A model generated the notes under the pieces. That model ran no database searches. It was not told where the DNA came from and saw only the letters and a program-made list of their open reading frames with translations. A program made the position numbers and the translations under genes. A stretch of 64,000 nucleotides of DNA from an uncultured Gammaproteobacteria bacterium. Its GTDB lineage: Bacteria > Patescibacteriota > Patescibacteriia > UBA9934. Shown here piece after piece: positions 1 to 64,000 of the stretch (the first letter of the stretch is position 1; each line of letters opens with the position of its first letter). The DNA lies in the NCBI GenBank assembly GCA_964355955.1, contig CAYHFQ010000001.1:103419-167418 (forward strand). The letters are read 5' to 3'.

Positions 1-383
1 ACGACAGGGTTTTTTGGTAAAGGAGGATGGGCGCTGTGGCTAGCAGTAAGTAACCCTGCCTTGCGGAGCGTGCGAAGGAGACCAGCTTCTTTTTGTCCAT
101 AATCGAGAGCTAAGGCCGGTTTGGCAGTGAGGAAAAGGACATCGTAACCGGTGGTGATGACGGGAATGCGCAAGCGGATGATTTCGCGATACTGGCGGCG
201 AATGCGATTGCGAACAACGGCGCTTTTGCTAACCTTCTTGCCGACCACCACACTGAAGCGAGAAATAGCCAGACCATTAGGCGTCATTTTGATACCGCAC
301 GCCGAATCAAAGGCGCCCTTTTTGCTTTTCAGCACCCGGGCGACATCCTTCTCGTGGCGTAGACGGTGGACCATTGGGAACAT
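1..383 (-). CDS. rnpA: RNase P protein component (partial, runs off window start)
   Basis: Minus-strand frame open from ATG at 381-383 to position 1. Translation MFPMVHRLRHEKDVARVLKSKKGAFDSACGIKMTPNGLAISRFSVVVGKKVSKSAVVRNRIRRQYREII has the basic RnpA-like pattern and lies directly downstream of rpmH, the conserved rpmH-rnpA order. Absent from the ORF track because no stop lies inside the window. Confidence 0.55.
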   Translation of the reverse strand, partial: MFPMVHRLRHEKDVARVLKSKKGAFDSACGIKMTPNGLAISRFSVVVGKKVSKSAVVRNRIRRQYREIIRLRIPVITTGYDVLFLTAKPALALDYGQKEAGLLRTLRKAGLLTASHSAHPPLPKNPV

Positions 384-459
384 ATGTAGAGTATAGCTGA
401 TGCGGCTTAAAACATAAATCCAGGCCTGTAACAGCCCGGACCTATATTTCTTAGGGTGT

Positions 460-612
460 TTAGCGTGGGCGGGCGGCAACGACTAGGCGTTTGCGACCCT
501 TAGCACGGCGTCGTTTGAGCGTTGCACGACCATCTTTGGTCAACATGCGCTTACGGAAACCATGTACGCGAGCTCGCGTCTTCTTTTTTGGTTGGTATGT
601 TCGCTTAGGCAT
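460..612 (-). CDS. rpmH: 50S ribosomal protein L34
   Basis: Manual translation of the minus strand gives [50 protein letters not shown] (50 aa), a textbook L34 sequence. It is divergent from dnaA as in most bacteria, and was missed by the ORF track because it is under 60 aa. Confidence 0.85.
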
Positions 613-744
613 AAATGAGTGAGCAGGTCAGTCTCAAGAGAGAATGTTCCTGAAGTGATTCAAAAGTCCTGGAGAGTATAGTTAAAATGGGGATAATTGT
701 CAAAGCAGGGGCTCTAAGGCAGTGATTTGGGAAGGTGCAAGACC

Positions 745-850
745 CCTAATTGTGGATAACTCCACACTTTATCCACAGTTTTGGCTAAGTTATCCACAAA
801 TCTATCCCCCTTGAGCGCACAGACTGACTGGTTGAAGCCTGTGGATATGT
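745..850. promoter_or_regulatory. DnaA-box cluster upstream of dnaA (oriC part / dnaA autoregulatory region)
   Basis: Perfect TTATCCACA boxes at 769-777 and 790-798, its reverse complement TGTGGATAA at 751-759, and a degenerate box at 840-848. Confidence 0.7.
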
Positions 851-922
851 AGGCTATTATGTCGACAGTCGAGATAGGTGTCCTGGTTTATGGGCACTAA
901 TAATGGTGAGAGCCGAGGCCTT

Positions 923-2332
923 ATGAATACTCACGAGCTCTGGCAAGCAGTACTAGGCGAGGTTGAGCTAAAACTCAGCCGGGCTAATTTTACTACTTGG
1001 TTCCGTGACACCTTTATTAGCGAGTACCATAACGGCCAAGTAATCATTGGCGTGCCGAATAATTTTACATTAACGTGGCTAGAGAAAAAGTATCATCGTG
1101 AAATTTTGGAGTCGTTGCAGAATGTCACCCAGGAGCCAGTGCGGACCTTGACCTATCATATTGAAACCAAGGCTAAGCCAGCGGCAGCGGTAGTCTTGAA
1201 GGAAGCCCCAGTTTTAGTGGTACAGCAACCACCACGTCAACAGGAAGATTACGGTTTTATCCAAACTGATAGTGGTGCCAGCGCTAAGACGGATACGCCA
1301 ACAAGTAACATTGCGATCAATGCTAATTATACGTTTAGCAATTTCGTGGTTGGTAAGCAAAATGAATTGGCTCATGCGGCAGCTCAGGCGGTGGCGGCGC
1401 AACCAGGTGGCACCTACAATCCGTTGTTCATTTACGGTGGCGTCGGCCTTGGTAAAACGCATTTACTACACGCGATTGCGAACGAGATGCGTCGACAGAA
1501 CCCAAACTGTCGCATTCTCTATGTAACTTGCGAGCATTTCACCAATGATTTTATTCACTCGGTACGTTTAGGTAAGGGTAAGGAGTTCAAAGATAGGTAC
1601 CGCAATGTCGATTTATTCTTGGTCGACGATATTCAGTTCATTTCTGGTAAAGATGCCACGCAAGAAGAGTTCTTTCATACTTTCAATGCGTTACATCAAG
1701 ATAACCGTCAGATTGTTATTACGTCTGACCGAGCACCAAAGGCTATTCAGCCGCTCGAGAAGCGCCTGCAGTCACGATTGGAGTGGGGCATGTTGGTCGA
1801 TATTGGGACGCCTGACCTAGAAACACGTATCGCTATTTTGCAAAAGAAGTGTTTGGAGAAAGGCGTACTGCTCGACCGCGATATCCTCCACTACGTCGCC
1901 AGCGTCATTTACTCCAACATTCGTGAGCTAGAGGGTGCGCTGACCAAGATTATCGCCTTCCACCAGTTCAAAAATTTGGTGCCGTCGCTTGAAAGCGTCA
2001 AACCGATACTCGCCAGTTTTGAAAGTGAAAATGCTAAAAAAACCGTAACCGCTCGTCAGTTGATTAGTGTAGTAGCTGAGTACTTCGACCTCCAGACTGA
2101 TGATTTGCTAGGAAAGAGTCGGGAAAAGCGCTTAGCCTTCCCACGACAGATAATCATGTACTTACTGCGTGAGGAGATGAAGAACTCCTACCCAGCGATT
2201 GGTAACGAGCTTGGAGGACGAGACCACACCACGGCGATGCACGCTTATACCAAGATTTCTGAGCTACTGAGCCATGATGATAAGTTACAGAAGGACCTGG
2301 AGCTGTTAAAACAGCGTCTCTACAGTGCATAA
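923..2332 (+). CDS. dnaA: Chromosomal replication initiator DnaA
   Basis: AAA+ Walker A GGVGLGKTHLLHAI, sensor motifs, and a C-terminal DNA-binding domain (REEMKNSYPAIGNELGGRDHTTAMHAY). The ORF track begins at GTG 878. ATG 923 (MNTHELWQAVL) fits the canonical DnaA N-terminus better. Confidence 0.93.
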   Translation: MNTHELWQAVLGEVELKLSRANFTTWFRDTFISEYHNGQVIIGVPNNFTLTWLEKKYHREILESLQNVTQEPVRTLTYHIETKAKPAAAVVLKEAPVLVVQQPPRQQEDYGFIQTDSGASAKTDTPTSNIAINANYTFSNFVVGKQNELAHAAAQAVAAQPGGTYNPLFIYGGVGLGKTHLLHAIANEMRRQNPNCRILYVTCEHFTNDFIHSVRLGKGKEFKDRYRNVDLFLVDDIQFISGKDATQEEFFHTFNALHQDNRQIVITSDRAPKAIQPLEKRLQSRLEWGMLVDIGTPDLETRIAILQKKCLEKGVLLDRDILHYVASVIYSNIRELEGALTKIIAFHQFKNLVPSLESVKPILASFESENAKKTVTARQLISVVAEYFDLQTDDLLGKSREKRLAFPRQIIMYLLREEMKNSYPAIGNELGGRDHTTAMHAYTKISELLSHDDKLQKDLELLKQRLYSA

Positions 2333-2354
2333 CGGACTTTTCCCCCAGCTATAC

Positions 2355-2631
2355 CGCAACTATCCACTAACTGTCCCCATGGGCTACTGTGGATAGAATG
2401 GGGGATAACCCAGTGCACAAGTCTGTGGATAGGAGAGAGGATAAAGAGGTGATAAGATAGAATGGAGAAGCGTCACAAAGATGTACACATACAGGTCACA
2501 CTGGAAGTCGCGGGTTATCCACCTTGAGGAATGAGAAACGGGCCTGTGAAACTTAGGGATTGGGAGTTATCCCTGTTATCCACCGCCTTACAGAGTGGGT
2601 TACTATCTAAGATAAAAATTTAAGCACTCAC
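2355..2631. promoter_or_regulatory. oriC: DnaA-box cluster in dnaA-dnaN intergenic region with AT-rich unwinding stretch
   Basis: TGTGGATAG boxes at 2388-2396 and 2425-2433, TTATCCACC at 2515-2523 and 2575-2583, TTATCCCTG at 2566-2574, and AT-rich 2600-2631 immediately before dnaN. Confidence 0.7.
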
Positions 2632-3771
2632 ATGAAGTTATCTTGTACGAGAGAAAATCTACATCAAGGATTGGCGATCACCAGTCACATAGGCAGTAAG
2701 AGTGTAAACCTACCAATTCTGCAGAACGTCTTATTGAAGGCCGACGCTGGTGGCTTACATTTAACGTCGACAAATTTGGAGTTGGCGGTGTCATGCTTAG
2801 TACGCGGAAAAGTTGATCAGACTGGTGAATATACAGTACCAGGAAAACTTTTTTACGATTATGTTAATTTGTTGCCGAATGACCGAATTGATTTAGATTT
2901 GCTTGACCATGCGTTGGCGGTGCAATGTGGGACGTCGAAAACTAAGATTAATGGCATTGCGGCGAACGAATATCCATTAATTCCAGCGGTGACGGGTGGA
3001 GTGATCTTTGGCGTAAATGCAGCTGGCTTTGATGCGGCCCTGGGGCAAACGTTATTTTCGGTCGCCATGAATGAGGCCCGACCAGAGCTGACGGGTGTGT
3101 ACATGGTGTTTAGTGTGATTGATGGTGCACCAGTTGTGACTATGGCGGCGACGGATAGCTACCGACTGGGTGAGAAGGTGGTGCCGATTGTGGCCGGACC
3201 AGACGATGAGAAGAAGGTGATTGTGCCGCAACGGACGCTAATTGAAGTGCGCCGTATTATTAGCGTCTTCCGCGATAGTGTAGACGCACCAGAAACGATT
3301 GAGATTGAATTGACGGAGAACCAGATTGCTTTCCGTTTTGGGAATGTAGAACTGACGAGCAGGACACTTGAGGGTAAATATCCGGATTACAGGCAGATTA
3401 TCCCCAAGACGGCGAATACAGAGGTAATTGTGAAGCGGGCCGACTTGGCGCAAGCGGTTAAGCGAACGAGCTTGTTTAGTAAGGCTGGTTTGTTTGATGT
3501 GCGTTTAGAGGTGAACGTAGAGACTAAGATGCTGCAGCTTTCGGCGACGGATGCGGGACGTGGTGAGAATAGTGTGGCGATCGAGGCCGAAATTTCCGGG
3601 CCGGTTAATAACATTGTGCTGAACTATCGTTATTTATTGGATGGTTTGAATGCGATTGGGACGGAAAAGGTGGCGGTTCGCATGATTGATGGCGCTGCAC
3701 CGTGTGTACTCATGCCGGTGGAAGCGCCCGAGGAGAAATACCTTTACATTATAATGCCTATTCGCCAATAA
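2632..3771 (+). CDS. dnaN: DNA polymerase III beta sliding clamp
   Basis: 379 aa, three-domain beta-clamp architecture, directly downstream of dnaA. Confidence 0.9.
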   Translation: MKLSCTRENLHQGLAITSHIGSKSVNLPILQNVLLKADAGGLHLTSTNLELAVSCLVRGKVDQTGEYTVPGKLFYDYVNLLPNDRIDLDLLDHALAVQCGTSKTKINGIAANEYPLIPAVTGGVIFGVNAAGFDAALGQTLFSVAMNEARPELTGVYMVFSVIDGAPVVTMAATDSYRLGEKVVPIVAGPDDEKKVIVPQRTLIEVRRIISVFRDSVDAPETIEIELTENQIAFRFGNVELTSRTLEGKYPDYRQIIPKTANTEVIVKRADLAQAVKRTSLFSKAGLFDVRLEVNVETKMLQLSATDAGRGENSVAIEAEISGPVNNIVLNYRYLLDGLNAIGTEKVAVRMIDGAAPCVLMPVEAPEEKYLYIIMPIRQ

Positions 3772-4519
3772 GATTCCAGATGCCGCTAAAGAGTTGGCGT
3801 TGGTTTTGGGCCATCATCGCGTCGTGAATTTCGACGAGGTAAAAAGGGTGTTGGCGCGTATTTAACATGACGAGGTAATTACCCATGACCCAGGTGGTGG
3901 CGGTAAAAGCTGAGGCACCAGACCAGAATTTTATTTGGCGGTTGGCATAGCCTTTGGTCGACATGGCGGTTTCAGCGTTGGATTGATTGCTGAGTAATTG
4001 TAGTTTGGGATTATTTGGTTGCTGCCAGTACCAGTCAATCCAGGTTTGGTAATGTTCGACGAAGGAGGGATCTTGAAAGCCCCAGTATAGCGTTTTAGTT
4101 TCTTTAATGCTTTTGTTCCAAAGTGGTGTTTGTTTGTAGATATAGTTGTCGATTTCTTCTTCAGGTATGAAGACGATTTTGGGGATGTTGTATTTGACGC
4201 TTTGGGCGACTTTTTGCAGTTCAGCGATGGCGGCTTGAACGGTCGCTTTTTTGATGTCTAGGGCTTTTTGTTCGCGATTGGTGAGAATGGCCAGATCTTC
4301 TGGTTGTTTGGCGATGAGTGAGCGGGAAGTGCCGCCGAGATCTTCTAGGACCACACCCTTTTTGACGAGCTCCTTGGCGACGCTGTATACGGTCGGGCGA
4401 CTAATCCTGGTCAGTTTCGCGACTTCGGCTGGGGTCATTTGGCCGTGCTGCAAAAGAGCGAGATAAACCTCGCTTTCTTTGGGGCTGAAGCCGAGTTTGG
4501 TGAGATTTGGGTACAACAT
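3758..4519 (-). CDS. TrmB-family transcriptional regulator
   Basis: N-terminal winged HTH LGFSPKESEVYLALLQHGQMTPAEVAKLTRISRPTVYSVAKELVKKGVV typical of TrmB, with a C-terminal effector domain. Convergent with dnaN, overlapping it by 14 nt. Confidence 0.7.
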   Translation of the reverse strand: MLYPNLTKLGFSPKESEVYLALLQHGQMTPAEVAKLTRISRPTVYSVAKELVKKGVVLEDLGGTSRSLIAKQPEDLAILTNREQKALDIKKATVQAAIAELQKVAQSVKYNIPKIVFIPEEEIDNYIYKQTPLWNKSIKETKTLYWGFQDPSFVEHYQTWIDWYWQQPNNPKLQLLSNQSNAETAMSTKGYANRQIKFWSGASAFTATTWVMGNYLVMLNTRQHPFYLVEIHDAMMAQNQRQLFSGIWNLIGE

Positions 4520-4693
4520 GGGGATAGAATACGGCTATGTGGATAAGTTGTCAATAAGTCATCAACACTATTTCAAGGCTTATAATATAGGGATAAATGT
4601 AAAAAGTAGTCCACAGTCTGTGGACAAAAGGTGGAAAAAATGGTAGATTGGTTTGTTCGTAAGTGAACATAATCAATAATAATCTCTGTTGTT

Positions 4694-5989
4694 ATGCTAC
4701 AACGAATCGATAATTATTTTAGGATAACGGAACGTGGTTCAACTTTTAGGATTGAGTTATTAGCTGGATTGTCGACGTTTTTTTCTCTTTCTTACATTTT
4801 CGTGGTGAATCCGGCGATATTATCGGCGGCTGGGATTAGCAAGAGCGCAATTTTCTTTGCGACTGTGGTTGGATCGGTCGTGACTACGTTGTTGATGGGA
4901 TTGTGGGCTAGGTTGCCGTTTGCTGTTGCACCGGGACTCGAAATGAACGCGTATGTGGCTTATGTGGTAGTTGGCGTTATGGGTTTCACTTGGCAGGGTG
5001 CGCTGGGTGCGGTGTTTTGGTCTGGTATTTTGACGGTAATATTAAGTTTTACTCCATTGCGGGTGAACGTAGTTAAGGCTATTCCAGATAAACTAAAATC
5101 TGGTTTGGCTGCTGCTGTCGGTGTATTCTTAGTCCTTATTGCTCTCAAAGTTAGCGGGATATTGGCCTACGAAGGAATTCAGGTGAGGGGATTGGGTTTG
5201 CTTGCTTCTAAGGAGGCGATTATCTTCTACGTCGGACTAGTCTTGGTAGTGATCCTAAAATATTTTAAAGTTCGAGGAGCGGTTCTACTAAGTATTATTG
5301 GAGCTGCAGTAGTCGCTCATTTAATCGGATTAAGTCAGGTGATTGAGCCTATTAAACTTTCGAAGGAAATGTTTGCTGCCACGTTTGCTCTTGATTGGGG
5401 GATTATTCTGAATCCAAAAATCTGGTCAGTTATCATTGTTCTTTTCATTCTCGATTTTTATGGCAGCATTGCTAAATTTATTGGATTAACTAGAAATACT
5501 GCTATTGTTGATGAGAATGGTCACTTGCCGCGACTGAAGGAAGGATTGATTGCTGATGGTGCTGGTACCGTAATTGGTGCCGTCACGGGAACATCTAACC
5601 TGATTGCCTATGTGGAAAGTGCGGTTGGTATTGGCGAAGGCGGTCGTACGGGTTTGGTGGCCGTATTCGTTGTAGTGCTCATGGCATTATTTATGTTCCT
5701 GACGCCACTCGTGAACTTGGTGCCGGTGGCGGCAACGACCGGAGCCTTGTGCTTTGTTGGACTGACGTTGTTTCCGTGGAAAGAAATTGGGAAATATGAC
5801 TGGACAGAGGTTATAGCTGTTATGGCTATGGTAGTGGTGACTATTTGGACGTTTGGTCTGGATAAGGCAATGTTCGCTGGGTTTGCCTCGTTCGTAGTGT
5901 TATTCATGGTTACTGGTAAATGGAAGCAATTGAATCCGTATCTCATTGGGTCGACATTGTTACTGCTCGTGAGTATTTTACTCTCTTAA
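4694..5989 (+). CDS. NCS2/AzgA-family purine (adenine/guanine/hypoxanthine) permease
   Basis: 431 aa polytopic membrane protein. N-terminal NPAILSAAGI...LPFAVAPGLEMNAYVAY resembles COG2252 AzgA-like permeases. Confidence 0.75.
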   Translation: MLQRIDNYFRITERGSTFRIELLAGLSTFFSLSYIFVVNPAILSAAGISKSAIFFATVVGSVVTTLLMGLWARLPFAVAPGLEMNAYVAYVVVGVMGFTWQGALGAVFWSGILTVILSFTPLRVNVVKAIPDKLKSGLAAAVGVFLVLIALKVSGILAYEGIQVRGLGLLASKEAIIFYVGLVLVVILKYFKVRGAVLLSIIGAAVVAHLIGLSQVIEPIKLSKEMFAATFALDWGIILNPKIWSVIIVLFILDFYGSIAKFIGLTRNTAIVDENGHLPRLKEGLIADGAGTVIGAVTGTSNLIAYVESAVGIGEGGRTGLVAVFVVVLMALFMFLTPLVNLVPVAATTGALCFVGLTLFPWKEIGKYDWTEVIAVMAMVVVTIWTFGLDKAMFAGFASFVVLFMVTGKWKQLNPYLIGSTLLLLVSILLS

Positions 5990-5999
5990 TAACTATAAT

Positions 6000-6689
6000 A
6001 TGACACAGAATATGACAACGAAATTAGTAGCTGATCAAAAGGAATGGAGTGTTGTAGCTAAGGAGTTGGAGGGTGAAAATTTGAAGTTGGCTTCCTACGA
6101 TAATATATTGATGTTGGCTATTGGCGACGTGACTGGTAAGAAAGTGTTGGATTACGGGGCTGGTCCTGGTGTTTTGGCATTAGGATTAAAGAAAATGGGA
6201 GCTGAGGTGAAAGTGTGGGATATTAATGGTGAGATGCGGGCGAAGGCTGGAGCTAAGATCGGAACAGAAAATATATATAGTGAGTTGAGCCAAGTACCAA
6301 ATAACTATTTTGATGTCGTAATTTGTAATTTGGTGTTGTGTATTGTGCCGGAGGATGAGGTGAGAAATATTGTGGTTAATCTAAAGAATTATATTAACGA
6401 TGGAGGCAGTGTATATGTGGGTTTTTGCAACCCGCGAATATATAACGTCGTAGAAAGCAAATTAGATTTTCGTTTTCCGACTGGCAATAAGTATGAAGAC
6501 AATCATGAGTATAAAAAGATTAAGAAAGAAGGTGGCTATGAGATTATAGAGACTCATCGTCCGCTGGAATGGTATAAAAAAATATTCGCTGAGGTGGGGC
6601 TGAATCTGGTAGAGACGTTGTTTACTCCGGAGTATGAGCTGAAGGAGAATAAGATAGAAGACTTTGTGATCTTCAAGTTGCAGGAATAA
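6000..6689 (+). CDS. Class I SAM-dependent methyltransferase
   Basis: Motif I VLDYGAGPGVLALGL, acidic residue after beta2 (VWDING), motif IV region. Confidence 0.7.
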   Translation: MTQNMTTKLVADQKEWSVVAKELEGENLKLASYDNILMLAIGDVTGKKVLDYGAGPGVLALGLKKMGAEVKVWDINGEMRAKAGAKIGTENIYSELSQVPNNYFDVVICNLVLCIVPEDEVRNIVVNLKNYINDGGSVYVGFCNPRIYNVVESKLDFRFPTGNKYEDNHEYKKIKKEGGYEIIETHRPLEWYKKIFAEVGLNLVETLFTPEYELKENKIEDFVIFKLQE

Positions 6690-6751
6690 TCAGTGAGTAG
6701 CCCAATATAAAAAAGAACCATTTCGGTTCTTTTTTATATTGAGTGAGGTGA

Positions 6752-9670
6752 TTATGGGGTGGTCACGGGAGGGGTTATTGGAGGAGCGAGGGTGAGGGGG
6801 GTGGGAAGAACGGGCGCGTCCTGGAGGAGGACGTTGATGGCGGGGGAGTCGGAAGTGGTGCCATCGGAGTAAACGGCGACGGCGACGAGGGAGTACTGGG
6901 CGGAAGAGGGGAGGTTCCAGACCATGCTGGCGATGCTGGAAGGGGCTAGGAGCTCGCCGACGGTGCTCACGGCGCCAGTCCAGAGGTTGGTGGCCGTAAT
7001 GTGGAGGGAGGCGACAGAAGCGGCGTCGGGAGTCTCGATCGAGATGGTGTAGGTTGGGGCAGTTTTGATGATTACTTGGTTAGGGAAGGGGTTCGTGATG
7101 CTGGGGCCGCGGTTGGTGCTGCCGGCTTCGGTGACGTTTATGTTGACGCTGGCGTCGCTCTGGTTGTCGACGTCGTCAAAGACAGTGGCGGTGAGGAGAT
7201 GAGTGCCAATGGTGACCCAACTTGGGAGAGTGACGGCACCGTTGTTGGTGTTGCTCGAGCTGCCGACGTAGCTGCCGTCGATAGCGAATTCAACACGACC
7301 GAAGTTACGTTTAAGCTCCACGATGTATTGGAGGGAGAGATTGCGGCCGACGTTGCTGTTGTCGAGAGGTTCTAGGAGATTAATAACCGGGGTGTTGCGC
7401 GCGGTGTGGACGTCGTCGTCCTCGGTCGGGATGGTGCAGGTGGTGTAGGCGACTTCACCTTCTTTGAGATTAGTGTTGTGTTTGGTCATCCAGGTCTGAA
7501 TGGCTGTTTCCCAAGGTGAGTAGTAAGGGTCGGCGGCGGGATTACCGGGAATCGCGCCGGTTGGATTGTTTTTGTCGACGTATTGCAGAATGGTGTGATA
7601 CTCGCCACAGGTTAGTTCCTCACGATAACGGGCCGGGGTGAGTGGGGTGGCGAGTTTGCCAGAGGCGGTGTCGATGGTGACTGTGGTGCTCGGCATAACG
7701 CCATCGAGGACTGCTTTGCCGGTGGTAGGGATATTAGCGGCCGGGAAATTCTCAATTGGGGAATTGGCGAGAGCAGCGCGCATGAAAGCGTTCCAGATTG
7801 GGGCGGCGACAACTGAACCGTCAGCGCCACGACTCATTTCTTTACCGTTGGTATTGCCAACCCAGACGCCAGCGGCCAAGGAAGGTGTATAGCCGAGTGT
7901 CCAGGCGTCGTTGAAGTCGTTGGTGGTACCGGTTTTGGCAGCGACGGGACGGGCGCTAAGCTGGAGATAATTACTTGGGCCAAAGACGTAGCTGCGAGCA
8001 GCATTGTCTGACAGGACGTTGCTTAAAGTAGTGGCAATGTTTGAGTCGATAACTTGGCTGCCAACGTGTTCTTCTGGTTTCCATTCTTGTAGGGTGTTGC
8101 CTTTGTTGTCCACGACTTTGAGGACGCCGACGACGTCGTGGTGCAAACCGTTGTTAGCGAAGGTGGCGTAGGCGTTGGCGTGATCAATCAGTTTGACTTC
8201 GGCACCGCCAAGCACAATAGCCAGGCCAAATTGGCTGCGATCCGCGAAGGTGGAGTAACCTAATTTTTCTGCGAAGTTGAGAGCGTAGTCGACGCCAGTT
8301 AAGTAAAGAAGTTTAACGGCCGGGACGTTAAGTGAGCCTTGGAGGGCTTTACGGAGAGTGACTGGGCCGTTCTCGTCGACGTGATAATTTTTAGGATTGT
8401 AGTCGCCAGAGGCGGTGGGGAAATGGGTGTCTACATCCCACAGAATGGTGTTGGGGGTATAGCCTTTTTCGAAGGCGGCAGCAAAAACGATTGGTTTGAT
8501 ACTTGAGCCTGGTTGGAGGGGGCGGGTGGTGATGTTGACCTGGCCTTGAATGTCGTCGTTGGAATAGTCGACACTGCCGACCATGGCGAGAATTTGTCCA
8601 GTTTTTGGGTCGATAGCGGTGAGGCCAGAGTTATTGAAACCGTAACGTGCGCCAAGAGCTGCGACGCCGTCGGTAACTGCTTTCTCGGCAGCTAGTTGCT
8701 TGTCGTAGTCGAGGGTGGTGGTAACGGTTAAGCCGCCTTGGTCGACGTCGTGAGTAGAATATGTTTCTTCTAGGAGCTGTTTGACCCAAAAAACAAAGTG
8801 AGGGGCGGTGATGCCGCTACTGAAGTCGATGGCGACAGGAGAGTCTGTGGCCATGGCGGCGTCAGCGTCGGCCTGTGAGATGTAGCCTAAGGAAACCATG
8901 CGACCGAGAATCCAATCACGACGATCTTTAAGCTGGTCGGGGTTGTTGAGGTAACGAGTAGGAGCCTGAGGTAAGCCGGCCAAGGTGGCAGATTCGGCGA
9001 GGGTGAGATCTGTAACGTGTTTGTGGAAATAATTTTGACTGGCGGTTTCCACGCCGTAGATAGTGCCGCCGTAAGGGATTTCGTTTAGGTACATTTGGAG
9101 AATCTGGTCCTTGGTGAAGTTGCGGTCAAGGGCGAGGGAGAGAATAATTTCTTTGATTTTGCGGGTGATGGTGGCTTCGTTGGTGAGGATGGCATTTTTA
9201 ACGAGCTGTTGAGTGATGGTTGAACCACCACCGCGGTTGCCCCGGAAAATAATGGCACGTAAAATGCCTTTGATACTGATGCCGTGGTTAGTATAGAAGT
9301 TTTCATCTTCTGCGCTAATGGCGGCGTGCTGTAAGTCGAGGGGAATTTGGTCTAAAGCGACGAGGGTGCGCTTTTCGTCGCCAGCAATTTCGTAAAGGAG
9401 GTGAGTGCCGGTGCGGTCGTAGATTTTGGTGGACAGTGAGACATCGCGCGTGAGCAAGGTGTTAGGGTCGGGGAGATCTTTGGAAAACCAGGCGTAGGCA
9501 CCTAAGAAAAGGATGGCAAATAAGAGAAAACAGGCGATTAGGGCGAGGGCGATGTTTTTAGCCCAGGTCTTTTTGTCAGCTTTGGCAAAAAGGGGTGAAA
9601 CATAGTGACGCCAAGCTCGGGCGAGGGGTGACTTTCCGAGTTTGGACTGGTAGTGGGAGTATGATTTCAT
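6752..9670 (-). CDS. Class A penicillin-binding protein (transglycosylase + transpeptidase) with long C-terminal extension
   Basis: N-terminal TM helix, GT51 motifs (RGGSTITQQLVKN), transpeptidase SxxK (GSSIKP), SxN and KTG(T) motifs. A ~300 aa Thr/Ser/Pro-rich C-terminal extension ends PPITPPVTTP. Confidence 0.9.
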   Translation of the reverse strand: MKSYSHYQSKLGKSPLARAWRHYVSPLFAKADKKTWAKNIALALIACFLLFAILFLGAYAWFSKDLPDPNTLLTRDVSLSTKIYDRTGTHLLYEIAGDEKRTLVALDQIPLDLQHAAISAEDENFYTNHGISIKGILRAIIFRGNRGGGSTITQQLVKNAILTNEATITRKIKEIILSLALDRNFTKDQILQMYLNEIPYGGTIYGVETASQNYFHKHVTDLTLAESATLAGLPQAPTRYLNNPDQLKDRRDWILGRMVSLGYISQADADAAMATDSPVAIDFSSGITAPHFVFWVKQLLEETYSTHDVDQGGLTVTTTLDYDKQLAAEKAVTDGVAALGARYGFNNSGLTAIDPKTGQILAMVGSVDYSNDDIQGQVNITTRPLQPGSSIKPIVFAAAFEKGYTPNTILWDVDTHFPTASGDYNPKNYHVDENGPVTLRKALQGSLNVPAVKLLYLTGVDYALNFAEKLGYSTFADRSQFGLAIVLGGAEVKLIDHANAYATFANNGLHHDVVGVLKVVDNKGNTLQEWKPEEHVGSQVIDSNIATTLSNVLSDNAARSYVFGPSNYLQLSARPVAAKTGTTNDFNDAWTLGYTPSLAAGVWVGNTNGKEMSRGADGSVVAAPIWNAFMRAALANSPIENFPAANIPTTGKAVLDGVMPSTTVTIDTASGKLATPLTPARYREELTCGEYHTILQYVDKNNPTGAIPGNPAADPYYSPWETAIQTWMTKHNTNLKEGEVAYTTCTIPTEDDDVHTARNTPVINLLEPLDNSNVGRNLSLQYIVELKRNFGRVEFAIDGSYVGSSSNTNNGAVTLPSWVTIGTHLLTATVFDDVDNQSDASVNINVTEAGSTNRGPSITNPFPNQVIIKTAPTYTISIETPDAASVASLHITATNLWTGAVSTVGELLAPSSIASMVWNLPSSAQYSLVAVAVYSDGTTSDSPAINVLLQDAPVLPTPLTLAPPITPPVTTP

Positions 9671-9835
9671 ATTATTTTGAGTATACGGGAAGCGGCTGAA
9701 AAGTGCAACTAAAAGGGGCTTATAATTTGGCTAACCTTAGCAAAGTCAAGTACTCTTTTGCTGGACAAATTTGCCTAAATCGGGTATAGTGTTATTAACA
9801 TCTCGATGGTTTTCGAGGTGATTTTATTTCCCCTT

Positions 9836-10357
9836 ATGACTAACTTCTCCTTTGCCAAGTTGCGCAAGCTGATCAAGAAGTCGCCCACTGAGTTCACCAT
9901 GTTGGTGCTCATGGCGGTTGTCCTTGGTTATGGTTTGTTGCCAGCCGCGGTTATGGCTGACGAGAAGCCAGGGGACACCTCCTACACCACTCTCCAGATT
10001 GCGGCTATGACCAACGTGCTTAAGCCATATGGTGCTTTGCCTAAGGCTGATTTACGTGGTCCTAACTATACTATCACCGTGCCGGCTACTGCTTATAACA
10101 GTGAGGTCGGTCAGTGTGATGATACTCCGTTTATTACGGCTTCTGGTAGCCATGTGCGTCCTGGTGTGATTGCGGCCAACTTCTTGCCGATCGGTACTAG
10201 GGTTAAGATCCCGAAGTATTACGGTGACCAGATCTTCGTTGTAGAAGACCGTATGAACGCTCGTTATAATAAGCGTATCGACATTTGGATGGAATCTCAT
10301 AGTGAGGCCATTAAGTGGGGTATGAAGAACGTGGAAATCGAAGTCTATAAAAACTAA
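9836..10357 (+). CDS. 3D-domain (MltA/YuiC-like) cell-wall protein with N-terminal signal anchor
   Basis: C-terminal 3D domain pattern (GQCDDTPFITASG...VIAANFLPIGTRVKIP...IFVVEDRMNARYNKRIDIWM). The track start at 9806 is probably too far upstream. ATG 9836 gives the signal-anchor start MTNFSFAKLRKL. Confidence 0.7.
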   Translation: MTNFSFAKLRKLIKKSPTEFTMLVLMAVVLGYGLLPAAVMADEKPGDTSYTTLQIAAMTNVLKPYGALPKADLRGPNYTITVPATAYNSEVGQCDDTPFITASGSHVRPGVIAANFLPIGTRVKIPKYYGDQIFVVEDRMNARYNKRIDIWMESHSEAIKWGMKNVEIEVYKN

Positions 10358-10360
10358 AAC

Positions 10361-10480
10361 TTACCAGCTGGCCTATTTTGGGCTTGTCACTGCGTCGACT
10401 TCTTCGTCTTAGCGCAAACTAAGCCTCAAAAGCTCTCCTTGCTCCGCACCCAAACTAGTCGCAGCTGGATAAGTTTTAAT
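10361..10480. repeat. Family C intergenic repeat, copy 1 (terminal inverted repeats)
   Basis: Shares a 5' block GGCCTATTTTGGGCTTG..ACTGCG and a 3' block GCACCCAAACTAGTC with 60140-60262. Flanked by the 16 bp inverted repeats AAAACTTACCAGCTG / CAGCTGGATAAGTTTT. Confidence 0.6.
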
Positions 10481-10576
10481 GAAATTCTGTTTAGCCAGAG
10501 CCGGCCTGATACGGTCGGCTTTTGGTTTGTGGCGACATCTTGCTTGGGAAGCGGTTCGGTTGTACTCTAGGGATAT

Positions 10577-11146
10577 ATGAAGAAATTATTGAGCTTAGGA
10601 GGTGTGGTGGCTGTTGGGTTCCTAATGTTGGGAGTTGGTTGTAAGCCAATTTCGCAGGTAGCCACGATTGATGACGTACCGAATTCGGGGGTTAGTGTTG
10701 ATAAGCCAGCCGAAGTAGTGAGCGGCAGCTGGTATTTGACCTTTAACCTACCGAAGGATTGGGTGATGGTGCCGCAGTATGACGAAGGGGTACAGAAGGA
10801 TGTGACGAGCGTGCCAGTGACCAGTGATATGTCGGACGTGATTGTACAGAGTACGAACAAGATTATTGCTTTGACCGGTTCATCAGAATTGGAGAAAGAT
10901 TCTTTTGTGACGGATGATTACAGCTATATCCGCGCTTTCCGTTTGGATAAACATTCGGTGATTCCAGCAGAAGCGACAGATTTGGGTAATAATTTCTTCA
11001 AATTAGAAAAAGGTGTGAATGCGACTTATTACTTGAAGGGCAAGGGGAGTAATTATAAGTTTGTAGTGTATTACGATGGTGTTAATTTGAGTGAGGCGGA
11101 GAAGGTGATTGTGTCTGCTAAAGAGGTCACAGCGTTGGCGCAGTAG
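10577..11146 (+). CDS. Lipoprotein, function unknown
   Basis: Signal peptide with lipobox LGVGC. No recognisable domain. Confidence 0.6.
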   Translation: MKKLLSLGGVVAVGFLMLGVGCKPISQVATIDDVPNSGVSVDKPAEVVSGSWYLTFNLPKDWVMVPQYDEGVQKDVTSVPVTSDMSDVIVQSTNKIIALTGSSELEKDSFVTDDYSYIRAFRLDKHSVIPAEATDLGNNFFKLEKGVNATYYLKGKGSNYKFVVYYDGVNLSEAEKVIVSAKEVTALAQ

Positions 11147-11169
11147 AACTTCCTCGAGACAACAAAAAG

Positions 11170-11197
11170 TCCCGGCTCAGATGAGTCGGGATTTTTT
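11170..11197. terminator. Bidirectional rho-independent terminator hairpin
   Basis: CCCGGCTCA-GATG-AGTCGGG stem-loop followed by a T7 run. Serves the lipoprotein gene on plus and tRNA-Cys on minus. Confidence 0.6.
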
Positions 11198-11273
11198 TGG
11201 AGGCCGCGGCCAGGTTCGAACCGGCGCATAGCGGTTTTGCAGACCGCCGCGTTAACCACTTCGCCACGCGGCC
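11198..11273 (-). tRNA. tRNA-Cys (GCA)
   Basis: Minus-strand sequence GGCCGCGTGGCGAAGTGGTTAACGCGGCGGTCTGCAAAACCGC...GGTTCGAACCTGGCCGCGGCCTCCA forms a cloverleaf with a 7 bp acceptor stem, anticodon loop CTGCAAA, T-loop TTCGAAC and an encoded CCA. Confidence 0.85.
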
Positions 11274-11347
11274 AGGATTGATGGTTGACCAGCAGAGGGT
11301 AACAAAAAATCTTCGATTGGGCAATATTTGCGGTGTTTGGCTGAAAT

Positions 11348-11755
11348 TTAAGCCTCAAAAAGAATGCGGATGACCTGAGAGAGTTCCATGGAGGCGAGGT
11401 TTTTCGGGACGAGGGTTTTAATCCGCTTCTCGAGATCTGGGGTGAAAGTAGCGAGAAGCTCGTTTTTGTTAGCTTCAGGGACGCAAAGGATGATGTCGAC
11501 AATAGCTTCGTCGGCGATGACGCGTTTGAGTTCGAGGTTGAGGAGGCGATAAAGCTCATTGCGGCGAACTTGTTTGGCGTGATCGAGGTCGCCAGAAGAT
11601 GCGATGTCGGTATCTGGAACTGGTTCGTCGGTTTCCACCACGGAGAGGGGTTCGATTTCGCGGTCGATTAAAGTGAAGAACTTGGCCAGCTCGTTGTTAG
11701 TTAGAACGAGCAAAGTTTTCTCGGGAAAAGCGCCGTAGTGGTCAGATAACATCAT
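11348..11755 (-). CDS. Hypothetical protein (135 aa)
   Basis: ORF with coding-like composition. No motif recognised. Confidence 0.5.
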   Translation of the reverse strand: MMLSDHYGAFPEKTLLVLTNNELAKFFTLIDREIEPLSVVETDEPVPDTDIASSGDLDHAKQVRRNELYRLLNLELKRVIADEAIVDIILCVPEANKNELLATFTPDLEKRIKTLVPKNLASMELSQVIRILFEA

Positions 11756-11802
11756 ATGTATATAGTCTACAAGGAATCGATAATTATTGCTATACTGTAG
11801 GT

Positions 11803-12792
11803 ATGTTTCTACATCGCTTAGGAAAAGTGCGAGCGCCAGAATTTCCAGTAGGGTTGGTGTGGTTGAACGGAAATAAGGTATCGCTTAAGAAATTAGCGGG
11901 GAAGCCGGTGCTGGTGGATTTTTGGACGTACTCGTGTGTTAATTGTTTACGAACAGTGCCGCATTTACAGAAGATGTATGAGCGTTATCACGATTTAGGT
12001 TTAGAAATTATTGGAGTTCATACGCCTGAGTTTGCCTTTGAACATGATGAGGATAATGTTAAGCGAGCAATAAAAGAGATTGGGATTACTTATCCAGTAG
12101 TGCTCGATAATGATTATGATGTGTGGCATTTATATGCCAATAATTCTTGGCCACATTGCTTCCTTATCGGGCCAGATGGAGTGATTGTGTATGACCATGT
12201 GGGAGAAGGAAACTACGCGGAAACTGAGAAAGCGGTACAGGAAGCGTTGATTGCGGCTGGGGTGACAACACCACTACCGGCGGTAAATGATGATGAGGTT
12301 GGTGAGGGGGGAGTGTGCTACAGGACGACGCCAGAGTTGTATTTGGGATATTTGCGTGGCAAGTATGGAAATAAAGAAGATTTCTTACCAGATGTACCAG
12401 AAGCTTTTACTGATCATGGGATAATTCTGGAGGATACGCCGTATTTGCATGGGCACTGGCAGATTTGTGGGGAGTATGTGATGCATGCTAAAGAGCTGGC
12501 GGTAGCGAGTGAGTATTTGGCGTTAAAATATAGCGCGTTTGGGGTCAATTTGGTGCTGGCAACTGAAGAAGATGTGACAGTGGCTATTGAACTTGATGGT
12601 TTGCCGCTCCCTGATGATATGCTGGGAAGCGATGTTAAACGGGCTAAAGACGGAGCGTCGATTATTAAGGTGAAAGAAGCGAGGATGTATAATTTAGTGA
12701 AGGCTAGTGTTTATCATCAGGGTACGCTCAAGATTTTAACGAAAGACGTGGGGGTAAAGTTTTATGCTTTTACATTCGATGGCTGCGGATAG
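11803..12792 (+). CDS. Thioredoxin-fold (redoxin/TlpA-like) thiol-disulfide oxidoreductase with C-terminal extension
   Basis: CxxC active site in context VDFWTYSCVNCLRTVPHLQKMYERY, typical of AhpC/TSA-redoxin family proteins. Confidence 0.7.
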   Translation: MFLHRLGKVRAPEFPVGLVWLNGNKVSLKKLAGKPVLVDFWTYSCVNCLRTVPHLQKMYERYHDLGLEIIGVHTPEFAFEHDEDNVKRAIKEIGITYPVVLDNDYDVWHLYANNSWPHCFLIGPDGVIVYDHVGEGNYAETEKAVQEALIAAGVTTPLPAVNDDEVGEGGVCYRTTPELYLGYLRGKYGNKEDFLPDVPEAFTDHGIILEDTPYLHGHWQICGEYVMHAKELAVASEYLALKYSAFGVNLVLATEEDVTVAIELDGLPLPDDMLGSDVKRAKDGASIIKVKEARMYNLVKASVYHQGTLKILTKDVGVKFYAFTFDGCG

Positions 12793-12831
12793 TTTGTAAA
12801 AAGTGACTATTTTCGCTACACTGGGGCCAGT

Positions 12832-14001
12832 ATGATGGGATTAGGAGCGGCTAAAAGAATATATTTTGATCATGCGGCCGCCACGCCGCTTGATTTGCGG
12901 GTGAGTAAGGTGATGGCACCCTATGTTAGCGAAGATTTTGGCAATCCGTCGAGTGTGCATGCGGAGGGGAGAAAGGCTAAGAAGGCGATTGAGGAGGCGA
13001 GAAAGCAGGTAGCGGAGACGTTGGGAGTGAGTTCGGAAGAGATTGTCTTTACTTCGGGGGCGACGGAGTCAATTAATTTGTGTTACAGAGGTTTGATAGA
13101 GGCTGCTCCGAAGGATAAGAGGCATGTAGTGACTTTGGCCACGGAACATATGGCGACGTTACGGGTACTGCAAGATTTGGGTTGCGAAGTAACTTTTTTA
13201 CCGGTAGATAAGGATGGCTTGATAAGCGTCGATGAAGTGAGGAAAGCGATAAGACCTGAGACAGTGCTCGTAACCATGATGTACGTCAATAACGAGATTG
13301 GGACAATTTTGCCGATTGCGGAAGTGGGGAACATGATCGCGAAGATGAAGAGAGTAAAGAAAGAAGTTTATCCGATTTTTTTTACGGATGCGGTACAGGC
13401 GGTGAATAGTTTGTCACTTGAGGTGACGAAGCTCCATGTAGACGCATTGTGTCTATCTGGCAGTAAGATGTATGGACCGAAAGGAAGCGGTGTGTTGTAT
13501 GTTAAGAAAGGAACGCCGATGAAGGCACAGATAATGGGTGGTACGCAGGAGCATGGGATGAGAGCGGGGACTGAGAATGTGTCTGCAATTGTGGGTTTGG
13601 CGACGGCTTTGAAAATCGCGCAAGCTGAGCACGAAGATTATGAGCAGAGATTGAGGCCGCTGCAGAAGATGTTATTTGAAGGGATAATGACGAAAATACC
13701 CGGAGCAACGGTTAATGGCCACCGAACACAGCGAGTGTGCAATAACGTGAATGTGAGCTTGCCAGAGGTCGACGGCGAGGCAGTGGTCATGTATCTTGAT
13801 GGTGCTGGGATAGCAGCTAGTACGGCTTCCTCCTGTACCTCGAGTGCGGGAGCAAGTCATGTGATTAAGGCGTTGGGTAAGAGTATAACCGAGGCCGAGA
13901 GTAGCGTGCGATTTACCCTTGGTAGAAGTACGACCAAACAACAAGTGAAAAAAGTTATTCAAGAACTAGTGCGGATTGTCGCGCTACTCAAAATTTCTTA
14001 A
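12832..14001 (+). CDS. Cysteine desulfurase (class V aminotransferase, IscS/NifS-like)
   Basis: PLP-lysine motif region LSGSKMYGPKGSGVLYV, with Ser replacing the usual His of SGHK. Active-site Cys loop in SSCTSSAGASHV. Length and overall pattern match IscS/NifS. Confidence 0.8.
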   Translation: MMGLGAAKRIYFDHAAATPLDLRVSKVMAPYVSEDFGNPSSVHAEGRKAKKAIEEARKQVAETLGVSSEEIVFTSGATESINLCYRGLIEAAPKDKRHVVTLATEHMATLRVLQDLGCEVTFLPVDKDGLISVDEVRKAIRPETVLVTMMYVNNEIGTILPIAEVGNMIAKMKRVKKEVYPIFFTDAVQAVNSLSLEVTKLHVDALCLSGSKMYGPKGSGVLYVKKGTPMKAQIMGGTQEHGMRAGTENVSAIVGLATALKIAQAEHEDYEQRLRPLQKMLFEGIMTKIPGATVNGHRTQRVCNNVNVSLPEVDGEAVVMYLDGAGIAASTASSCTSSAGASHVIKALGKSITEAESSVRFTLGRSTTKQQVKKVIQELVRIVALLKIS

Positions 14002-14002
14002 T

Positions 14003-14269
14003 ATGAAGTTACGAATCGTAGTTGACCCAGATTTGTGTATTGGCGCGGCCAGCTGTGTGACGATAGCGCCGGAAACTTTTCAGATGAACATGGAGAATAA
14101 GGCAGAGGTAATTGATCACGGCATTGCCGATGGCGGGCCGAGTTACGAACGAGTACTGGAGGTAAGTGAAGAAGAAAAAGATACGATTATCTTGGGCGCG
14201 CAGTCCTGCCCGACGTTGGCGATTACGATTTTCGACGAAAGTGGGGCTCAGCTCTATCCGGCGATTTAG
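14003..14269 (+). CDS. Ferredoxin (single-cluster, COG1141-like)
   Basis: VDPDLCIGAASCVTIAPETF...CPTLAI cysteine pattern. Track start 13976 overlaps the preceding gene. ATG 14003 (MKLRIVV) is more plausible. Confidence 0.7.
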   Translation: MKLRIVVDPDLCIGAASCVTIAPETFQMNMENKAEVIDHGIADGGPSYERVLEVSEEEKDTIILGAQSCPTLAITIFDESGAQLYPAI

Positions 14270-14321
14270 CTGTCTTTGCGAGGAGACCGACGACGAAGCA
14301 ATCTTGGTCTATCGCTAGCCA

Positions 14322-14480
14322 CTCGGGTCGCTCGCAACCGCCATGTCTCCTCTTCCTAGCTGCGCCTCGTCAACCGTGCCAGCTGGCTCACCTCGTCTGA
14401 CTCGGGGGCTGGCACAGGGCCGAGGCTGGCGTCGTCAGAGGAGACATGGCAGTCGCTCGCTCCTACAAGGCTCAGGCTCA
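14322..14480. repeat. Family A structured intergenic repeat, copy 1
   Basis: About 160 bp element with conserved core CCTCGTCAACCG.GCCAGC.G.CTCACCTCGT.TGACTCGGG.GCTGGC.CAGGGCCGAGGCTGGCGTCGTCAGAGGA flanked by GTCGCTCGC. An internal 13 bp inverted repeat CCATGTCTCCTCT / AGAGGAGACATGG. Four copies in the window. Confidence 0.7.
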
Positions 14481-14537
14481 CTAATGATTTAATCTACCGA
14501 CTACCAACTACAATCTACCAACTTTTGAATACTTTAT

Positions 14538-15713
14538 ATGCAATACGTAATCATCGGTGGGGGCATTGCCGGGACAACGACAGCGGAAGAGTTGCGCAAG
14601 GCTGATGCCACGGCTGAGATTACGATTGTGGATGAAGAGGCGCACGCTTGTTATTCGAGAGTATTATTGCCGCATTATATTAATGGCAAGGTGCCACGGG
14701 AGAAGGTTTTTTTGCGCACGGAGAAGTGGTATGCAGAACAGAGGATTGAAAGACTGGCTGGGACGATTGTGACGGAAATTGATACAAAGAATAATTTTGT
14801 GACGATTCATAGCGGCCGAGAGTTGCCGTATAATAAGTTGTTGCTGGCGACAGGCGGGCAGTTGAATTTGGCGCAGACTGACCCGAAGGGCGTGTGTTAC
14901 TTGCAAACACTCGACGATGCTGATGGGATTGTGGCGCGCTTGACCGAGGTGAAGAGGTTGCCAAAGGAACAACAACGGGCAGTGATTATTGGCGGCGGGT
15001 TTATTTGCTTAGAGTTTGTTAATATTTTTGCGCTGCATGAGGTGTTGACTACGGTTGTGGTGCGTGGCGATGGATTTTGGTCACGAGTATTGAGCGCGCA
15101 AGCTAAGGCGGTGTTGGCTAAGCAAGCGGCGAGCAAGGGTGTAACGCTTTTGACGGGGCAAACTGAGGCAGTGCCTGTTGGTGAGATAGAGGTACATGGC
15201 GTGCAGTTGGCCGATGGTACGGTGTTGTCAGCGTCGATGGTTGGTGTGGGGTTGGGAACGCATGCTGATAAGTCCTTATTTGTGGAGGCTGGCGTCGACA
15301 TTAAGTCCGGGATTTTGGCGAATAGCTATCTGGAGACGAACTTACCGAATGTTTATACGGCTGGTGATGCGGCCGAGTTTAGTCATCCGTTACTAGGACG
15401 CCAGATGCATATTGGTAATTGGTTGAACGCGCAAATGCAGGGGAAGGCGGTAGCAAAGACAATGATTGGTGAGAGAACGGAGTTTAGTTTGGTGTCGTCG
15501 TATTCAACTAATCTGCTCGGCATGCATATTGTGTTTATAGGGGATGCTAACCCTGAGTTTGCCAGCGAAGTTAGGTGTCATAAGGCGACGGAAACGAGTT
15601 GTGTCGACCTTTACGTTAGAAATGATAAGATAGTGGGGGCAGTGCTGATTGGGGACTTGGCTGACAGGGCTTTAATCACGAAAGCTATTCAAGAAGGAAA
15701 ATCGACCCTATAA
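14538..15713 (+). CDS. FAD/NAD(P)-dependent oxidoreductase (ferredoxin/rubredoxin-reductase-like)
   Basis: N-terminal Rossmann VIIGGGIAGTTTAEEL and a second dinucleotide site AVIIGGGFICLEF. Adjacent to the ferredoxin and IscS genes. Confidence 0.7.
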   Translation: MQYVIIGGGIAGTTTAEELRKADATAEITIVDEEAHACYSRVLLPHYINGKVPREKVFLRTEKWYAEQRIERLAGTIVTEIDTKNNFVTIHSGRELPYNKLLLATGGQLNLAQTDPKGVCYLQTLDDADGIVARLTEVKRLPKEQQRAVIIGGGFICLEFVNIFALHEVLTTVVVRGDGFWSRVLSAQAKAVLAKQAASKGVTLLTGQTEAVPVGEIEVHGVQLADGTVLSASMVGVGLGTHADKSLFVEAGVDIKSGILANSYLETNLPNVYTAGDAAEFSHPLLGRQMHIGNWLNAQMQGKAVAKTMIGERTEFSLVSSYSTNLLGMHIVFIGDANPEFASEVRCHKATETSCVDLYVRNDKIVGAVLIGDLADRALITKAIQEGKSTL

Positions 15714-15723
15714 TTACGGCAAT

Positions 15724-16794
15724 ATGGCACATATGTTAGACCAAGCAAAAGTTTACGCAGCTTACGACCCAGATGACATTGCTTATGGCATTGATCATTT
15801 AGCTGAGCAAGTGCGATTAGCTTGGAGCGAGAGCCGATTGGTGAAATTCCCAGCCTCGTATAAGACGTGTAGCAACATTGTGATTGCCGGAATGGGCGGT
15901 TCGGCGTTAGGGCCAGAGATGCTGCAGAGTGTGTTTTTTAATAATTTGATGGTACCGGTGACGATTGTGCGCGGTTATGATTTACCGTCGTTTGTTGATA
16001 ATAAGACGTTGGTGCTGTTGTCGAGCTTTTCGGGGACGACTGAGGAGGTACTGGAGGCAGCGATGGTGGCCAAGAAACGCAAGGCTAAGATTTTTGCGAT
16101 CGCAGCGGGAGGGGATTTGGCTAAATTGGCGGAGAAAGAGGGTTGGCCAATGTATGTGTTTACGCCGGGAGATTTGGCTAAGCAGCCACGGTTGGGAACT
16201 GGCTTTTCGCTGGCTGGAATTTTGGGCATGATGTCGACCTTGGAGTATGTGAAGTTTGGCGAAGCGGATGTGCGACGCTTGCTGACGGCGATGGGCGATG
16301 TGCTCGATACCTGTGCGGTGGATGTGACTGACACGGATAATCCAGCTAAGACGGTGGCGAAGAGTTTGCATGGTCGGACGGTGTTTGTGATTGGGGCGGA
16401 ACATCTGCTCGGCAATGCGCACGTTTTGAGCAATCAGATTAATGAAACCAGCAAGCAGTTTGCAACTTATTTTGCGCTGCCAGAACTTAACCATCACTTG
16501 CTGGAAGGACTGACGTTTCCGAAGGGGTTTATTAAAAATGTGACGGTATTGATGTTACGTTCGAGCCATTATCATGAACGAGTTCAAAAGAGGTTCAAGG
16601 TGACGGCGGATATTTTTGAAAGGATTGGGATAGAAGTGATTGAGTATGATTGCGGAGGCAAAGATGCGATTGAGGAATGCGGCGAGGTGCTGCAGTACGG
16701 GAGCTTTTTGAGTTATTACTTGGCGATGTTGAATTATGTGAACCCGACGCCGATTCCGTTTGTTGATGAGTTTAAGAGTAAGATGGCGAGTTAG
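15724..16794 (+). CDS. Bifunctional phosphoglucose/phosphomannose isomerase (SIS-domain)
   Basis: SIS-domain motif IVIAGMGGSALGPEML. About 350 aa, typical of archaeal-type PGI/PMI. Confidence 0.75.
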   Translation: MAHMLDQAKVYAAYDPDDIAYGIDHLAEQVRLAWSESRLVKFPASYKTCSNIVIAGMGGSALGPEMLQSVFFNNLMVPVTIVRGYDLPSFVDNKTLVLLSSFSGTTEEVLEAAMVAKKRKAKIFAIAAGGDLAKLAEKEGWPMYVFTPGDLAKQPRLGTGFSLAGILGMMSTLEYVKFGEADVRRLLTAMGDVLDTCAVDVTDTDNPAKTVAKSLHGRTVFVIGAEHLLGNAHVLSNQINETSKQFATYFALPELNHHLLEGLTFPKGFIKNVTVLMLRSSHYHERVQKRFKVTADIFERIGIEVIEYDCGGKDAIEECGEVLQYGSFLSYYLAMLNYVNPTPIPFVDEFKSKMAS

Positions 16795-16825
16795 AGGGTA
16801 GATAGTAGAAGGAAGGAAATTAAAG

Positions 16826-16862
16826 GCCGAGTCTCCTGTAGCAGGAGGCTCGGCTTTTTACG
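16826..16862 (+). terminator. Rho-independent terminator
   Basis: GCCGAGTCTCCTG-TAGC-AGGAGGCTCGGC hairpin followed by TTTTT. Confidence 0.65.
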
Positions 16863-16882
16863 ACGACGTTACGCGAGCACAC

Positions 16883-17476
16883 TCAGTTGAGTAGCAGCTT
16901 GAGGTGTCGGAGTTGGTCCTCAAGCTCACGCCACTTTTCGGAGCGGCAGTACAGCTCAGCGCTCAGCAACTCGACACCGCGCATGGCGTAGTTCTGTGGA
17001 CCATACCTCGGTCCACCAAAGTTGATTGGCCGCACCTCGAGCTCCACCACATGGATGAAGTGCTCCGCCAAGCATCGGACCCGTCGCCTGCGCTTCTGGT
17101 CACAGAAGATGGTGACGTCACCACGGTAGTCGGCATTCAGGCTGAGGATGACCTCGCGGAAAAGTTGTAATGACTCCGGCAAGCTCGCCGCTTCTTCCGT
17201 CGCCTTGAACGTAAACCGCTCAGTGTGGCCGAACCGATCGTTTAGTGCTTGCTGCAAATGGGGCAGGAACACCGAGGTCTCTGTCGATTCTGGCCGGTGT
17301 CGACTGGTCACCCTGCTGTTCAGGACAAAGCAGACTTGCTGCTCGACCGACCACTTGGCTACCTCCTCGGCTATCTGCTTGGCTCGTAGCCACAAAACTG
17401 TTTCACCATCGGTATCCCCGACCTTGGGAATACCGGCCAAACACAACAAGACGAGATGACGTTGTTTATTGTGCAT
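16883..17476 (-). CDS. Hypothetical protein X (GC-rich cassette), possible PD-(D/E)xK-like motif
   Basis: ORF from probable ATG at 17474-17476 (MHNKQRHLVLLCLAGIPKVGDTDGE...). A D...D-Q-K arrangement (NADYRGDVTIFCDQK) loosely resembles a PD-(D/E)xK nuclease core. No confident family assignment. Confidence 0.5.
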   Translation of the reverse strand: MHNKQRHLVLLCLAGIPKVGDTDGETVLWLRAKQIAEEVAKWSVEQQVCFVLNSRVTSRHRPESTETSVFLPHLQQALNDRFGHTERFTFKATEEAASLPESLQLFREVILSLNADYRGDVTIFCDQKRRRRVRCLAEHFIHVVELEVRPINFGGPRYGPQNYAMRGVELLSAELYCRSEKWRELEDQLRHLKLLLN

Positions 17477-17604
17477 TTCTGCTCCCTGTAATTTTACCGT
17501 CGCACCTTGCGCCAGTGCTCTAAGGTTGGCAGAATTTAGGCTTTTCGTCAAACAGAAAACCCTCACACCGCGAGGCATGAGAGCCTTCTGGTTGAGGGTT
17601 GAGT

Positions 17605-18091
17605 TCAACGCTTCGTGCTGGTCGATGCGGCTCGCAGCAGCTCGTTGTACAGCGGCCGCAGGTCACCTCGGGCTTGCAGCAAGTAGACGTGCAGGTCGCA
17701 CAGCTGATACCGGTCGTGCCACGCTTCGAGCTCATCCAGGGCTGCACCAGCCGGAGTCTTGATGGCTGTTGTCACCACTACCGCGACAATGCCAACCGCC
17801 TGACAACGTCGCACCTCCGTCGCCACCACCTCAGCGTTGATCGAAGTCAGTTCAAGGAAGACTACCTGCGGCTTGGTCTTCTCCTCGCCGAGCGGTATGG
17901 GCTTGTCTGGTTCGCTCGAGCGGTCCATCACCTGCAACCAGCCGTTCTGCGGCAAAGTTTCGTAGCGAGCGGTCAGGACTACCGGCGTCGAGTACGTCAC
18001 GATGAAGAAGCGGATGGGCTCGGTCTTGAGCAGGTTGACCAGCAGCGGCAAGAAGTCGTGAGCAAAGGCGAGAGTAAAAGGCTTGGAGGAC
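17605..18091 (-). CDS. Hypothetical protein Y (GC-rich cassette)
   Basis: ORF from probable ATG at 18089-18091 (MSSKPFTLAFAHDFLPLLVNLLK...). Co-directional with X, separated by ~130 nt. GC roughly 57% versus ~48-50% in flanking genes. Confidence 0.5.
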
Positions 18092-18227
18092 ATGGGGACT
18101 CCTGTTCGGTTGTGCATCTCGCGAATTACGAGACTAAACAATATACCAAAAATCCCCACTTTCGTCAATCTTCTAGTCGCGGTATACTGTTTAGGAAATT
18201 CGTTATTCACTGGCCGAAATACCGTCT

Positions 18228-19091
18228 ATGAAGATTAGAAAAGCTATCATTCCAGTGGCAGGAATGGGAACAAGATTCCTTCCAGCTACCAAAGCCCAAC
18301 CAAAAGAAATGCTGCCGGTCGTGGATAAGCCAGTCATTCAATACATCGTGGAAGAAGCCGTAGCTGCCGGCATTGAAGAGATTATTTTCGTTACCGCCAT
18401 CGGTAAGCAGGCACTCGAGAATCACTTTGACCGCAACTTCGAGCTCGAATATCGCTTGGAACAAAAAGGCAAACTCAAAGAACTCGAAGCCATTCGCGAG
18501 GTTGGCAAGCTCGCCAAGTTCGCCTTTGTCCGCCAGCAAAAGCCAATGGGTGACGGTCATGCTTTACTCTCCGCCGCCCCTTTTGTCGGTGCTGACGAAG
18601 CCGTGGCTGTGCTCTTCGGTGACGATATTATTACTGGGAAGGTTCCAGCTATCGGCCAGTTAATCGCCACCTACGAAAAATACGGCGACCCTGTCATCGC
18701 CATCCAAGAAATCCCCCGCGACCAAGTTTCCCGCTACGGCGTCATTGGTGGCGTCGAGCTCGATGCTTCTACCTGGCAAATTGACCGCTTTGTGGAAAAG
18801 CCAAAAGTCGAAGAAGCCCCAAGTAACCTAGCCGCTGTTGGTCGCTACATTATCACTCCCGAAATTCTGCGCCGCTTAGAAACTCAAACGCCAGGGAAAG
18901 ATGGTGAAATTCGTCTAGCTGATGCTTTCGAGGCTCAATTGGCCGACAATCGTCCGCTCTACGGCTGCAAATTTGCCGGTCGTCGCTACGACTGTGGCAA
19001 CAAACTCCAATTCATCATTGCCCAGATCGAGCTCGGCCTCACCCATCCCGAAGTCAGTGCAGACTTAAAGGAATATCTAAAGTCGCTCTAA
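18228..19091 (+). CDS. galU: UTP--glucose-1-phosphate uridylyltransferase
   Basis: N-terminal AIIPVAGMGTRFLPATKAQPKEMLPVVDKPVIQY signature of GalU. Confidence 0.9.
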   Translation: MKIRKAIIPVAGMGTRFLPATKAQPKEMLPVVDKPVIQYIVEEAVAAGIEEIIFVTAIGKQALENHFDRNFELEYRLEQKGKLKELEAIREVGKLAKFAFVRQQKPMGDGHALLSAAPFVGADEAVAVLFGDDIITGKVPAIGQLIATYEKYGDPVIAIQEIPRDQVSRYGVIGGVELDASTWQIDRFVEKPKVEEAPSNLAAVGRYIITPEILRRLETQTPGKDGEIRLADAFEAQLADNRPLYGCKFAGRRYDCGNKLQFIIAQIELGLTHPEVSADLKEYLKSL

Positions 19092-19092
19092 T

Positions 19093-20481
19093 ATGAATGC
19101 TAAACGTCTTGCCTCGGGCTTACTTTTATCCAGCCTCCTACTAACATTAGGTATCGGTTGTAGTGGCAAAGACGCGGCCAGCAGTATGCCGGAGGTAAAA
19201 CTTACTTATTGGCGTACTTTTGATAATAGCGACACCATGAGCGACATCATTACCGCCTACACTACACTCCATCCGAACGTCAGTATTGACTACAAAAAAT
19301 TGCGCAGTGACGAATACGATAATGCTCTTTTGCGTGCCTTTGCCGACGGTGCTGGCCCCGATATATTCTCCGTCCACAATAGCGCCATTGGCCAATACCA
19401 AAGCCTCCTTCTCCCTGAACCGGCCACTACCACCATTCCTTACGCTGAAATTCAAGGCACACTCCGCAAGCAAACTGTGGTCATTACTAAGGTTTTGCCG
19501 ACTGTCAGTATTAAGACGCTCAAGAGTGACTTTGTCGACACTGTAGCTGAGGACGTTATTTTCCCTTATCAGCCAGATCCTAAAGTTGCGGCTGAGGACC
19601 GGATTTATGGTTTGCCTTTGTCTGTCGACAGCCTTGCTCTGTATGCTAACAAAGATTTATTAAATGCGGTTAATATTCCTGCGGCTCCAGTTAACTGGCA
19701 AGAATTTCATGATGACGTTGTAAAACTCACAAAACTCGACAGTACTGGCAAAATTATCCAGTCTGGGGCTGGTTTTGGTACCAGTAAAAATGTTAATCGG
19801 GCGGTGGATATTCTTTCTGTGCTCATGATGCAGAACGGGGCCAACATGATTGACGACCGTGGCCGGGTGGCTTTCCAGACTGTACCAACTGGTACCGCTC
19901 AAGGACTTTTCCCAAGTCTTGATGCCACTACTTTCTATACCGACTTTGCTAACCCAACTAAGGATGCTTACACTTGGAACGAATCTTTCCCGTCATCTTT
20001 TGATGCCTTCACGGCTGGCCAAACTGCTTTTTATCTTGGCTACAGCTATGATTTGCCGCTTATTCGGACCGCGGCTCCAAAATTAAACTTCACCATTAAT
20101 AATCTGCCACAAATTCAGAATGGGCGGGAAGTGAATTATCCAAACTACTGGGTGGAAGGTGTTTCGAAAGATACCGAGAATGCCGATTGGGCCTGGGATT
20201 TTATTAATTTTGCCACCCGCAAAGAAAATGTCACCTCCTATTTAACCAAAGCTCAAAAGCCAACCGCTCTCCGTTCACTCATTAGCACTCAACTTGATAG
20301 CGAAGACCTAGGCGTCTTTGCTTCTCAACTTTTACTGGCTAAAAGCTGGTACCACGGTAAGGATACAGCCGCTATGGAAAAGGCTATGAACTCCTTCATC
20401 GACGCTATTCTCCTCGGTACCACGGATCCAACCTCTGCTATCGAGACCACCGCCCGTGTTGTCTCACAAACTTACGACTAG
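19093..20481 (+). CDS. ABC-transporter extracellular solute-binding lipoprotein (family 1, sugar-type)
   Basis: Lipobox LTLGIGCSG. About 460 aa with an SBP-like pattern. Confidence 0.65.
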   Translation: MNAKRLASGLLLSSLLLTLGIGCSGKDAASSMPEVKLTYWRTFDNSDTMSDIITAYTTLHPNVSIDYKKLRSDEYDNALLRAFADGAGPDIFSVHNSAIGQYQSLLLPEPATTTIPYAEIQGTLRKQTVVITKVLPTVSIKTLKSDFVDTVAEDVIFPYQPDPKVAAEDRIYGLPLSVDSLALYANKDLLNAVNIPAAPVNWQEFHDDVVKLTKLDSTGKIIQSGAGFGTSKNVNRAVDILSVLMMQNGANMIDDRGRVAFQTVPTGTAQGLFPSLDATTFYTDFANPTKDAYTWNESFPSSFDAFTAGQTAFYLGYSYDLPLIRTAAPKLNFTINNLPQIQNGREVNYPNYWVEGVSKDTENADWAWDFINFATRKENVTSYLTKAQKPTALRSLISTQLDSEDLGVFASQLLLAKSWYHGKDTAAMEKAMNSFIDAILLGTTDPTSAIETTARVVSQTYD

Positions 20482-20558
20482 GTAACTAAAAATTCACGTC
20501 TCGGCCGCACCCAGCGTCCGGGACGTGAATTTTTATTTCTGGTATACTTCCTACCAGT

Positions 20559-21089
20559 ATGATTGCCATTCGCAAATCTCTCCTCGCTTTAATCCTCGGC
20601 TTTACCTTGGCTACCGGCTTGTTCGGCTTCACGCCACCGGCTAAAGCCATCACTATCGATGGCGAATACACTAAGATCACCCAACTCGGCCTCATCTTCG
20701 CCAACGTCTGCTCCGTAGCTAGACCAGATAACGGCACCGATCCTTGTGCTTGTCGCGGCCAAGGACTCTGCACTGTGGATAACATTCTGCAAGTCATTGT
20801 CAACGTTAGCTACCTCATTCTCGCCCTCAGCGGTTCAGCTGCCCTAATCGCTCTCGTCTACGGCGGCCTCGAATGGGTCATTTCCGCCGGTAATCCCGAA
20901 CGTGTTAAACGCGGCAAAGATGCTTTGAGCGGCGCCGCCATTGGTCTTGCCATCGTCTTTGGTGCTTATGTCGCCATCAACCTCCTCATCAGCGTTCTAA
21001 ATAGCGGCAATATACCCACCACTAACCTCGAAACAACCATCGGTAACGGCGCAGATCAAACTATCACTACTGATACTTCAACACCCTAA
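20559..21089 (+). CDS. VirB2/TrbC-like (T4SS pilin-like) small secreted membrane protein, paralog 1
   Basis: Signal peptide, variable mature region, then a conserved C-terminal helix-loop-helix: LILALSGSAALIALVYGGLEWVISAGNPERVKRGKDALSGAAIGLAIVFGAYVAINLL. Confidence 0.6.
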   Translation: MIAIRKSLLALILGFTLATGLFGFTPPAKAITIDGEYTKITQLGLIFANVCSVARPDNGTDPCACRGQGLCTVDNILQVIVNVSYLILALSGSAALIALVYGGLEWVISAGNPERVKRGKDALSGAAIGLAIVFGAYVAINLLISVLNSGNIPTTNLETTIGNGADQTITTDTSTP

Positions 21090-21090
21090 T

Positions 21091-21474
21091 ATGATTACCA
21101 GACATCAAGCTAAACGTGGCGCCATCATTGTTGCGTACTCTCTAGTCCTACTATTGCCTCTCATTCCAGGTCTGGTTCGTGCTGAAGATACAACCACCGT
21201 CACTCTCTACAACCCACTCGGTATAACCGACGTTCGCGTCATCATTGGTCGCGTCATTAAAGGCATTCTAGGCATTGTTGGATCCCTCGCTTTCGTCATG
21301 TTCATCTACGGTGGCGTACTCTGGATGACGAGTGCTGGTAACGCCGATCGTGTAAAAAAAGGTCAAAGCATCTTGGTCTGGACGGTCCTAGGTCTCGGTG
21401 TAATTTTCTCTAGTTACGCCGCCGTCAACGCTATTCTCAACTCTATCACCACCGGCAGCGTCACAGGAACATAA
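21091..21474 (+). CDS. VirB2/TrbC-like pilin-like protein, paralog 2
   Basis: Conserved block LGIVGSLAFVMFIYGGVLWMTSAGNADRVKKGQSILVWTVLGLGVIFSSYAAVNAIL. Confidence 0.65.
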   Translation: MITRHQAKRGAIIVAYSLVLLLPLIPGLVRAEDTTTVTLYNPLGITDVRVIIGRVIKGILGIVGSLAFVMFIYGGVLWMTSAGNADRVKKGQSILVWTVLGLGVIFSSYAAVNAILNSITTGSVTGT

Positions 21475-21518
21475 CAATGTGCTATAATTAAATTATACAT
21501 TCACCTTAACATTTTACT

Positions 21519-21926
21519 ATGTCGAAAGTCTTCTCACGTCTCGTCATGGGACTTGGTCTCGCTACACTTCTCGTGTTGCCACTCGGCCTCTCCCACATCG
21601 GCTTTGTCCACGTTGCTCACGCCCAACAATTACAAACTAGCGATTTGCTTACCACCGGCTTCGGCGATACCGCTGGCCTTGGTCAAGCAGACTTAAAGAC
21701 GACTATTGGCAACCTCATCCGCGTCATGCTCGGTTTCCTCGGTGTCGTCGCAGTCATCATCATTCTCCTTGGTGGTTTCAAATGGATGACCGCTGGTGGC
21801 AACGACGAGAAAGTGCAAGAAGCTAAGAACCTCATCATCGCTGGTATCATCGGCTTGGCCATCATTCTCTCCGCCTTTGCCATCGCTAGCTTCGTCATCA
21901 GCTCCATCATCGGCGCCACACAGTAA
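21519..21926 (+). CDS. VirB2/TrbC-like pilin-like protein, paralog 3
   Basis: Conserved block LGFLGVVAVIIILLGGFKWMTAGGNDEKVQEAKNLIIAGIIGLAIILSAFAIASFVI. Confidence 0.65.
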   Translation: MSKVFSRLVMGLGLATLLVLPLGLSHIGFVHVAHAQQLQTSDLLTTGFGDTAGLGQADLKTTIGNLIRVMLGFLGVVAVIIILLGGFKWMTAGGNDEKVQEAKNLIIAGIIGLAIILSAFAIASFVISSIIGATQ

Positions 21927-21990
21927 ACCTCAATTTCATTTAGATTCTCGAATGACGGTCGGGCTGCAGTTGGTCTGCAACCTCTCCGCT

Positions 21991-22383
21991 ATGCGAAAAT
22001 TCTTCCTCGCCAGTTTACTGGCTGTTTCTTTGTTAGTGCCTCAGCTTACTTTAGCCGCCGACTCAGCTGCTACTAGCTATGGCTTAGAGTCGAGCGGTGG
22101 TGCCGCTGGTCTTCTCACGAATTCCGCAGAAAATACCAATATTACTACCTTTATCGGCTCGTTCATCATCAAGCCTATTCTCGGCTTGGTCGGACTTGGC
22201 TTCTTCATTCTCATGATCTACGGCGGCGTCCTCTGGATGGCTGCTGGCGGCAACGAAACTATCGTCAAAAAAGCCCAAAGCATCCTCACTAGCGCAGTTA
22301 TTGGTGCCATTATTATCATTGCCGCTTACGCCCTCACCAATGCCGTGCTCAACGCTATCACCGCTGGCAATATCTCTGGTTAA
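21991..22383 (+). CDS. VirB2/TrbC-like pilin-like protein, paralog 4
   Basis: Real start ATG 21991 (MRKFFLASLLAVSLL signal peptide). The track ORF 21796..22383 has a spurious upstream extension that overlaps paralog 3. Conserved block LGLVGLGFFILMIYGGVLWMAAGGNETIVKKAQSIL. Confidence 0.65.
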   Translation: MRKFFLASLLAVSLLVPQLTLAADSAATSYGLESSGGAAGLLTNSAENTNITTFIGSFIIKPILGLVGLGFFILMIYGGVLWMAAGGNETIVKKAQSILTSAVIGAIIIIAAYALTNAVLNAITAGNISG

Positions 22384-22392
22384 ACGCTCAGT

Positions 22393-22809
22393 ATGAAAAA
22401 AATTGCCTACGCTTTTCTAGCCAGTCTACTTCTCCTTCCATCCTTCACTTTCGCTGCTGATCCGCCAGCCACACCATCAACCACCAATAGCTCTATTTAC
22501 AGTTCTGGCCTCAACACCGGCGCTAACGCTGCCTACGACAATGCTCTACCTAACGCGGATCTCCTCGGCGTCATTACCCTTCTCATCAAAGCCGTGCTCG
22601 GTCTTCTCGGTGTCGTCTTCCTCGTGCTCATCATCTACGCTGGCATTCTCTGGCTAACTGCTGCCGGCAACGAAGACCGTGTCAAAAAAGCTCAGGGTAT
22701 TCTCAAGAACGCAGTTATCGGTATCTTCATCGTCATAACTGCTTACGCTATCAGTTATTTCATCCTAACAAATATTTCCAATTCCATGACACAAATTTAT
22801 AGCCCATAA
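22393..22809 (+). CDS. VirB2/TrbC-like pilin-like protein, paralog 5
   Basis: Signal peptide MKKIAYAFLASLLLLPSFTFA. Conserved block LGLLGVVFLVLIIYAGILWLTAAGNEDRVKKAQGILKNAVIG. Confidence 0.65.
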   Translation: MKKIAYAFLASLLLLPSFTFAADPPATPSTTNSSIYSSGLNTGANAAYDNALPNADLLGVITLLIKAVLGLLGVVFLVLIIYAGILWLTAAGNEDRVKKAQGILKNAVIGIFIVITAYAISYFILTNISNSMTQIYSP

Positions 22810-22876
22810 GTACCACTTATCGTCCCTCACACTTCATGTTATAATGCTACTGTCTTAAAAATTTTAACCCTTCGCT

Positions 22877-23266
22877 ATGAAGTTAAAGAACATTCTCGTG
22901 GCTGCGGCGCTCTTCGCCCTGCCCTTCGCTCCAATGCTAGTTACCACAACGCACGCTGCCGGTATCGACGTCACAACGAAGCTTGGCACTGTTGGTAGTG
23001 GAGCTGGTTACTCAGCTCAAACTGCCGACTCACTCACTAATACCATCGGCGTACTTATCCAAACTCTTCTCGGTTTCCTCGGTGTCGTCTTCCTCATCCT
23101 TATCATCTACGCTGGTCTTCTTTGGATGACTGCCGCTGGTAACGAAGATAAAGTTAAGAAAGCCCAGGGCATTCTCATGAGCTCCGTCATTGGCCTCATC
23201 ATCTTGCTCTCCGCTTACGCTATCAGCTACTTCGTCATCAGCAACATTCAAAGCTCCATTCAGTAA
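22877..23266 (+). CDS. VirB2/TrbC-like pilin-like protein, paralog 6
   Basis: Conserved block LGFLGVVFLILIIYAGLLWMTAAGNEDKVKKAQGILMSSVIG. Followed by terminator hairpin AGAGCCTGCGGGCTCTTTTT at ~23284-23303. Confidence 0.65.
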   Translation: MKLKNILVAAALFALPFAPMLVTTTHAAGIDVTTKLGTVGSGAGYSAQTADSLTNTIGVLIQTLLGFLGVVFLILIIYAGLLWMTAAGNEDKVKKAQGILMSSVIGLIILLSAYAISYFVISNIQSSIQ

Positions 23267-23377
23267 ACTCACTTACACACAAAAAGAGCCTGCGGGCTCT
23301 TTTTCGTTGTAAACAAAAAGTGGCCCCGGGAAGTAAATCCCGGGCGCCACGTCTGCCGTACGGTTCTTGCTACTTCA

Positions 23378-23899
23378 TCAACGGCAGGAGATGAAGGAGA
23401 TGCTGCGACTGTTCGGATTGGTCGTGGCCGAGTAGCAGGTCGTCGGCAACTTGGTCGCCTTGATGACGATGGCCAGACCGTTCTCTATCACCGGTGGGAT
23501 GCCGGCGTTGTCGTAGTGGTCGCCATAGGCAGTGATGGCTTCTTGCCCATCCGTGACGCCCACATAGTACTTGTCGCCATAGTGGTCGGAGACCAGTACG
23601 GACGTCATCCGGCCGTTGATCCGCGCCACGATCGGCACCGGTGCCCCGTGGTCCATCTTGAAGACGGTCACGGTATCACACCCGGTGTAGTGCGGTACGA
23701 CCATCCTCACCTCCTTCGGCACCCGCAACATGAAGATGCTAGGGCCGAGCTTGGAGAAGTCAGATGGCTCGACCTGCAAGAGACGGCAGGACCTCTGCTC
23801 GATCGCGATCTGCTGCGTCGGCGACAAGCCGCTGAACTCAGAGGCCTTGATACCACCGACGAGGAACAGAACAAGGGAAAGAATCATCGTAGACTCCAT
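23378..23899 (-). CDS. Secreted hypothetical protein (GC-rich island)
   Basis: Signal peptide MILSLVLFLVGG. GC-rich codon usage. A minus-strand terminator hairpin GGCGCCCGGGATTTACTTCCCGGGGCC plus T-run lies just downstream (23320-23350). Confidence 0.6.
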   Translation of the reverse strand: MESTMILSLVLFLVGGIKASEFSGLSPTQQIAIEQRSCRLLQVEPSDFSKLGPSIFMLRVPKEVRMVVPHYTGCDTVTVFKMDHGAPVPIVARINGRMTSVLVSDHYGDKYYVGVTDGQEAITAYGDHYDNAGIPPVIENGLAIVIKATKLPTTCYSATTNPNSRSISFISCR

Positions 23900-24010
23900 G
23901 GCACTCGGCCAACGGTTGTGAATGGAAGTTATTTTTGCTCGGCTCCTCTCTACCCGTTAAGGGAAAGGACCAAACGCGATGCGCGGGGTGGGCTAGTCCC
24001 CCTTTCTGCC

Positions 24011-24643
24011 CTACTCGACGTTGTCGTCTACAATCTTGGGCGGCGGTGCCGGCTTGTCCTGGGTCTTGACCCCCGTGGACTTGCCGCTCTGCTCGCCCTG
24101 ATTGTTGAGCATCTGCTCCGCCTGGTCCATGGCGTCGAGTGCCTGGGCCGTGCTCAGGTGGCCGATGCCGCCGTAGTAGCCACCGATGCCGTCCGGCCAA
24201 CGGTTGACGCTATTCGCCTGCGCCTCACCGACCGGATCGGACACCCGCTTGATGACGTCGCCGTCGATCGAACAGGTGACGTTGCCGTCGCCCTCCAAGC
24301 TCTTGAAGCAGGTCTTGTAGGCTTCGAGGTGCGCCTCAACCTCCAGCTCGTGCTTCTTCTGATCGAACGTCTGTTCGTTCAGCGCCAGCAACTGGTCGGT
24401 CTCGGCCTGGGTGACCTGGACGTTCGCCAACGTGGTCTTCACGTTGTTGTCCGTCAGAGCGGTCAGGGCCTTGACCCCAATGCAGACCGTCCGCGGGGTC
24501 GTCGCTCCGTTCACTCCGTCCACCACCAACTTGGTGTGGCCGAAGGGCGGGCAGTCGATGTCCGAGTGGACGTTGATGTTGGCGTCCACGAGGGTGATGG
24601 GCTCGGCCGCGAGGGCCAGGGAAAGTGCGAGTGAAAGGATCAT
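24011..24643 (-). CDS. Secreted hypothetical protein (GC-rich island)
   Basis: Likely start ATG 24641-24643 (MILSLALSLALAAEP), a signal peptide similar to that of the neighbouring 23378..23899 product. Four Cys residues (C29, C52, C110, C123) in the mature region. Confidence 0.55.
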   Translation of the reverse strand: MILSLALSLALAAEPITLVDANINVHSDIDCPPFGHTKLVVDGVNGATTPRTVCIGVKALTALTDNNVKTTLANVQVTQAETDQLLALNEQTFDQKKHELEVEAHLEAYKTCFKSLEGDGNVTCSIDGDVIKRVSDPVGEAQANSVNRWPDGIGGYYGGIGHLSTAQALDAMDQAEQMLNNQGEQSGKSTGVKTQDKPAPPPKIVDDNVE

Positions 24644-24817
24644 TACAGTCTCTTGGTGAATGGCCAAAGCGGCCAGTTGGTGAGGTATCGCCGCCTATTT
24701 CCTCGGGAATCGAGGCTTTTGACGGACCTAGTAATATAGCAAAAAAACTGCCTTTTGTCAATCACTCACCAACTTTCTTGGCTCTAATTAGCCACAATTT
24801 AGCACTTAATCTGAAGC

Positions 24818-24849
24818 TCTCCCCCAGCCATGGGGAAGTTGGAGGGGGC
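24818..24849. repeat. Palindromic ~33 bp element, intergenic copy (reverse orientation)
   Basis: CTCCCCCAGCCATGGGGAAGTTGGAGGGGGC is the reverse complement, with one change, of the element found inside five CDSs (31473, 45264, 57747, 59425, 62764). Confidence 0.7.
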
Positions 24850-25037
24850 TTTTAGTAACTTCGCAAAGTCAAAACAGCTGGACAAAAACCCAAAAATATG
24901 CTAAATTTCCCGGTCAGCAAACTGCAAATTTGCTGCCGTTTCCCCGTTTTTTCACAACGACGAACCCATTCCGGGCCCACCGTCTTCAAGTTAGTTAACG
25001 TCCACAACGCCCTCCAAAGGGCATTACAGGAGCCATC

Positions 25038-27119
25038 ATGGCCGCCAAATTTGACGAACTCTCCCGCGACATCGACCTCAACCTCAACCAGAGGGGGTTC
25101 GACTCCACTCTGCACAGCATCAAGAACAAGGAGGGTAACCTCGTCCTCGACGCCATCGGCGAAACTGCCGTGGAAAACGTCATGCATGAGGTGGCCACTT
25201 CCCTCGACGCAACCGAGATCATCAAGCTCGGAACCGTCACGGACCTCCTCCTGGCGCTCATTTTGGCTCTGCCTGACGTCAGCCGCAAGTACCTGGCCAA
25301 CTTGCTCGCCAAGCAGGTGAAGAAGGTCCTGAGCGACAAGTCCCTCGTCTCCGACGTGACGGCTGCTATGCTGATCGAAGCCCTGGATCAGGGTAACGCC
25401 ATGGTCATGACCATCCTCGACAACGCTGGTCTGCAGCCCGAGGACATGCGGGCCGCGTTGCTCGACAAGTTCAGCGTGGACATCAAGGAACTCAAGGTCT
25501 GGTTGGCCGGCAAGCTCCCCGCCATCATCGGCGGTCACAGCAGCGGCGGAACCGACCCAGGTCACGACACCAGCCACGGCCCCACCGCGGTTGCCGTCGC
25601 CGCCCCGGTCCTCAACCGCCACCGGGCACAGTTGAATGGCCGCTTGGACATCATGAAGGGTTGGGATAGCCCTGTGCAGGACCTGCTGACCGCCCTGCAA
25701 AATGGTGCAGCTATCGAGGCCCATGGTGACCCGAGCAAGCTTGATGGTACGCCCCTGCCCAAAGACCAACGTCAATGGCTCGGTCTCGCTCATGGCTTCG
25801 TCAAGGGAATCGAGATCATGGTGGAAGATGACGGAGCCCGTGCGACCCTAAAAGCGTCGCTCGAGCAGCTCATCGCCAAGGGCGTGACCAAGGAAGAGTT
25901 GAGTGCCAACCCGCTCGACAAAGCCGGTCACTTCATCCACGGCGTGGTGAAAATCGGTCACAGTGACAAAATGACCGCCATCCTTGACCGGGCGGACGAA
26001 GCCATCGACCTGACAGAGGCCAGGGCTCACCTGCGCCGCTTCATGGGTAAGGACAAACCCACTGTCATCATCGACGTCCCGGAGAAAGACGCCGACGGTA
26101 ATGTAATCGTCCTGTCCAAGGAACAGCAGGTGGAGCGTAAGAAGGAAGCAGAAGAAAAGCGGCTGGCCAACCGCACCAAGTTCGAAGTTGTCACTGAAGA
26201 GGCAGAGGCTTGGAGCAGGTGGGGTCTCAAAAAGATCAAGCAGGCAGTCGGCATCTACGTTGGCAGTGCTGTGACCATCTGCCTGGTCGCCACCGTCGAT
26301 ACCTTCCAGACCCATCTCCTGGAAGGCTGGCTCGCCATTGCGCACAACGTGGTGTTGGGTCTGGCCGTCTGCGGCCTGTTCACGAGTTCCATCGTGTTGA
26401 TCATCGCCCGTCTCGGGCTCTCGGTTCTCGACGCACCGCTGAAGGTCATCGCCAAGTTCATCAAGACGATACCCGGCCAGGAAGACTTCACGTTTGAGGA
26501 TGCCCCCATCTTCAAGCAGGCCAACCTCATCACCATCGTCGTCTTCGGGCTCGGGGTGCTGTTCACGGTTATCGCCATCTTCTGCGCCGTGGGCGGAGGT
26601 TCCGTCATGCTGCCCATCCTGGCCATCCTCGGAGTCTTCTCCTTGGGTGCTTGGGGCGAGCTACAGAAACGTTTCTTCCATGCCAAGTGGTCGGGGCACG
26701 CTCCGGCTGCTGGTCATGATGCTCATCCGACAGCTCCGGCTGGAGGCGGACACGCTCATGATCCTGGTGAGGAGCGCAAGCTCCAGAAGGCAGAGGTCAA
26801 CTTCCTCACCGGACTCAAGGTGTTCTACGTCTTGATGGCTGTGTTCTTCGGAACTCTGATCATCACCGGTGTAGTGACTGCGGGTTACCGCTACCACCAA
26901 ACAAGTCTGGATAAGGCAGCAGCCGCCGAAGTCACAGTCACCACGGAGCGCACCGCGGACTGCGCCGAGGTCACGGCCACTCTGACCAAGTGGGCCGGCG
27001 TGTGGAACGTCAAGAACAACTACCCGGATGAAGGGAGTCGGTTCAGCCACATGTGCGAAGAGACACAGAGCGAGAAGATCGGAACCGCTTGCGCCAAGCA
27101 GGCCTCTCTCTGCCGCTAG
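25038..27119 (+). CDS. Large hypothetical membrane protein (693 aa; ~400 aa soluble N-terminal region, five predicted TM helices, Cys-rich C-terminal tail)
   Basis: Long ORF with GC-rich third positions. TM helices around IYVGSAVTICLVATV, VVLGLAVCGLFTSSIVLIIARL, ITIVVFGLGVLFTVIAIFCAV, MLPILAILGVFSLGAWG and VFYVLMAVFFGTLIITGVV. Antisense ORFs (24852..25793 and others) are taken as GC-driven artefacts. Confidence 0.6.
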   Translation: MAAKFDELSRDIDLNLNQRGFDSTLHSIKNKEGNLVLDAIGETAVENVMHEVATSLDATEIIKLGTVTDLLLALILALPDVSRKYLANLLAKQVKKVLSDKSLVSDVTAAMLIEALDQGNAMVMTILDNAGLQPEDMRAALLDKFSVDIKELKVWLAGKLPAIIGGHSSGGTDPGHDTSHGPTAVAVAAPVLNRHRAQLNGRLDIMKGWDSPVQDLLTALQNGAAIEAHGDPSKLDGTPLPKDQRQWLGLAHGFVKGIEIMVEDDGARATLKASLEQLIAKGVTKEELSANPLDKAGHFIHGVVKIGHSDKMTAILDRADEAIDLTEARAHLRRFMGKDKPTVIIDVPEKDADGNVIVLSKEQQVERKKEAEEKRLANRTKFEVVTEEAEAWSRWGLKKIKQAVGIYVGSAVTICLVATVDTFQTHLLEGWLAIAHNVVLGLAVCGLFTSSIVLIIARLGLSVLDAPLKVIAKFIKTIPGQEDFTFEDAPIFKQANLITIVVFGLGVLFTVIAIFCAVGGGSVMLPILAILGVFSLGAWGELQKRFFHAKWSGHAPAAGHDAHPTAPAGGGHAHDPGEERKLQKAEVNFLTGLKVFYVLMAVFFGTLIITGVVTAGYRYHQTSLDKAAAAEVTVTTERTADCAEVTATLTKWAGVWNVKNNYPDEGSRFSHMCEETQSEKIGTACAKQASLCR

Positions 27120-27251
27120 ATTAGCCCGGCAGAATCAACCATCAACAATTAACCCAAAAGGGGAACACTACTCGTGAGAGCGGTGAGCATATAGTCTTCC
27201 ATAGTGGAATATGAACTGTATGTCTCATCGCTCTCTTCTTTTTGTGGTTTT

Positions 27252-27536
27252 TTAGTCGTCCTTTGTGGCTGGATGTTCAGTATTAATTTGAGCCTCATGA
27301 AATTGTTTGATGAGAGCTAGATAGTTAGTGTAAGTTATTTGCTCGATGTGACCAGTGACGGCAATATCACGAGCGAAGAGAGCAGAAAAGTGGTCAGGAC
27401 CACAGGAGGCTTCGATGGAATATTGCTGACCAGCAATAAGGCCATCGCCGAGGATGGGCGCGACGGGGAAACCGAGGGTAATGAGTTGGCGATGAAAGGA
27501 GGTGAAGAGTTCGTTGTTGATGGTGATGGTAGTCAT
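27252..27536 (-). CDS. Hypothetical protein (94 aa)
   Basis: ORF only. No motif recognised. Confidence 0.4.
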   Translation of the reverse strand: MTTITINNELFTSFHRQLITLGFPVAPILGDGLIAGQQYSIEASCGPDHFSALFARDIAVTGHIEQITYTNYLALIKQFHEAQINTEHPATKDD

Positions 27537-27598
27537 ACTTAGAGATCATGGCATGAAGCGTGGGAAAAAGCGAGAGAGTATGAGACAATGGATAAAGT

Positions 27599-28828
27599 AT
27601 GAAAACTACTACAAAATTTAAAATTCTTGGGTTACTGAAGGGCGGGTACTTTTATTTGCCGATTTTTACGTTGTACGCCACTGATCATGGGATTACCATG
27701 AGTGTGGTGGTGTTTAGTCAGGCATTTTATAGCGTGTCACAGTTTTTGTTTGAGGTGCCAACTGGCGTGCTGGCTGATAGGTTTGGGCAGAAGACTTCGG
27801 TGTTGATTGGTTATACGCTCGAGGCTTTGGGTATTTTGACGGTGGTGTTGTGGCCGACGACGCTTGGCCTGTATGCCTGTTATGCAATTGGTGGTTTGGC
27901 GGCATCATTTTTGAGTGGGAGTGAAGAAGTTATTTTGTTTGAGGCTTGTAAGAAAGAGAAGACTAAGTATGCGCAAGTGTATGGGGCGTTTTTAAGTAAT
28001 ATTACTTTTGGCATGATGCTGTCCGCATTGCTTGGTGGTTTTGCTTTTGCCTTGTTTGATCGGGCAGCCTTTGTACCGTTACTTGTAGCCACGACGTTGG
28101 CGTTGTTATTGGCGGCCATATTAGCGACGACGTTTAAGATGCCAGCAAAAGCGTTCAAGCCTGGGAGTAAAGAGGCTAAATTGGCGGCGGAAAGTGGCGG
28201 TTCGGTGGCAATTCTTAAGAAGAGTTTGGCTTTGATGCGCGAGGACGATACTCTGTGGCACCTGATGATTGTGGGAGCGCTGACGCTGACAGGGGATTAC
28301 TTCCTGTATAGCGTGTACCAACCAGCCTTTTTGGCAGTGCTGGTGCCGGCGATTTGGTTTGGTGCGGCGTTGTCGATTGGTTCCGTGGTTAACATGATAT
28401 TGATACGTTATGTTTATGTGTTTGAACGTTACCTGACACTCGATAAGATTATTCTGTTTGTTAACTTATTCATAGCACTCGGCTATCTCGGCATGTCGAG
28501 TACTGGCAGCCCGTTCCTCATGTTAGTAGCGTTTATTGCGGCGCAGAGTTTATTTGGACTGGAGACGCCGGTAGTTAGTGATTATATTAACGAGCGGACG
28601 ACGCCAGATGTGCGGAGTACGGTATTATCTGGCATTTCTTTTACGAATCGCTTTGTGAACGTATTCTTGCGGGCTGGTTTGGCGTTGGTTGTTGGCTTGG
28701 CGGGGATTAAGCTGGGCTTGTTTGCGCAAGGTTGTTACTTATTTGTGGGCGTGTTGTTTGGGTATTACTTGCTGGTAAAGTGTGGGTGTATTCACCGGAT
28801 TACGATGCATGATGGTAAGGCGGTATAG
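27599..28828 (+). CDS. MFS transporter
   Basis: Twelve predicted TM segments. MFS motif A-like GVLADRFGQK between TM2 and TM3. Confidence 0.75.
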   Translation: MKTTTKFKILGLLKGGYFYLPIFTLYATDHGITMSVVVFSQAFYSVSQFLFEVPTGVLADRFGQKTSVLIGYTLEALGILTVVLWPTTLGLYACYAIGGLAASFLSGSEEVILFEACKKEKTKYAQVYGAFLSNITFGMMLSALLGGFAFALFDRAAFVPLLVATTLALLLAAILATTFKMPAKAFKPGSKEAKLAAESGGSVAILKKSLALMREDDTLWHLMIVGALTLTGDYFLYSVYQPAFLAVLVPAIWFGAALSIGSVVNMILIRYVYVFERYLTLDKIILFVNLFIALGYLGMSSTGSPFLMLVAFIAAQSLFGLETPVVSDYINERTTPDVRSTVLSGISFTNRFVNVFLRAGLALVVGLAGIKLGLFAQGCYLFVGVLFGYYLLVKCGCIHRITMHDGKAV

Positions 28829-28851
28829 ATCATATGTTATAATTACCTTAT

Positions 28852-30294
28852 ATGGTAGTAACCAAGCGTGGGTTGAGTCCGGAGGCTAAGGGTTATAGGG
28901 CGACGCTTAAGGCGCTTAATAAAACTGAATCGCCAATTCATCGTGAAGGTGCAGAGAAGATGCGGGCGGAGAGATTGAAGAGTGAGGCGCCAGAGTCGGC
29001 GGAGGCGAGGGCGGGGAAGGAAAGATTGGCGGAATTAGTTGAACATGGTGACGTTGACACTGATACGATAGCTCGCTTAGCGATTTATTTGGATTGTGAG
29101 CCGTGGGAGGCGCTATCGAGACTGGAAACTTCTTCAGATGAATTGAGTAGATGGATCGATTTCCATCGGCAGCATGCTGATGAATTGGTTGATCTCCAAG
29201 ATGTAAACAGTACACCATGGAATGGGTTACAAGCTAATATTTATCGAGCTCTACTTGAATCTGACGATCTTGATACTTTCACGAGATGGCCATTTAATCC
29301 GTTGTTGAAAATAGGATTAAAAGATGTTAATCGTGCTGATACTACTGTGCTAGTTGAGGATACAGAGAGATTAAGAATTAGTCAGGTATCTTTAGGTCTA
29401 GTAAAATTTAATAATGATAAACCATTGTTTTTATGCGCTGAAAATTTAACAAGATATAGCACTGAAAAAGTTCCATGGTCTATTGTTGGGCATAGGTCGG
29501 TGGTTCAAGCGGACTTGTTGCGTCGTGATCTTTGGACTATGGGACGGGAGCTTGCAATGTTGTTGCCCGAGCAATTTGGTTATAAAGATGCCAAGGAGGC
29601 CGATAGAATGATTACGAAGCAGGTTGAGCGGATTGGGCAATTCGTTGGTCAAGATTTTAAAAAGATTGACGGTGCGTTTTATGTGGGGCCAAAGACGGAG
29701 AAGCAGGAGAAGTTGCGGAAATTGGATAAGAAAGTGGCGCAGAAGATTGTGGTGGAATATAAGCAGGCGATAGCTGAAATTGCTGAGAAAAAGGCAGTAC
29801 AAGAGAAAGAAGAAAATAAACGAGAAAAAGAGTTTAAGATGAGAATGCAGCGTCATCTAGTGCATTTGCAAGCAATTAATCAGGAGATAGACCCAGTGCA
29901 ATTGCCAGCGACAGTTGAACGATTGACTGTTTCTAGTTGGTTTAACCAGACAATGGAAAAACTAGCTACGATAATGAGTTCAAAAGTACGAGAGAGGAAG
30001 CAGTTAGCGGATGACGAGTCAATGAAGCTATTAGCGGATCGTCAGGAGATTTTGATTTCTTTATCGAAATTGAATGATGCGTGGCGAGATAGTGGTAGAA
30101 CCAGTATTTATGATGATGCGCCTAAATTAATGCAATATCAGAATGGTCTAGATAAGGTAAGGGCAGGAGGATTGGAATATTGGTCTAGGTTGGCGGAAGA
30201 AACTGCAATAGCCGCAGTTGATGAATATTTAGCGCGAGATAAGGAAAGCGATGATTTATTGCGAGATAAGTTAGATGAATTGAAGGGTAAATAA
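28852..30294 (+). CDS. Hypothetical protein (480 aa, charged and coiled-coil rich)
   Basis: Long ORF. No domain recognised. A composition shift inside the gene: GC-rich first ~350 nt, AT-richer remainder. Confidence 0.55.
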   Translation: MVVTKRGLSPEAKGYRATLKALNKTESPIHREGAEKMRAERLKSEAPESAEARAGKERLAELVEHGDVDTDTIARLAIYLDCEPWEALSRLETSSDELSRWIDFHRQHADELVDLQDVNSTPWNGLQANIYRALLESDDLDTFTRWPFNPLLKIGLKDVNRADTTVLVEDTERLRISQVSLGLVKFNNDKPLFLCAENLTRYSTEKVPWSIVGHRSVVQADLLRRDLWTMGRELAMLLPEQFGYKDAKEADRMITKQVERIGQFVGQDFKKIDGAFYVGPKTEKQEKLRKLDKKVAQKIVVEYKQAIAEIAEKKAVQEKEENKREKEFKMRMQRHLVHLQAINQEIDPVQLPATVERLTVSSWFNQTMEKLATIMSSKVRERKQLADDESMKLLADRQEILISLSKLNDAWRDSGRTSIYDDAPKLMQYQNGLDKVRAGGLEYWSRLAEETAIAAVDEYLARDKESDDLLRDKLDELKGK

Positions 30295-30295
30295 A

Positions 30296-30336
30296 ACTCA
30301 CCTGTCTCGAAGTGAGACAGGTGAGTTTTTTTGTGT
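30296..30336. terminator. Bidirectional terminator between convergent genes
   Basis: CTCACCTGTCTC-GAAG-TGAGACAGGTGAG perfect hairpin with flanking A/T runs. Confidence 0.7.
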
Positions 30337-30342
30337 GGGAAG

Positions 30343-30897
30343 TTATTCGGAGTCATCGTTGTTGTCGTCATCATTGAGGTGTGGGGCCATAGGGCCTTTG
30401 CCTGGGAAGTGATGGCCAAGGCGGTGATCGCCGCGGTGACCGAGTTCTGGTCGGAGACCAAAACCTTTTGGAATATCGTTATCTTTGGCCCAGGTTTTGA
30501 GAGATTCCATCTCTGTTTTCATGGCTGCTTGGCGGTCGGCTGGAGCGACGTCTTTTTGCGATTGCAGGAAGGCGTCGAGCTCCGCTTGCTTGGCAGTGAT
30601 GGCGTCGGCCTGAGCTTGGGTTAGCTTGCCTTTGGTTATGGCTTCTTCAAGATGAGTAGCCATTTTTGCCTCCATGTCGGCATGGATCTGATTGCGTTGT
30701 TCGTCGAAAACAGCTTGAACGTCGTCCTTGTTTAAATGAAATTTAGTAGCGATGGCGGTGACTAAACCACTGACTGGATTGTCGTGAGCTGCTGGAACAG
30801 TTGCAGCGTAGGTGGTGCTGACAGCGGCGAAGACGCTAGCACCTAAAGTTGCTACGATAGCGGCGGTGACTATGGCGCGTTTAGCTTTGTTCATCAT
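30343..30897 (-). CDS. Secreted hypothetical protein with acidic C-terminal tail
   Basis: Signal peptide MMNKAKRAIVTAAIVATLGASVFAA. Helical repeats. Tail HLNDDDNNDDSE. Confidence 0.55.
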   Translation of the reverse strand: MMNKAKRAIVTAAIVATLGASVFAAVSTTYAATVPAAHDNPVSGLVTAIATKFHLNKDDVQAVFDEQRNQIHADMEAKMATHLEEAITKGKLTQAQADAITAKQAELDAFLQSQKDVAPADRQAAMKTEMESLKTWAKDNDIPKGFGLRPELGHRGDHRLGHHFPGKGPMAPHLNDDDNNDDSE

Positions 30898-31076
30898 AGT
30901 TTAGTAGTCCTTCCCCTGGGAAAGTCCTAGATTATATTAATAAAATGAAAAAGAAGGGAAGAAACAGCACTGTCGCGCCTGGTCAGAAAAGGGGATGGTC
31001 ATTTCCGAGGAGGCCGGTGTGCTGAGACTTATCGTAAGAGTAATGTAGCAGAAGGGTAGTGAAGAGATTATGAAGG

Positions 31077-31247
31077 GTCGCTCGCAGTCGGCCTGGACTC
31101 TCTCTTCTCCCCGCAGGGCGAGGACGCGGCGCCGCAGGTCGTCAACCGCGCCAGCCGTCTCACCTCGTATGACTCGGGCGCTGGCACAGGGCCGACCTTT
31201 GCTTGGCGCAAGAGTTCCAGGCCAACCGCTCGCTCCTACAAGGCTCA
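31077..31247. repeat. Family A structured intergenic repeat, copy 2
   Basis: Begins GTCGCTCGC and ends GCTCGCTCCTACAAGGCTCAG. Conserved core CGTCAACCGCGCCAGCCGTCTCACCTCGTATGACTCGGGCGCTGGCACAGGGCCGA. The outer inverted repeat GTCGGCCTGGACTCT / AGAGTTCCAGGCCAAC differs in sequence from the other copies but stays complementary. The 3' end overlaps the HK stop codon. Confidence 0.65.
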
Positions 31248-32300
31248 GACCTTGAGTGGGAGTTTGAGGGTGACAGTGGTGCCGTGGCCGGGGGTACTGA
31301 GCATAGTGACGTCGCCACCGATATCGGCCATGATGGATTGGACAATGGCGAGGCCGAGGCCGGAGCCGCCGGTAGCGCGAGAACGGCTTTGTTCAACGCG
31401 CCAGAAACGGTCGAAGATGTGTTCGAGGTCGGGAGGGGCGATGCCAATACCGGTGTCTGTTACCGTAATAAAGCCCCCTCCAACTCCCCCATGGCTGGGG
31501 GAGGGTTGTTCAGTGCCGATGGTGACGTCGACACTACCGTTTTCTTTATTGTAGATGATGGCATTGCTGATGATGTTGCTGAGCGCGACGTCGAGGAGGT
31601 CGCGGTTGGCTGAGATTTCGATGAGGTGAGGAGTTGGTGCCAGGTGCAGTGTAATGTGATGCGCTTCGGCTAAGGATTTGAGGCGGTCGACGGCGGCGGT
31701 GACGAGATCCACGAGGTTGATGAGGCTTGCGGGGCGAGGTGGGGAGTTGTGCTCGTCGAGTTTGGAGAGCAGGAGAAGATCGGCGACGAGGCGGCGCATG
31801 CGTTCGATTTCTTCCAGGTGGCTGTCGATACGGGCTGTGACGACAGGGTCGGTAGCGACCAGGCGTTCGTTTTCGAAGTCAGTTTTAAGAATGGCGAGAG
31901 GCGTGCGGAGTTCGTGGCTGGCGTCGCTTAAGAATTTCTTTTGGGCGCTGTAGGCGGCGCGGATTGGTTTGATAGTGGAACCAGCGACGAGGTAGCTAAC
32001 TAAGCCGGCGATGATGAGGAGAATGCCGTTGACGACAACGAGAGTCTGGATGAGGTCGGAACGGACGTCTTCCGCAGTGGGCACAGGGACAAGCTCGGAA
32101 CGCTCAAGGTCAAAACGGAGGCCGTGGAAACGGTTTTGGAGGCGCTCGCTAAAAATAGTGCGGGTGACGGCACTCGAAATAATGAGAATGGCGGCGAGGA
32201 CGACAATGTAGAGAATTGTCAGCCAGAAACGAGTAGCGCCTAAGCGTTCCTCAAACGAGACGGTAGCCTTTTCCCCAGACTGTTTGGATGCGTTTGGCAT
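31245..32300 (-). CDS. Sensor histidine kinase (HisKA + HATPase_c), two TM helices
   Basis: H-box SHELRTPL, N-box NAIIYN, G1 box DTGIGI, G2 box GGSGLGL. Probable start ATG 32300, overlapping the response-regulator 3' end by ~50 nt. The palindromic in-frame element EQPSPSHGGVGGGF sits just before the G1 box. Confidence 0.85.
   Translation of the reverse strand: MPNASKQSGEKATVSFEERLGATRFWLTILYIVVLAAILIISSAVTRTIFSERLQNRFHGLRFDLERSELVPVPTAEDVRSDLIQTLVVVNGILLIIAGLVSYLVAGSTIKPIRAAYSAQKKFLSDASHELRTPLAILKTDFENERLVATDPVVTARIDSHLEEIERMRRLVADLLLLSKLDEHNSPPRPASLINLVDLVTAAVDRLKSLAEAHHITLHLAPTPHLIEISANRDLLDVALSNIISNAIIYNKENGSVDVTIGTEQPSPSHGGVGGGFITVTDTGIGIAPPDLEHIFDRFWRVEQSRSRATGGSGLGLAIVQSIMADIGGDVTMLSTPGHGTTVTLKLPLKV
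31473..31505. repeat. Palindromic ~33 bp element inserted in frame in the histidine-kinase gene
   Basis: GCCCCCTCCAACTCCCCCATGGCTGGGGGAGGG. Core hairpin CTCCCCCA-TGGC-TGGGGGAG. Open in all six frames. Read on the minus strand as PSPSHGGVGGG. Confidence 0.75.
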
Positions 32301-32913
32301 AAGCTTTTGGTAACTTCTTACGTAAGTTTTTGAGGTGGACGTCGACAACGTTGCTAAAAGAGTCAAAGAAGCGGTCCCAAACGTGAGTCAGGATGTCCTC
32401 GCGGGTGACGACGCCGCCGAGATTCCGCAGGAAATATTCAAGCAGACCGTATTCGCGCAGAGTTAGTTCGATTGGTTTGTCGTCAACGGTGAGGGTTTGG
32501 CTGCGGGTGTCGAGTTTGAGGTTGCCGAGTGTGAGGACGTCGCTGACGACTTGGGGAGCGCGGCGGAGAATAGTGCGAATGCGGGCGACCAGTTCCTCGA
32601 ACGAGAATGGTTTGACTAAGTAGTCGTCGGCACCGAGGTTGAGGCCTTCGACTTTAGCGTCGATAGCGTCTTTGGCGGTTAAAAAGAGGATGGGCACGTT
32701 GTTTTTAGCGGCACGGAGGTTTTGGCAAACGGTGAAGCCGTCACGGTTGGGCATCATGACGTCGAGAATGATGAGATCGTAACCGCCACCTTTGGCCATA
32801 TTCTCGCCCTCCACACCGTCAAAGGCAAAATCGACCGCATAGCCGCGGGCTTGGAGGCCTAGGACTAGGCCTTTATTCAACTTGGGCTCATCCTCTACTA
32901 CCAATAACTTCAT
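32251..32913 (-). CDS. OmpR-family response regulator
   Basis: Receiver domain (VVEDEP, DLIILDVMMP, K in LTAKD) plus winged-helix trans_reg_C (VWGKGYRL). Confidence 0.9.
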   Translation of the reverse strand: MKLLVVEDEPKLNKGLVLGLQARGYAVDFAFDGVEGENMAKGGGYDLIILDVMMPNRDGFTVCQNLRAAKNNVPILFLTAKDAIDAKVEGLNLGADDYLVKPFSFEELVARIRTILRRAPQVVSDVLTLGNLKLDTRSQTLTVDDKPIELTLREYGLLEYFLRNLGGVVTREDILTHVWDRFFDSFSNVVDVHLKNLRKKLPKAYAKRIQTVWGKGYRLV

Positions 32914-33051
32914 GTGTAGACACTATAGCAAAATGGTGTGAAGAGACAATGAAGGAGGGGTTGACGTGATGATTAGTTAATTTGCGTCAAAATCTGCTCG
33001 GTGGCGGCTGATTAAGAGATGAGGGTTAAGGGTATATATGTTAAGATACTG

Positions 33052-33555
33052 GATATGATGACAAGTGTTGAGGAATTTTATGAGGAGGCGCAGAAGCTAG
33101 CGCAAATTTTTGATAGTTGGGTTGAAAAGATTAATTTGGCGGCGGTAGCTGACCATGTGTGTTATAAGTGTGGTGATGAAGAGGAGTTTTCAGGAATGAG
33201 AAAGATGTTTGAGGCGGAGAGCAAATTTATTTATCAGTCGATTATTTCTGGGCGGCGTATTGCGGTGATCAAGTTTGTGCGGCCGGTGTCGACGAGTATG
33301 GGAGACATTTGGTACTTGGAGTTGGCGGCACAGAAGCCGGATGGGAGTCAGCTAAGTGGTTTTGATCATGTGGAGATTTATCCGCTTAAGGGCACGATGG
33401 AGGCGCTGGCGGAGGAGATGATGGCGCAAGGGGTGAGGTTAGAAAAGATTGTGCGGCCGCATCATACGACTTATGATGGAGTGATTGAGGGGAGGTTGAA
33501 GATAAGATTGGAGGATGAGGCGTTGGTAGAGAAGATCAAGAGAGACGAGATGTAA
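33052..33555 (+). CDS. VOC (glyoxalase/bleomycin-resistance/dioxygenase) family protein
   Basis: Paired beta-alpha-beta-beta-beta pattern with DHVCY and DHVEIY metal-site-like motifs. The track ORF begins at 33019. ATG 33052 (MMTSVEEF) is also possible. Confidence 0.55.
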   Translation, partial: DMMTSVEEFYEEAQKLAQIFDSWVEKINLAAVADHVCYKCGDEEEFSGMRKMFEAESKFIYQSIISGRRIAVIKFVRPVSTSMGDIWYLELAAQKPDGSQLSGFDHVEIYPLKGTMEALAEEMMAQGVRLEKIVRPHHTTYDGVIEGRLKIRLEDEALVEKIKRDEM

Positions 33556-33565
33556 TTATAATAAT

Positions 33566-34216
33566 ATGGATTTTGAAACAGCAGTTGAAGTCATTTGGGA
33601 TTATCATCGATTGCATCATGAGTGGAAAAAGGCTGACGTGATGTTGGTCTTGGGCAGTCACGATTTAAGAGTGGCGAAATATGCGGTGGATTTATACTTG
33701 CGAGGATTGGCTCCGCTAGTGGTAGTGTCGGGCGGCGTTGCGCACACTGATGATTTGCTGAAGACGGGTTGGACGGGGACGGAGGCGGCAGAGTTTGCTC
33801 GGGTGATAGTAGCGGCTGGAGTGCCAGCGGAGAAGATATTATTAGAGGAACAGGCAAAGAATACGAGTGAGAATTTTTCATTAAGTCGGCCAATAATTGA
33901 TTGCGTACTTGCGAGTTGGAGTTCGGTATTGATAGTTACTAAACCGTATATGGAGAGGCGAGCCTATGCGACTGGGGCTAAGTTGTGGCCAGATAAAGAA
34001 TTGTTAGTGACTTCACTGGAATTATCTTTTGATGAATATATCGGTGGTGATATCGCTCGAGATGATGTGATTAATTTGATGATGGGTGATTTACAAAGAA
34101 TAGATGTTTACGGAAAGAAGGGATGGCAAACAGAACAGAATATTCCGACTGAAGTATGGACAGCGTTTGAGGAGTTAAAGAAGTTGGGGTATACGAAGCA
34201 TTTATTAAAGGATTAA
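33566..34216 (+). CDS. YdcF/ElyC-family (DUF218) protein
   Basis: VVSGGVAHT...TEAAEFARVIVAAGVPAEKILLEEQAKNTSEN pattern characteristic of DUF218. Confidence 0.7.
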   Translation: MDFETAVEVIWDYHRLHHEWKKADVMLVLGSHDLRVAKYAVDLYLRGLAPLVVVSGGVAHTDDLLKTGWTGTEAAEFARVIVAAGVPAEKILLEEQAKNTSENFSLSRPIIDCVLASWSSVLIVTKPYMERRAYATGAKLWPDKELLVTSLELSFDEYIGGDIARDDVINLMMGDLQRIDVYGKKGWQTEQNIPTEVWTAFEELKKLGYTKHLLKD

Positions 34217-34227
34217 TAAGTATTGAT

Positions 34228-34404
34228 ATGACTGACGATCAGATAACCGAAAAGAAAACGTCAGAGTGCCCGGTGTGTGGTGGCAAAGAGACAGAGACAG
34301 GGAGGACTGAGGTGAGAGAGGGGCAGACGTGGTATGAAATGAAGTGTGAGGAGTGCCAGAGTGTAGGTTGGGAATGGGCAAAGGAGTGGGAGGAGGGTGC
34401 TTAA
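34228..34404 (+). CDS. Small zinc-ribbon protein (58 aa)
   Basis: Manual translation MTDDQITEKKTSECPVCGGKETETGRTEVREGQTWYEMKCEECQSVGWEWAKEWEEGA with CPVC...CEEC. Not in the ORF track because it is under 60 aa. Confidence 0.45.
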   Translation: MTDDQITEKKTSECPVCGGKETETGRTEVREGQTWYEMKCEECQSVGWEWAKEWEEGA

Positions 34405-34437
34405 GAAAATTCAAGCAAAGGTGTATACTGAACTTAT

Positions 34438-35412
34438 ATGCGTAAAATATTTGCTTCAATCTTCGTAGTGACGCTCGCGGCCAGTGCCTTGTATGCACTA
34501 CATCCAGTCTACGCAGCTAATGCGGGAGACTTGATAAAGTGTCCAGACTTCAGCTCGGTTTATTTTTTAGCTAACGACGGAAAGCGCTACGTTTTCCCGA
34601 ATGAGCATATTTACAAGAGTTGGTACCCAGATTTTGACGCTGTCAAAACTATTTCTTGTGCTGACTTAGGTTTGTTACCACTCGGCGCCAGGGTCATGTA
34701 TCAGCCTGGAACAAGTTTGGTAAAAATTCCGAGCGACCCTTCGGTTTTCGTGGTCGAAGATAACGAAATCGTGCGGGAGATCCCAGATGAAGCAACGGCT
34801 ATAGCGTTGTTTGGTGATAATTGGAGCGATCGTGTGGACGATGTGTCTGAGGCTTTTTGGCCTAGTTTTACAAAGGGAGAGCCTTTGGTTGGCAATGAGG
34901 TGCCAGAAGGAACTATTCTTGAGGATAATTTGAGTAAGCTGTTTAGGGTAAGAAATGATGGCACGGCGATCGAGGTGAATTCGTCATTAACTGCGGATCA
35001 AGAATTAGTACTTAAAGAACACGCTATTCATATTGATGATATTGAGTCGAGAATGGGTGTGACAATTGCTTTGACACAGGTGGATAATACAACGGCAACC
35101 ACTGTGCTGACAGAGATTGAGAATGAACTTGAAACGGTTCATGTTGAACAGGAAGATGAAGTTGAGGTAGAAGATATTCTTGAAGTAGAAGATGTGGAAG
35201 ATGCTGAGGTAAGTGCGGATGATGAGGTTGCCGAAAATACTTCAGGAACTGGTAGCGGTGACGTGGCTGATAGCACTGACGAGTCTATTAATTCCGATGT
35301 TTCAGGCGATGCTGAAAATATTGATAGCTCCGTTAGCGGTAATGAATCTAGCGATAGTGGTTCGTCTGATAATTCCGGAGACTCTAGCGGGTCTGATAGT
35401 TCAGAAGACTAA
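34438..35412 (+). CDS. Secreted protein with N-terminal domain shared with the neighbouring GH6 protein, acidic Ser/Asp/Glu-rich C-terminal tail
   Basis: Signal peptide MRKIFASIFVVTLAASALYALHPVYA. Residues ~30-150 align with the N-terminal domain of 35463..36893 (FSSVYFLANDGKRYVFPNEHIY vs FSDVYYVDLDKDGHLQRHAFINEQIF; DNWSDRVDDVSEAFWPSFTKG vs ANWANYVIDLPPTIFPHFTRG). Confidence 0.6.
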   Translation: MRKIFASIFVVTLAASALYALHPVYAANAGDLIKCPDFSSVYFLANDGKRYVFPNEHIYKSWYPDFDAVKTISCADLGLLPLGARVMYQPGTSLVKIPSDPSVFVVEDNEIVREIPDEATAIALFGDNWSDRVDDVSEAFWPSFTKGEPLVGNEVPEGTILEDNLSKLFRVRNDGTAIEVNSSLTADQELVLKEHAIHIDDIESRMGVTIALTQVDNTTATTVLTEIENELETVHVEQEDEVEVEDILEVEDVEDAEVSADDEVAENTSGTGSGDVADSTDESINSDVSGDAENIDSSVSGNESSDSGSSDNSGDSSGSDSSED

Positions 35413-35462
35413 GAAATTATAAGATAGAAAAATACGGTAGCCTGAGCTGCCGTATTTTGAAA

Positions 35463-36893
35463 TTATTTTGTAAGACCGAGGGCGTAGTCGAGCCACCAGT
35501 CTCCAGCTGTGGGGCCGCCGTTACAGGTGCCGTCGGATTCGCCCGGGGGTTTGACCCAGAGATAAGCGTCGACGAGGGTGTTGCCGGTGTTGGTGGTAGG
35601 GTTTTGGCCGATTGCTCGACCGCTTGGGTTGCACCACTCACCATTTGAGCCGTTACCGTTGCGGCTGGTGTCGATGATGAAATGTTTGTTGCTAATGAGG
35701 TTGCTGATAGTGGTGCCGTAGGTGATGTTTTCCCCGTTTGTGTAAAAGTTTGAGACATTGAGAACAAAGCCGTCAGCAGCGGCGATGTTGGCGGTGGTCA
35801 GGCGACTGGCCATGGTGGTGGCGTCGACCCAGTTGGCGTGGCCGGCGTCGAGGTAGACGAGAGAATTTGCGGAAGATTTGAGGATGGTGATGGTTTGGCC
35901 GAGTAAGGCGAGACGATTGGTGGTGACGCAAGAAGCGGAGGTGGCGTCGGGTTCGAGAATAATGACGGCGGGACGATTATGGAGGCCGGCGGCGAAGTTG
36001 GTTAGCCAGGTGAGATAGTCGGCGTCGGAGGCGGCGCCGCTCGAGGAGTAGCAACCAAGGTTAGGAATGTTGTAGGTGACGAGTACGGGGAGAGCGCCAG
36101 CATCAGTAGCGGTGGTGATGTAATTGTTAACCGAGTTCTCGATGTGACTGTTCCAGTCGCCGAACCATTTAGCGACGGGTTGTGAGGCGATTTTTTCAAG
36201 AGCGGCAGCGTCGGTTGGGTTGGTGCCGGCCCAGGCGGTGATTTGCTGGCGGGCGTCGGAGTTGGGGTCAGTGTAGATCGCGCTCAGCGCGATTGGGTTG
36301 TTTGTGGTCAAAGCTGAGCTTTGACTTGGTGTGGAAATGAGCTGGGAACGGGTTTTTAGGACTGAGAGGTCGGGAGAGTAGTCGAGAGAAGTGACGTCGA
36401 GGCCGCGAGTGAAATGCGGAAAGATAGTTGGTGGGAGATCGATGACGTAATTGGCCCAGTTGGCGCCGTAGAGACTGGTGGCTAGAGATTCGGTATTGAG
36501 CCAGCGAAGTTCTTGATTACTGTCGACGATGTAAGTGCGAGCGTCGCTTTGGATTTTGACGAGGACGACGTTGGGTTTGGGGAGGACTAAGGTTGATAAG
36601 GGAAGGGAGGCGAGGATGCTGTCGGAGACGGTAATGACGCGATCGAAATTATTTTGCCAGGTGAAGAAAATTTGCTCGTTGATAAAAGCGTGGCGCTGTA
36701 GGTGGCCATCTTTGTCAAGATCGACGTAGTAAACGTCGGAAAAGTTGGTGCCTTTAAGATAGCTACCGGATTCGACTGTGCTGGCGGCGAAGGCGGGGGA
36801 GAGCTGCGAGAAAAGTGAAGAGAAGAGGATTGAGCATAACAAACAAAGGCCTGTGATGGAGTTTTGCCAGAGTTTGTTAGAGGGAGGAAACAT
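35463..36893 (-). CDS. Glycoside hydrolase family 6-like (cellulase-family) secreted protein with N-terminal accessory domain
   Basis: C-terminal half carries GH6-like motifs: AVIILEPDATSASC (compare LVIEPDSLAN) and YLWVKPPGESDGTC (compare WIKPGGECDG). Also a signal peptide and a shared N-terminal domain. Confidence 0.6.
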   Translation of the reverse strand: MFPPSNKLWQNSITGLCLLCSILFSSLFSQLSPAFAASTVESGSYLKGTNFSDVYYVDLDKDGHLQRHAFINEQIFFTWQNNFDRVITVSDSILASLPLSTLVLPKPNVVLVKIQSDARTYIVDSNQELRWLNTESLATSLYGANWANYVIDLPPTIFPHFTRGLDVTSLDYSPDLSVLKTRSQLISTPSQSSALTTNNPIALSAIYTDPNSDARQQITAWAGTNPTDAAALEKIASQPVAKWFGDWNSHIENSVNNYITTATDAGALPVLVTYNIPNLGCYSSSGAASDADYLTWLTNFAAGLHNRPAVIILEPDATSASCVTTNRLALLGQTITILKSSANSLVYLDAGHANWVDATTMASRLTTANIAAADGFVLNVSNFYTNGENITYGTTISNLISNKHFIIDTSRNGNGSNGEWCNPSGRAIGQNPTTNTGNTLVDAYLWVKPPGESDGTCNGGPTAGDWWLDYALGLTK

Positions 36894-36914
36894 ATTAATC
36901 AGTGTGTGATTTGT

Positions 36915-37481
36915 TTATTCAGTTAGTTTAAGGAATTCTTGGAGGATAATTGGGGCTTTAATGAAACCGTCATCGGCAGTAATATGACCGGCATTGGGGA
37001 GAATAAGGATGTTGGCGGAGAGAGCACTAAATTTTTCTTTGTTTTCTGCTAGTGCGTCGAATGGGTCATTGTCTGATAAAATAGCCGTTGATTTTTTTAG
37101 GACAGATTTTACTTTAGGTAGGTTGATTGGTGTAGTAATCCAAGGATTAGCAGTGGTGATAGTCTCGGCATCCTCAAGATTTTCTAAATTAAACCAACCG
37201 GCAACGAATAAGGCCCCGCCCACCGGAACATTGATTGTTTCTAGATAACGGAGAATGGTTTGGCAGCCTATACTGTGACCTATAAAATAAGTTTGGTTGT
37301 CTGGTGTGCCAACTGAACTGGCTAGATGCTGTACCCAGTTATTGATAGTTGGTGTTTCGGTATCGGGCATGGTTAGTAGATAGACTTGATAACCTCGTTG
37401 TTCGAGTTCAGTTTTGAGCCAGGGTCGCCAGTCGTCGTTCGGTCCTCCGCTCCAACGATGAATAATGAATACACGAGTCAT
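36915..37481 (-). CDS. Serine hydrolase family protein (YdeN/RBBP9-like alpha/beta hydrolase)
   Basis: MTRVFIIHRWSGGPNDDWRPWLK...YFIGHSIGCQTIL, with a nucleophile elbow GHSIG. Confidence 0.7.
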   Translation of the reverse strand: MTRVFIIHRWSGGPNDDWRPWLKTELEQRGYQVYLLTMPDTETPTINNWVQHLASSVGTPDNQTYFIGHSIGCQTILRYLETINVPVGGALFVAGWFNLENLEDAETITTANPWITTPINLPKVKSVLKKSTAILSDNDPFDALAENKEKFSALSANILILPNAGHITADDGFIKAPIILQEFLKLTE

Positions 37482-37504
37482 ATTAATTAATATTATACAT
37501 ATCT

Positions 37505-37855
37505 CTAAAAAATAATCGGTTTTCGCTCGATGCCGATGGTTTCGATAGTTCTTAGTGAAGATTTATTATCTGTTGTGTAATAAACTGTTATGAGGCGGCC
37601 CCAAACATAAAATGTTAGTTCGTGCCATTGCTTGTTTTCTTTTCGACCTAAAACTAATTTATCGCTTAAATGTTTTTCAATTTCTAAAAAAATCTGCTCG
37701 CTAAGTTTTTTGGCTGATTGACGATAGTTTTCGATGATTGTTTCCTCAGCCGCCAACCCGCTGTCTCGATAGAGTTCAAAAAAGGCTTCTTCGTAGGCAC
37801 GAATGAAGCCGGTAATTGCGGAAACTGCGGATTCGCTATAAGCAATTTTAAGCAT
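37505..37855 (-). CDS. ParE/RelE-like type II toxin (putative)
   Basis: 116 aa. C-terminal YVWGRLITVYYTTDNKSSLRTIETIG resembles the ParE/RelE beta-sheet core. Its start overlaps the stop of a small upstream ORF (ATGCTTAA overlap). Confidence 0.45.
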   Translation of the reverse strand: MLKIAYSESAVSAITGFIRAYEEAFFELYRDSGLAAEETIIENYRQSAKKLSEQIFLEIEKHLSDKLVLGRKENKQWHELTFYVWGRLITVYYTTDNKSSLRTIETIGIERKPIIF

Positions 37856-38000
37856 ACAACCGCGCTTTAGTTGTTTGCTTTTTTTGGGTTGAGTAAGCTT
37901 TTTTTAGCTTTTGAGCTAAGCGGATGGCAGATTCGTCAATATAGTCAGAGATTATCTGACGAGCTTCGGTTGGGCTATATTGTTTATTTTTGGAGGTCAT
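37848..38000 (-). CDS. Putative antitoxin (50 aa) of the ParE/RelE-like pair
   Basis: Manual translation MTSKNKQYSPTEARQIISDYIDESAIRLAQKLKKAYSTQKKQTTKARLYA. Its stop overlaps the toxin start by 8 nt. Not in the ORF track because it is under 60 aa. Confidence 0.4.
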   Translation of the reverse strand: MTSKNKQYSPTEARQIISDYIDESAIRLAQKLKKAYSTQKKQTTKARLYA

Positions 38001-38047
38001 ACTTTGTTTGAAGAATAGTCGTTTATAGCTGAATCGTCAAAGTTAAT

Positions 38048-38818
38048 TTAAAATTGATCTATCCATTGTTTAGTAGCCTTGAACAGTTCGAGTCGAACTT
38101 TTGAAGAGTCAGCGAAATGGTGAGTAGCACCTTTAATGATAGTGAGTTTTTTAGGAGAGTTGGCGGTCGCGAAGTAGGTTTTGGCGCCTTTGACGAGAAT
38201 ACCTTTGCCGGCGGCAATAATACTAAGAGGTTTCTTAAAATTAGTGGCTAGTTTATCCCAAGGCAGATTGTCGACTTCCTCGGCCATGACTTTATTGATA
38301 ATGACATTTGGCCCCCAATGCATGAGATAGCCGTTTAATTCTTTAATAAATTTACCACCAGGATAGCCGTATTTTTCTTTGGCGAAAGAGATGTCATAAG
38401 AACCATCCCAAAGAATAGCAGTGTCAAAATTTTGTTTAGGAGAAGTCAGAATAGTCGGAGCACCGAAACTGTGCCCAGCGACATAGATTTTTTTGACTTT
38501 GTGTTGGCGAAAATAATTAACGACAGTGTCGAGATCCGCAGCATGGCTGGTGAGTGTGCTGTCGATTAATTGGCGAGCGTCAGCTTGATAGCTGTAGAGA
38601 TTAAAACGATAGACGGCGTAGCCTTGCTTCTCAAACCAGTTAGCGGCTTCGAGATAAAGACTTTCTTCGATGTTGCAGGGCAAGCCGTGAATGATGATCA
38701 GAAGAGGCTGGGTAAGGGAGCCGCTAAAACGGCCGTAAACAACATGCTTGGCGTCGACCTGAATGTTGAGATCTTTATTCATATTGTTTAAGAGTAGCAG
38801 ATTTGACTGAGAGCTCAA
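38048..38818 (-). CDS. Alpha/beta hydrolase (dienelactone-hydrolase-like)
   Basis: Nucleophile elbow YVAGHSFGA. About 250 aa alpha/beta fold pattern. Confidence 0.65.
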   Translation of the reverse strand: MSSQSNLLLLNNMNKDLNIQVDAKHVVYGRFSGSLTQPLLIIIHGLPCNIEESLYLEAANWFEKQGYAVYRFNLYSYQADARQLIDSTLTSHAADLDTVVNYFRQHKVKKIYVAGHSFGAPTILTSPKQNFDTAILWDGSYDISFAKEKYGYPGGKFIKELNGYLMHWGPNVIINKVMAEEVDNLPWDKLATNFKKPLSIIAAGKGILVKGAKTYFATANSPKKLTIIKGATHHFADSSKVRLELFKATKQWIDQF

Positions 38819-38918
38819 ATAGGCTTGGTTAGAGGTTAGAAGATTGACTAAAAGGTGATTTTGGGGTAGGTTAGTCTCTTGCTTGGAATGAATTCAAGCA
38901 AGCCACCAGGAGTCTGTT

Positions 38919-39227
38919 ATGAGTTTGAAAAGTGTTGTTTTTGGTTGGATCAATGAGCTGTTGCACAACGAGAAGGCTGTGCAGGAAGTGCTGCGCATCC
39001 TCAGCGTAGCCAGGTTGCCGATGTTCGGTAAGGAAATCCTGACTCGGTGCAAGCCTGAGTTCGGCGTCACGGCAATTTACCCTGCACTACGGTACATGGA
39101 GGGCGAAGGGCTGGTGATCTGTCAGGAGATTTCGTCTCCGAGGATCCTTGCTCTCCGCGGCGGACGAGTTCGTCACTACTACAAAATTACTGATCTCGGA
39201 CGAGCCCGGTTCGTCGGGACGAAGTAG
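38919..39227 (+). CDS. PadR-family transcriptional regulator
   Basis: IYPALRYMEGEGLVICQE...RVRHYYKITDLGRARF matches the PadR wHTH signature. Confidence 0.7.
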   Translation: MSLKSVVFGWINELLHNEKAVQEVLRILSVARLPMFGKEILTRCKPEFGVTAIYPALRYMEGEGLVICQEISSPRILALRGGRVRHYYKITDLGRARFVGTK

Positions 39228-39244
39228 ATCTTCTCGGCCCCAGG

Positions 39245-39300
39245 CCGAACGACAAGCTCCCGCTCGTGAGCGGACTGTGTCGTTCGCGGCGTGGGGTTTG
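39245..39300. terminator. Bidirectional terminator hairpin between convergent genes
   Basis: CGAACGACAAGCTCCCGCTCGTGAGCGGACTGTGTCGTTCG inverted repeat. Confidence 0.5.
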
Positions 39301-39307
39301 TTGTTTA

Positions 39308-40264
39308 TTAAGCGTTAGGACAGAGAATAGTGAGAAGTAAGGCCATGCGGATGTAGAGGCCGTTGCGGGTTTGTTCGGGGAAGTAGCGGGCGCGGGGGTC
39401 GGCGTCGACCTCAGGAGCGATTTCGCCAACACGGGGGAGAGGATGGAGGATGATGGCGCTTAGTTTCATGGTGGCGACGTTCCTGGCATTGAGGGCAAAA
39501 CGGGCTTGGACGGCATTGAAAGCAGAGTCGCCTTGAGTGGCGTCGGTGAAACGTTCACGTTGGACACGAGTTTGGTAGAAGACGTCGGCGATGAGGAGAG
39601 TTTGAGTGAGATCTTCGGTAATGGTGTAGGGGATGTTGGCGGCTGTGAGTTCATCTAGAATGTCGGCCTGCATGGCGAGTTCTGGTGGTGAGCAGAAGAT
39701 GAAGTTCCAGTGTTCCTGACTGTCGGTTAAGTATTTGATGATGAGGCGACAGAGGGAACGGACGGTGCGGCCGTGTTTGAGGTCGCCGCAGAGAGCGATA
39801 GTGAGGTTGGGGTTGGCCGGAAAAGAACAGCAGATGGTGTAGAGATCAAGGAGGGCTTGGGTGGGGTGTTCGCCGTCACCGTCACCGGCGTTGATGATGG
39901 GAATATTAGCGACACGGGCTGCGGCTGCAGCAGCACCACGTTCCTTGTGACGGATGACGAGGGCGTCGATTTCGTAAGATTGGAGAACTTGGATGGTGTC
40001 TTCGAGCGTTTCACCTTTGGCGGCGGAGGAGAAGATGCCAGCGGCTTCCGTGAATTCGGTGCGGCCACCTAAATAGCGAACGGCGAGGCCAAAACTGGTG
40101 CGAGTACGAGTGCTTGGTTCGTAGAAGAGGAGGTAGACCAATTTACCGTGGAGGTAATTGAGGACGCCATGATCGCGGCGTTCTTGTTTGAGGCGGTCGG
40201 CGGTGGCGAAGAGGCTTTGAATGGTGGTGCGGTCAAATTGGGAGGCGGAGAGAATATGTTGCAT
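39308..40264 (-). CDS. pyrB: Aspartate carbamoyltransferase catalytic subunit
   Basis: STRTR motif (YEPSTRTRTSFGLA) and HPLP motif (ILHPLPRVGEI), which is diagnostic of ATCase rather than OTCase (HCLP). Confidence 0.85.
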   Translation of the reverse strand: MQHILSASQFDRTTIQSLFATADRLKQERRDHGVLNYLHGKLVYLLFYEPSTRTRTSFGLAVRYLGGRTEFTEAAGIFSSAAKGETLEDTIQVLQSYEIDALVIRHKERGAAAAAARVANIPIINAGDGDGEHPTQALLDLYTICCSFPANPNLTIALCGDLKHGRTVRSLCRLIIKYLTDSQEHWNFIFCSPPELAMQADILDELTAANIPYTITEDLTQTLLIADVFYQTRVQRERFTDATQGDSAFNAVQARFALNARNVATMKLSAIILHPLPRVGEIAPEVDADPRARYFPEQTRNGLYIRMALLLTILCPNA

Positions 40265-40374
40265 AAAAAAACGGAACGCAGAGAGCGTTCCGTGGTTAGG
40301 TTAAATATTTGAGGATAATTGGTGCATAGGTTGGTGCGGGTAGTATAGCATGAAGTTGGATTTGGCGTTGTTGT

Positions 40375-40995
40375 TTATTCGATGATGAGGACTTCGTCGT
40401 CGCGGAGGGTTTTGTAAGGGAGATTGTGTTGCTGGCAGTACTCGACTTCTTGGGCGATGGCGGGAGATTCTGGGTGATCTGAGTCCCAGTGCGGGAGGAA
40501 TATGTAGCCGATGAGGTTGAGACCAGTCCAGATGACTGCGGGGAGTTCGGGGTAGGGAGTTTCAGTGGCGTCGTCGACAATTTGGTAGGCGTCGAGATTC
40601 GGGGAGAGCACGCAACCGGCGGCGCTATAGCCAGCGTAAAGAAAATTGTCGGGAAGGAGAGATTGTGTGAGAATGATGTCGAGTCCACTGAGCTTCATGG
40701 CTTGGCGTAGAATGAAGACGTTGCCGCCGCTGACAAAGATAGCGCCGACTTCGTTTAGTTTGGCTTGAAGGCCGGCCTGTTGGCCAAAATAATCGTGCAG
40801 ATCCAGAGTCTCTACAGTTAAGCCTAGCTCGAGCAGTGAGTCGAGATCTTTTTGGACGTGAGCGTCACGGCGAGCCTGATCGACGTTAGTGAAATCGAGA
40901 GCGTTCGGGATATAGGCAATGCGATCATGAGGAATGAGGGTTTTTAATTTGGCGGTTTGGTCGCCGAGGCGAAAGGAGGAGAGATAGAATTTCAT
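40375..40995 (-). CDS. Peptidase S51 (dipeptidase E / cyanophycinase-like)
   Basis: FVSGGNVFILRQAM motif and ~200 aa size, typical of PepE-family serine peptidases. Confidence 0.7.
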   Translation of the reverse strand: MKFYLSSFRLGDQTAKLKTLIPHDRIAYIPNALDFTNVDQARRDAHVQKDLDSLLELGLTVETLDLHDYFGQQAGLQAKLNEVGAIFVSGGNVFILRQAMKLSGLDIILTQSLLPDNFLYAGYSAAGCVLSPNLDAYQIVDDATETPYPELPAVIWTGLNLIGYIFLPHWDSDHPESPAIAQEVEYCQQHNLPYKTLRDDEVLIIE

Positions 40996-41045
40996 ACCTT
41001 GGTGTAGTGTGGTAAAATAAGGGAACTGATGCTTTAAGTTGTAGT

Positions 41046-41924
41046 ATGCCTAATAATAAACCAGGTGAACAGGCAGGCCAGGGGGAGGTGCAAAAGGTTG
41101 AGGTGGTTGATAATAGAGTCGAAAAGGCTGCGTTAGCGCAAGTGGCGGAGCAGGAACAAGAGGTTAGAGTTGAGACTTTGGCGCAGGCTTTGGAACGAGG
41201 TAGGGGATACATGGAGGACATGGTGGCCGAAAGAAATGAGTTTAAAAGGCCGTATCGTGAAAGTTTACAGGAACGGGCGGAGAAGTTGGGAGAAGTTGAG
41301 ACTTTGCGGGAGTTGCAGAGGCAGGTGGAGGATTTGCGCGCTTTGTTATTGGCACGAACTGGGCCTAATCCGATGCCAGAGCAGATTGCCTGGGCACAGG
41401 GCGAGGCGCGTGAAGGACTTTTAAGGTTGGCGTATGGCGCGCGAGCTTTTACAAGACATCACCGCGTACCGCCGTTCAGAGTTGGTGGGGCGATGTTGGC
41501 TTTGCGACGAGTAAGTGAGGAAGATAGTAATCCATATGCTATAGCTTTTGCTGCTAATACAAAAGTGGATGATAATCATGACGCGACTCCAGCGGGTGAG
41601 AAGTGGTGCGCCGAGCAGTATTTAATGGATTTAGTTGCGGAGCCAACCAATCCTGGTGAAACTGGTATTTATAAGATTCTTTCTTTTGGAGTAGTGGCTG
41701 AACCGAGAAGCGATGACAAGAGTGGTAAGTTGCATGAGACATTAACTCCTTGTGCTATTTGTCGAGATAGAATGGTGTATGACCCAAAGCTAACTGGGCC
41801 AGCGGGAATCGTTTCACTGGAGACGGAGATTGTGACGCAGAGCGTGAAGGATCCGGCTGCGAAGAGAATTGACCCGGTGGCGCATTTGCATGGGATGCAT
41901 GGGGAGAGTATTGAGGTGGATTAG
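41046..41924 (+). CDS. Cytidine-deaminase-fold protein with ~120 aa coiled-coil N-terminal extension
   Basis: C-terminal part matches tetrameric CDA: FRVGGAMLA (compare FQVGAALL), zinc ligand motifs CAE (WCAEQYLMD) and PCxxC (TPCAICRD). The N-terminal 120 aa are Glu/Arg/Ala-rich helical with no CDA counterpart. Confidence 0.65.
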   Translation: MPNNKPGEQAGQGEVQKVEVVDNRVEKAALAQVAEQEQEVRVETLAQALERGRGYMEDMVAERNEFKRPYRESLQERAEKLGEVETLRELQRQVEDLRALLLARTGPNPMPEQIAWAQGEAREGLLRLAYGARAFTRHHRVPPFRVGGAMLALRRVSEEDSNPYAIAFAANTKVDDNHDATPAGEKWCAEQYLMDLVAEPTNPGETGIYKILSFGVVAEPRSDDKSGKLHETLTPCAICRDRMVYDPKLTGPAGIVSLETEIVTQSVKDPAAKRIDPVAHLHGMHGESIEVD

Positions 41925-41953
41925 TGGGTTTTTCACAAAAGTCTATTTTATTT

Positions 41954-43210
41954 ATGAAATCAGTTACTATATGTCCGATGCCACAGTCGCATAGTCGGCT
42001 ACATGAGGCCCATCGTTTTTGGCATGAGGCGGAAAGGGCATATCAAGATCCAATCGAATTCACAGCAAAGCTGAACGCATTGTTACAAGCGTTGCGGAAC
42101 GTGACATTTGTCATGCAAAAAGAACTTTCGAAAGACGAAAATTTCGATCAGTGGTATAGGGAAAAACAGGTTAAGATGAGGACTCTAGACTACATGAAAT
42201 GGGCTGTAGATGCCCGTAATTATATCGTAAAACAGGGTGACTTGGAGAAAAGGAGTTTTGCTATGGTGTCTTTGCTCACGTACGCAGATAACCTTGTCGT
42301 CAAAGAAGAGGTTTCGCCTTTTTTAGGATTACCGACATTGTCCGCAATATACGCAAAGCGTATTCAGAATCAAGATCCACGCTGGGATGTTGTGCTGGAA
42401 GTTGAACGAAGCTGGATGATTACAGCCTTTCCTGAAAGAGAAGTTTTGCTAGTACTACAGGACGTATTTCAAGTCCTTCATGAGATGCTTTCCGAATGGC
42501 ACACACGACACGAAGTCGTTATTAATACTTGTTCTGTTTCTAATACCGTCGATTCTCAGGAAAAATGTACTATGGGGTCGGATGAGTATCGTACCATTCG
42601 CTCCTCTTTAAATGAGGGTGGAATACTGACGGTTCAATCTCATATCATTAAGATTGATGACAAAATTAGGAAAATTGCTCATGAGAGATATCAGATCAAA
42701 AATAACTTGCTTGAAAATGGTGAAGTATCGCCTGAGTGGGAGGATGAACCATGGATAAGCGTTAATCACTTCATGCAATTAGCAAAGAAGATTCTTCAAA
42801 AAGATAAGTACCATCATCCGCACTTTTTCCTCTTTAGTTGTGGTATTTTAAGGGAAATTATTCCTGTTACTTATCACAACCGTCCTGAGAAATATTTAGT
42901 TATTAGGCATATGGCTAAGTATGTGAAGGAAAAAAATATTGATGGGATTATTTTCATTACTGAAAGTTGGACATCAGTGTCTGAACCAGATAAGTATGGA
43001 AATATTACCCCGCCGTCGGATGCAAAGGAAAAAGAAGAACTCCTCACGGTTTATATTGCGACTGCAGATGGACGAGCACGATCATATAGTATTACTTTTG
43101 CAAGAAACTGGACTGGCAAGATTCGATTTGGTGAAGTGACGTGTTCCGATATTCCCCAAAATTCTTTTATGGCACTTTTTTTTAAGGCCTGGGAAGTTAA
43201 ATCCTCTTAA
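41954..43210 (+). CDS. Hypothetical protein (~420 aa), operonic with the deaminase-fold gene
   Basis: Long ORF, lower GC (~42-45%). The track start at GTG 41924 directly abuts the upstream stop. ATG 41954 gives MKSVTICPMPQ. No domain recognised. Confidence 0.55.
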   Translation: MKSVTICPMPQSHSRLHEAHRFWHEAERAYQDPIEFTAKLNALLQALRNVTFVMQKELSKDENFDQWYREKQVKMRTLDYMKWAVDARNYIVKQGDLEKRSFAMVSLLTYADNLVVKEEVSPFLGLPTLSAIYAKRIQNQDPRWDVVLEVERSWMITAFPEREVLLVLQDVFQVLHEMLSEWHTRHEVVINTCSVSNTVDSQEKCTMGSDEYRTIRSSLNEGGILTVQSHIIKIDDKIRKIAHERYQIKNNLLENGEVSPEWEDEPWISVNHFMQLAKKILQKDKYHHPHFFLFSCGILREIIPVTYHNRPEKYLVIRHMAKYVKEKNIDGIIFITESWTSVSEPDKYGNITPPSDAKEKEELLTVYIATADGRARSYSITFARNWTGKIRFGEVTCSDIPQNSFMALFFKAWEVKSS

Positions 43211-43595
43211 CTTTAATAGTTATGAAGCAATATAGCCTAGTAAAGGTTTGTTCTATTATGTGAGGTGCCTAACCTGCACCTGAAATGCATGGGTTCACAT
43301 ATACGAAATAATCCTGGTGGAGGAAAGGGGATTGCTCGCACTTTTCGGATCGTCGTCGCTTATCGAGGGCTAGGTATGAAAACTAAGCTTGAAAACGAGA
43401 TTAAGTATTTCAGTCTTTTAACGAATAGCCCTCGTTGGACCCCATGGTACTGCAGGATGCCGATGAGGTAGTGTGAACATTCGAGCGTACGTCAAATATT
43501 TATCACAGCAGGGGAGCATTTTGGATAAGCGTGAGCTGCTTGGTAATTTGCTCAGCAGGCTGATATACTTCAATAAATAGATTAATTTCTCCAAA

Positions 43596-44243
43596 ATGAG
43601 TTTAATTATGCAGAATCTGCAAAAAATTAAAGGATATCTGATAAAGTCGGTAATCCTTGCTGTTATAATCATTTATGTCTTTCATTACTTTACAACTACA
43701 GTAGACGAAACTGGATTTTTGGGCATGAATACAAATGGAAGACAAATTTTTATTCAGTCGATGGATCACTACATGAAAACAATGGATAGTAGCGTGACGG
43801 TGAGTTCCGAATGGGATAACTATTCTCTTCTGGAAAGGCTGTGGCAAGAACCAATGCGAACGACTTTGAAAATGGATAAAGCCATGAGTGAAGATGATTA
43901 TTTACAGTTTCAGATTGCAGGAGGGTTTTCGGAAACTACTCGCTCTAAAGATGTAGAGACTAGTCTTGAAACACCGTATGTAGATTTCGTGCGTAATTTA
44001 TCTGAAATCAGCTTGTCCGAAGACTATTCGGTGTCCTCCGAGGAGCTGGAAACGATCGCTAATGAAGCTGGCGTAGTGACATACCGTGACTTATTGCGTG
44101 GGTTCGGATTTACTTCATATGAGTATTATGTGAATGGCGAGTTGATAAGCTCAATAATTTTAAATCCGCAGATTACGAATCACGTTCAAGGAAATTTTAT
44201 ATCGAAAGTTGGTAGTACCGAGAATCAGTCAGTAGCAGAGTAA
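43596..44243 (+). CDS. Hypothetical membrane-anchored protein (215 aa), AT-rich
   Basis: N-terminal TM helix YLIKSVILAVIIIYVFHYF. Remainder soluble. About 38% GC. Confidence 0.5.
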   Translation: MSLIMQNLQKIKGYLIKSVILAVIIIYVFHYFTTTVDETGFLGMNTNGRQIFIQSMDHYMKTMDSSVTVSSEWDNYSLLERLWQEPMRTTLKMDKAMSEDDYLQFQIAGGFSETTRSKDVETSLETPYVDFVRNLSEISLSEDYSVSSEELETIANEAGVVTYRDLLRGFGFTSYEYYVNGELISSIILNPQITNHVQGNFISKVGSTENQSVAE

Positions 44244-44359
44244 CCCTAACAAAGAATTATTTTATTTGAGACAAGGTCCTACGAATCCCCACGCAAGCTA
44301 AATTGTTGGCTTGCCCTCCCTCCGCAATCAAAAATATCCAGACAAGGTCTGGATATTTT

Positions 44360-44448
44360 TGGCGGAAGGGGAGAGATTCGAACTCTCGAAGCCTTGCGGC
44401 TTACGCGATTTCGAGTCGCGCGCACTAGACCAGCTATGCGACCCTTCC
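44360..44448 (-). tRNA. tRNA-Ser (CGA)
   Basis: Minus-strand GGAAGGGTCGCATAGCTGGTCTAGTGCGCGCGACTCGAAATCGCG...GGCTTCGAGAGTTCGAATCTCTCCCCTTCCGCCA: long variable arm (type II), anticodon loop CTCGAAA, encoded CCA. Confidence 0.85.
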
Positions 44449-44558
44449 GTGCTCGCTTACCCGGCGGTCTTCCGCGCGGGTTCGTAAAAATGTAACTCAC
44501 CCTTGCTCTCGACGCGCCGGCCGCTCGCCTCGCCTGCGCTGCGCTTGGCGGGGGCTCG
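44449..44558. repeat. Family B repeat, copy 1 (abuts 5' end of tRNA-Ser)
   Basis: About 80% identical over ~105 bp to 63827-63936 (TTACCCGGCGGTCTTCCGCGCGGGTTCGTAA...CTCACCCTTGCTC.CGAC.CGC.GGCC...GGCGGGGGCTCG). Confidence 0.65.
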
Positions 44559-44624
44559 TAATGAAATTAGTGGCTCGTGAGTGAGGGGATAATAGCCAAG
44601 AAAGGGGAGAATGGCAAGTTAAGA

Positions 44625-45890
44625 TTAGGCCAGCTTCTGTTGGTTATTGAGGTAAATAGTGGCGGACAGGAGGAGGGCGGTGAGCATAGCCAGGTCATTT
44701 TTGAAGAAGGGGACGTCAACGAGGCCGTGGATAAGGATGGTGAAAAAGGCTGCGAGGAGAGCTAAGCTCATGGGGTTGGTACGATGGTGATAGAGGGTTT
44801 TTAGGGTGAGGTAAGAAATGATGAGGAAGGCGAGGAGGCCGGGGAGGCCGAGTTCGACCCAGATGTTTAGGAAAATGTTGTGAGGGTACTGGAAGATTTC
44901 GAAGTAGGTGGCGTCGTGATAGGGGGTGATGACGCTTGGGAAGCCGGAGAGGCCGGCGCCCTGGAGGGGGTGATCGCGGAGCATCGATAACGTCTCGTGC
45001 CACATTTGGGTGCGAGCGGTGCCGCTGACGTCGTGGAGGAAGATTTTTTCTTTAATTAAGGGGATAGAGAGAGCGCCGATAAGGGCGAGGAGGGCGAGGG
45101 CCGTGCTGACGAATTTTGTGGTGCGAGAGGCTTTAGAGAAGAGAAGAGTGATAAAGAGGGCGGCGGGAATGGCGATGAGGGCGGCTTCGGTTTTAGCGAG
45201 GATGATGGTGAGTGCAATTACTGTGATTGAGGCTGCTAGAGCCAGTTTGTGCTTTGCATTAAGGCCCCCTCCTAACTCCCCCATGGCTGGAGGAGGGTTT
45301 ACGAGTACGACGATGAGTATGGCTAAAATGGGGGCGAGGAAGAGGCCAACGGCGTTTGGAAAGTCGAATATAGATGTTACGCGATGTTCGGCGAGCCAAG
45401 CGAGAGGGAAGCCGAGACCGGTGAGGTATTGGGCCAGACCGAGAAGAGCAACGATGACCGCGCTGCCAGCTAGGGCGATAAAAGCAGACGTCCAGTCGGC
45501 GGGTTTTTTAAAGGTCGATAAGGTTAGAATGAGGATGACGGCTGGCTCGAGGTAATAGGCTTTGAGGATGCCGAGGGCAGTGAAGACGTCAGGGGCGTGA
45601 GCGGCTGCGAAGAAAGCACAGGCGAGGAAAAAGAGAAGGGCTAAGCGCCAACCCTTAGAGTTGGGTAACGCTAAGTGTTGATTATGAAGAAAATGTTTCT
45701 GAACGAGCCAGATGGTGAGGAGGATGAGAGTGAGGATTTCCAAGGCTGTTGTTGGGAGAGGGCCGAGGGAGAAGCGGAGGAGATAGGTGGGGAGGAGGCC
45801 GCAGAATAGTATTAAGCCTAGGCGGAAGTTGGGCCAGGCGAGAATGGCGAAGGAGGTGAAGAGGATGAGGAGAAAAGCGGCGTAGAGCAT
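44625..45890 (-). CDS. O-antigen ligase-like (Wzy_C family) polytopic membrane protein
   Basis: More than ten predicted TM helices with a large periplasmic loop. Likely start ATG 45888-45890 (the track uses TTG 45908). Contains the in-frame palindromic insertion PPPAMGELGGGL. Confidence 0.65.
   Translation of the reverse strand: MLYAAFLLILFTSFAILAWPNFRLGLILFCGLLPTYLLRFSLGPLPTTALEILTLILLTIWLVQKHFLHNQHLALPNSKGWRLALLFFLACAFFAAAHAPDVFTALGILKAYYLEPAVILILTLSTFKKPADWTSAFIALAGSAVIVALLGLAQYLTGLGFPLAWLAEHRVTSIFDFPNAVGLFLAPILAILIVVLVNPPPAMGELGGGLNAKHKLALAASITVIALTIILAKTEAALIAIPAALFITLLFSKASRTTKFVSTALALLALIGALSIPLIKEKIFLHDVSGTARTQMWHETLSMLRDHPLQGAGLSGFPSVITPYHDATYFEIFQYPHNIFLNIWVELGLPGLLAFLIISYLTLKTLYHHRTNPMSLALLAAFFTILIHGLVDVPFFKNDLAMLTALLLSATIYLNNQQKLA
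45264..45297. repeat. Palindromic element inserted in frame in the O-antigen-ligase-like gene
   Basis: GCCCCCTCCTAACTCCCCCATGGCTGGAGGAGGG. Read on the minus strand as PPPAMGELGGG. Confidence 0.75.
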
Positions 45891-45913
45891 AGTGTTTATA
45901 TAGGTCAAGTTTT

Positions 45914-46070
45914 GTCGCTCGCGACTGGCAGAGCAGTCCTCTTCCTAGCTGCACCTCGTCAACCGCACCAGCCGTCTCACCTCGTATGACTCGGGCGCTG
46001 GCGCAGGGCCGAGGCTGGCGTCGTCAGAGGACCACCCTGCCAGTTGCTTGCTCCTACAAGGCTCAGGCTC
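45914..46070. repeat. Family A structured intergenic repeat, copy 3
   Basis: GTCGCTCGC...conserved core...TTGCTTGCTCCTACAAGGCTCAGGCTC. Outer inverted repeat GACTGGCAG..GTCCTCT / AGAGGAC..CTGCCAGTTGC differs from copies 1, 2 and 4 but remains complementary. Confidence 0.65.
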
Positions 46071-47497
46071 TACAATTTACTAGGTGAAACGAGTTGTAAT
46101 AGCTGCTTGGGGCTGGGGCCGCCGAAGAGCGGGAGAGTGAGGAGATAAACGATGACGCCGAAGATGATGGAGAAGGTGACGTGCGGGAGGGGGATGAGCG
46201 TGACAGCGAAGTACATGATAAGGCCAGAAAGTAAGGCGGCGAGGAGGCGTTTGAGGGAGAGTTTTGTTTTGGTGGTAGTGAGAACAACGGCGGCGGTGAT
46301 GAGGGCGATGAGGGTTTCCGAGCCGAGGGTGACCCAGGCGGCGGCGATCATGCCGTAATGGCTGATGCCGTAAATGTAGCCGATGGTAGCGATGATGGCG
46401 ACGAAAAGGTAGCCAAGGATCATGGGGCGTTGTTTGTGAATGGCAACGACGGTGTGACCGAAGAGAGAGCTGACGAAGACGGCAGCAGTGGCGGGGCCGA
46501 GAATGGCGAGAATAGGGCCACCTGAGGCGAGATCGGGGTCGATGAGGGCGAGGAGAGGGCCGCCGAGAGCGATGGCACCGAGGGCATAGGGAACGGCGAG
46601 GAGAACGAGGCCGTCAAAACCGCGTTGGAGGTGTTCGCGGAAGCTCGTGTGATCGCGCTTGGCCCAGGCAAAAGTCATGAGAGGCAACATGAGACCCATG
46701 AACATGACGGGAACGGTAGTTACAACGTCGACAAATTTATAAGCGGCGGCATAGAGACCAATGTCGTGGTCGCCAATGTGGAGAAGTGACATGAAGAAGA
46801 CGTCACCCTTGAGATAAACTAAGTTCAAAGTACTGGAAAGGCCAATAGGCCAGGTGCGCAGGAAAGCGGATTTCCAGATAGTGAGGTCGATTTTTGGTTT
46901 GAGGTGACCAAATTTGAAGACGGCGAAGAGGGTGATGGTGAGTTGGACTAGGCTGCCAACGATGAAGATACTGGCGGCGATGACGATGGAGGGAGCGAAG
47001 AGGGGGAGTAAGGCGGCGAGAACAAAAACAAAGGTGCGGTTGAGAGTTTCCGCGAGGACGACGTAGTGAATAGCTAAGCGTTTTTGAAAGACGCCAGCGA
47101 ACATGGAGGCGACTGAGCCGAAGAAGAAGGAGGCGCAAGAAAGGACGGCGGCCAGTTTTACTTCGGGTGAATAGGGGAAGAAAAATACGAGGGCGGCGCC
47201 GAAACTGAGAAAGAGAAAGGCGGAGAAGAGACGCAAGGTGAGAATGCCACCCAGAATGCGTTTTTCATCGGCTTCGGGTTCCGCGATCATCTGGGCCGTG
47301 GTGAGGGTGAGGCCGAAGTCGACGATGATGGCGAAAATTGAGCCGTAGGTGAGGGCGACGGAGAGGGCACCGAGACCGGCGGTGTGCAAGTATTTGAGGA
47401 GGAGGACAAAGGTAATGAGGGAAAGCGCCGTGCCCAGGCCTTTGCCGATAATCTGGACGAGGGCGTTTTTGGCTAGTTTTTGGTTGAGTTCTGACAT
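46070..47497 (-). CDS. Polysaccharide/oligosaccharide flippase (Wzx/MurJ-like MOP superfamily)
   Basis: 475 aa with ~14 TM helices. N-terminal KNALVQIIGKGLGTALSLITFVLL is typical of Wzx/polysacc_synt proteins. Confidence 0.7.
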   Translation of the reverse strand: MSELNQKLAKNALVQIIGKGLGTALSLITFVLLLKYLHTAGLGALSVALTYGSIFAIIVDFGLTLTTAQMIAEPEADEKRILGGILTLRLFSAFLFLSFGAALVFFFPYSPEVKLAAVLSCASFFFGSVASMFAGVFQKRLAIHYVVLAETLNRTFVFVLAALLPLFAPSIVIAASIFIVGSLVQLTITLFAVFKFGHLKPKIDLTIWKSAFLRTWPIGLSSTLNLVYLKGDVFFMSLLHIGDHDIGLYAAAYKFVDVVTTVPVMFMGLMLPLMTFAWAKRDHTSFREHLQRGFDGLVLLAVPYALGAIALGGPLLALIDPDLASGGPILAILGPATAAVFVSSLFGHTVVAIHKQRPMILGYLFVAIIATIGYIYGISHYGMIAAAWVTLGSETLIALITAAVVLTTTKTKLSLKRLLAALLSGLIMYFAVTLIPLPHVTFSIIFGVIVYLLTLPLFGGPSPKQLLQLVSPSKL

Positions 47498-47569
47498 ATT
47501 AGAATAGACTGAGTATGCCAGTTGCGGGAGATTATGGCTAACTATTTTTAGTGAGACTCACTCTGACTA

Positions 47570-48244
47570 TTACTTAGGCTCTTCGCCGATTAACTCGAGT
47601 CCTGTGAGGCGGGTGATGTTTTTGACTGTTAATCGGGCTTCTTCAATTGAACTATCCCGTAACAATAAGACTTTTTTCGCTCCGTTTATGACGTAGGTAC
47701 AGTAATGTTTTTCGTGTCCCGCTGACCGGTATCTGGCAGAAAATTCCACTCCCATCATTAAGTTATTAAAGTCGCTGACTTTGTGATGGCGTGTAAAGGA
47801 CCAAGGTTTACCTTGCATGATCAGAAAAGTTTTGTCTACGTTGAAGACTACAATGCGGAGTTTCAGTATGCAAAAATAAGTGACTAGGAAAGAGCAGAGG
47901 CTCATGATGAGTGCCCAGATCAGAATTTTAAGGGAGTTTTCTTGTAGGGCGAATAACGGAATATACGTACCGAGTAATAAAAAACCCGTGCCAAAAGCCA
48001 CAAAAAGAAAAGAAGTCTTTTTTCCGTCACAGTAGTAATAAGTAGCAGAATCTTCGATGCTTCGGCCTCGTACAGCAGCTATGGTTAAGAAGACGGCTAT
48101 TGCCAGAAAAACCAGGGCTAACAAATTTCCTCCAGGAAGAGCATAATCAGCTGAAATATTAATATTTCGCAAAAAAGTGATTATTGCTGCGAGTGCGAAG
48201 GTGATGGGTGCAGCGTAGTCACCCGGAGCATGAATTTGTTTCAT
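47570..48244 (-). CDS. Membrane protein with C-terminal bacterial-PH-like domain (hypothetical)
   Basis: Four N-terminal TM helices, then a ~90 aa soluble domain. Confidence 0.5.
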   Translation of the reverse strand: MKQIHAPGDYAAPITFALAAIITFLRNINISADYALPGGNLLALVFLAIAVFLTIAAVRGRSIEDSATYYYCDGKKTSFLFVAFGTGFLLLGTYIPLFALQENSLKILIWALIMSLCSFLVTYFCILKLRIVVFNVDKTFLIMQGKPWSFTRHHKVSDFNNLMMGVEFSARYRSAGHEKHYCTYVINGAKKVLLLRDSSIEEARLTVKNITRLTGLELIGEEPK

Positions 48245-48399
48245 AGCGGGTAGTATAGAGGAATAATTTCAGGATCTCATGTTTGCTCTTTAAGATACAT
48301 CGAAAAATCGAACTTGGAAACACCTCGAGGTGAGTAAGGTAGGGAATATAAAATTTAGTGGATAAGTAATGCAAGAGAAAGTGCTATAATGAAGGGACT

Positions 48400-50271
48400 A
48401 TGTTGCAATGTTTCAAGCGAGTAGGTATTTTAGGGCTTGGGTTAGCTATGACCATGGGATTATTGTTGCCGGGAATGACACAGGCGGCGACGTCGATACC
48501 AGTGTTGGCGGCAATGCGGGTGACGACATCGGGTAATGGGACGTTGACGATGGCGCCAGGGGAAACTAAGGATGTGACGGTGACTTGGCAGAATATTGGT
48601 ACGCAGACGTGGAGTAATACGGGTGCTGGTTATGTTTCTTTATATACTTATGGACCGAAATATCGGGTAAGTCAGTTTGCGCCGTCGACGTGGTTGTCCG
48701 CTAGCCAAGTACAAAAGATTAAAGAGGCGACCGTGAAGAGTAAGGGTACGGCAACGGTGTCGTTTCAGTTGAAGGCGCCAACAACAGAAGGTAAGTTTAG
48801 TGAAACTTTTGCGTTGGCGTCGGAGAGTACAGCTTGGATTACGGGCGGTGATTTTACTTTAACTGTGAACGTGGCTAAGCCAGTGCCAGTGGTGGCTAAG
48901 ACTACAACGACTACGACTGCGCCCGTGGTGACGGCAGCGGATGCCGGCTTGAAGGCAGCGCTTGCCATGCAGTCGGCGAATAAGGTGAAGGCTAAGGCTG
49001 GAAAGACGGTGTCGTTGTCAGCTGGATTTACAAATACTGGGAGCAAGACCTGGACGAGTTATGGTTTGCAAACACCGGACGTCAGTGTGGCGTCGACCAG
49101 TAATGTGTCGTTTACTAATTCGACGTGGGTCGGTAGTAAATTGGCTTATGTAAGTGGGGCGGCGGTGAAACCAGGCGAAACGGCTTATGTGAGTTTTGCT
49201 ATTACGGCACCGGGCGTGAATGGCACGCATTCGGCGAAGTTTCAGTTTACGGCGAATGATGTGACCGTGAGTGAGGCCGTGATTGAGATTCCAGTAATGG
49301 TAACGGATGGTCGGAACGAGGTTGTGAACGTGGCAGAGGGAGCGACAACGTCAGTGCCTGCCGTAAATGAAGATGATGCCATTTTGGGTAACGAGATTGC
49401 GGAACCGGTGGTACGGGTTGGCGTGTTGATTGTGGATGAGGAGACGGATAACCAGGTGGTGATTACGAGCAATGAGAGTGATTTTACGGTGACTGATACG
49501 AACGGCAATTTATTAGCGGAAATGACTAAAGGCAAGAAAATGACGGCGGCTTGGGATGGTACGCGCTACACTTTTGACCGTGGGAATGGATTAGAGAAGT
49601 CGACCTATCCTCTGCGCTTTGTGCCGAAGATAGCAAATGCGGTGATGTTGGTAGCTAATTTTGATCGAACCGTTACCCGCGGTAGCAGCAATGCTGATAA
49701 TACTTTTCGCAACGTGTTGGAGTTGCGTTATAACGACGTGAAGTCGCGTAGTTGGTTGATTAATGAGTTGCCAATGGAGTTTTATTTGAAGGGTTTGGCT
49801 GAGACTTCCAATGTTTCTCATATTGAGTTTCAGAAAGCGTTGATCACGGCGGCCAGAACTTATGCGTTTTACCACTGGACGCGAAATACTAAGCATGACG
49901 GTGAAGGTTTTCACGTCGACGCTTATTCCGATCAGGTTTATAAAGGTCATGGGCAAGAGGTGAGGACGCCGCGCTTGAGTCAGGCGGTGGATGCAACACG
50001 AGGTGAGATTGTGACGTATAACGGTGAGACGGCGATTACGGCTTATTTCTCGAGGAGTGCTGGTAAGACGCTTGATTGGAGCGAAGTGTGGGGTGGTAAT
50101 GTGCCGTGGAGCAAGAGTGTGCCGGTGCCGTGCGATGTTGGTAAGACGCTGTGGGGACATGGCATTGGGATGTCGGCTTCGGGAGCCTTGTGTATGGCGA
50201 ATGACGGCAAGTTGTGGGAGGAAATTATCAAATACTTCTATACTGGCGTTGCCTTAGATAAGAGATGGTAG
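48400..50271 (+). CDS. SpoIID/LytB-domain protein with N-terminal Ig-like (CARDB-like) repeats
   Basis: Signal peptide. C-terminal SpoIID/LytB motifs (LKGLAETSNVSHIEFQKALITAARTYAFYH, TAYFSRSAGKT, HGIGMSASGA). Confidence 0.75.
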   Translation: MLQCFKRVGILGLGLAMTMGLLLPGMTQAATSIPVLAAMRVTTSGNGTLTMAPGETKDVTVTWQNIGTQTWSNTGAGYVSLYTYGPKYRVSQFAPSTWLSASQVQKIKEATVKSKGTATVSFQLKAPTTEGKFSETFALASESTAWITGGDFTLTVNVAKPVPVVAKTTTTTTAPVVTAADAGLKAALAMQSANKVKAKAGKTVSLSAGFTNTGSKTWTSYGLQTPDVSVASTSNVSFTNSTWVGSKLAYVSGAAVKPGETAYVSFAITAPGVNGTHSAKFQFTANDVTVSEAVIEIPVMVTDGRNEVVNVAEGATTSVPAVNEDDAILGNEIAEPVVRVGVLIVDEETDNQVVITSNESDFTVTDTNGNLLAEMTKGKKMTAAWDGTRYTFDRGNGLEKSTYPLRFVPKIANAVMLVANFDRTVTRGSSNADNTFRNVLELRYNDVKSRSWLINELPMEFYLKGLAETSNVSHIEFQKALITAARTYAFYHWTRNTKHDGEGFHVDAYSDQVYKGHGQEVRTPRLSQAVDATRGEIVTYNGETAITAYFSRSAGKTLDWSEVWGGNVPWSKSVPVPCDVGKTLWGHGIGMSASGALCMANDGKLWEEIIKYFYTGVALDKRW

Positions 50272-50274
50272 GTT

Positions 50275-51327
50275 ATGAATAAAGTTATCGTGATCGCTTT
50301 GTTTGCCATTTTCAGTGCTTCGTTCGCGAAGTCTGCTTTGGCAGTGAGTCCGCTTGAGGCTATTTATGCGGCCAGACCAGATTTGCAGAAGGCGTTTGAT
50401 AAGACAGAACAGCATGAGGCGATTACGGGATCCGCAGCTGGTTTTTTGATGAATTTAGAGGATTGGGCTAGGCAGTATGGTTGGCAGACACACCTAGAGC
50501 TAGATATGTACAAGCCGGTTGGTACAATACCGGCCAGGTTGGCGAAGGCTGGAGCTCAGCCGAAGGTGACGGCGGCGAAGTACGTGGTGATTGATGATGC
50601 TAGTGGTGAAATTTTGGCCGCGAATAAGGCTGGTGAGATTTGGCCGATAGCATCTATTACGAAATTGATGACGACGGGATTGGCACTCGATAGCGGACTT
50701 GATGTTGGTGGCGTGGGAGATGTTAAGATGAGTGACGAGGTGGGAGGAGCGAGATTGAATGTGGTGAATGGAACGAAGTTCATGATTCGTGATTTGTTGG
50801 CGGCGACGTTGGTTGGCTCGGCCAATAATGCGGCGAATGCGGTGGCGCGGTTAACGGGATTATCGAAAACAGATTTTGTGACGGCTATGAATGCTAGAGC
50901 GACTAAGCTTGGCTTGGCACAGACGCAGTTTGTCGACCCAACAGGAATTGAGTTAGGTAACGTGTCGACAGCACGAGAGGTGGCGTATTTTGCTAAAAAG
51001 GCTTTTGATAATGAAAATATTCGACATTTTGCGGGGTCGTCCAGAATTCATCTGGCGGCTTTGAATGATGCCAACTATGTGCGAGATATAGCGAGTACAA
51101 ACTGGATGCTCTATAACTCGGCGTATGATGATTTTTACGTAACAGCAGGTAAGACTGGTTTTTTGAATGAGTCCGGTTGGAACGCGGTGGTGCAGTTGCA
51201 CCCGATGAGCGATAAAGATGCGCGACGTTCGCTGACTGTTGTTGTGCTGGGGGCTGAAAGTAGGCGAGCTAGTTTTGATGATGTGGCGGCGTTAGCGAAA
51301 AGCGCGTGGAGTAACTTTAGTTGGTAA
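50275..51327 (+). CDS. D-alanyl-D-alanine carboxypeptidase (peptidase S11)
   Basis: SxxK (ASITKLMT), SxN (GSANNAAN) and KTG (GKTGFL) motifs. Confidence 0.8.
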   Translation: MNKVIVIALFAIFSASFAKSALAVSPLEAIYAARPDLQKAFDKTEQHEAITGSAAGFLMNLEDWARQYGWQTHLELDMYKPVGTIPARLAKAGAQPKVTAAKYVVIDDASGEILAANKAGEIWPIASITKLMTTGLALDSGLDVGGVGDVKMSDEVGGARLNVVNGTKFMIRDLLAATLVGSANNAANAVARLTGLSKTDFVTAMNARATKLGLAQTQFVDPTGIELGNVSTAREVAYFAKKAFDNENIRHFAGSSRIHLAALNDANYVRDIASTNWMLYNSAYDDFYVTAGKTGFLNESGWNAVVQLHPMSDKDARRSLTVVVLGAESRRASFDDVAALAKSAWSNFSW

Positions 51328-51410
51328 CCGCAAATGACAAAGTCTGTAAGCCTTGGCAGGGTTAAAAGGTTAGTGTATGATTTTGTCATACAGTTAAATT
51401 AGACAAGAAT

Positions 51411-51629
51411 ATGCGCTCGGTTATTTCTATTTCGTTACCAGCCACGATTACAAAAAGTATTGAACAAGACATGAAGACAGAACATTTTGCTTCAAAAAGT
51501 GAGTTTTTTAGGCACTTATATAGAGATTGGAGAGCCGCTAAGTTGGCTAGAGAATTTGCTGAAGAAGATAAAAATCTTAAACCTGGTGATACTAAAGTGA
51601 TGAAGAAAGTGACCGATCTTTGGGCGTAA
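51411..51629 (+). CDS. Putative antitoxin (RHH/ParD-like) of a RelE/StbE-family pair
   Basis: 72 aa, immediately upstream of the toxin gene and overlapping it. ISLPATITKSIEQDMKTEHFASKSEFFRHL is consistent with a ribbon-helix-helix antitoxin. Confidence 0.5.
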   Translation: MRSVISISLPATITKSIEQDMKTEHFASKSEFFRHLYRDWRAAKLAREFAEEDKNLKPGDTKVMKKVTDLWA

Positions 51630-51631
51630 TT

Positions 51632-51889
51632 ATGATTATTTCCACGAAGCCAAGGTTTCGTCGAGAGGCCAAGAAGTTGCCAGATACTATTAAGGAAATT
51701 CTTGGAGAAAAGATTTTAATATTTCAAGAAGATGTATACGATAATCGGCTACATACTCATAAACTGAAGGGAAGTCTGGCGAGGTTTTGGGCGTTTTCAC
51801 TAAATGCAAAGTTTAGAGTGATGTTTGAATTTATCGATGATGACGAGGTGACGCTGCGATCTGTTGGCGATCATAGTATTTATGACTAG
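51632..51889 (+). CDS. RelE/StbE-family type II toxin (mRNA interferase)
   Basis: HTHKLKGSLARFWAFSLNAKFRVMFEFIDDDEVTLRSVGDHSIYD matches the RelE/StbE C-terminal consensus (LKG.L.G.W..R....YR.I...D.....I...GHR...Y). The track starts at TTG 51620. ATG 51632 is preferred. Confidence 0.65.
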   Translation: MIISTKPRFRREAKKLPDTIKEILGEKILIFQEDVYDNRLHTHKLKGSLARFWAFSLNAKFRVMFEFIDDDEVTLRSVGDHSIYD

Positions 51890-51903
51890 ATTATTGTGGT
51901 AGA

Positions 51904-54900
51904 ATGAGGGTAATACTCATCATGTTTTTTGGTATGTCAGATTTTTCGGATCGGGGTCATGATCAGCCGGTGTTTGTTGATGATGAGGAGAAGAATGAAA
52001 GACTGGCTGCTGAAAAGGCGCTGGCGTGGTTGAAGGCTATTTTAAGACAGACAGATGCACGAATGATCACGGCTGAGTCTTTGGAGAGGGCATTAACAGA
52101 TGCACCAGAGGCTGAGGTGGCCGATATTTTGCAGCAAAAAGTGACAGATTTGATGCTGGAGGTTTATTATTCGTCGGGAAATACCGGACAAGTAAAGGGA
52201 AGTGAAGATGCAGTGCAAATATATTTAGCTTTCTTGGATGCCTCGACTGCTATGACGCCGCATGAGTTTAGTGCGGTTGAGCGTTTACATCATGAGTTGA
52301 AACATCATTTCTCGCAGTTAGCAATGTTAAAGCCAAGAAATAAAGAAGATGAGGCCATTATTCATCATTTGGAGTGGGTGAAGAATAAGTTTGAGGCGGC
52401 AGCTGGAGATTTTGCGGAAGCTAAGGAGTTTGTGGCGGCGAGTGTGAAGGGTGATTTAGTCGGTGATATTAAAGAGCGAATGGCACATGAGGCGGATGAA
52501 ATAGCTGAGGGGCGCGAATTATCACTGAACGAACAAATAAGTGTGGATCGTTTAAGGAGTAGTTTAGATTCTGTTTTTTTTGCTACTGAGCCTGACGAGA
52601 AGGAGGCTAACCCAGAAAGTTTGATTAAGGATTTGCATGATTTAGGACAACACAAGGAAGTTATTGAGGTAATATCAGCTGTCAACGTGTATGTGCGAGA
52701 TTTTCTTGCACTACCATTAGAGGATCAGAGTTATCGCGATGTCAGATATTTCTATAAGTTAATGTTGAATGATTTAGTGGTCTTGTCGACTATTTATAAG
52801 GTTTTGAAGTCAGAAGAAAGAGAAGTCGCGAATAGTTTGAAGGCGATTATTGAGGAAAAGATGCCGGAAGTAGAAAAATTAGTGGCTCAGTTTGCAGCTG
52901 ATAAAGAAATACAATTGGAGGATAAGGTAGATAAGTATAAGGATGATTTTGATAATTGTATATTTAATCCGTCAGAAGAAGCCATTAAGGTTTTTAAACC
53001 GGCAATTGAAGGATTGCAAAATTTGCAGCGTGAAGACGTTGTGCTCGAATTATTGCAGGACCAAATAAGTGAGGCGAAGATGTTTTTTGATAAGACGTAT
53101 GATTTAGAATGGTTACAAAAGTGGTTGGAGAAGTCTCACGCTCGGTTAGAATTGCTAGATAGTTTGGGCGATATAAAAATATCTGAGGAGGAAGCTCAAT
53201 TGTTAGAGGAACTGCGTCGTTGTTGGATAGAAAAAATGCAGGATACGCAAAAACTGATAGAGCGAATAATAGCGGAGGATGAGAATCAAGTGGAAGAGGC
53301 TATGAAATTGAAGAAAGCACAGGGTTCGTTGCTTGGTACTCTTGGTAAACATGCTGGTAGGTTAGAGGCTGGAGAAAAGGCAGAATTGACGGCGGAGCAG
53401 GGTAAATTGTTGGGTTTGTTGAGGAGGCATGAGGATAAGATCGAGATGAGTGAGGTGCCAGAGCAGATTAATTTGTCGGAAGCAGAGGCGCTAAAACTGC
53501 AGGGAAGATTGTTTCTATTTGTGTTACAGAAAAATGTTGGTGAATTACAAAAAACTGTTGATTTATTACGTATAGGTAAGAGGTCAGATTTAGTGCTACA
53601 GGAAATTTCGGAAGAAAGAGGCAGGGCTATACTGTCCGATTTCGTTATTGGCTCAGGCGAGCATATTAACGTGTGGTTAAAGATCAATAATTTAACAGTT
53701 GGTGAACGGGCAGCTCTGCAAGATTGGCAAGATTATGTGGAGATAAAAAAGAGAATGTGGGATAGTAATTCAGCGCGGCATAAGGCTGAGTACGAAGCAG
53801 AGCAAGAAATGAATAAGGCTAGTAGATTAGCTGATTTTAAGCGTTGGTTGAGTGGTGAGGAGGAAGGTGATAAAGGTTTTGCGCAAGGTTGTTTAAATGA
53901 TTTACACGGTCAAAAACAGTTTGCAGCGGTAGAGCAGTTGCTGCAAAAAGAGCTACGTTCAGTTGGTATAGAAGGTATTAGAGATTTCTTAGTGAGTGAA
54001 GATGCTGAAAAAATTGCTGCTTGGATCAAGAGAACCAAAAATGTACTGGCGGTATTTGATGCGATTAGTGAGGACTATAAGCAGCCGAATGAGCGAGCTA
54101 TTGAGTTGTTGTACCGTCAGAAAACTCAATTCACCTTGCCGAGAATGGAGAGCAGGTTGCAGACAGTGTTGAAGGGTCAGACTAAGGAAGCTGTAGAAAA
54201 AAAAGAGGTGGATGATTTAGCTAAACAATTAGATAGGGCATTAATTGGTGATCACTCTGGTGTATTAAACGCCCTAAATTATGTCGAAAAATTGATTGCT
54301 AAGGGACAACGAAGAGAAATTGAGGGATCATTAGTTTGGCTGGTGGAAGGACTTAATAATGAGGTTGGAATGAACCGAATACTGGAAAGTGGAAAAGCTG
54401 GTATCGCTCTTGAACTAGAAAAGCGGGCACGTGTTCTAACGGAGCTCGCTAACCTGGATCATATATTGAATGGTGAAGAAAAGAAGATAGTCGAACGTTA
54501 TAAGACCTTGGAAAAGCCAGGAACGCAGTTATTGAAGGATAAATTAGAGGCGTTAAGGGCAGCGGAGACCGAAATGTTGTTGGATAAGTGGGCTCATGCT
54601 TTGTACGATGATGATGCGAATATTGAATTTGCTAAATCGTTGTTGTATTCGTTGCATGAGAATAAAGCATTTGAAGATGCAGCGTGGAAATTACGTAATG
54701 AAGTGCGTCTTCAGTTAGATGACGCGAGAACGGCTATTGAATCTGGTGGCATTGAAGAGGTTAACGGTTGGTTGAAACATCAGGAACATTTGTTAGGTAT
54801 TTTTGGAGTAATCGCAAATTTTGCAACTTCAGATGAAAAGGCGGTGGAGAAGGAATATACAGAGGATGCGCAAATTTTGGAAGTGCAGATTAAGGCCAAG

Positions 54901-55251
54901 AGAGACAAACTGCTCGGTAAGAAATTAGTGGATGTAAAGCCAGTAGATAAGGTGGCGGGTGGAGCAGCAGAAAAGAAGGAACTAAGCGATGAAGAGCGTC
55001 GTGAGATTGTGACTACGCAATTGAGTTTAGGGAGTTTTGGTTATGCTGAGCAGTTGCTAGCAAAATGGTGGCCGGATAATGAGCGTTGGTTCACTGATTC
55101 AGAACTGAGACAGGCGGCGCAAGAAGGGATTGAGAAACAATGGAAGGAAAAGCCGCTCATGAGGTCGATTTTGGAGAAGTTTATTAAAAAGTTTGAACTA
55201 TATACGCCGGTTGAACCGAAGCCCGTGAGGAAGAGTAAGAAGAATATTTAA
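51904..55251 (+). CDS. Very large hypothetical protein (1115 aa), Glu/Lys/Leu-rich helical
   Basis: Uninterrupted 3.3 kb ORF with coding-like periodicity. No catalytic motif recognised. No signal peptide. Confidence 0.6.
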   Translation: MRVILIMFFGMSDFSDRGHDQPVFVDDEEKNERLAAEKALAWLKAILRQTDARMITAESLERALTDAPEAEVADILQQKVTDLMLEVYYSSGNTGQVKGSEDAVQIYLAFLDASTAMTPHEFSAVERLHHELKHHFSQLAMLKPRNKEDEAIIHHLEWVKNKFEAAAGDFAEAKEFVAASVKGDLVGDIKERMAHEADEIAEGRELSLNEQISVDRLRSSLDSVFFATEPDEKEANPESLIKDLHDLGQHKEVIEVISAVNVYVRDFLALPLEDQSYRDVRYFYKLMLNDLVVLSTIYKVLKSEEREVANSLKAIIEEKMPEVEKLVAQFAADKEIQLEDKVDKYKDDFDNCIFNPSEEAIKVFKPAIEGLQNLQREDVVLELLQDQISEAKMFFDKTYDLEWLQKWLEKSHARLELLDSLGDIKISEEEAQLLEELRRCWIEKMQDTQKLIERIIAEDENQVEEAMKLKKAQGSLLGTLGKHAGRLEAGEKAELTAEQGKLLGLLRRHEDKIEMSEVPEQINLSEAEALKLQGRLFLFVLQKNVGELQKTVDLLRIGKRSDLVLQEISEERGRAILSDFVIGSGEHINVWLKINNLTVGERAALQDWQDYVEIKKRMWDSNSARHKAEYEAEQEMNKASRLADFKRWLSGEEEGDKGFAQGCLNDLHGQKQFAAVEQLLQKELRSVGIEGIRDFLVSEDAEKIAAWIKRTKNVLAVFDAISEDYKQPNERAIELLYRQKTQFTLPRMESRLQTVLKGQTKEAVEKKEVDDLAKQLDRALIGDHSGVLNALNYVEKLIAKGQRREIEGSLVWLVEGLNNEVGMNRILESGKAGIALELEKRARVLTELANLDHILNGEEKKIVERYKTLEKPGTQLLKDKLEALRAAETEMLLDKWAHALYDDDANIEFAKSLLYSLHENKAFEDAAWKLRNEVRLQLDDARTAIESGGIEEVNGWLKHQEHLLGIFGVIANFATSDEKAVEKEYTEDAQILEVQIKAKRDKLLGKKLVDVKPVDKVAGGAAEKKELSDEERREIVTTQLSLGSFGYAEQLLAKWWPDNERWFTDSELRQAAQEGIEKQWKEKPLMRSILEKFIKKFELYTPVEPKPVRKSKKNI

Positions 55252-55252
55252 T

Positions 55253-55383
55253 GCTCGCAACCGCCATTTCTCCTCTTCCTAGCTGCGCCTCGTCAACCGC
55301 ACCACCCGTCTCACCTCGTATGACTCGGGCGGTGGCGCAGGGCCGAGGCTGGCGTCGTCATAGGAGAAATGGCAGTCGCTCGC
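55253..55383. repeat. Family A structured intergenic repeat, copy 4
   Basis: Starts right after the stop of 51904..55251. Outer IR CCATTTCTCCTCT / ATAGGAGAAATGG and inner IR GCACCACC / GGTGGCGC each differ from copy 1 by paired complementary substitutions. Confidence 0.7.
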
Positions 55384-55434
55384 TGAAACCAAGTGAAATA
55401 CAAAAGCTCGGCTGAGGCCGGGCTTTTTGGTGTT

Positions 55435-56049
55435 CTAAGTGAGGTGACTGGTTGGCGGCTCGGTGGGAATAGCGTGAGATGGTGTGCGTTCTTCGTGTTC
55501 CAGGAGGGAAGCGTCGCCACGGCGGTGCTTACAGTCAGCTACGAGTTTGGCGATGGTGAGTTTGATGTCGTCGGGGTTGTCGATGTTTTTGAATTGAAAA
55601 CGCTCACGTTCGGCAGCAGTTTGAATGAAGACATTGCCATAAGTGAGAAAAGTGCCAAGAAAACCATTAGTTTCACTGGTGATATCCTGTACCTGGTTGA
55701 GGCGCAGTTCGGACACGGTGCGAGAGAAGAGGCCGTGTTGTTCAATGTTGATGACGCGTTCTGTGGTGACAATCCAGACGTCGAGGAAATAGTCAGTGAT
55801 TTGAGCCATGGTAATGACGGCGACGACCAACATGTAGCAACCGAGGAGCAGAGTGAGGGCCGGACCCCAGAATGGCTGGCTCATGATGGTGAGGTGACCG
55901 AGTTTGATAGCACCCCAGATGGCAAAGGGGACGATGGTCATGGCGAGGGTAAAGAAAAAGGCGCTGGCCAAGTCGAGCCAGAAGCGACGAAGGAAAAGTA
56001 CGGTGACCTCACCGCTTTCTTGGTTTGGAAGGGCTTTTAAGCTGATCAT
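55435..56049 (-). CDS. bPH_2/YdbS-like (DUF304) membrane protein
   Basis: Two TM helices followed by a PH-like domain, the pattern of the YdbS/YdbT family. Confidence 0.6.
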   Translation of the reverse strand: MISLKALPNQESGEVTVLFLRRFWLDLASAFFFTLAMTIVPFAIWGAIKLGHLTIMSQPFWGPALTLLLGCYMLVVAVITMAQITDYFLDVWIVTTERVINIEQHGLFSRTVSELRLNQVQDITSETNGFLGTFLTYGNVFIQTAAERERFQFKNIDNPDDIKLTIAKLVADCKHRRGDASLLEHEERTPSHAIPTEPPTSHLT

Positions 56050-56324
56050 AGGCCGAAGGTTGAAGTGCTACTGCCAGAGAAGGGTAAAATTTCGATGACG
56101 GTGACGTTGTGCTGCCAGTCGATGTTGCTGACCATGACACCAACGACGCCGAGTACAGCTAGGTAACCACCAAAGTAGAGAAGAAGAATGACGGTGGTGC
56201 CGAAAGATTGCATGCCGAATTTAGCAATGTGGTAAATGTTGAAAAACATGTAAACGGTGGTGGCGAGCAGAATGACGGAGAAGGGTATCAGGAGATACCA
56301 GAGGGGGAAATGAAGGGTGTTCAT
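56046..56324 (-). CDS. Small membrane protein (92 aa, 3 TM)
   Basis: Hydrophobic ORF that overlaps the stop of the downstream gene by 4 nt (operonic). Confidence 0.5.
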   Translation of the reverse strand: MNTLHFPLWYLLIPFSVILLATTVYMFFNIYHIAKFGMQSFGTTVILLLYFGGYLAVLGVVGVMVSNIDWQHNVTVIEILPFSGSSTSTFGL

Positions 56325-56452
56325 ACGTGATCATTAAGCCTTAATTTGTGGGTCCTGCCGCTGCGGACCCCGTTCGGTGCTCGCAAGCTGCGCGCCGCCC
56401 GGGGACCTCCCTCCGCGTCACCCACTAAAGGATTTCACGGTCATCGGCTTAA

Positions 56453-57496
56453 TTAATTTCGGGGATAGTCATACCCGAGGTCGGTGTAGTCGCGAACACT
56501 CGCGGTACGGCCGCGGGGGGTGCGTTCGAGGAAGCCGATTTGCAGGAGGAAGGGCTCGTAGATTTCTTCGATGGTGGCCATTTCTTCTTGGGTGGCGGCG
56601 GCCAAGGTGGTGAGGCCGACGGGGCCACCGGCGAACTTCTCGATGATGGTGGTGAGGAGGTGTCTGTCGACGTTGTCGAGACCTAATGGGTCAATGGCTA
56701 AAAGGTCGAGGGCGGCGTCGGCGACTTGTTCTGTGACCATACCGTCGTGGAGGATTTCGGCGTAGTCGCGAACACGTTTGAGCAAGCGGTTGGCAATGCG
56801 CGGGGTTCGCCTGGCGCGCGAGGCAATGCGTGAGGCGGCTCCTGTGGCTAATTGTACGCCTAAAATGCCGGCGCTGCGAGCCATGATGCGGCCGATTTCT
56901 TCGTCGGTGTAAAAGTCGAGGTGGTAAGTGGTGCCAAAGCGGTCGCGAAGTGGGGCAGAAAGCATGGAAAGGCGAGTAGTGGCGCCGATGATGGTGAAGG
57001 GGGCGAGGTCGAGGCGGAGGGTGCGGGCGCTTGGCCCTTTGCCGACGACGAGGTCGAGCGCAAAGTCTTCCATGGCGGGGTAGAGGACTTCTTCGATGGC
57101 GTGGTTCATGCGGTGGATTTCGTCGATGAAGAGAACGTCGCCAGCTTCGAGGTTGGTGAGAATGGCGGCCAAGTCGCCGACGCGTTCCAGGGCGGGGCCT
57201 GAGGTGACCTTTACTTTGGCGCCCATTTCGCCGCCGATGATATGGGCTAAGGTGGTTTTGCCGAGACCTGGGTTGCCGTAGAGAAGGACGTGTTCTAATG
57301 GAGCGCCACGCTTTTTGGCAGCGCCCATGAAGATGGTGAGGCTGTTTTTAAGATCTTCCTGGCCGACAAAGTCTTGCAAAGCGGCGGGGCGTAAGCCAAT
57401 TTCAAAGCGAGCCTCGTCGTTTTTAGCGGCTGGGGCGACCAGGGCTTCATCGTTACTCATTTCGTCCGCTTCAATCATAGTAGGTATATTGTACAC
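56453..57496 (-). CDS. ruvB: Holliday junction branch-migration helicase RuvB
   Basis: Walker A GNPGLGKTTLAHII, Walker B LFIDEIHR, sensor and winged-helix regions. 347 aa. Confidence 0.92.
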   Translation of the reverse strand: MYNIPTMIEADEMSNDEALVAPAAKNDEARFEIGLRPAALQDFVGQEDLKNSLTIFMGAAKKRGAPLEHVLLYGNPGLGKTTLAHIIGGEMGAKVKVTSGPALERVGDLAAILTNLEAGDVLFIDEIHRMNHAIEEVLYPAMEDFALDLVVGKGPSARTLRLDLAPFTIIGATTRLSMLSAPLRDRFGTTYHLDFYTDEEIGRIMARSAGILGVQLATGAASRIASRARRTPRIANRLLKRVRDYAEILHDGMVTEQVADAALDLLAIDPLGLDNVDRHLLTTIIEKFAGGPVGLTTLAAATQEEMATIEEIYEPFLLQIGFLERTPRGRTASVRDYTDLGYDYPRN

Positions 57497-57561
57497 TATC
57501 CGTGGGGCTCTTTGCCTTTTTCTATAATAATAGTAGACTGTAGCTGTTCACGAGTTACCCA

Positions 57562-57647
57562 GCCGGGGTGGCGAAATGGTATACGCAAGACACTTAAAAT
57601 GTCTGGATCGTAAGGTCGTGCGGGTTCGACTCCCGCCCCTGGCACCA
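57562..57647 (+). tRNA. tRNA-Leu (TAA)
   Basis: GCCGGGGTGGCGAAATGGTATACGCAAGACACTTAAAATGTCT...GCGGGTTCGACTCCCGCCCCTGGCACCA: type II long variable arm, anticodon loop CTTAAAA, encoded CCA. Confidence 0.85.
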
Positions 57648-57662
57648 AGTTTTTAAAATATT

Positions 57663-58157
57663 ATGGATAAGCAATACCGTCCGAATGCCGCCGTGTTAAT
57701 TACCGATGGTAGCGGGCGGATTTTGTTGTGTGAGAGAATCGATACAGCCCCCTCCATCTCCCCCATGGCTGGGGGAGGGTTACAAGTGCAAACGGTGCAG
57801 GGTGGTGTCGACCATGGTGAGACGGCTAGAGAGGCGGCGGTGAGAGAGGTTCGTGAAGAAGTTGGGTTAAAGCCGGAGCAGTTTACGATCATTGCGGAAC
57901 AGGCGGAGAAGTTTAGGTATGAATGGCCCGAGGATTATAAGGCGAGATTCCCGCCGGGCATTGTGGATGAATTTGTGGGGCAAGAGCAGACCTTCTTTTT
58001 GGCGCAGGTGGAGCCTGACGTGGTTTTCGACTTAGAAACGCATCACCCGGAGTTTAGCAGGGTATGGTGGGGGAGTCCGCAGGAATTGGTTGACCAGTGT
58101 TGGGAGGTGAAGAGACCGGGGATAGAGAGGGCGTTAAAGGATTTTGGATTGCTGTAA
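57663..58157 (+). CDS. NUDIX hydrolase (RppH-like)
   Basis: Nudix box GGVDHGETAREAAVREVREEVGL. Contains the in-frame palindromic element (TAPSISPMAGGGL) upstream of the Nudix box. Confidence 0.8.
   Translation: MDKQYRPNAAVLITDGSGRILLCERIDTAPSISPMAGGGLQVQTVQGGVDHGETAREAAVREVREEVGLKPEQFTIIAEQAEKFRYEWPEDYKARFPPGIVDEFVGQEQTFFLAQVEPDVVFDLETHHPEFSRVWWGSPQELVDQCWEVKRPGIERALKDFGLL
57747..57779. repeat. Palindromic element inserted in frame in the NUDIX gene
   Basis: GCCCCCTCCATCTCCCCCATGGCTGGGGGAGGG. Read on the plus strand as APSISPMAGGG. Confidence 0.75.
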
Positions 58158-58162
58158 TGATA

Positions 58163-58981
58163 TTAGCGCACTTCGATGATGGGTGTGCCGGCGGCGGGGG
58201 TGTAGAGCGTGGCGCAGTGATTTTTGTAGAGGAGTTTGTCTGAGAGAAGTCGGCCAGTGCGCTTGTTGAAGCTTTTGCGATAAATAGCGTTCTCGCGGAA
58301 GATGCGGTCAGTTTTTTTGGATTGGGTGAAACGGTGGCCTACTTCATGGATTTTGTAGGAGATGGGGGTGAGGGCAGAAGAGCGAATTTCACCGCGTAGA
58401 TGAGTAGCGTCGACGGCAATAGTTATTTGGAAGGTGAGTTTGGTAGGATTGTAAAATTGGAGGTCGACGTAGTTGTAATAAACAGCAGCGCCAGTGCCGA
58501 AGGGCAGGACGCGACCGGAGTCGGGGAAGATGTCGTAACTGTGACGATGACGTTCGGTAACAACAAGCGGGGAATGAAGAGCCATCCAGTAGAGTAAATT
58601 TGCTGATTGACAGAGGCCGCCGCCGATGCCTTCCATGACTTTGCCGTTACTCAGCAGCATACCGGTAACGTAGCCCTTTTGTTTGGTAGCCCAGCCGATA
58701 GTGCGCCAAAAAGAGAAGGTTTCGCCTGGTTTGATGATGATATTATTGATTTTGGCGGAGGCGAGTCTGAGATTAATTATTTTGTTTTGTTGGAGGCGTT
58801 GGTCTGAGTCGCCAAGCTTGCGGAGAAGGACGGATTCGTGGGAGGCGACATGATACGGAAGAGGTATTGCTTGCTTGGTGGTAGCGAGATTCTGGACGAA
58901 GACCCACCGTAGCCAACGTAATAGGCGATAACGCCAAATACTAACAATATAAAGAAAAGGGAACCGTTGACCAAGTTTCAT
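58163..58981 (-). CDS. VanW-family protein
   Basis: VanW motifs IIKPGETFSFWRTIG...GYV...GGGLCQSANLLYW. Real start probably ATG 58979-58981 (MKLGQRFPFLYIV). The His-rich N-terminal extension in the track ORF (to 59137) overlaps the CapA gene and is judged spurious. Confidence 0.7.
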   Translation of the reverse strand: MKLGQRFPFLYIVSIWRYRLLRWLRWVFVQNLATTKQAIPLPYHVASHESVLLRKLGDSDQRLQQNKIINLRLASAKINNIIIKPGETFSFWRTIGWATKQKGYVTGMLLSNGKVMEGIGGGLCQSANLLYWMALHSPLVVTERHRHSYDIFPDSGRVLPFGTGAAVYYNYVDLQFYNPTKLTFQITIAVDATHLRGEIRSSALTPISYKIHEVGHRFTQSKKTDRIFRENAIYRKSFNKRTGRLLSDKLLYKNHCATLYTPAAGTPIIEVR

Positions 58982-58983
58982 AA

Positions 58984-60000
58984 TTAATTGCGGTTCCAAG
59001 TTTGAGTAGCGGGGACGGGGAAGGTGCCGAGGGAAGGTTGGCGGTTGTGGATGCTGATGGCGACGGGGGTGATGGTGATGTTTGTGTCGGTGATAGTGAT
59101 TTGCAGCATCATGCCCTGAGTGGTGGCGACCGACCAATCTTGGTCGAAGACGAAGTTGCCGAGGGAGTAAGCGACGGGAATGCCGCTGACGGTATTGATT
59201 GGCTCGATGATGTGCGGATGAGCACCGACGATGAGATCCGCACCGGCATCGACGAACATTTGAGCAGCGTCGACCTGGGCGGGGGAGGGTTCAATTTGAT
59301 ACTCGTTGCCCCAGTGTGGCATGACGATGACGAAGTTGCCGGCGGCTTTTTCTGCGATGATGGCAGTAGCGATTGTTTGAGGCTCTTCGAGAAAGGCGTG
59401 GAAGCCGATGAGGGCTATGTTCAGGCCCCCACTAACTCCCCCATAGCTGGGGGAGGACTTCCAGTGGACGATGTGAAGTTGGCTCTCGACTGGGTCGCCG
59501 AAAGTTTGCAGGCCGAGATTGGTTAGAGCTTGATGGGTAGCTGTAGTGACTGCTGAACCGAAGTCGTCACCGTGGTTGTTGGCGAGGGAGAGATTTGTGA
59601 AGCCAGCGTTTTTGAGGCCGACTATGGAGGATGGCAGGGTGTCGAAGGCTAAGACCTCGCCTTCGTAGCGATAGGCGTCACGAATGGTACTTTCGAAGTT
59701 GCCGATAACGAGGTCGGAACCTGACCATTGATCTTTGATGGCGGCGAAGGGATAGTCGACGCCGTTTTTGATGATGGCTTTCTCGACTTCGCGAGCCAGC
59801 ATGATGTCGCCGACGAAGGTGATTTTAACAGAGGAAGGGGTGGTAGATGGTAGATTGTAGAAAGTAGAAGGCTCAGTAATCGAGTTTGAAGTTGTTTTGT
59901 CAGAAGCTGAGGAGGTGCTGGCGGTGACAGCAAAGCCGGCCCAGATGAAAATGAGGGGGAGAAAGATAAGGCCGAAAATGAGGGGGAGGCGACGAAACAT
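58984..60000 (-). CDS. CapA/PgsA-family metallophosphatase (poly-gamma-glutamate synthesis-like)
   Basis: MPHWGNEYQ...DAGADLIVGAHPHIIEP motifs. Start ATG 59998-60000 (MFRRLPLIFG signal anchor). The track ORF extends over the tRNA-Gly gene and is trimmed. Contains the in-frame palindromic element (SSPSYGGVSGGL). Confidence 0.75.
   Translation of the reverse strand: MFRRLPLIFGLIFLPLIFIWAGFAVTASTSSASDKTTSNSITEPSTFYNLPSTTPSSVKITFVGDIMLAREVEKAIIKNGVDYPFAAIKDQWSGSDLVIGNFESTIRDAYRYEGEVLAFDTLPSSIVGLKNAGFTNLSLANNHGDDFGSAVTTATHQALTNLGLQTFGDPVESQLHIVHWKSSPSYGGVSGGLNIALIGFHAFLEEPQTIATAIIAEKAAGNFVIVMPHWGNEYQIEPSPAQVDAAQMFVDAGADLIVGAHPHIIEPINTVSGIPVAYSLGNFVFDQDWSVATTQGMMLQITITDTNITITPVAISIHNRQPSLGTFPVPATQTWNRN
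59425..59456. repeat. Palindromic element inserted in frame in the CapA gene
   Basis: GCCCCCACTAACTCCCCCATAGCTGGGGGAGG. Read on the minus strand as SSPSYGGVSGG. Confidence 0.7.
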
Positions 60001-60030
60001 AAGGAGAGTATAAGCTAGAAAAGGTGAAGT

Positions 60031-60058
60031 AACAAAAAATACCAGCCGAGGCTGGAAT
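60031..60058 (-). terminator. Rho-independent terminator downstream of tRNA-Gly
   Basis: CCAGCCTCGGCTGG hairpin followed by a T-run on the minus strand. Confidence 0.6.
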
Positions 60059-60062
60059 CTTT

Positions 60063-60137
<75 letters not shown>

Positions 60138-60139
60138 CC

Positions 60140-60262
60140 GGTTTAGTCCTTCCGCATTTGGCCTATTTTGGGCTTACAACTGCGCCAACTCGTTCACCGT
60201 ATAGATTACTATACGCCTCACGAGCTTGGCTGGTTGCGCACCCAAACTAGTCTCAAACGTGA
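60140..60262. repeat. Family C intergenic repeat, copy 2 (abuts 5' end of tRNA-Gly)
   Basis: Shares the 5' block TTGGCCTATTTTGGGCTTACAACTGCGCC and the 3' block GCGCACCCAAACTAGTC with copy 1 (10361-10480). The interior is unrelated. Confidence 0.6.
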
Positions 60263-60355
60263 AAGTCCTAAGTTATTGTGAAAGGTTACTATAACCATTT
60301 GCGGGGGAAATATAGCATTGCTTGGGTTTTGCGTCAATTGCCGAGGGTGGCGCGA

Positions 60356-60628
60356 TTATTTGGCGAATTCTAGGCGAGCGACTTTGAGTTCGACGTAGTT
60401 TAGCCGTTCACCATTAACCTTTACTTGTGGATCGAGACGGTCTAGAACTTGCATGTTGTGCAGGGATTGTTGGGCTAACGTCTCTAATAATCCTTCATGT
60501 TGATCTAGTTTTGTTTCATGACGGTTAACGGTAGTGGCAATGACATCTAATAAGGCATCGGTATGATCAAAACGAAGCATAAGGACGTCGTAAAGCTCGG
60601 CGATGGTTGTTGGTTTAGTATTAAGCAT
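60356..60628 (-). CDS. Hypothetical small coiled-coil protein (90 aa)
   Basis: ORF only. Confidence 0.4.
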   Translation of the reverse strand: MLNTKPTTIAELYDVLMLRFDHTDALLDVIATTVNRHETKLDQHEGLLETLAQQSLHNMQVLDRLDPQVKVNGERLNYVELKVARLEFAK

Positions 60629-60712
60629 AGAGATTATTATTTTTTATTATAGCACTTCGGGGGAGGAGAGCTAGAGCTGCTCTTCCTCCCCGTTTGGGCT
60701 ATTTAGTTCCGG

Positions 60713-60958
60713 TTAAGCAGCAACGGCGACCTGAACACCAGCACCTTTTTTAGCCTGCTGTGCGTGCAGCCAGGCAACACCACTTTTACAGCCGGCTTTG
60801 AATTGTTCGCGAGCAACTTCCAGGGTGAGAATGCGGAATTCTGTGCTGATATCTTCTGGGAGATCAAAACGTCGGACGACTTCTTGAACTTTGTCGACGA
60901 GGGTGAAGTACCAACCTGGTTTACCTGCAGTAGCTGAAGTTGCTTTTTGGATGGCCAT
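60713..60958 (-). CDS. Hypothetical small protein (81 aa)
   Basis: ORF only. Confidence 0.4.
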   Translation of the reverse strand: MAIQKATSATAGKPGWYFTLVDKVQEVVRRFDLPEDISTEFRILTLEVAREQFKAGCKSGVAWLHAQQAKKGAGVQVAVAA

Positions 60959-60969
60959 ATAATTTATAG

Positions 60970-63507
60970 TTAGACGGAAGGAATCAGAGTGCGTGATTTA
61001 GTGAACCAGTAACCGAAGGCACCGAGAGAGCTAGCTACAAGACCGCCACCAGCTAGAGGTTTAAGAGGGATGGGGGTTGAATGTTTAGTGTTAGCGGCAG
61101 CAGAGATAGCGGCGGAATGATCTTCGACAACATCGGCAGTAGTGCGAGGCATGAGAACGTCTTCATTGCCTAAGTGGCGGAGAATGCCGGTGATGGTTAG
61201 CTCCGAGGAGGTGAGGGACGACCAAATGATGCCAGTGGTTTTGTAGGCGTCGATAATGACGTCGTGGCCGTCGACTTTGAGAGTGAGCTTTGAACCATTG
61301 CGAGTAACGACGGTACCGTGAACGGTAATGAGTGATGGTTCGGTTGAGGCGCTGAGGTCGGTTGAGGACGTCAGTTCTGCGTTGCCAGTTATGGTGATAG
61401 CAGAAGCGTTAGATAGTTTAATGCGTTGTTCGCCGTTCGCGGTAGAGGTAATGCCGGTGATGGTGATGATGTCGCCGAGGGCGAGAGCTGGCCAGTCGGC
61501 GTTGTCCATGTAGAGAGTGGCGCCATTAATGAAGGCGATCTGCTTGCCGAAGGTGCCTGGTGTGGCAATGATTGTGCCTTGGTAGGTAACTAGGATGTTG
61601 TCGGCAACGCCCGTGAGGGTGGTGATTAGTTGTGGTGCTTTGCTGACTTTGGTGGATTTCTTTTTGGTTGTTGCTTTAGTAGCTACTTTGGTGACAGATG
61701 TCTTGGTGACAGTTAATTTAGGGGCTGTAATTTGTTTAGTTGTTGATGAAGCGTTGATTGATGTGGTGGTGACTGGAGCGAGTTTAACGGCCGTCCCGCT
61801 CTGATTGGTTATTGGGTTTGTGTCACCACTCAGGGCAGAGGTGGTTAAAGTTGAGCTTTGACTGAGCTCGACGATTACAGGCGGCTCGACTGCTGGTGAG
61901 ACTTCGCTAATAATGGAATTAGACGAGCCTGGAGTTGGGGTGGTGGAGAGGAGCCAAGCGTCACCTGTACGGCTGAGACTTGCGTCGTGTTTAGGGGCGG
62001 CGAGGAATGACGTGCCGTAGCTGACGGTGTCGACGAGTTGACCTGAGGCGTCGAAGAGATTCAGTGTGTCGCCATCGTTGTTGAGTTTGCCACTTGGGTT
62101 CAGAATGGTTTGGTAGCCGCCAGCGAGAATGGTATCGGTGAAAGCTGTGACTTGGCCGGAGGCGTCCGTGATTGAATAGCCGCTCAGTTCGACGTCAACA
62201 GGATTGGGGTTGTAGACTTCCACCCATTCGTCAAAACCGGTACTGGGAGAGGGGAGGAATTCGTTGAGCACGAGGGGCATAAGTGAGGGCTGAGTGGCGG
62301 GTTGGCTGAGTGGCGGGGTGGTGGATTCAGTGATTGATTCGGGGATGATGGGTGTTATGCTTGGCTCGGCGATAACAGGAGAGTCGAGAATTGGTGTTGT
62401 AACAATTGTTTCGAGGATTGGTTCGCTAATTGGCTCGGCGATAGGTGCGGCGACGATTGGAGCTGAGTCAATTATGGGTTCGGTTGTGGTCAGAATAGGC
62501 GTTTCGGTAATGGTTGACGCTTCGACGATGCTGTTCTGATCGGTAGCGGGGGTGTCGACAATTAGCTCGGGTGGGATGGCCTGTACCTCGATGGTGATTA
62601 TAGGATCGGTGGGGATGACAATGATGTCAGTTGAGGCTGCACTTGGTTCGGTGAGAACGACAGGCTCGGGAATAAGTATTGGGTCGGTCACAACTGGCAT
62701 GGGCGTGAGGGTGTCGGTGATGATGAAATCTGGCGTTGGCTCTGCCGGTAAGACATCCGCTGGCCCCTCCATGGCTGGAGGGGGATATTCGGGTGAGGTG
62801 GTGATTGACTCCGTGACAACTGGCTCGGGAGAAACGAGGGTATTGATGATTGGTTCGGGGATTGGTGCAATCACAGGTTCGACGATCAATGCAGGATCAG
62901 GAATGGGCCCAGTAGTAGTCAGCGGAGCTGCCACTACGGGCTGAACGAAGCCTGGAGAGCCGAGTTGGGTAGCGTCGATGAGGTTGATTGATGAGGAGGG
63001 ATTTTGCCAGGTCAGAGTGGCTAGATTGCGCTCCATGGAGGAGAAGATGGGCGTGGTGCTGCCGTAATCTGGGGTGCCAGCGTCGACTAAACTGTCCACC
63101 ACGAGGTCGGAAGTGTCGAGAAGTGAGAGGGTTAATTTAGTGTTCGGCAGGCTAATGGCGGTTGTCACATAATCGGCCTGATTGACGAGGGTGGAGACAT
63201 CGCTCGGGGCGTAGTTGGCGATGAGGAAGGTACTGTAAGCGGGTATGGTTGACCCTTGGGGGAGGGTTAGATTAGTGCTGCTCGTGCCAGCGCCGGTTAT
63301 GTTCCATCCACTGAGATCGATGGGGCTTCCTCCAAGATTGGCCAGCTCCAGCCACTCGTCGGAGCTATTTCGCAGGCTTCCTCCCCAGTCCACTTCCGAG
63401 AAGAAGATTCCTGGTGGTGGCTCCGCCGCACGGGCGGATAGAGTAAGCAGAGGGGACAGCAACCCGACAAATACAAAGCTTGTGCAGAGGACATATAATG
63501 ATTTCAT
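60970..63507 (-). CDS. Large secreted surface protein with two lamin-tail-domain (LTD)-like modules, Pro/Thr/Ile/Glu-rich linker, and a C-terminal Gly-rich + hydrophobic + basic tail
   Basis: Signal peptide MKSLYVLCTSFVFVGLLSPLLTLSARA. LTD-like segments (FSEVDWGGS...DEWLELANLGGSPIDLSGWNITG and LNEFLPSPSTGFDEWVEVYNPNPVDVELSGYSITD). C-terminus ...PLKPLAGGGLVASSLGAFGYWFTKSRTLIPSV. Contains a short variant of the palindromic element (PPPAMEGP). Confidence 0.7.
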   Translation of the reverse strand: MKSLYVLCTSFVFVGLLSPLLTLSARAAEPPPGIFFSEVDWGGSLRNSSDEWLELANLGGSPIDLSGWNITGAGTSSTNLTLPQGSTIPAYSTFLIANYAPSDVSTLVNQADYVTTAISLPNTKLTLSLLDTSDLVVDSLVDAGTPDYGSTTPIFSSMERNLATLTWQNPSSSINLIDATQLGSPGFVQPVVAAPLTTTGPIPDPALIVEPVIAPIPEPIINTLVSPEPVVTESITTSPEYPPPAMEGPADVLPAEPTPDFIITDTLTPMPVVTDPILIPEPVVLTEPSAASTDIIVIPTDPIITIEVQAIPPELIVDTPATDQNSIVEASTITETPILTTTEPIIDSAPIVAAPIAEPISEPILETIVTTPILDSPVIAEPSITPIIPESITESTTPPLSQPATQPSLMPLVLNEFLPSPSTGFDEWVEVYNPNPVDVELSGYSITDASGQVTAFTDTILAGGYQTILNPSGKLNNDGDTLNLFDASGQLVDTVSYGTSFLAAPKHDASLSRTGDAWLLSTTPTPGSSNSIISEVSPAVEPPVIVELSQSSTLTTSALSGDTNPITNQSGTAVKLAPVTTTSINASSTTKQITAPKLTVTKTSVTKVATKATTKKKSTKVSKAPQLITTLTGVADNILVTYQGTIIATPGTFGKQIAFINGATLYMDNADWPALALGDIITITGITSTANGEQRIKLSNASAITITGNAELTSSTDLSASTEPSLITVHGTVVTRNGSKLTLKVDGHDVIIDAYKTTGIIWSSLTSSELTITGILRHLGNEDVLMPRTTADVVEDHSAAISAAANTKHSTPIPLKPLAGGGLVASSLGAFGYWFTKSRTLIPSV
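62764..62784. repeat. Short variant of the palindromic element in the LTD surface-protein gene
   Basis: CCCCTCCATGGCTGGAGGGGG (stem CCCCTCCA / TGGAGGGG, loop TGGC). Read on the minus strand as PPPAMEGP. Confidence 0.6.
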
Positions 63508-63552
63508 AGGAGATTAAATTGTGAATGAACGGCGCGCCGGCAAAGCAAACTC

Positions 63553-63606
63553 CCCGTAGTTCAAAACAACATACGGGGAGGTATGGGGCTTCGAACTACG
63601 GGGAGT
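63553..63606. other. Long perfect inverted repeat (13 bp arms, ~28 nt spacer)
   Basis: CTCCCCGTAGTTC ... GAACTACGGGGAG, upstream of the LTD-protein gene start. Confidence 0.5.
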
Positions 63607-63745
63607 AGTTTGTAGTTATATTGTCCCAAGCACACGAAATGTCGTCAAGCGATTTGATGGTGGATAAGTGGTCTACCTCAGACGTATACGTTTGACGTAG
63701 ACCAGAACATTGCAAAATTGGCCAGAAAAAGTATGATACTGCCAC

Positions 63746-63826
63746 GGGCGGATGGTGAAATGGTAGACACGCATGCCTTAGGAGCATGTGCCGCAAGGTA
63801 TGAGAGTTCGAGTCTCTCTCCGCCCA
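63746..63826 (+). tRNA. tRNA-Leu (TAG)
   Basis: GGGCGGATGGTGAAATGGTAGACACGCATGCCTTAGGAGCATG TGCCGCAAGGTATG AGAGTTCGAGTCTCTCTCCGCCCA: type II variable arm, anticodon loop CTTAGGA, acceptor GGGCGGA/TCCGCCC. CCA is not encoded. Confidence 0.8.
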
Positions 63827-63975
63827 GAGCGACTTTACCCAGCGGTCTACCGCGCGGGTTCGTAACGAACTAGCTCACCCTTGCTCGCGACACGCTGGCC
63901 AGTCGCTTCGCCTCGCTGAAGCTCGGCGGGGGCTCGGGAGCTCGACTTGCTCCGCATTCAAACTCATCACAAAAC
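63827..63975. repeat. Family B repeat, copy 2 (abuts 3' end of tRNA-Leu), with a family-C-like 3' module
   Basis: About 80% identical to 44449-44558. Ends CTTGCTCCGCATTCAAACTC, resembling the 3' module of family C (CTTGCTCCGCACCCAAACTAG) and of family A (TTGCTCCTACAAGGCTCAG). Confidence 0.6.
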
Positions 63976-64000
63976 TGAAAGTTTTCTATTGATCCTGTTG

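Follow-up and report, generated by a model that had tools for sequence, protein, structure and literature searches.

The 64,000-nucleotide stretch of DNA analysed here (the window) holds a short GC-rich palindrome that recurs inside unrelated protein-coding genes, which raises the question of what this palindrome is, how it came to lie there and what becomes of it and of its hosts. A preliminary description had counted five in-gene copies and one intergenic copy of a ~33 bp unit and had likened it to the Rickettsia palindromic elements (RPEs).

In total, the window contains five full copies of GCCCCCTCC-NN-CTCCCCCA-TRGC-TGGGGGAG-RG (family A), with a chance expectation of 0 (Table 1). Scanning for the 20-nt core CTCCCCCATGGCTGGGGGAG with up to three mismatches placed them at 24819 (-), 31484 (+), 45276 (+), 57758 (+) and 59436 (+), and 100 dinucleotide-preserving shuffles of the window gave no match to this core. 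A profile hidden Markov model of 33 copies matched exactly the same five (E-values 5.7e-16 to 2.5e-12). Four of them are in frame inside genes (histidine kinase, Wzy_C, NUDIX and PGA_cap), and the intergenic one occupies the divergent gap between genes 24011-24667 (-) and 25038-27119 (+). Both searches thus recover four of the in-gene copies listed earlier together with the intergenic one, but the fifth, in a gene for an LTD surface protein, is doubtful: site 62767-62781 reaches only E = 1.2 against the profile. The variant found there, CCCCTCCATGGCTGGAGGGG, is a perfect hairpin with the loop of family A and encodes PPPAMEG, close to the family's PPPAMGExEG less 9 nt. It may be a family-A derivative with a 9-nt deletion or a separate hairpin type, and we treat it as a weak relative of uncertain membership. 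Its compensated stem CCCCTCCA/TGGAGGGG recurs in the MAG CAYFME01, as the second of the two hairpins that make up a ~75-nt composite element. Rfam at the gathering threshold annotated five tRNAs only in the window, and a ~150-bp repeat (family C) matched no Rfam family.

Table 1. Palindromic elements and host genes in the window (positions count from its first letter).
Feature	Position	Strand	Context	Basis
Family-A copy, one stem mismatch	24817..24849	-	Intergenic; within inverted 16.85-27.24 kb block, negative GC skew	
Family-A copy, perfect consensus	31473..31505	+	Antisense in histidine kinase gene; peptide PSPSHGGVGGG	Profile match 31468-31509
Family-A copy, one stem mismatch (GGAGGAG)	45265..45297	+	Antisense in Wzy_C / O-antigen-ligase-like gene; peptide NPPPAMGELGGG	
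Family-A copy, perfect	57747..57779	+	Sense in NUDIX hydrolase gene; peptide APSISPMAGGG	
Family-A copy, left arm CCCCCACT, loop TAGC	59425..59457	+	Antisense in PGA_cap (CapA-like) gene; peptide SSPSYGGVSGG	
Short perfect hairpin CCCCTCCA-TGGC-TGGAGGGG	62764..62783		Linker of LTD surface protein; peptide YPPPAMEG	
Sensor histidine kinase, HisKA + HATPase_c	31245-32366 as ORF; 31245..32300 (351 aa) in public assemblies	-		Pfam
Wzy_C family membrane protein	44625-45908	-		Pfam
NUDIX hydrolase, 164 aa	57663-58157	+		Pfam
PGA_cap (CapA-like) gene	58984-60123	-		Pfam
LTD surface protein	60970-63507	-		Pfam

Alignment of about 45 copies yields a longer consensus, TTAMRG-CCCCCTCC-NN-CTCCCCCA-TRGC-TGGGGGAG-RG-YTTAC(R). 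The conserved unit is 33-45 nt and exceeds the ~33 bp first proposed, the flanks TTAMRG...RGYTTAC being conserved too. We assign these flanks to the element and not to its target, since the copies in the H41 MAG keep conserved flanks of their own (AATGACM...GAMGCTTCTG). The two ends, TTAMRG and RGYTTAC, are weakly inverted relative to each other. Variable positions are the NN dinucleotide immediately 5' of the stem, the R of the loop and the R after the stem; the rest is near-invariant, amounting to 31/33 positions among active copies, and subfamilies co-vary, C9 occurring with G33 and T9 with A33. The stem has 8 bp and the loop 4 nt. A perfect stem with loop TGGC had been described; three of the five window copies are indeed perfect, but two have a mismatch, and the loop may also be TAGC. 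Folded as single-stranded DNA, the hairpin reaches about -9 kcal/mol, but with z = -1 to -1.5 it barely beats shuffles, because the C-run/G-run composition is self-complementary and any such sequence folds well. Openness in all six reading frames, also claimed earlier, holds for the consensus (6/6) but not for every copy: the Wzy copy is open in four frames and the CapA copy in three. Stops in individual copies are confined to frames that the host gene does not use.

The ORFs hosting the in-gene copies are all intact and retain their Pfam domains, in agreement with the preliminary description; for PGA_cap the true start is probably further downstream, since the long ORF overlaps a tRNA-Gly. 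Within the proteins, the insert forms a beta-hairpin turn immediately before the G1 box of the histidine kinase, lies seven residues upstream of the Nudix box in the NUDIX hydrolase and falls in an inter-helix loop of the Wzy_C protein. The AlphaFold2 (AF2) model of the NUDIX hydrolase (overall pLDDT 91.8) renders the insert that separates strands 20-25 and 45-48 as coil (pLDDT ~55), and that of the histidine kinase renders it as the turn joining strands 256-264 and 275-282. The models indicate that the host folds are kept despite the inserts, which appear as low-confidence coil or beta-turn; the orthologue alignments bear out the earlier view that the sites before the G1 and Nudix boxes tolerate insertions and deletions.

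Comparison with orthologous genes separates filled from empty sites. All 29 other NUDIX orthologues aligned (48-88% identity) are without the segment, as are 32 of the 33 other histidine kinase homologues, which excludes an ancestral, conserved segment, the outcome that had been named as fatal to the insertion idea. At the NUDIX site the orthologues read D-G-[VIL]-[FY]-[SA]-Q and the window D-TAPSISPMAGGGL-Q, a net gain of +24 nt relative to L056 and +27 relative to L003. The histidine kinase gained a net +24. The CapA gene has two sites, each at net +24: the window copy is missing from Ca. Uhrbacteria UBA11707 and L056, and a UBA11707 copy at the other site is missing from the window and L056. 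Conversely, window gene 11803-12792 is empty and its UBA11707 orthologue carries a copy (net +21), and window gene 48400-50271 is empty and the LJ_bin-3226 orthologue carries one (net +6). The Wzy copy is common to the window and UBA11707; in LJ_bin-3226 and Ga0394676 this loop is occupied by another palindromic element, family B, and the net gain at Wzy is only +6 because the compared loops already hold family B. This second intragenic palindromic family, unrelated to family A, is also present in the window, and the preliminary description was silent on it. Ga0394676 carries a decayed family-A copy in its histidine kinase at the same nucleotide as the window. Two lineages that do not group as sisters in this gene are thus filled at one site, an observation that counts against the reading favoured below.

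Over the compared sites the net gains are +24, +24, +24, +24/27, +21, +12 and +6, always less than the length of the element, so that 9-21 nt (or more) of native loop were replaced each time. What had been announced as a clean addition of ~11 residues is therefore a replacement, with a net +24 nt (+8 aa) recurring at four independent sites, +2 to +7 aa at the others and an overall range of 2-9 residues. No target-site duplication was found at any compared site. A model with TA or TTAC target-site duplication (39 nt between two TTACs) fits several UBA11707 copies and was rejected, as the empty sites never show +39. The site sets differ between lineages, related genomes being filled at other sites. 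Judged from the aligned sequences, the segments in NUDIX, histidine kinase, CapA and Wzy are lineage-specific acquisitions in indel-tolerant loops.

The copies extend genome-wide and beyond the window: about 45 further family-A copies were found in Uhrbacteria/Patescibacteria MAGs. Scanning one genome per species across 185,579 species, a collection that does not contain the window genome (itself a 1,085,513-bp contig), returned the full element only from Patescibacteria MAGs, mostly Uhrbacteria. UBA11707 holds about 21 copies over 662 kb of contigs, and the other carriers are LJ_bin-3226, LJ-3-15m_bin-0684, Patescibacteria H41-bin178 and H52-bin134, DeMMO3_42 and CAYFME01. The last is labelled Gammaproteobacteria; its DnaK is 87% identical to one from Ca. 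Uhrbacteria, and it is a mislabelled member of the Patescibacteria. Occurrence outside Patescibacteria was considered and rejected, since the single matches in other phyla are without the left arm and represent unrelated GGGGAG-type palindromes or chance. A metagenome scan added 12 contigs only, mostly from the Hainich H41 site that was already represented; none of these 12 offered a closer empty site or an autonomous element. Density is about one copy per 13-30 kb (five per 64 kb in the window), and copies are singletons in the Uhrbacteria clade, the two-hairpin composite being confined to CAYFME01. Proteins of the window genome share about 70-76% identity with those of UBA11707, LJ_bin-3226 and Ga0394676 and about 45% with those of H41. 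The near-identity of the element across genomes with only ~45% amino-acid identity is a difficulty for the reading favoured below, which then has to call on horizontal spread or on a recognition protein that has been conserved.

Among copies outside CAYFME01, 32 of 40 (about 80%) are well inside long ORFs. They use three of the six frames, encoding the Pro/Ser/Gly/Ala-rich peptides APSxSP[IM]AGG[GE] (13 copies), [NS]PPPAMGExEGA (13) and SPS[HY]GG[VA]GGG (6). The three frames that would give Trp/His/Arg/Leu-rich peptides are never used, though they are usually open. The two sites that are filled in more than one genome show orthologous copies decaying at roughly the pace of the host gene: the Wzy copies of the window and UBA11707 differ at 3/35 positions with a gene divergence of 16%, and the histidine kinase copies of the window and Ga0394676 at 6-7/33 positions with a gene divergence of 23%. 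Because shared copies diverge like their genes, we read near-identity within a genome as recent copying and not as conservation. Two decayed family-A copies are also seen in the LTD gene of L056.

The orientation of the copies follows a rule on which the preliminary description was likewise silent. In genomes with strong GC skew, the skew measured over 3 kb either side of the copy is positive in the element's orientation for 31/32 copies (p = 1.5e-8), whereas orientation relative to the host gene is mixed (13 sense, 19 antisense). On each of six contigs all copies are co-oriented. The window supplies an internal control: a block at ~16.85-27.24 kb is inverted by synteny relative to UBA11707, Ga0394676 and Ga0103682, its skew is negative, and the sole minus-strand copy of the window falls inside it. 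The rule is limited to skewed genomes, and the H41 MAG, nearly free of GC skew and with two copies 1 kb apart in opposite orientations on one contig, is outside its reach. By the usual rule the leading strand is the G-rich one, and it is this strand that would act as template for lagging-strand synthesis.

We favour, with a probability of about 0.6, the reading that family A is a non-autonomous, REP-sized mobile DNA hairpin, RPE-like selfish DNA whose movement is coupled to the replication strand and whose distribution is filtered by selection. New copies would arise at the replication fork, on DNA in single-stranded form, and, as copying would be coupled to the fork, the same strand would always land on the G-rich strand. 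Each event would write a unit of ~33-45 nt into the target and remove about 9-21 nt of it. Selection would then retain only insertions that keep the frame, hit surface loops or linkers and use one of the three flexible Pro/Ser/Gly/Ala frames; after fixation a copy is without sequence-level function and decays near the rate of its host gene. The data themselves establish the near-identity of the many copies, their presence or absence at orthologous sites, the strand rule, the frame filter, the position in loops and the decay; the coupling to replication and the mobilising enzyme are the parts that we infer.

The most likely candidate for that enzyme would be a trans-acting HUH/Y1 transposase of the IS200/IS605-RAYT type, because the element has a hairpin preceded on its 5' side by a single-stranded arm, its variable dinucleotide sits at the position of the IS608 guide bases and it shows a strand bias. 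REP sequences and REPINs are moved by RAYT, a Y1 HUH enzyme thought to act on single strands, and a minority lie inside ORFs (PMC3733652, PMC3333891, PMC2817692). Like them, family A is an imperfect, GC-rich palindrome in the 20-40 bp range; its single-stranded 5' part is conserved, and it is multicopy with subfamilies. IS200/IS605 elements (IS608, ISDra2) are likewise recognised through a hairpin on one strand, place their active strand on the lagging-strand template, which matches the bias seen here, and leave no target-site duplication (PMC5027513); a TTAC-like tetranucleotide adjoins the ends of family A as well.

Several features speak against such an enzyme. The known Y1 "peel and paste" leaves the target undeleted, IS elements inserting precisely 3' of a fixed tetra- or pentanucleotide, whereas family A loses 9-21 nt of target at each site. 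IS elements carry two subterminal hairpins and tnpA, and family A has a single hairpin and no tnpA. The GTAG/CGTC tag of REPs (PMC3733652) is absent: family A ends in RGYTTAC (reverse complement GTAARYC), and about half of the copies have GTAA(A/G)C at the tag position. REPs are also mainly extragenic and often inverted dimers, in contrast to the largely intragenic singletons of family A, the CAYFME01 composite excepted. No transposase was found by Pfam in the called genes at window coordinates 21-42 kb and 47.6-68 kb, and nothing transposase-like was seen on quick inspection of the ORFs beside intergenic copies. A rough tblastn search with IS608 TnpA and E. coli RAYT queries gave no match either, a weak negative because it was confined to about 690 kb around copies. 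A transposase between the two inverted copies of L021 was considered and rejected, both copies being inside ordinary genes, one putatively UDP-glucose dehydrogenase-like (as read from sequence alone) and the other for a hypothetical protein.

Copying could also proceed with no transposase at all. By template switching, a nascent strand would stall at the C-run/G-run hairpin, dissociate and re-anneal at another place where a handful of bases match (TTAMRG... or ...GTTTAC-like), and resumed synthesis would write the hairpin and skip native bases. Every filled/empty comparison is a replacement and not a pure insertion, the native histidine kinase site already resembled the flanks of the element by its TAATAA and TTGTTG, the unrelated family B shows the same replacement pattern, and neither Pfam annotation of the neighbourhoods nor the rough tblastn search revealed a transposase; a donor and a target that are both lagging-strand template would, moreover, make the strand bias self-propagating. 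An enzyme-defined unit nevertheless seems likelier than random microhomology junctions given the recurring +24 at four independent sites and the sharp conserved ends, and the near-invariance of active copies suggests recognition by a protein. Site pairs are few and the empty sites diverged by 12-25%; template switching, the main rival, is in our view unlikely. Rather improbable, in our judgement, is an undescribed process at the replication fork, "replace-and-paste", in which a fixed cassette would overwrite about 9-21 nt of the lagging-strand template for a net gain of +24 nt, at least two unrelated families sharing this route and no known transposase taking part.

Two further explanations would dispense with mobility as such. 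The element could be a host-beneficial polar DNA motif maintained by selection, either an uptake signal for Patescibacteria competence or a Chi/KOPS-like signal. Chi and KOPS typically show the strict polarity with respect to GC skew that is seen here, the element's sequence recurs in distantly related Patescibacteria, and Haemophilus uptake sequences also occupy tolerant reading frames within genes. Such uptake sequences (DUS/USS) occur about once per kb, arise by substitution and are maintained by drive or selection, whereas family A is far sparser, its copies arise with a +24 nt length change, the two shared copies decay as fast as the surrounding gene, the site set is different in each lineage and a 33-nt hairpin far exceeds known polar motifs; we consider this account very unlikely. 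Ordinary Gly/Pro-rich low-complexity loops, ancestral or convergent, whose likeness in DNA is a by-product of selection on the protein, would agree with the Pro/Ser/Gly/Ala-rich peptides and their location in loops. That account has next to no probability left, since one DNA sequence read in three frames and on both strands gives three unrelated peptides, and it is refuted by the frame and orientation data; an intergenic copy exists besides, orthologues are without the segment, and the chance expectation is 0. Adenine mutagenesis of the kind caused by diversity-generating retroelements (DGR) was rejected as the source of the variable NN, as neither a TR/VR pair nor a nearby reverse transcriptase exists and decayed copies vary at other positions than A as well. 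An integron attC site, a CRISPR repeat and a terminator were rejected as well, since cassettes, arrays and T-runs are all missing and ORFs enclose the copies.

Among known systems, the likeness to RPEs that had been proposed stands for behaviour but not for size. RPEs are ~150 bp elements with many in-frame insertions in unrelated ORFs of Rickettsia (Ogata et al., 2000, as summarised in PMC10969869 and PMC3733652). Both are palindromic repeats in frame in unrelated housekeeping ORFs of a small reduced genome, at sites tolerated by the fold and with the proteins intact (for RPEs, PMC10969869). An RPE spans ~100-150 bp and encodes a conserved peptide of tens of residues, whereas family A has 33-45 bp, about one third of that length, uses three frames, adds a net ~8 residues, replaces native loop residues and obeys a strict strand rule. 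The two were compared by description, and all hosts found for family A are Patescibacteria. Family A also lacks the terminal inverted repeats with target-site duplication of classical MITEs. The GC clusters and double-hairpin elements of fungal mitochondria are GC-rich mobile palindromes of ~30-50 bp in a compact genome, sometimes in frame in genes; they are organellar and unrelated in sequence to family A, with no known replication-strand rule. In the literature searched, we found no paper linking Patescibacteria with REP, MITE or intragenic repeats and no description of such an element for CPR; in behaviour family A agrees with RPEs, in size and shape with REPs.

Selfish DNA within protein-coding genes, for which Rickettsia has so far been the best-known case, is hereby extended to CPR, with an element near the smallest possible size. 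Its strand rule, frame filter, and filled and empty sites form a clean data set for asking how hairpin repeats move, and the strain-specific indels that it leaves in conserved enzymes make it a practical marker. For CPR annotation and phylogenetics it counsels caution, because loop insertions may be mobile DNA and not adaptive. If target replacement and the recurring +24 reflect the chemistry of insertion, the mechanism differs from Y1 "peel and paste"; and if replace-and-paste were true, it would be a systematic source of new protein surface loops in CPR, whose streamlined genomes leave hardly any intergenic space.

Besides family A, the 33-45 bp GC-rich hairpin repeat found in frame inside unrelated genes, we identified a second palindromic family located within genes, family B, with a sequence of approximately GCTCAGCTCGnTTGTTGGnTTTGCG-GCCAAAGCT-S-AGCTTTGGC. 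Compared with the related genome UBA11707, its copy in the window is a replacement with a net gain of 12 nt. The Wzy_C gene of another relative, LJ_bin-3226, holds three family B copies, one of which occupies exactly the loop that carries family A in the window. At loci with both families, the B copies are oriented like those of A.

The family A site in the histidine kinase (HK) gene is occupied at the same nucleotide position in the window and in a third related genome, Ga0394676; the copy is perfect in the window and has 6-7 mismatches in Ga0394676. The site is empty in UBA11707 and LJ_bin-3226, both of which are nearer to the window than Ga0394676 for this gene. Such a distribution could reflect recurrent insertion at one position, recombination between the lineages or a copy that has been refreshed, all of which we consider possible.

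A third repeat, family C, is intergenic, measures about 150 bp and has long terminal inverted repeats (GCGACTGGCAG...CTGCCAGTTGC). Two copies adjoin genes that host family A, one lying at the 3' end of HK and the other at the 5' end of Wzy. No match to family C was found in Rfam, and its predicted fold was not better than that of shuffled sequences.

Positions of repeat copies in the window and in loci from other genomes (L numbers; positions within the locus)
Repeat	Location	Position	Remark
Family A, HK site	window	31473-31505	
Family A, HK site	L059	10798-10828	Ga0394676
Family B	window	36282-36325	inside GH6 gene 35463-36842, minus strand
Family B	L043	1871, 2373, 2769	
Family B	L059	3656	
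Family B	L008	4598	
Family B	L010	6034	
Family B	L011	2882	
Family C	window	14327-14479	
Family C	window	31131-31248	
Family C	window	45914-46071	
Family C	window	55253-55388	
Family C	L001	2582-2738	adjoins a family A copy
Family C	L013	6478-6611	
CAYFME01 version	L009, L020, L022, L023, L030, L039, L051, L053		
CAZWUX01 repeat	L004, L025, L041, L052		

On a larger scale, window positions ~16850-27240, containing a T4SS-pilin cluster, NTP_transferase, SBP and a 693-aa membrane protein, are inverted relative to UBA11707, Ga0394676 and Ga0103682. GC skew is negative in this block and +0.25 to +0.35 across the remaining window, and the block looks like a recent inversion in the window genome.

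Two stretches of ~90 bp (10369-10460 and 60159-60252) have 16-17-mers in common (TGGCCTATTTTGGGCTT, CGCACCCAAACTAGTC) and could be a repeated promoter or small-RNA region; the latter lies directly upstream of the minus-strand gene for tRNA-Gly (60063-60137). This tRNA is overlapped by the longest ORF (379 aa) of the PGA_cap gene (58984-60123). Since the orthologue in locus L056 is called at 330 aa, the real start is probably further downstream.

Similar hairpins were also found in other MAGs. CAYFME01, deposited as "uncultured Gammaproteobacteria", is a Uhrbacteria-like Patescibacterium, and its DnaK is 87% identical to that of Ca. Uhrbacteria. Its version of the element is a composite of ~75 nt with two hairpins, and the copies are mostly intergenic. 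CAZWUX01, an Anaerolineae MAG of 66% GC, carries four copies of a repeat distinct from family A, which differs in its 5' part (CCCCCACCGGCCTTCGGCCAC) and has the exact 20-nt hairpin core in common with it. This common core may represent convergence or an old relationship.

Follow-up and report, generated by a model that had tools for sequence, protein, structure and literature searches.

Homotetrameric cytidine deaminases (Cdd; PF00383), such as those of Bacillus subtilis (1JTK), Burkholderia (3DMO), and yeast (CDD1, 1R5T), have a small single-domain catalytic core with a three-cysteine zinc site, a catalytic glutamate within a CAE...PCxxC signature, and a phenylalanine and an asparagine in the pocket. 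Deaminase-based anti-phage defence systems and the deaminases of polymorphic toxins also combine a CDA-superfamily domain with an added N-terminal region, and tRNA-adjacent genomic islets are recognized by presence/absence polymorphism beside a tRNA, deviant GC, and a cargo that varies among lineages. In phage lambda, the b-region early gene ea47, coding for a protein of 410 aa, follows ea59 (AAA ATPase) and ea31 (HNH endonuclease); it is non-essential and its function is unknown (PMC10695390, PMC3224144). The locus described here lies in a window of 64,000 nucleotides, which is the whole stretch of DNA that was analysed, and comprises three genes on the same strand next to a tRNA-Ser gene (Table 1). 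ORF1 has the fold, the three zinc cysteines, the catalytic glutamate, the pocket Phe and Asn, and the small core of Cdd; ORF2 resembles lambda Ea47 in length and in belonging to accessory or mobile DNA; and the segment that carries ORF2 and ORF3 has the polymorphism, the composition, and the variable cargo of an islet.

We read this locus, from a Uhrbacteria-type bacterium, as two independent entities that came to lie side by side, a vertically inherited gene of cytidine-deaminase (CDA) type, ORF1, and a recently acquired insert with ORF2 and ORF3, and we put the probability of this reading at about 80%. Because a conserved gene here adjoins a recent insertion, the three genes are in our view chance neighbours and not a defence operon. 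The first-pass annotation, whose listed features were all found in place, had described the genes as operonic; the adjacency is real and a consensus scan shows no terminator between ORF1 and ORF2, but the pairing is missing in relatives, which argues against a functional module.

Table 1. Coordinates of the genes, protein segments, and DNA elements of the locus, in window positions.
Feature	Position	Strand	Description
ORF1	41046..41924	+	292 aa; divergent zinc deaminase, homotetrameric CDA type; stand-alone lineage-conserved core gene
ORF1 residues 1-44	41046..41177	+	Charged N-terminal tail, poorly conserved, predicted disordered
ORF1 residues 45-105	41178..41360	+	Three-helix extension without counterpart in canonical Cdd
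ORF1 residues 111-292	41376..41921	+	CDA-fold catalytic domain (motifs, profile alignment, predicted structure)
ORF1 Lys173	41562-41564	+	Invariant; replaces ribose-binding Glu of Cdd
ORF1 CAE motif	41607-41615	+	Coordinates verified
ORF1 PCAICR motif	41748-41765	+	Coordinates verified
Strain-specific 2.4 kb insertion	41925..44325		Between ORF1 stop codon and terminator hairpin plus tRNA-Ser (blastn, composition)
Imperfect 19 nt direct repeat, left copy	41935..41953	+	ACAAAAGTCTATTTTATTT; insert edge
ORF2	41954..43210	+	418 aa from ATG 41954; phage lambda Ea47 family (PF26900)
Spacer inside insert	43211..43595		385 bp; without convincing gene or RNA
ORF3	43596..44243	+	215 aa orphan; one N-terminal transmembrane or signal-anchor segment
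Imperfect 19 nt direct repeat, right copy	44249..44267	+	ACAAAGAATTATTTTATTT; 6 nt past ORF3 stop
Hairpin (inverted repeat I3)	44329..44361		Perfect 15+15 nt, A and T runs on its sides
tRNA-Ser(CGA)	44360..44448	-	ARAGORN; Rfam RF00005, 52.8 bits

The separation of the two entities is evident in related Candidatus Uhrbacteria-type genomes. Orthologues of ORF1 with 87%, 68%, and 60% identity occupy the same place in the gene order, with neither ORF2 nor ORF3 beside them, and the slot, in the order GH6 or peptidase S51, ORF1, tRNA-Ser, Wzy_C, and Polysacc_synt, was found in four related loci (L004, L005, L006, and L009). DNA homology to all four ends at 41907-41923, i.e., at the ORF1 stop, and resumes at 44326 (L005) or 44305 (L009) by blastn, so that the edges of the insert are placed to within about 20 nt. 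Its GC of 0.399 is lower than that of all 308 sliding windows of 2.4 kb (flanks, 0.53-0.55), its GC skew is damped (0.129 vs 0.34-0.37 in the flanks), the GC3 of its genes is 0.375-0.389 vs 0.60-0.69 in the flanking genes, and the break in composition falls exactly at the ORF1 stop codon. Loss of ORF2 and ORF3 from the relatives, instead of gain here, would conflict with this deviant composition, and the adjacency of ORF1 and ORF2 is specific to this strain. The low-GC acquired island that had been proposed beside tRNA-Ser thus holds for the insert, absent in relatives and low in GC, but not for ORF1, which is syntenic without its two neighbours. The GC3 of ORF1 (0.47) is nevertheless below that of the flanking core genes, and given this value the gene may be an older acquisition by the lineage.

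The CDA core of ORF1 is invisible to single-sequence HMM searches, since the protein alone matches no Pfam family even at E<=10, no NCBIfam deaminase, and no PDB entry; its search against PHROGs gave nothing useful. PF00383 was matched by 18/28 members of the ORF1 family (best E=4e-7), and at the level of sequence the membership of ORF1 itself in PF00383 is transitive only, via these relatives. Searched against the PDB, the family profile matched tetrameric CDAs (E=0.011), aligning across the whole domain with the B. subtilis and Burkholderia enzymes, and when the AlphaFold2 model of ORF1 (pLDDT 86.6) was compared with the PDB by Foldseek, the top 19 matches (E<=1e-3) were all homotetrameric CDAs, with a probability of 1.00 and target-normalised TM of 0.68-0.77. 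Structural matches to APOBEC, ADAR, and CDADC1 were non-significant, and the structural neighbours of ORF1 are nucleoside CDAs, not dCTP/dCMP deaminases or toxin clades. The tetrameric-CDA core noticed in the first-pass annotation is confirmed by this agreement of relatives, profile, and predicted structure; identity between ORF1 and Cdd is only 13-19%.

Residues C188, A189, E190, P235, C236, C239, and R240 are invariant in the ORF1 family (n=28), and the pocket Phe (F24 to F144) and Asn (N42 to N171) of Cdd are kept (B. subtilis numbering; the reference sequence agrees with its segments in the profile-versus-PDB alignment). Unlike in Cdd, Glu44 is replaced family-wide by an invariant Lys173 and Arg56 by Gln191, members of the Uhrbacteria clade have an extra loop of 8-14 residues that separates the ANTK motif from CAE, and the C-terminal tail has a conserved LHxFHGE..E.D motif. 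A further difference from Cdd is at the N-terminus, where residue 3 of the B. subtilis CDA pairs with residue 122 of ORF1, leaving some 121 extra residues, so that the extension of about 120 residues claimed earlier is real. It consists of a tail that is gapped and of variable length in the alignment of homologues, with residues 1-43 predicted to be disordered and residues 1-23 and 25-37 at pLDDT below 50, and of a helical module whose helices (45-70, 74-81, and 84-105) are all predicted at pLDDT above 90. Conservation of this module across the family starts at about residue 68, and L74, R77, A78, L87, and E89 are invariant in eight close homologues.

On our reading, ORF1 would be a zinc-dependent deaminase of the homotetrameric CDA type whose gene stands alone and has been inherited vertically, and because the three-cysteine zinc site and the catalytic glutamate are retained it is probably active. 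Its most likely role would be in pyrimidine salvage, as a hydrolytic deaminase of a cytosine nucleoside or nucleotide, and the family-specific helical module probably alters oligomerisation or regulation. The family is small, and the assemblies in which its 28 proteins were seen here are either of Uhrbacteria type (candidate phyla radiation) or metagenomic ones without assignment; no literature on cytidine deaminases in candidate-phyla-radiation bacteria was found. Its distant members are solitary genes in core regions of the chromosome, with SecG and GroES/EL, two-component systems, or purine genes (PurP-like, SAICAR synthase) as neighbours, and pyrB (aspartate carbamoyltransferase; TIGR00670, 301.7 bits) lies two genes from ORF1 here and directly adjacent in L009. 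A divergent cdd, which had been offered as a fallback, fits best, with a substrate that is uncertain given the two replaced ribose- and zinc-site residues.

Indeed, since the ribose-site Glu44 and the Arg56 beside the zinc are replaced throughout the family, the substrate may not be cytidine, and ORF1 could be a CDA-fold enzyme retargeted from nucleosides to a phosphorylated cytosine nucleotide, a modified cytosine compound, or nucleic acid, with the helical module as a domain for substrate recognition or assembly. The exchange of the glutamate that binds the ribose 3'-OH for an invariant lysine, the loop before CAE, the conserved and confidently predicted extension, and the failure of the protein itself to match the Pfam deaminase model would all suit such an enzyme. 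However, every significant structural neighbour acts on free nucleosides, Asn171, Phe144, and the PCxxCR motif have been kept, and genes of nucleotide metabolism are among the genomic contexts, so that we hold retargeting to be possible but somewhat unlikely.

In the second entity of our preferred reading, recently acquired DNA would have entered a slot prone to recombination, with the ORF1 stop codon on one side and the terminator/tRNA-Ser on the other, bringing an Ea47-family gene and an orphan membrane-protein gene. The slot is empty in L004, L005, and L006, and in L009 and the P0007 contig it is filled with unrelated cargo. The tRNA gene, conserved in position in the relatives, turns its 3' end toward the insert at a distance of 35 nt. 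In L005 the same hairpin directly follows the stop of the ORF1 orthologue, and in L006 a different hairpin stands in the same place; as the consensus terminator scan did not list the hairpin, its likely role as a bidirectional terminator is one that we infer. Since this native terminator lies downstream of the insert, read-through from ORF1 may now transcribe ORF2, which would be an accident of insertion and not functional coupling. In the spacer between ORF2 and ORF3, one gene caller set an ORF of 60 aa and a single weak promoter-like site was noted at 43540-43569, and a search against Rfam revealed no RNA element within the insert.

A possible source of the insert is a larger integrative element or prophage with its attachment site in the tRNA-Ser region, of which the insert would be the decayed remnant. 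The short distance to the tRNA 3' end, the different cargo in the same slot of other lineages, the phage-like genes around the closest relative of ORF2 (ParB-like nuclease/methyltransferase, phrog_4182), and the imperfect 19 nt direct repeat at both edges are consistent with such an origin. On the other hand, no integrase, excisionase, or transposase ORF was found in or beside the insert, which holds just ORF2, ORF3, and short spurious ORFs, all lacking a recombinase domain, and the 24 nt tRNA-Ser 3' end has no second copy within the window with up to three mismatches; for these reasons the insert is not a classical tRNA-integrating element. It differs from the known islets also in lying outside the tRNA and upstream of the shared terminator hairpin. 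A flanking repeat matching the tRNA 3' end, for which the first-pass annotation had suggested a search, did not appear, and the 19 nt pair (repeat family D1), unrelated to the tRNA, is AT-rich and just 79% identical; it is possibly a junction remnant, a proposal of low confidence for which chance is also an option. No mechanism of insertion is evident apart from this weak trace, and we consider a decayed integrative element unlikely.

For ORF2, gene callers had set the start at GTG 41924 or ATG 41978, but the ATG at 41954, already named in the first-pass annotation, is best because a 73%-identical homologue (P0010) begins with the same MKSV..CPMPQ. The gene had been said to code for a protein of about 420 aa with no recognisable domain, which is out of date because the precomputed annotation of the identical protein gives PF26900 (Phage_lambda_Ea47); the copy of Pfam searched here gave no match. 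ORF2 matches lambda ea47 by tblastn (E=4e-9, 79% of the query, 25% identity) and phrog_19262 at 1.2e-18, and motifs conserved across the family, e.g., QALRNVTF, are common to ORF2 and lambda Ea47. Its relatives amount to 2072 representative proteins, and its profile found 22 genome loci spread over many phyla, one of them on a Nocardia plasmid, with no match in viral contigs; lambda Ea47 matches the same 22 loci at E from 7e-6 to 4e-39, 21 of them at or below 7e-13. AlphaFold2 gave ORF2 a confident model (pLDDT 90.9) whose fold offers no hint of function, as neither profile search nor Foldseek returned a significant match among solved structures and the only matches in BFVD were partial ones to uncharacterised phage proteins. 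Matches of ORF2 to TumA antitoxin and PDC-M44A (E=0.003-0.03) were ascribed to chance, PDC-M44A being matched by 1/80 family members, and one to Mvb12 to noise.

The closest relative of ORF2 (locus L010) shares with this locus the ORF2 coding region alone (41952-43196, 77% nucleotide identity). Across the 22 genome loci no neighbour is conserved, and the Ea59 and Ea31 partners of lambda were found neither there nor here. Nearby genes include four integrases, type I restriction-modification genes, Avs2, GajA, a DRT reverse transcriptase, AriA-like ATPases, PLD nucleases, and a transposase. The Ea47 family is large, patchily distributed, and often near integrases and defence genes, the link to defence being anecdotal (22 loci, no statistics). 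It would act like single-gene accessory ("moron"-type) cargo of phages, plasmids, and defence islands, and our best guess is a role in phage-host conflict. As lambda ea47 is a dispensable gene to which the literature found assigns no function, no mechanism can be carried over from it to ORF2.

ORF3 agrees with its earlier description as a gene of about 38% GC for a protein with a single transmembrane segment, followed by tRNA-Ser: its GC is 0.383, hydropathy shows one hydrophobic segment (residues ~11-36), and the remainder after residue 35 is acidic (29 Asp+Glu vs 12 Lys+Arg). An open frame of this length arose in 2/2000 shuffles of the insert. A search of JGI metagenome contigs yielded no relatives of ORF3, and it matched no family model.

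It is highly improbable that the three genes were acquired together as an operon for anti-phage defence by nucleotide depletion or for a toxin, in which the deaminase would be joined by an accessory partner and a membrane component: the common strand, the 29 nt from the ORF1 stop to the ORF2 start, and the defence genes often near ORF2 relatives speak for it, but the ORF1 orthologues without ORF2 and ORF3 and the compositional break at the ORF1 stop do not, no deaminase or conserved partner was found at 24 other Ea47-family loci (the 22 genome loci, that of phage lambda, and L010), ORF3 has no homology to the gene following P0010, and the PADLOC matches of ORF1 (LmuB, E=0.4) and ORF2 (PDC-M44A, E=0.003) are at noise level. 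Unlike the deaminases of defence and toxin systems, ORF1 belongs to the syntenic core of the genome, outside any variable-island context, and lacks an immunity or partner gene. The module proposed in the first-pass annotation is largely refuted by synteny.

With the two entities kept apart, a false lead is removed, as the deaminase stands outside any defence or toxin operon, and ORF1 illustrates cleanly how a family of divergent, extended Cdd-like proteins is missed by standard domain models. Candidate-phyla-radiation bacteria are commonly believed to rely on nucleotide salvage, and for that reason the substrate of ORF1 bears on their pyrimidine supply. The insert, in turn, shows lambda Ea47 as part of a large multi-phylum family that moves as a single gene, and illustrates that, in genomes with strong replication-strand GC skew, foreign DNA is visible by low GC and damped skew together. 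The surroundings of the family, with defence genes and integrases, give a modest hint at the function of a lambda gene left unexplained for 40 years. A bolder proposal, which we regard as quite unlikely, is that the ORF1 family is restricted to the candidate phyla radiation and that its substrate is not cytidine (candidates being a phosphorylated cytosine nucleotide and cytosine in nucleic acid, recognised via Lys173 and the helical module), and that, independently, the Ea47 family, with more than 2000 representatives and a fold without a solved relative, is a new single-gene factor in phage-host conflict. If true, the latter would at last assign lambda ea47 a function.

The product of ORF1 is, on its predicted structure and the conservation of its family, a real but divergent enzyme of the cytidine deaminase (CDA) fold, although searches with the single sequence against Pfam (even at E≤10), NCBIfam, PADLOC, PHROGs, and the PDB sequences gave no match. 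Only eight relatives were obtained by database search and 28 by the profile made from those eight; among them are one with the name Candidatus Uhrbacteria and a few annotated automatically as "cytidine deaminase". PF00383 was matched by 18/28 family members, and tetrameric CDAs in the PDB align end to end with the family profile (3DMO, E=0.011). The AlphaFold2 model, for which the 28-sequence alignment was the input, has high confidence (pLDDT 86.6, pTM 0.81), and its 19 significant Foldseek matches in the PDB were all homotetrameric cytidine deaminases (yeast CDD1, Bacillus, mouse, Burkholderia, and EfCDA; target-normalised TM 0.68-0.77), those to APOBEC, ADAR, and CDADC1 being non-significant. 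Because C188-A189-E190 and T232-L-T-P-C236-x-x-C239-R240 are invariant in the 28 sequences, the zinc site and catalytic Glu are intact. The CDA core recognized in the first-pass annotation from its CAE and PCAICR motifs is corroborated by the PF00383 matches in the family, the profile alignment, and the model.

The Bacillus subtilis Cdd sequence used for comparison agrees with the fragments printed in the profile-versus-PDB alignment. F144 and N171 of ORF1 correspond to F24 and N42 of Cdd, while throughout the family the ribose-binding E44 is replaced by an invariant Lys (K173) and R56, whose role in Cdd is to neutralise the three-Cys zinc site, by Gln (Q191). Residue 122 of ORF1 pairs with Cdd residue 3 in the profile alignment, and therefore ORF1 has approximately 121 extra N-terminal residues. 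The proposed N-terminal extension of about 120 residues is real. Residues 1-43 are predicted to be disordered and are poorly conserved, and residues 45-105 form three confidently predicted helices kept across the family. Given both substitutions and the helical extension, there is real doubt over the substrate: we assign a probability of about 0.5 to cytidine or deoxycytidine, and another cytosine-containing compound is possible, if less probable.

ORF1 is a core gene and not island cargo. An identical protein is encoded on a 1.09 Mb contig found by database search, and orthologues with 87% (L006), 68% (L004 and L005, the latter GCA_003518105, Candidatus Uhrbacteria), and 60% (L009) identity occupy the same slot in the loci of relatives, between a two-component system and GH6 on the upstream side and tRNA-Ser, Wzy_C, and Polysacc_synt on the downstream side. 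The GC content (0.504) and GC skew (0.354) of ORF1 are like those of its flanks; neighboring core genes have a higher GC3 than ORF1 (0.47). More distant members of the family are solitary genes in ordinary chromosomal surroundings (e.g., SecG, GroES/EL, two-component systems, DUF378, PurP-like, and SAICAR synthase). A weak hint of a role in nucleotide metabolism comes from the aspartate carbamoyltransferase gene pyrB (TIGR00670, 301.7 bits, above cut-off), which lies two genes from ORF1 in the window and directly beside its orthologue in L009 (4827-5783), and is missing from this neighborhood in the three other relatives' loci compared. A divergent cdd, initially considered a fallback, is the best-supported reading of ORF1.

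Features of the window discussed in the text
Feature	Coordinates	Strand	Remark
Second low-GC patch	36915-38818 (to 39227)		GC 0.41, skew 0.165
pyrB	39308-40264	-	
ORF1	41046-41924	+	292 aa ORF
CAE motif	41607-41615		within ORF1
PCAICR motif	41748-41765		within ORF1
ORF2	candidate starts 41924, 41954, 41978; end 43210	+	
Spacer ORF	43265-43471	+	between ORF2 and ORF3
ORF3	43596-44243	+	one N-terminal hydrophobic segment, remainder acidic
Hairpin	44329-44361 (L005 10818-10850)		perfect 15+15 nt, A and T runs on its sides
tRNA-Ser(CGA)	44360-44448	-	
224 aa gene	47570-48244	-	GC 0.42, low skew
AT-rich region	50600-55000		GC 0.405-0.424, skew 0.33-0.42

ORF2 and ORF3, on the other hand, are a recent insertion. 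Homology to L004, L005, L006, and L009, by DNA alignment and blastn, stops at the ORF1 stop (41907-41923) and restarts at 44326 (L004, L005) or 44305 (L009). In L005 the hairpin AAAAATATCCAGA...TCTGGATATTTTT and then the tRNA-Ser 3' end come straight after the ORF1 stop, whereas in the window this same hairpin comes after ORF3 instead; L006 has a different hairpin in its place. The position of the hairpin between tRNA-Ser and, in relatives, a convergent ORF1, together with its conservation in L005 and its exchange for another hairpin in L006, is consistent with a shared bidirectional terminator. The window hairpin was not among the sites of the consensus terminator scan. That scan reported no terminator between ORF1 and ORF2, so that read-through from ORF1 into ORF2 is plausible. 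ORF1, the long following ORF, ORF3, the tRNA, and the shift in composition were all as first described: GC falls from ~0.52 to 0.36-0.43 over 42.0-44.2 kb, and the 2401 bp insert has a GC of 0.399, below all 308 sliding 2.4 kb windows, a GC skew of 0.129 versus 0.34-0.37 in the flanks, and a GC3 of 0.375-0.389 versus 0.60-0.69.

The idea of an acquired island beside tRNA-Ser holds for ORF2 and ORF3, which are low in GC and missing in relatives, but not for ORF1, a syntenic core gene. An ORF search found no integrase in the insert, and the tRNA-Ser 3' end occurs only once in the window; an imperfect AT-rich 19 nt direct repeat at both insert edges (41935 and 44249, 79% identity) may be due to chance. 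The slot downstream of ORF1 is a variable hot spot, filled in L009 by unrelated genes for a 103 aa protein, a MerR/HTH_17 protein, and a zinc-ribbon protein, and in the contig of P0007, of the ORF1 family, by Ldh_2, NUDIX, and DAO genes. The proposal that the deaminase and its partner form a defense or toxin module fails because the pairing, the key test of membership, is not conserved: relatives share the ORF1 slot but are missing ORF2 and ORF3 there.

The 418 aa product of ORF2, previously thought to have no recognisable domain, does belong to a family: an identical protein has the precomputed annotation PF26900 (Phage_lambda_Ea47), tblastn to lambda ea47 gave E=4e-9 over 79% of the query, and phrog_19262 was matched at 1.2e-18. 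ATG 41954 is the best start, in agreement with the N-terminus of its closest relative, P0010 (73% identity). An exhaustive profile search recovered 2072 representatives, 555 of them with E≤1e-30. AlphaFold2 gave a confident model of ORF2 (pLDDT 90.9); neither sequence profile nor Foldseek gave anything significant among solved structures, and BFVD returned partial matches only, all to uncharacterised phage proteins. No Pfam similarity recurred in 80 family members. Some members of the family have extra domains (C-terminal SEC-C motif and TPR repeats; N-terminal DUF5677 or HNH).

All 22 loci of the family collected from GTDB genomes (Acidobacteriota, Patescibacteria, Nitrospirales, Planctomycetes, Actinomycetes, including a Nocardia plasmid, Chloroflexota, and Firmicutes) are matched by the lambda Ea47 query, and no neighbor family is conserved around them. 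Their neighbors include four integrases, type I restriction-modification genes, Avs2, GajA, a DRT reverse transcriptase, AriA-like ATPases, PLD nucleases, and a transposase. L010, the locus of P0010, has only the coding region (41952-43196, 77% nucleotide identity) in common with the window, and its copy is surrounded by phage-like genes. These surroundings point to a role in phage-host conflict without proving it. In lambda, ea47 is non-essential and entered as function unknown (PMC10695390; PMC3224144), and follows ea59 (AAA ATPase) and ea31 (HNH endonuclease) in one same-strand series (L033 1922-6209), a trio not found in the 22 genome loci. Together with P0177, an Ea47-family protein bearing an N-terminal HNH motif, it hints at an occasional functional tie of Ea47 domains to ATPase/HNH nuclease pairs.

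ORF3 had no family match and no relative among metagenome contigs, and it shares no homology with the gene following P0010. Since an open frame of its length arose in only 2/2000 shuffles, it is probably a real, orphan gene. The spacer ORF, which one public assembly (L002) annotates as a 60 aa gene, has no homology support; it may be spurious or what is left of a gene.

The second low-GC, low-skew patch (Ser_hydrolase, a 116 aa unknown, an alpha/beta hydrolase, and a PadR regulator) is another strain-variable segment, as the whole block is missing at L004, L005, and L006. The 224 aa gene between Polysacc_synt and SpoIID, has no family match. L004 and L006 lack it at this place, and it is probably a further small insertion. 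Unlike the inserts, the AT-rich region retains full native skew, so that its low GC has a different cause; perhaps its genes are old or native. In 2 kb bins the + strand has a very strong positive GC skew (0.25-0.41), e.g., at 28000-64000, for genes of both strands, and a negative one (-0.06 to -0.18) at ~18-26 kb. This stretch, in which several small + strand ORFs (127-195 aa) follow one another at 20.5-23.3 kb, may be inverted or of foreign origin, or may mark a feature of replication. Upstream of pyrB, L009 has a HigB-like toxin and HTH_3 antitoxin pair (4170-4763) and a truncated GH6 fragment.

Overall, the initial observation was confirmed and its interpretation partly supported. Both flanks of ORF1 are a hot spot for small mobile cassettes, and the description that fits the insert best is that of a small accessory islet with an Ea47-family "moron". 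ORF1 represents an extended, substituted Cdd-like family missed by domain models, and beside it lies a member of a known family; the two are neighbors through an accident of insertion.
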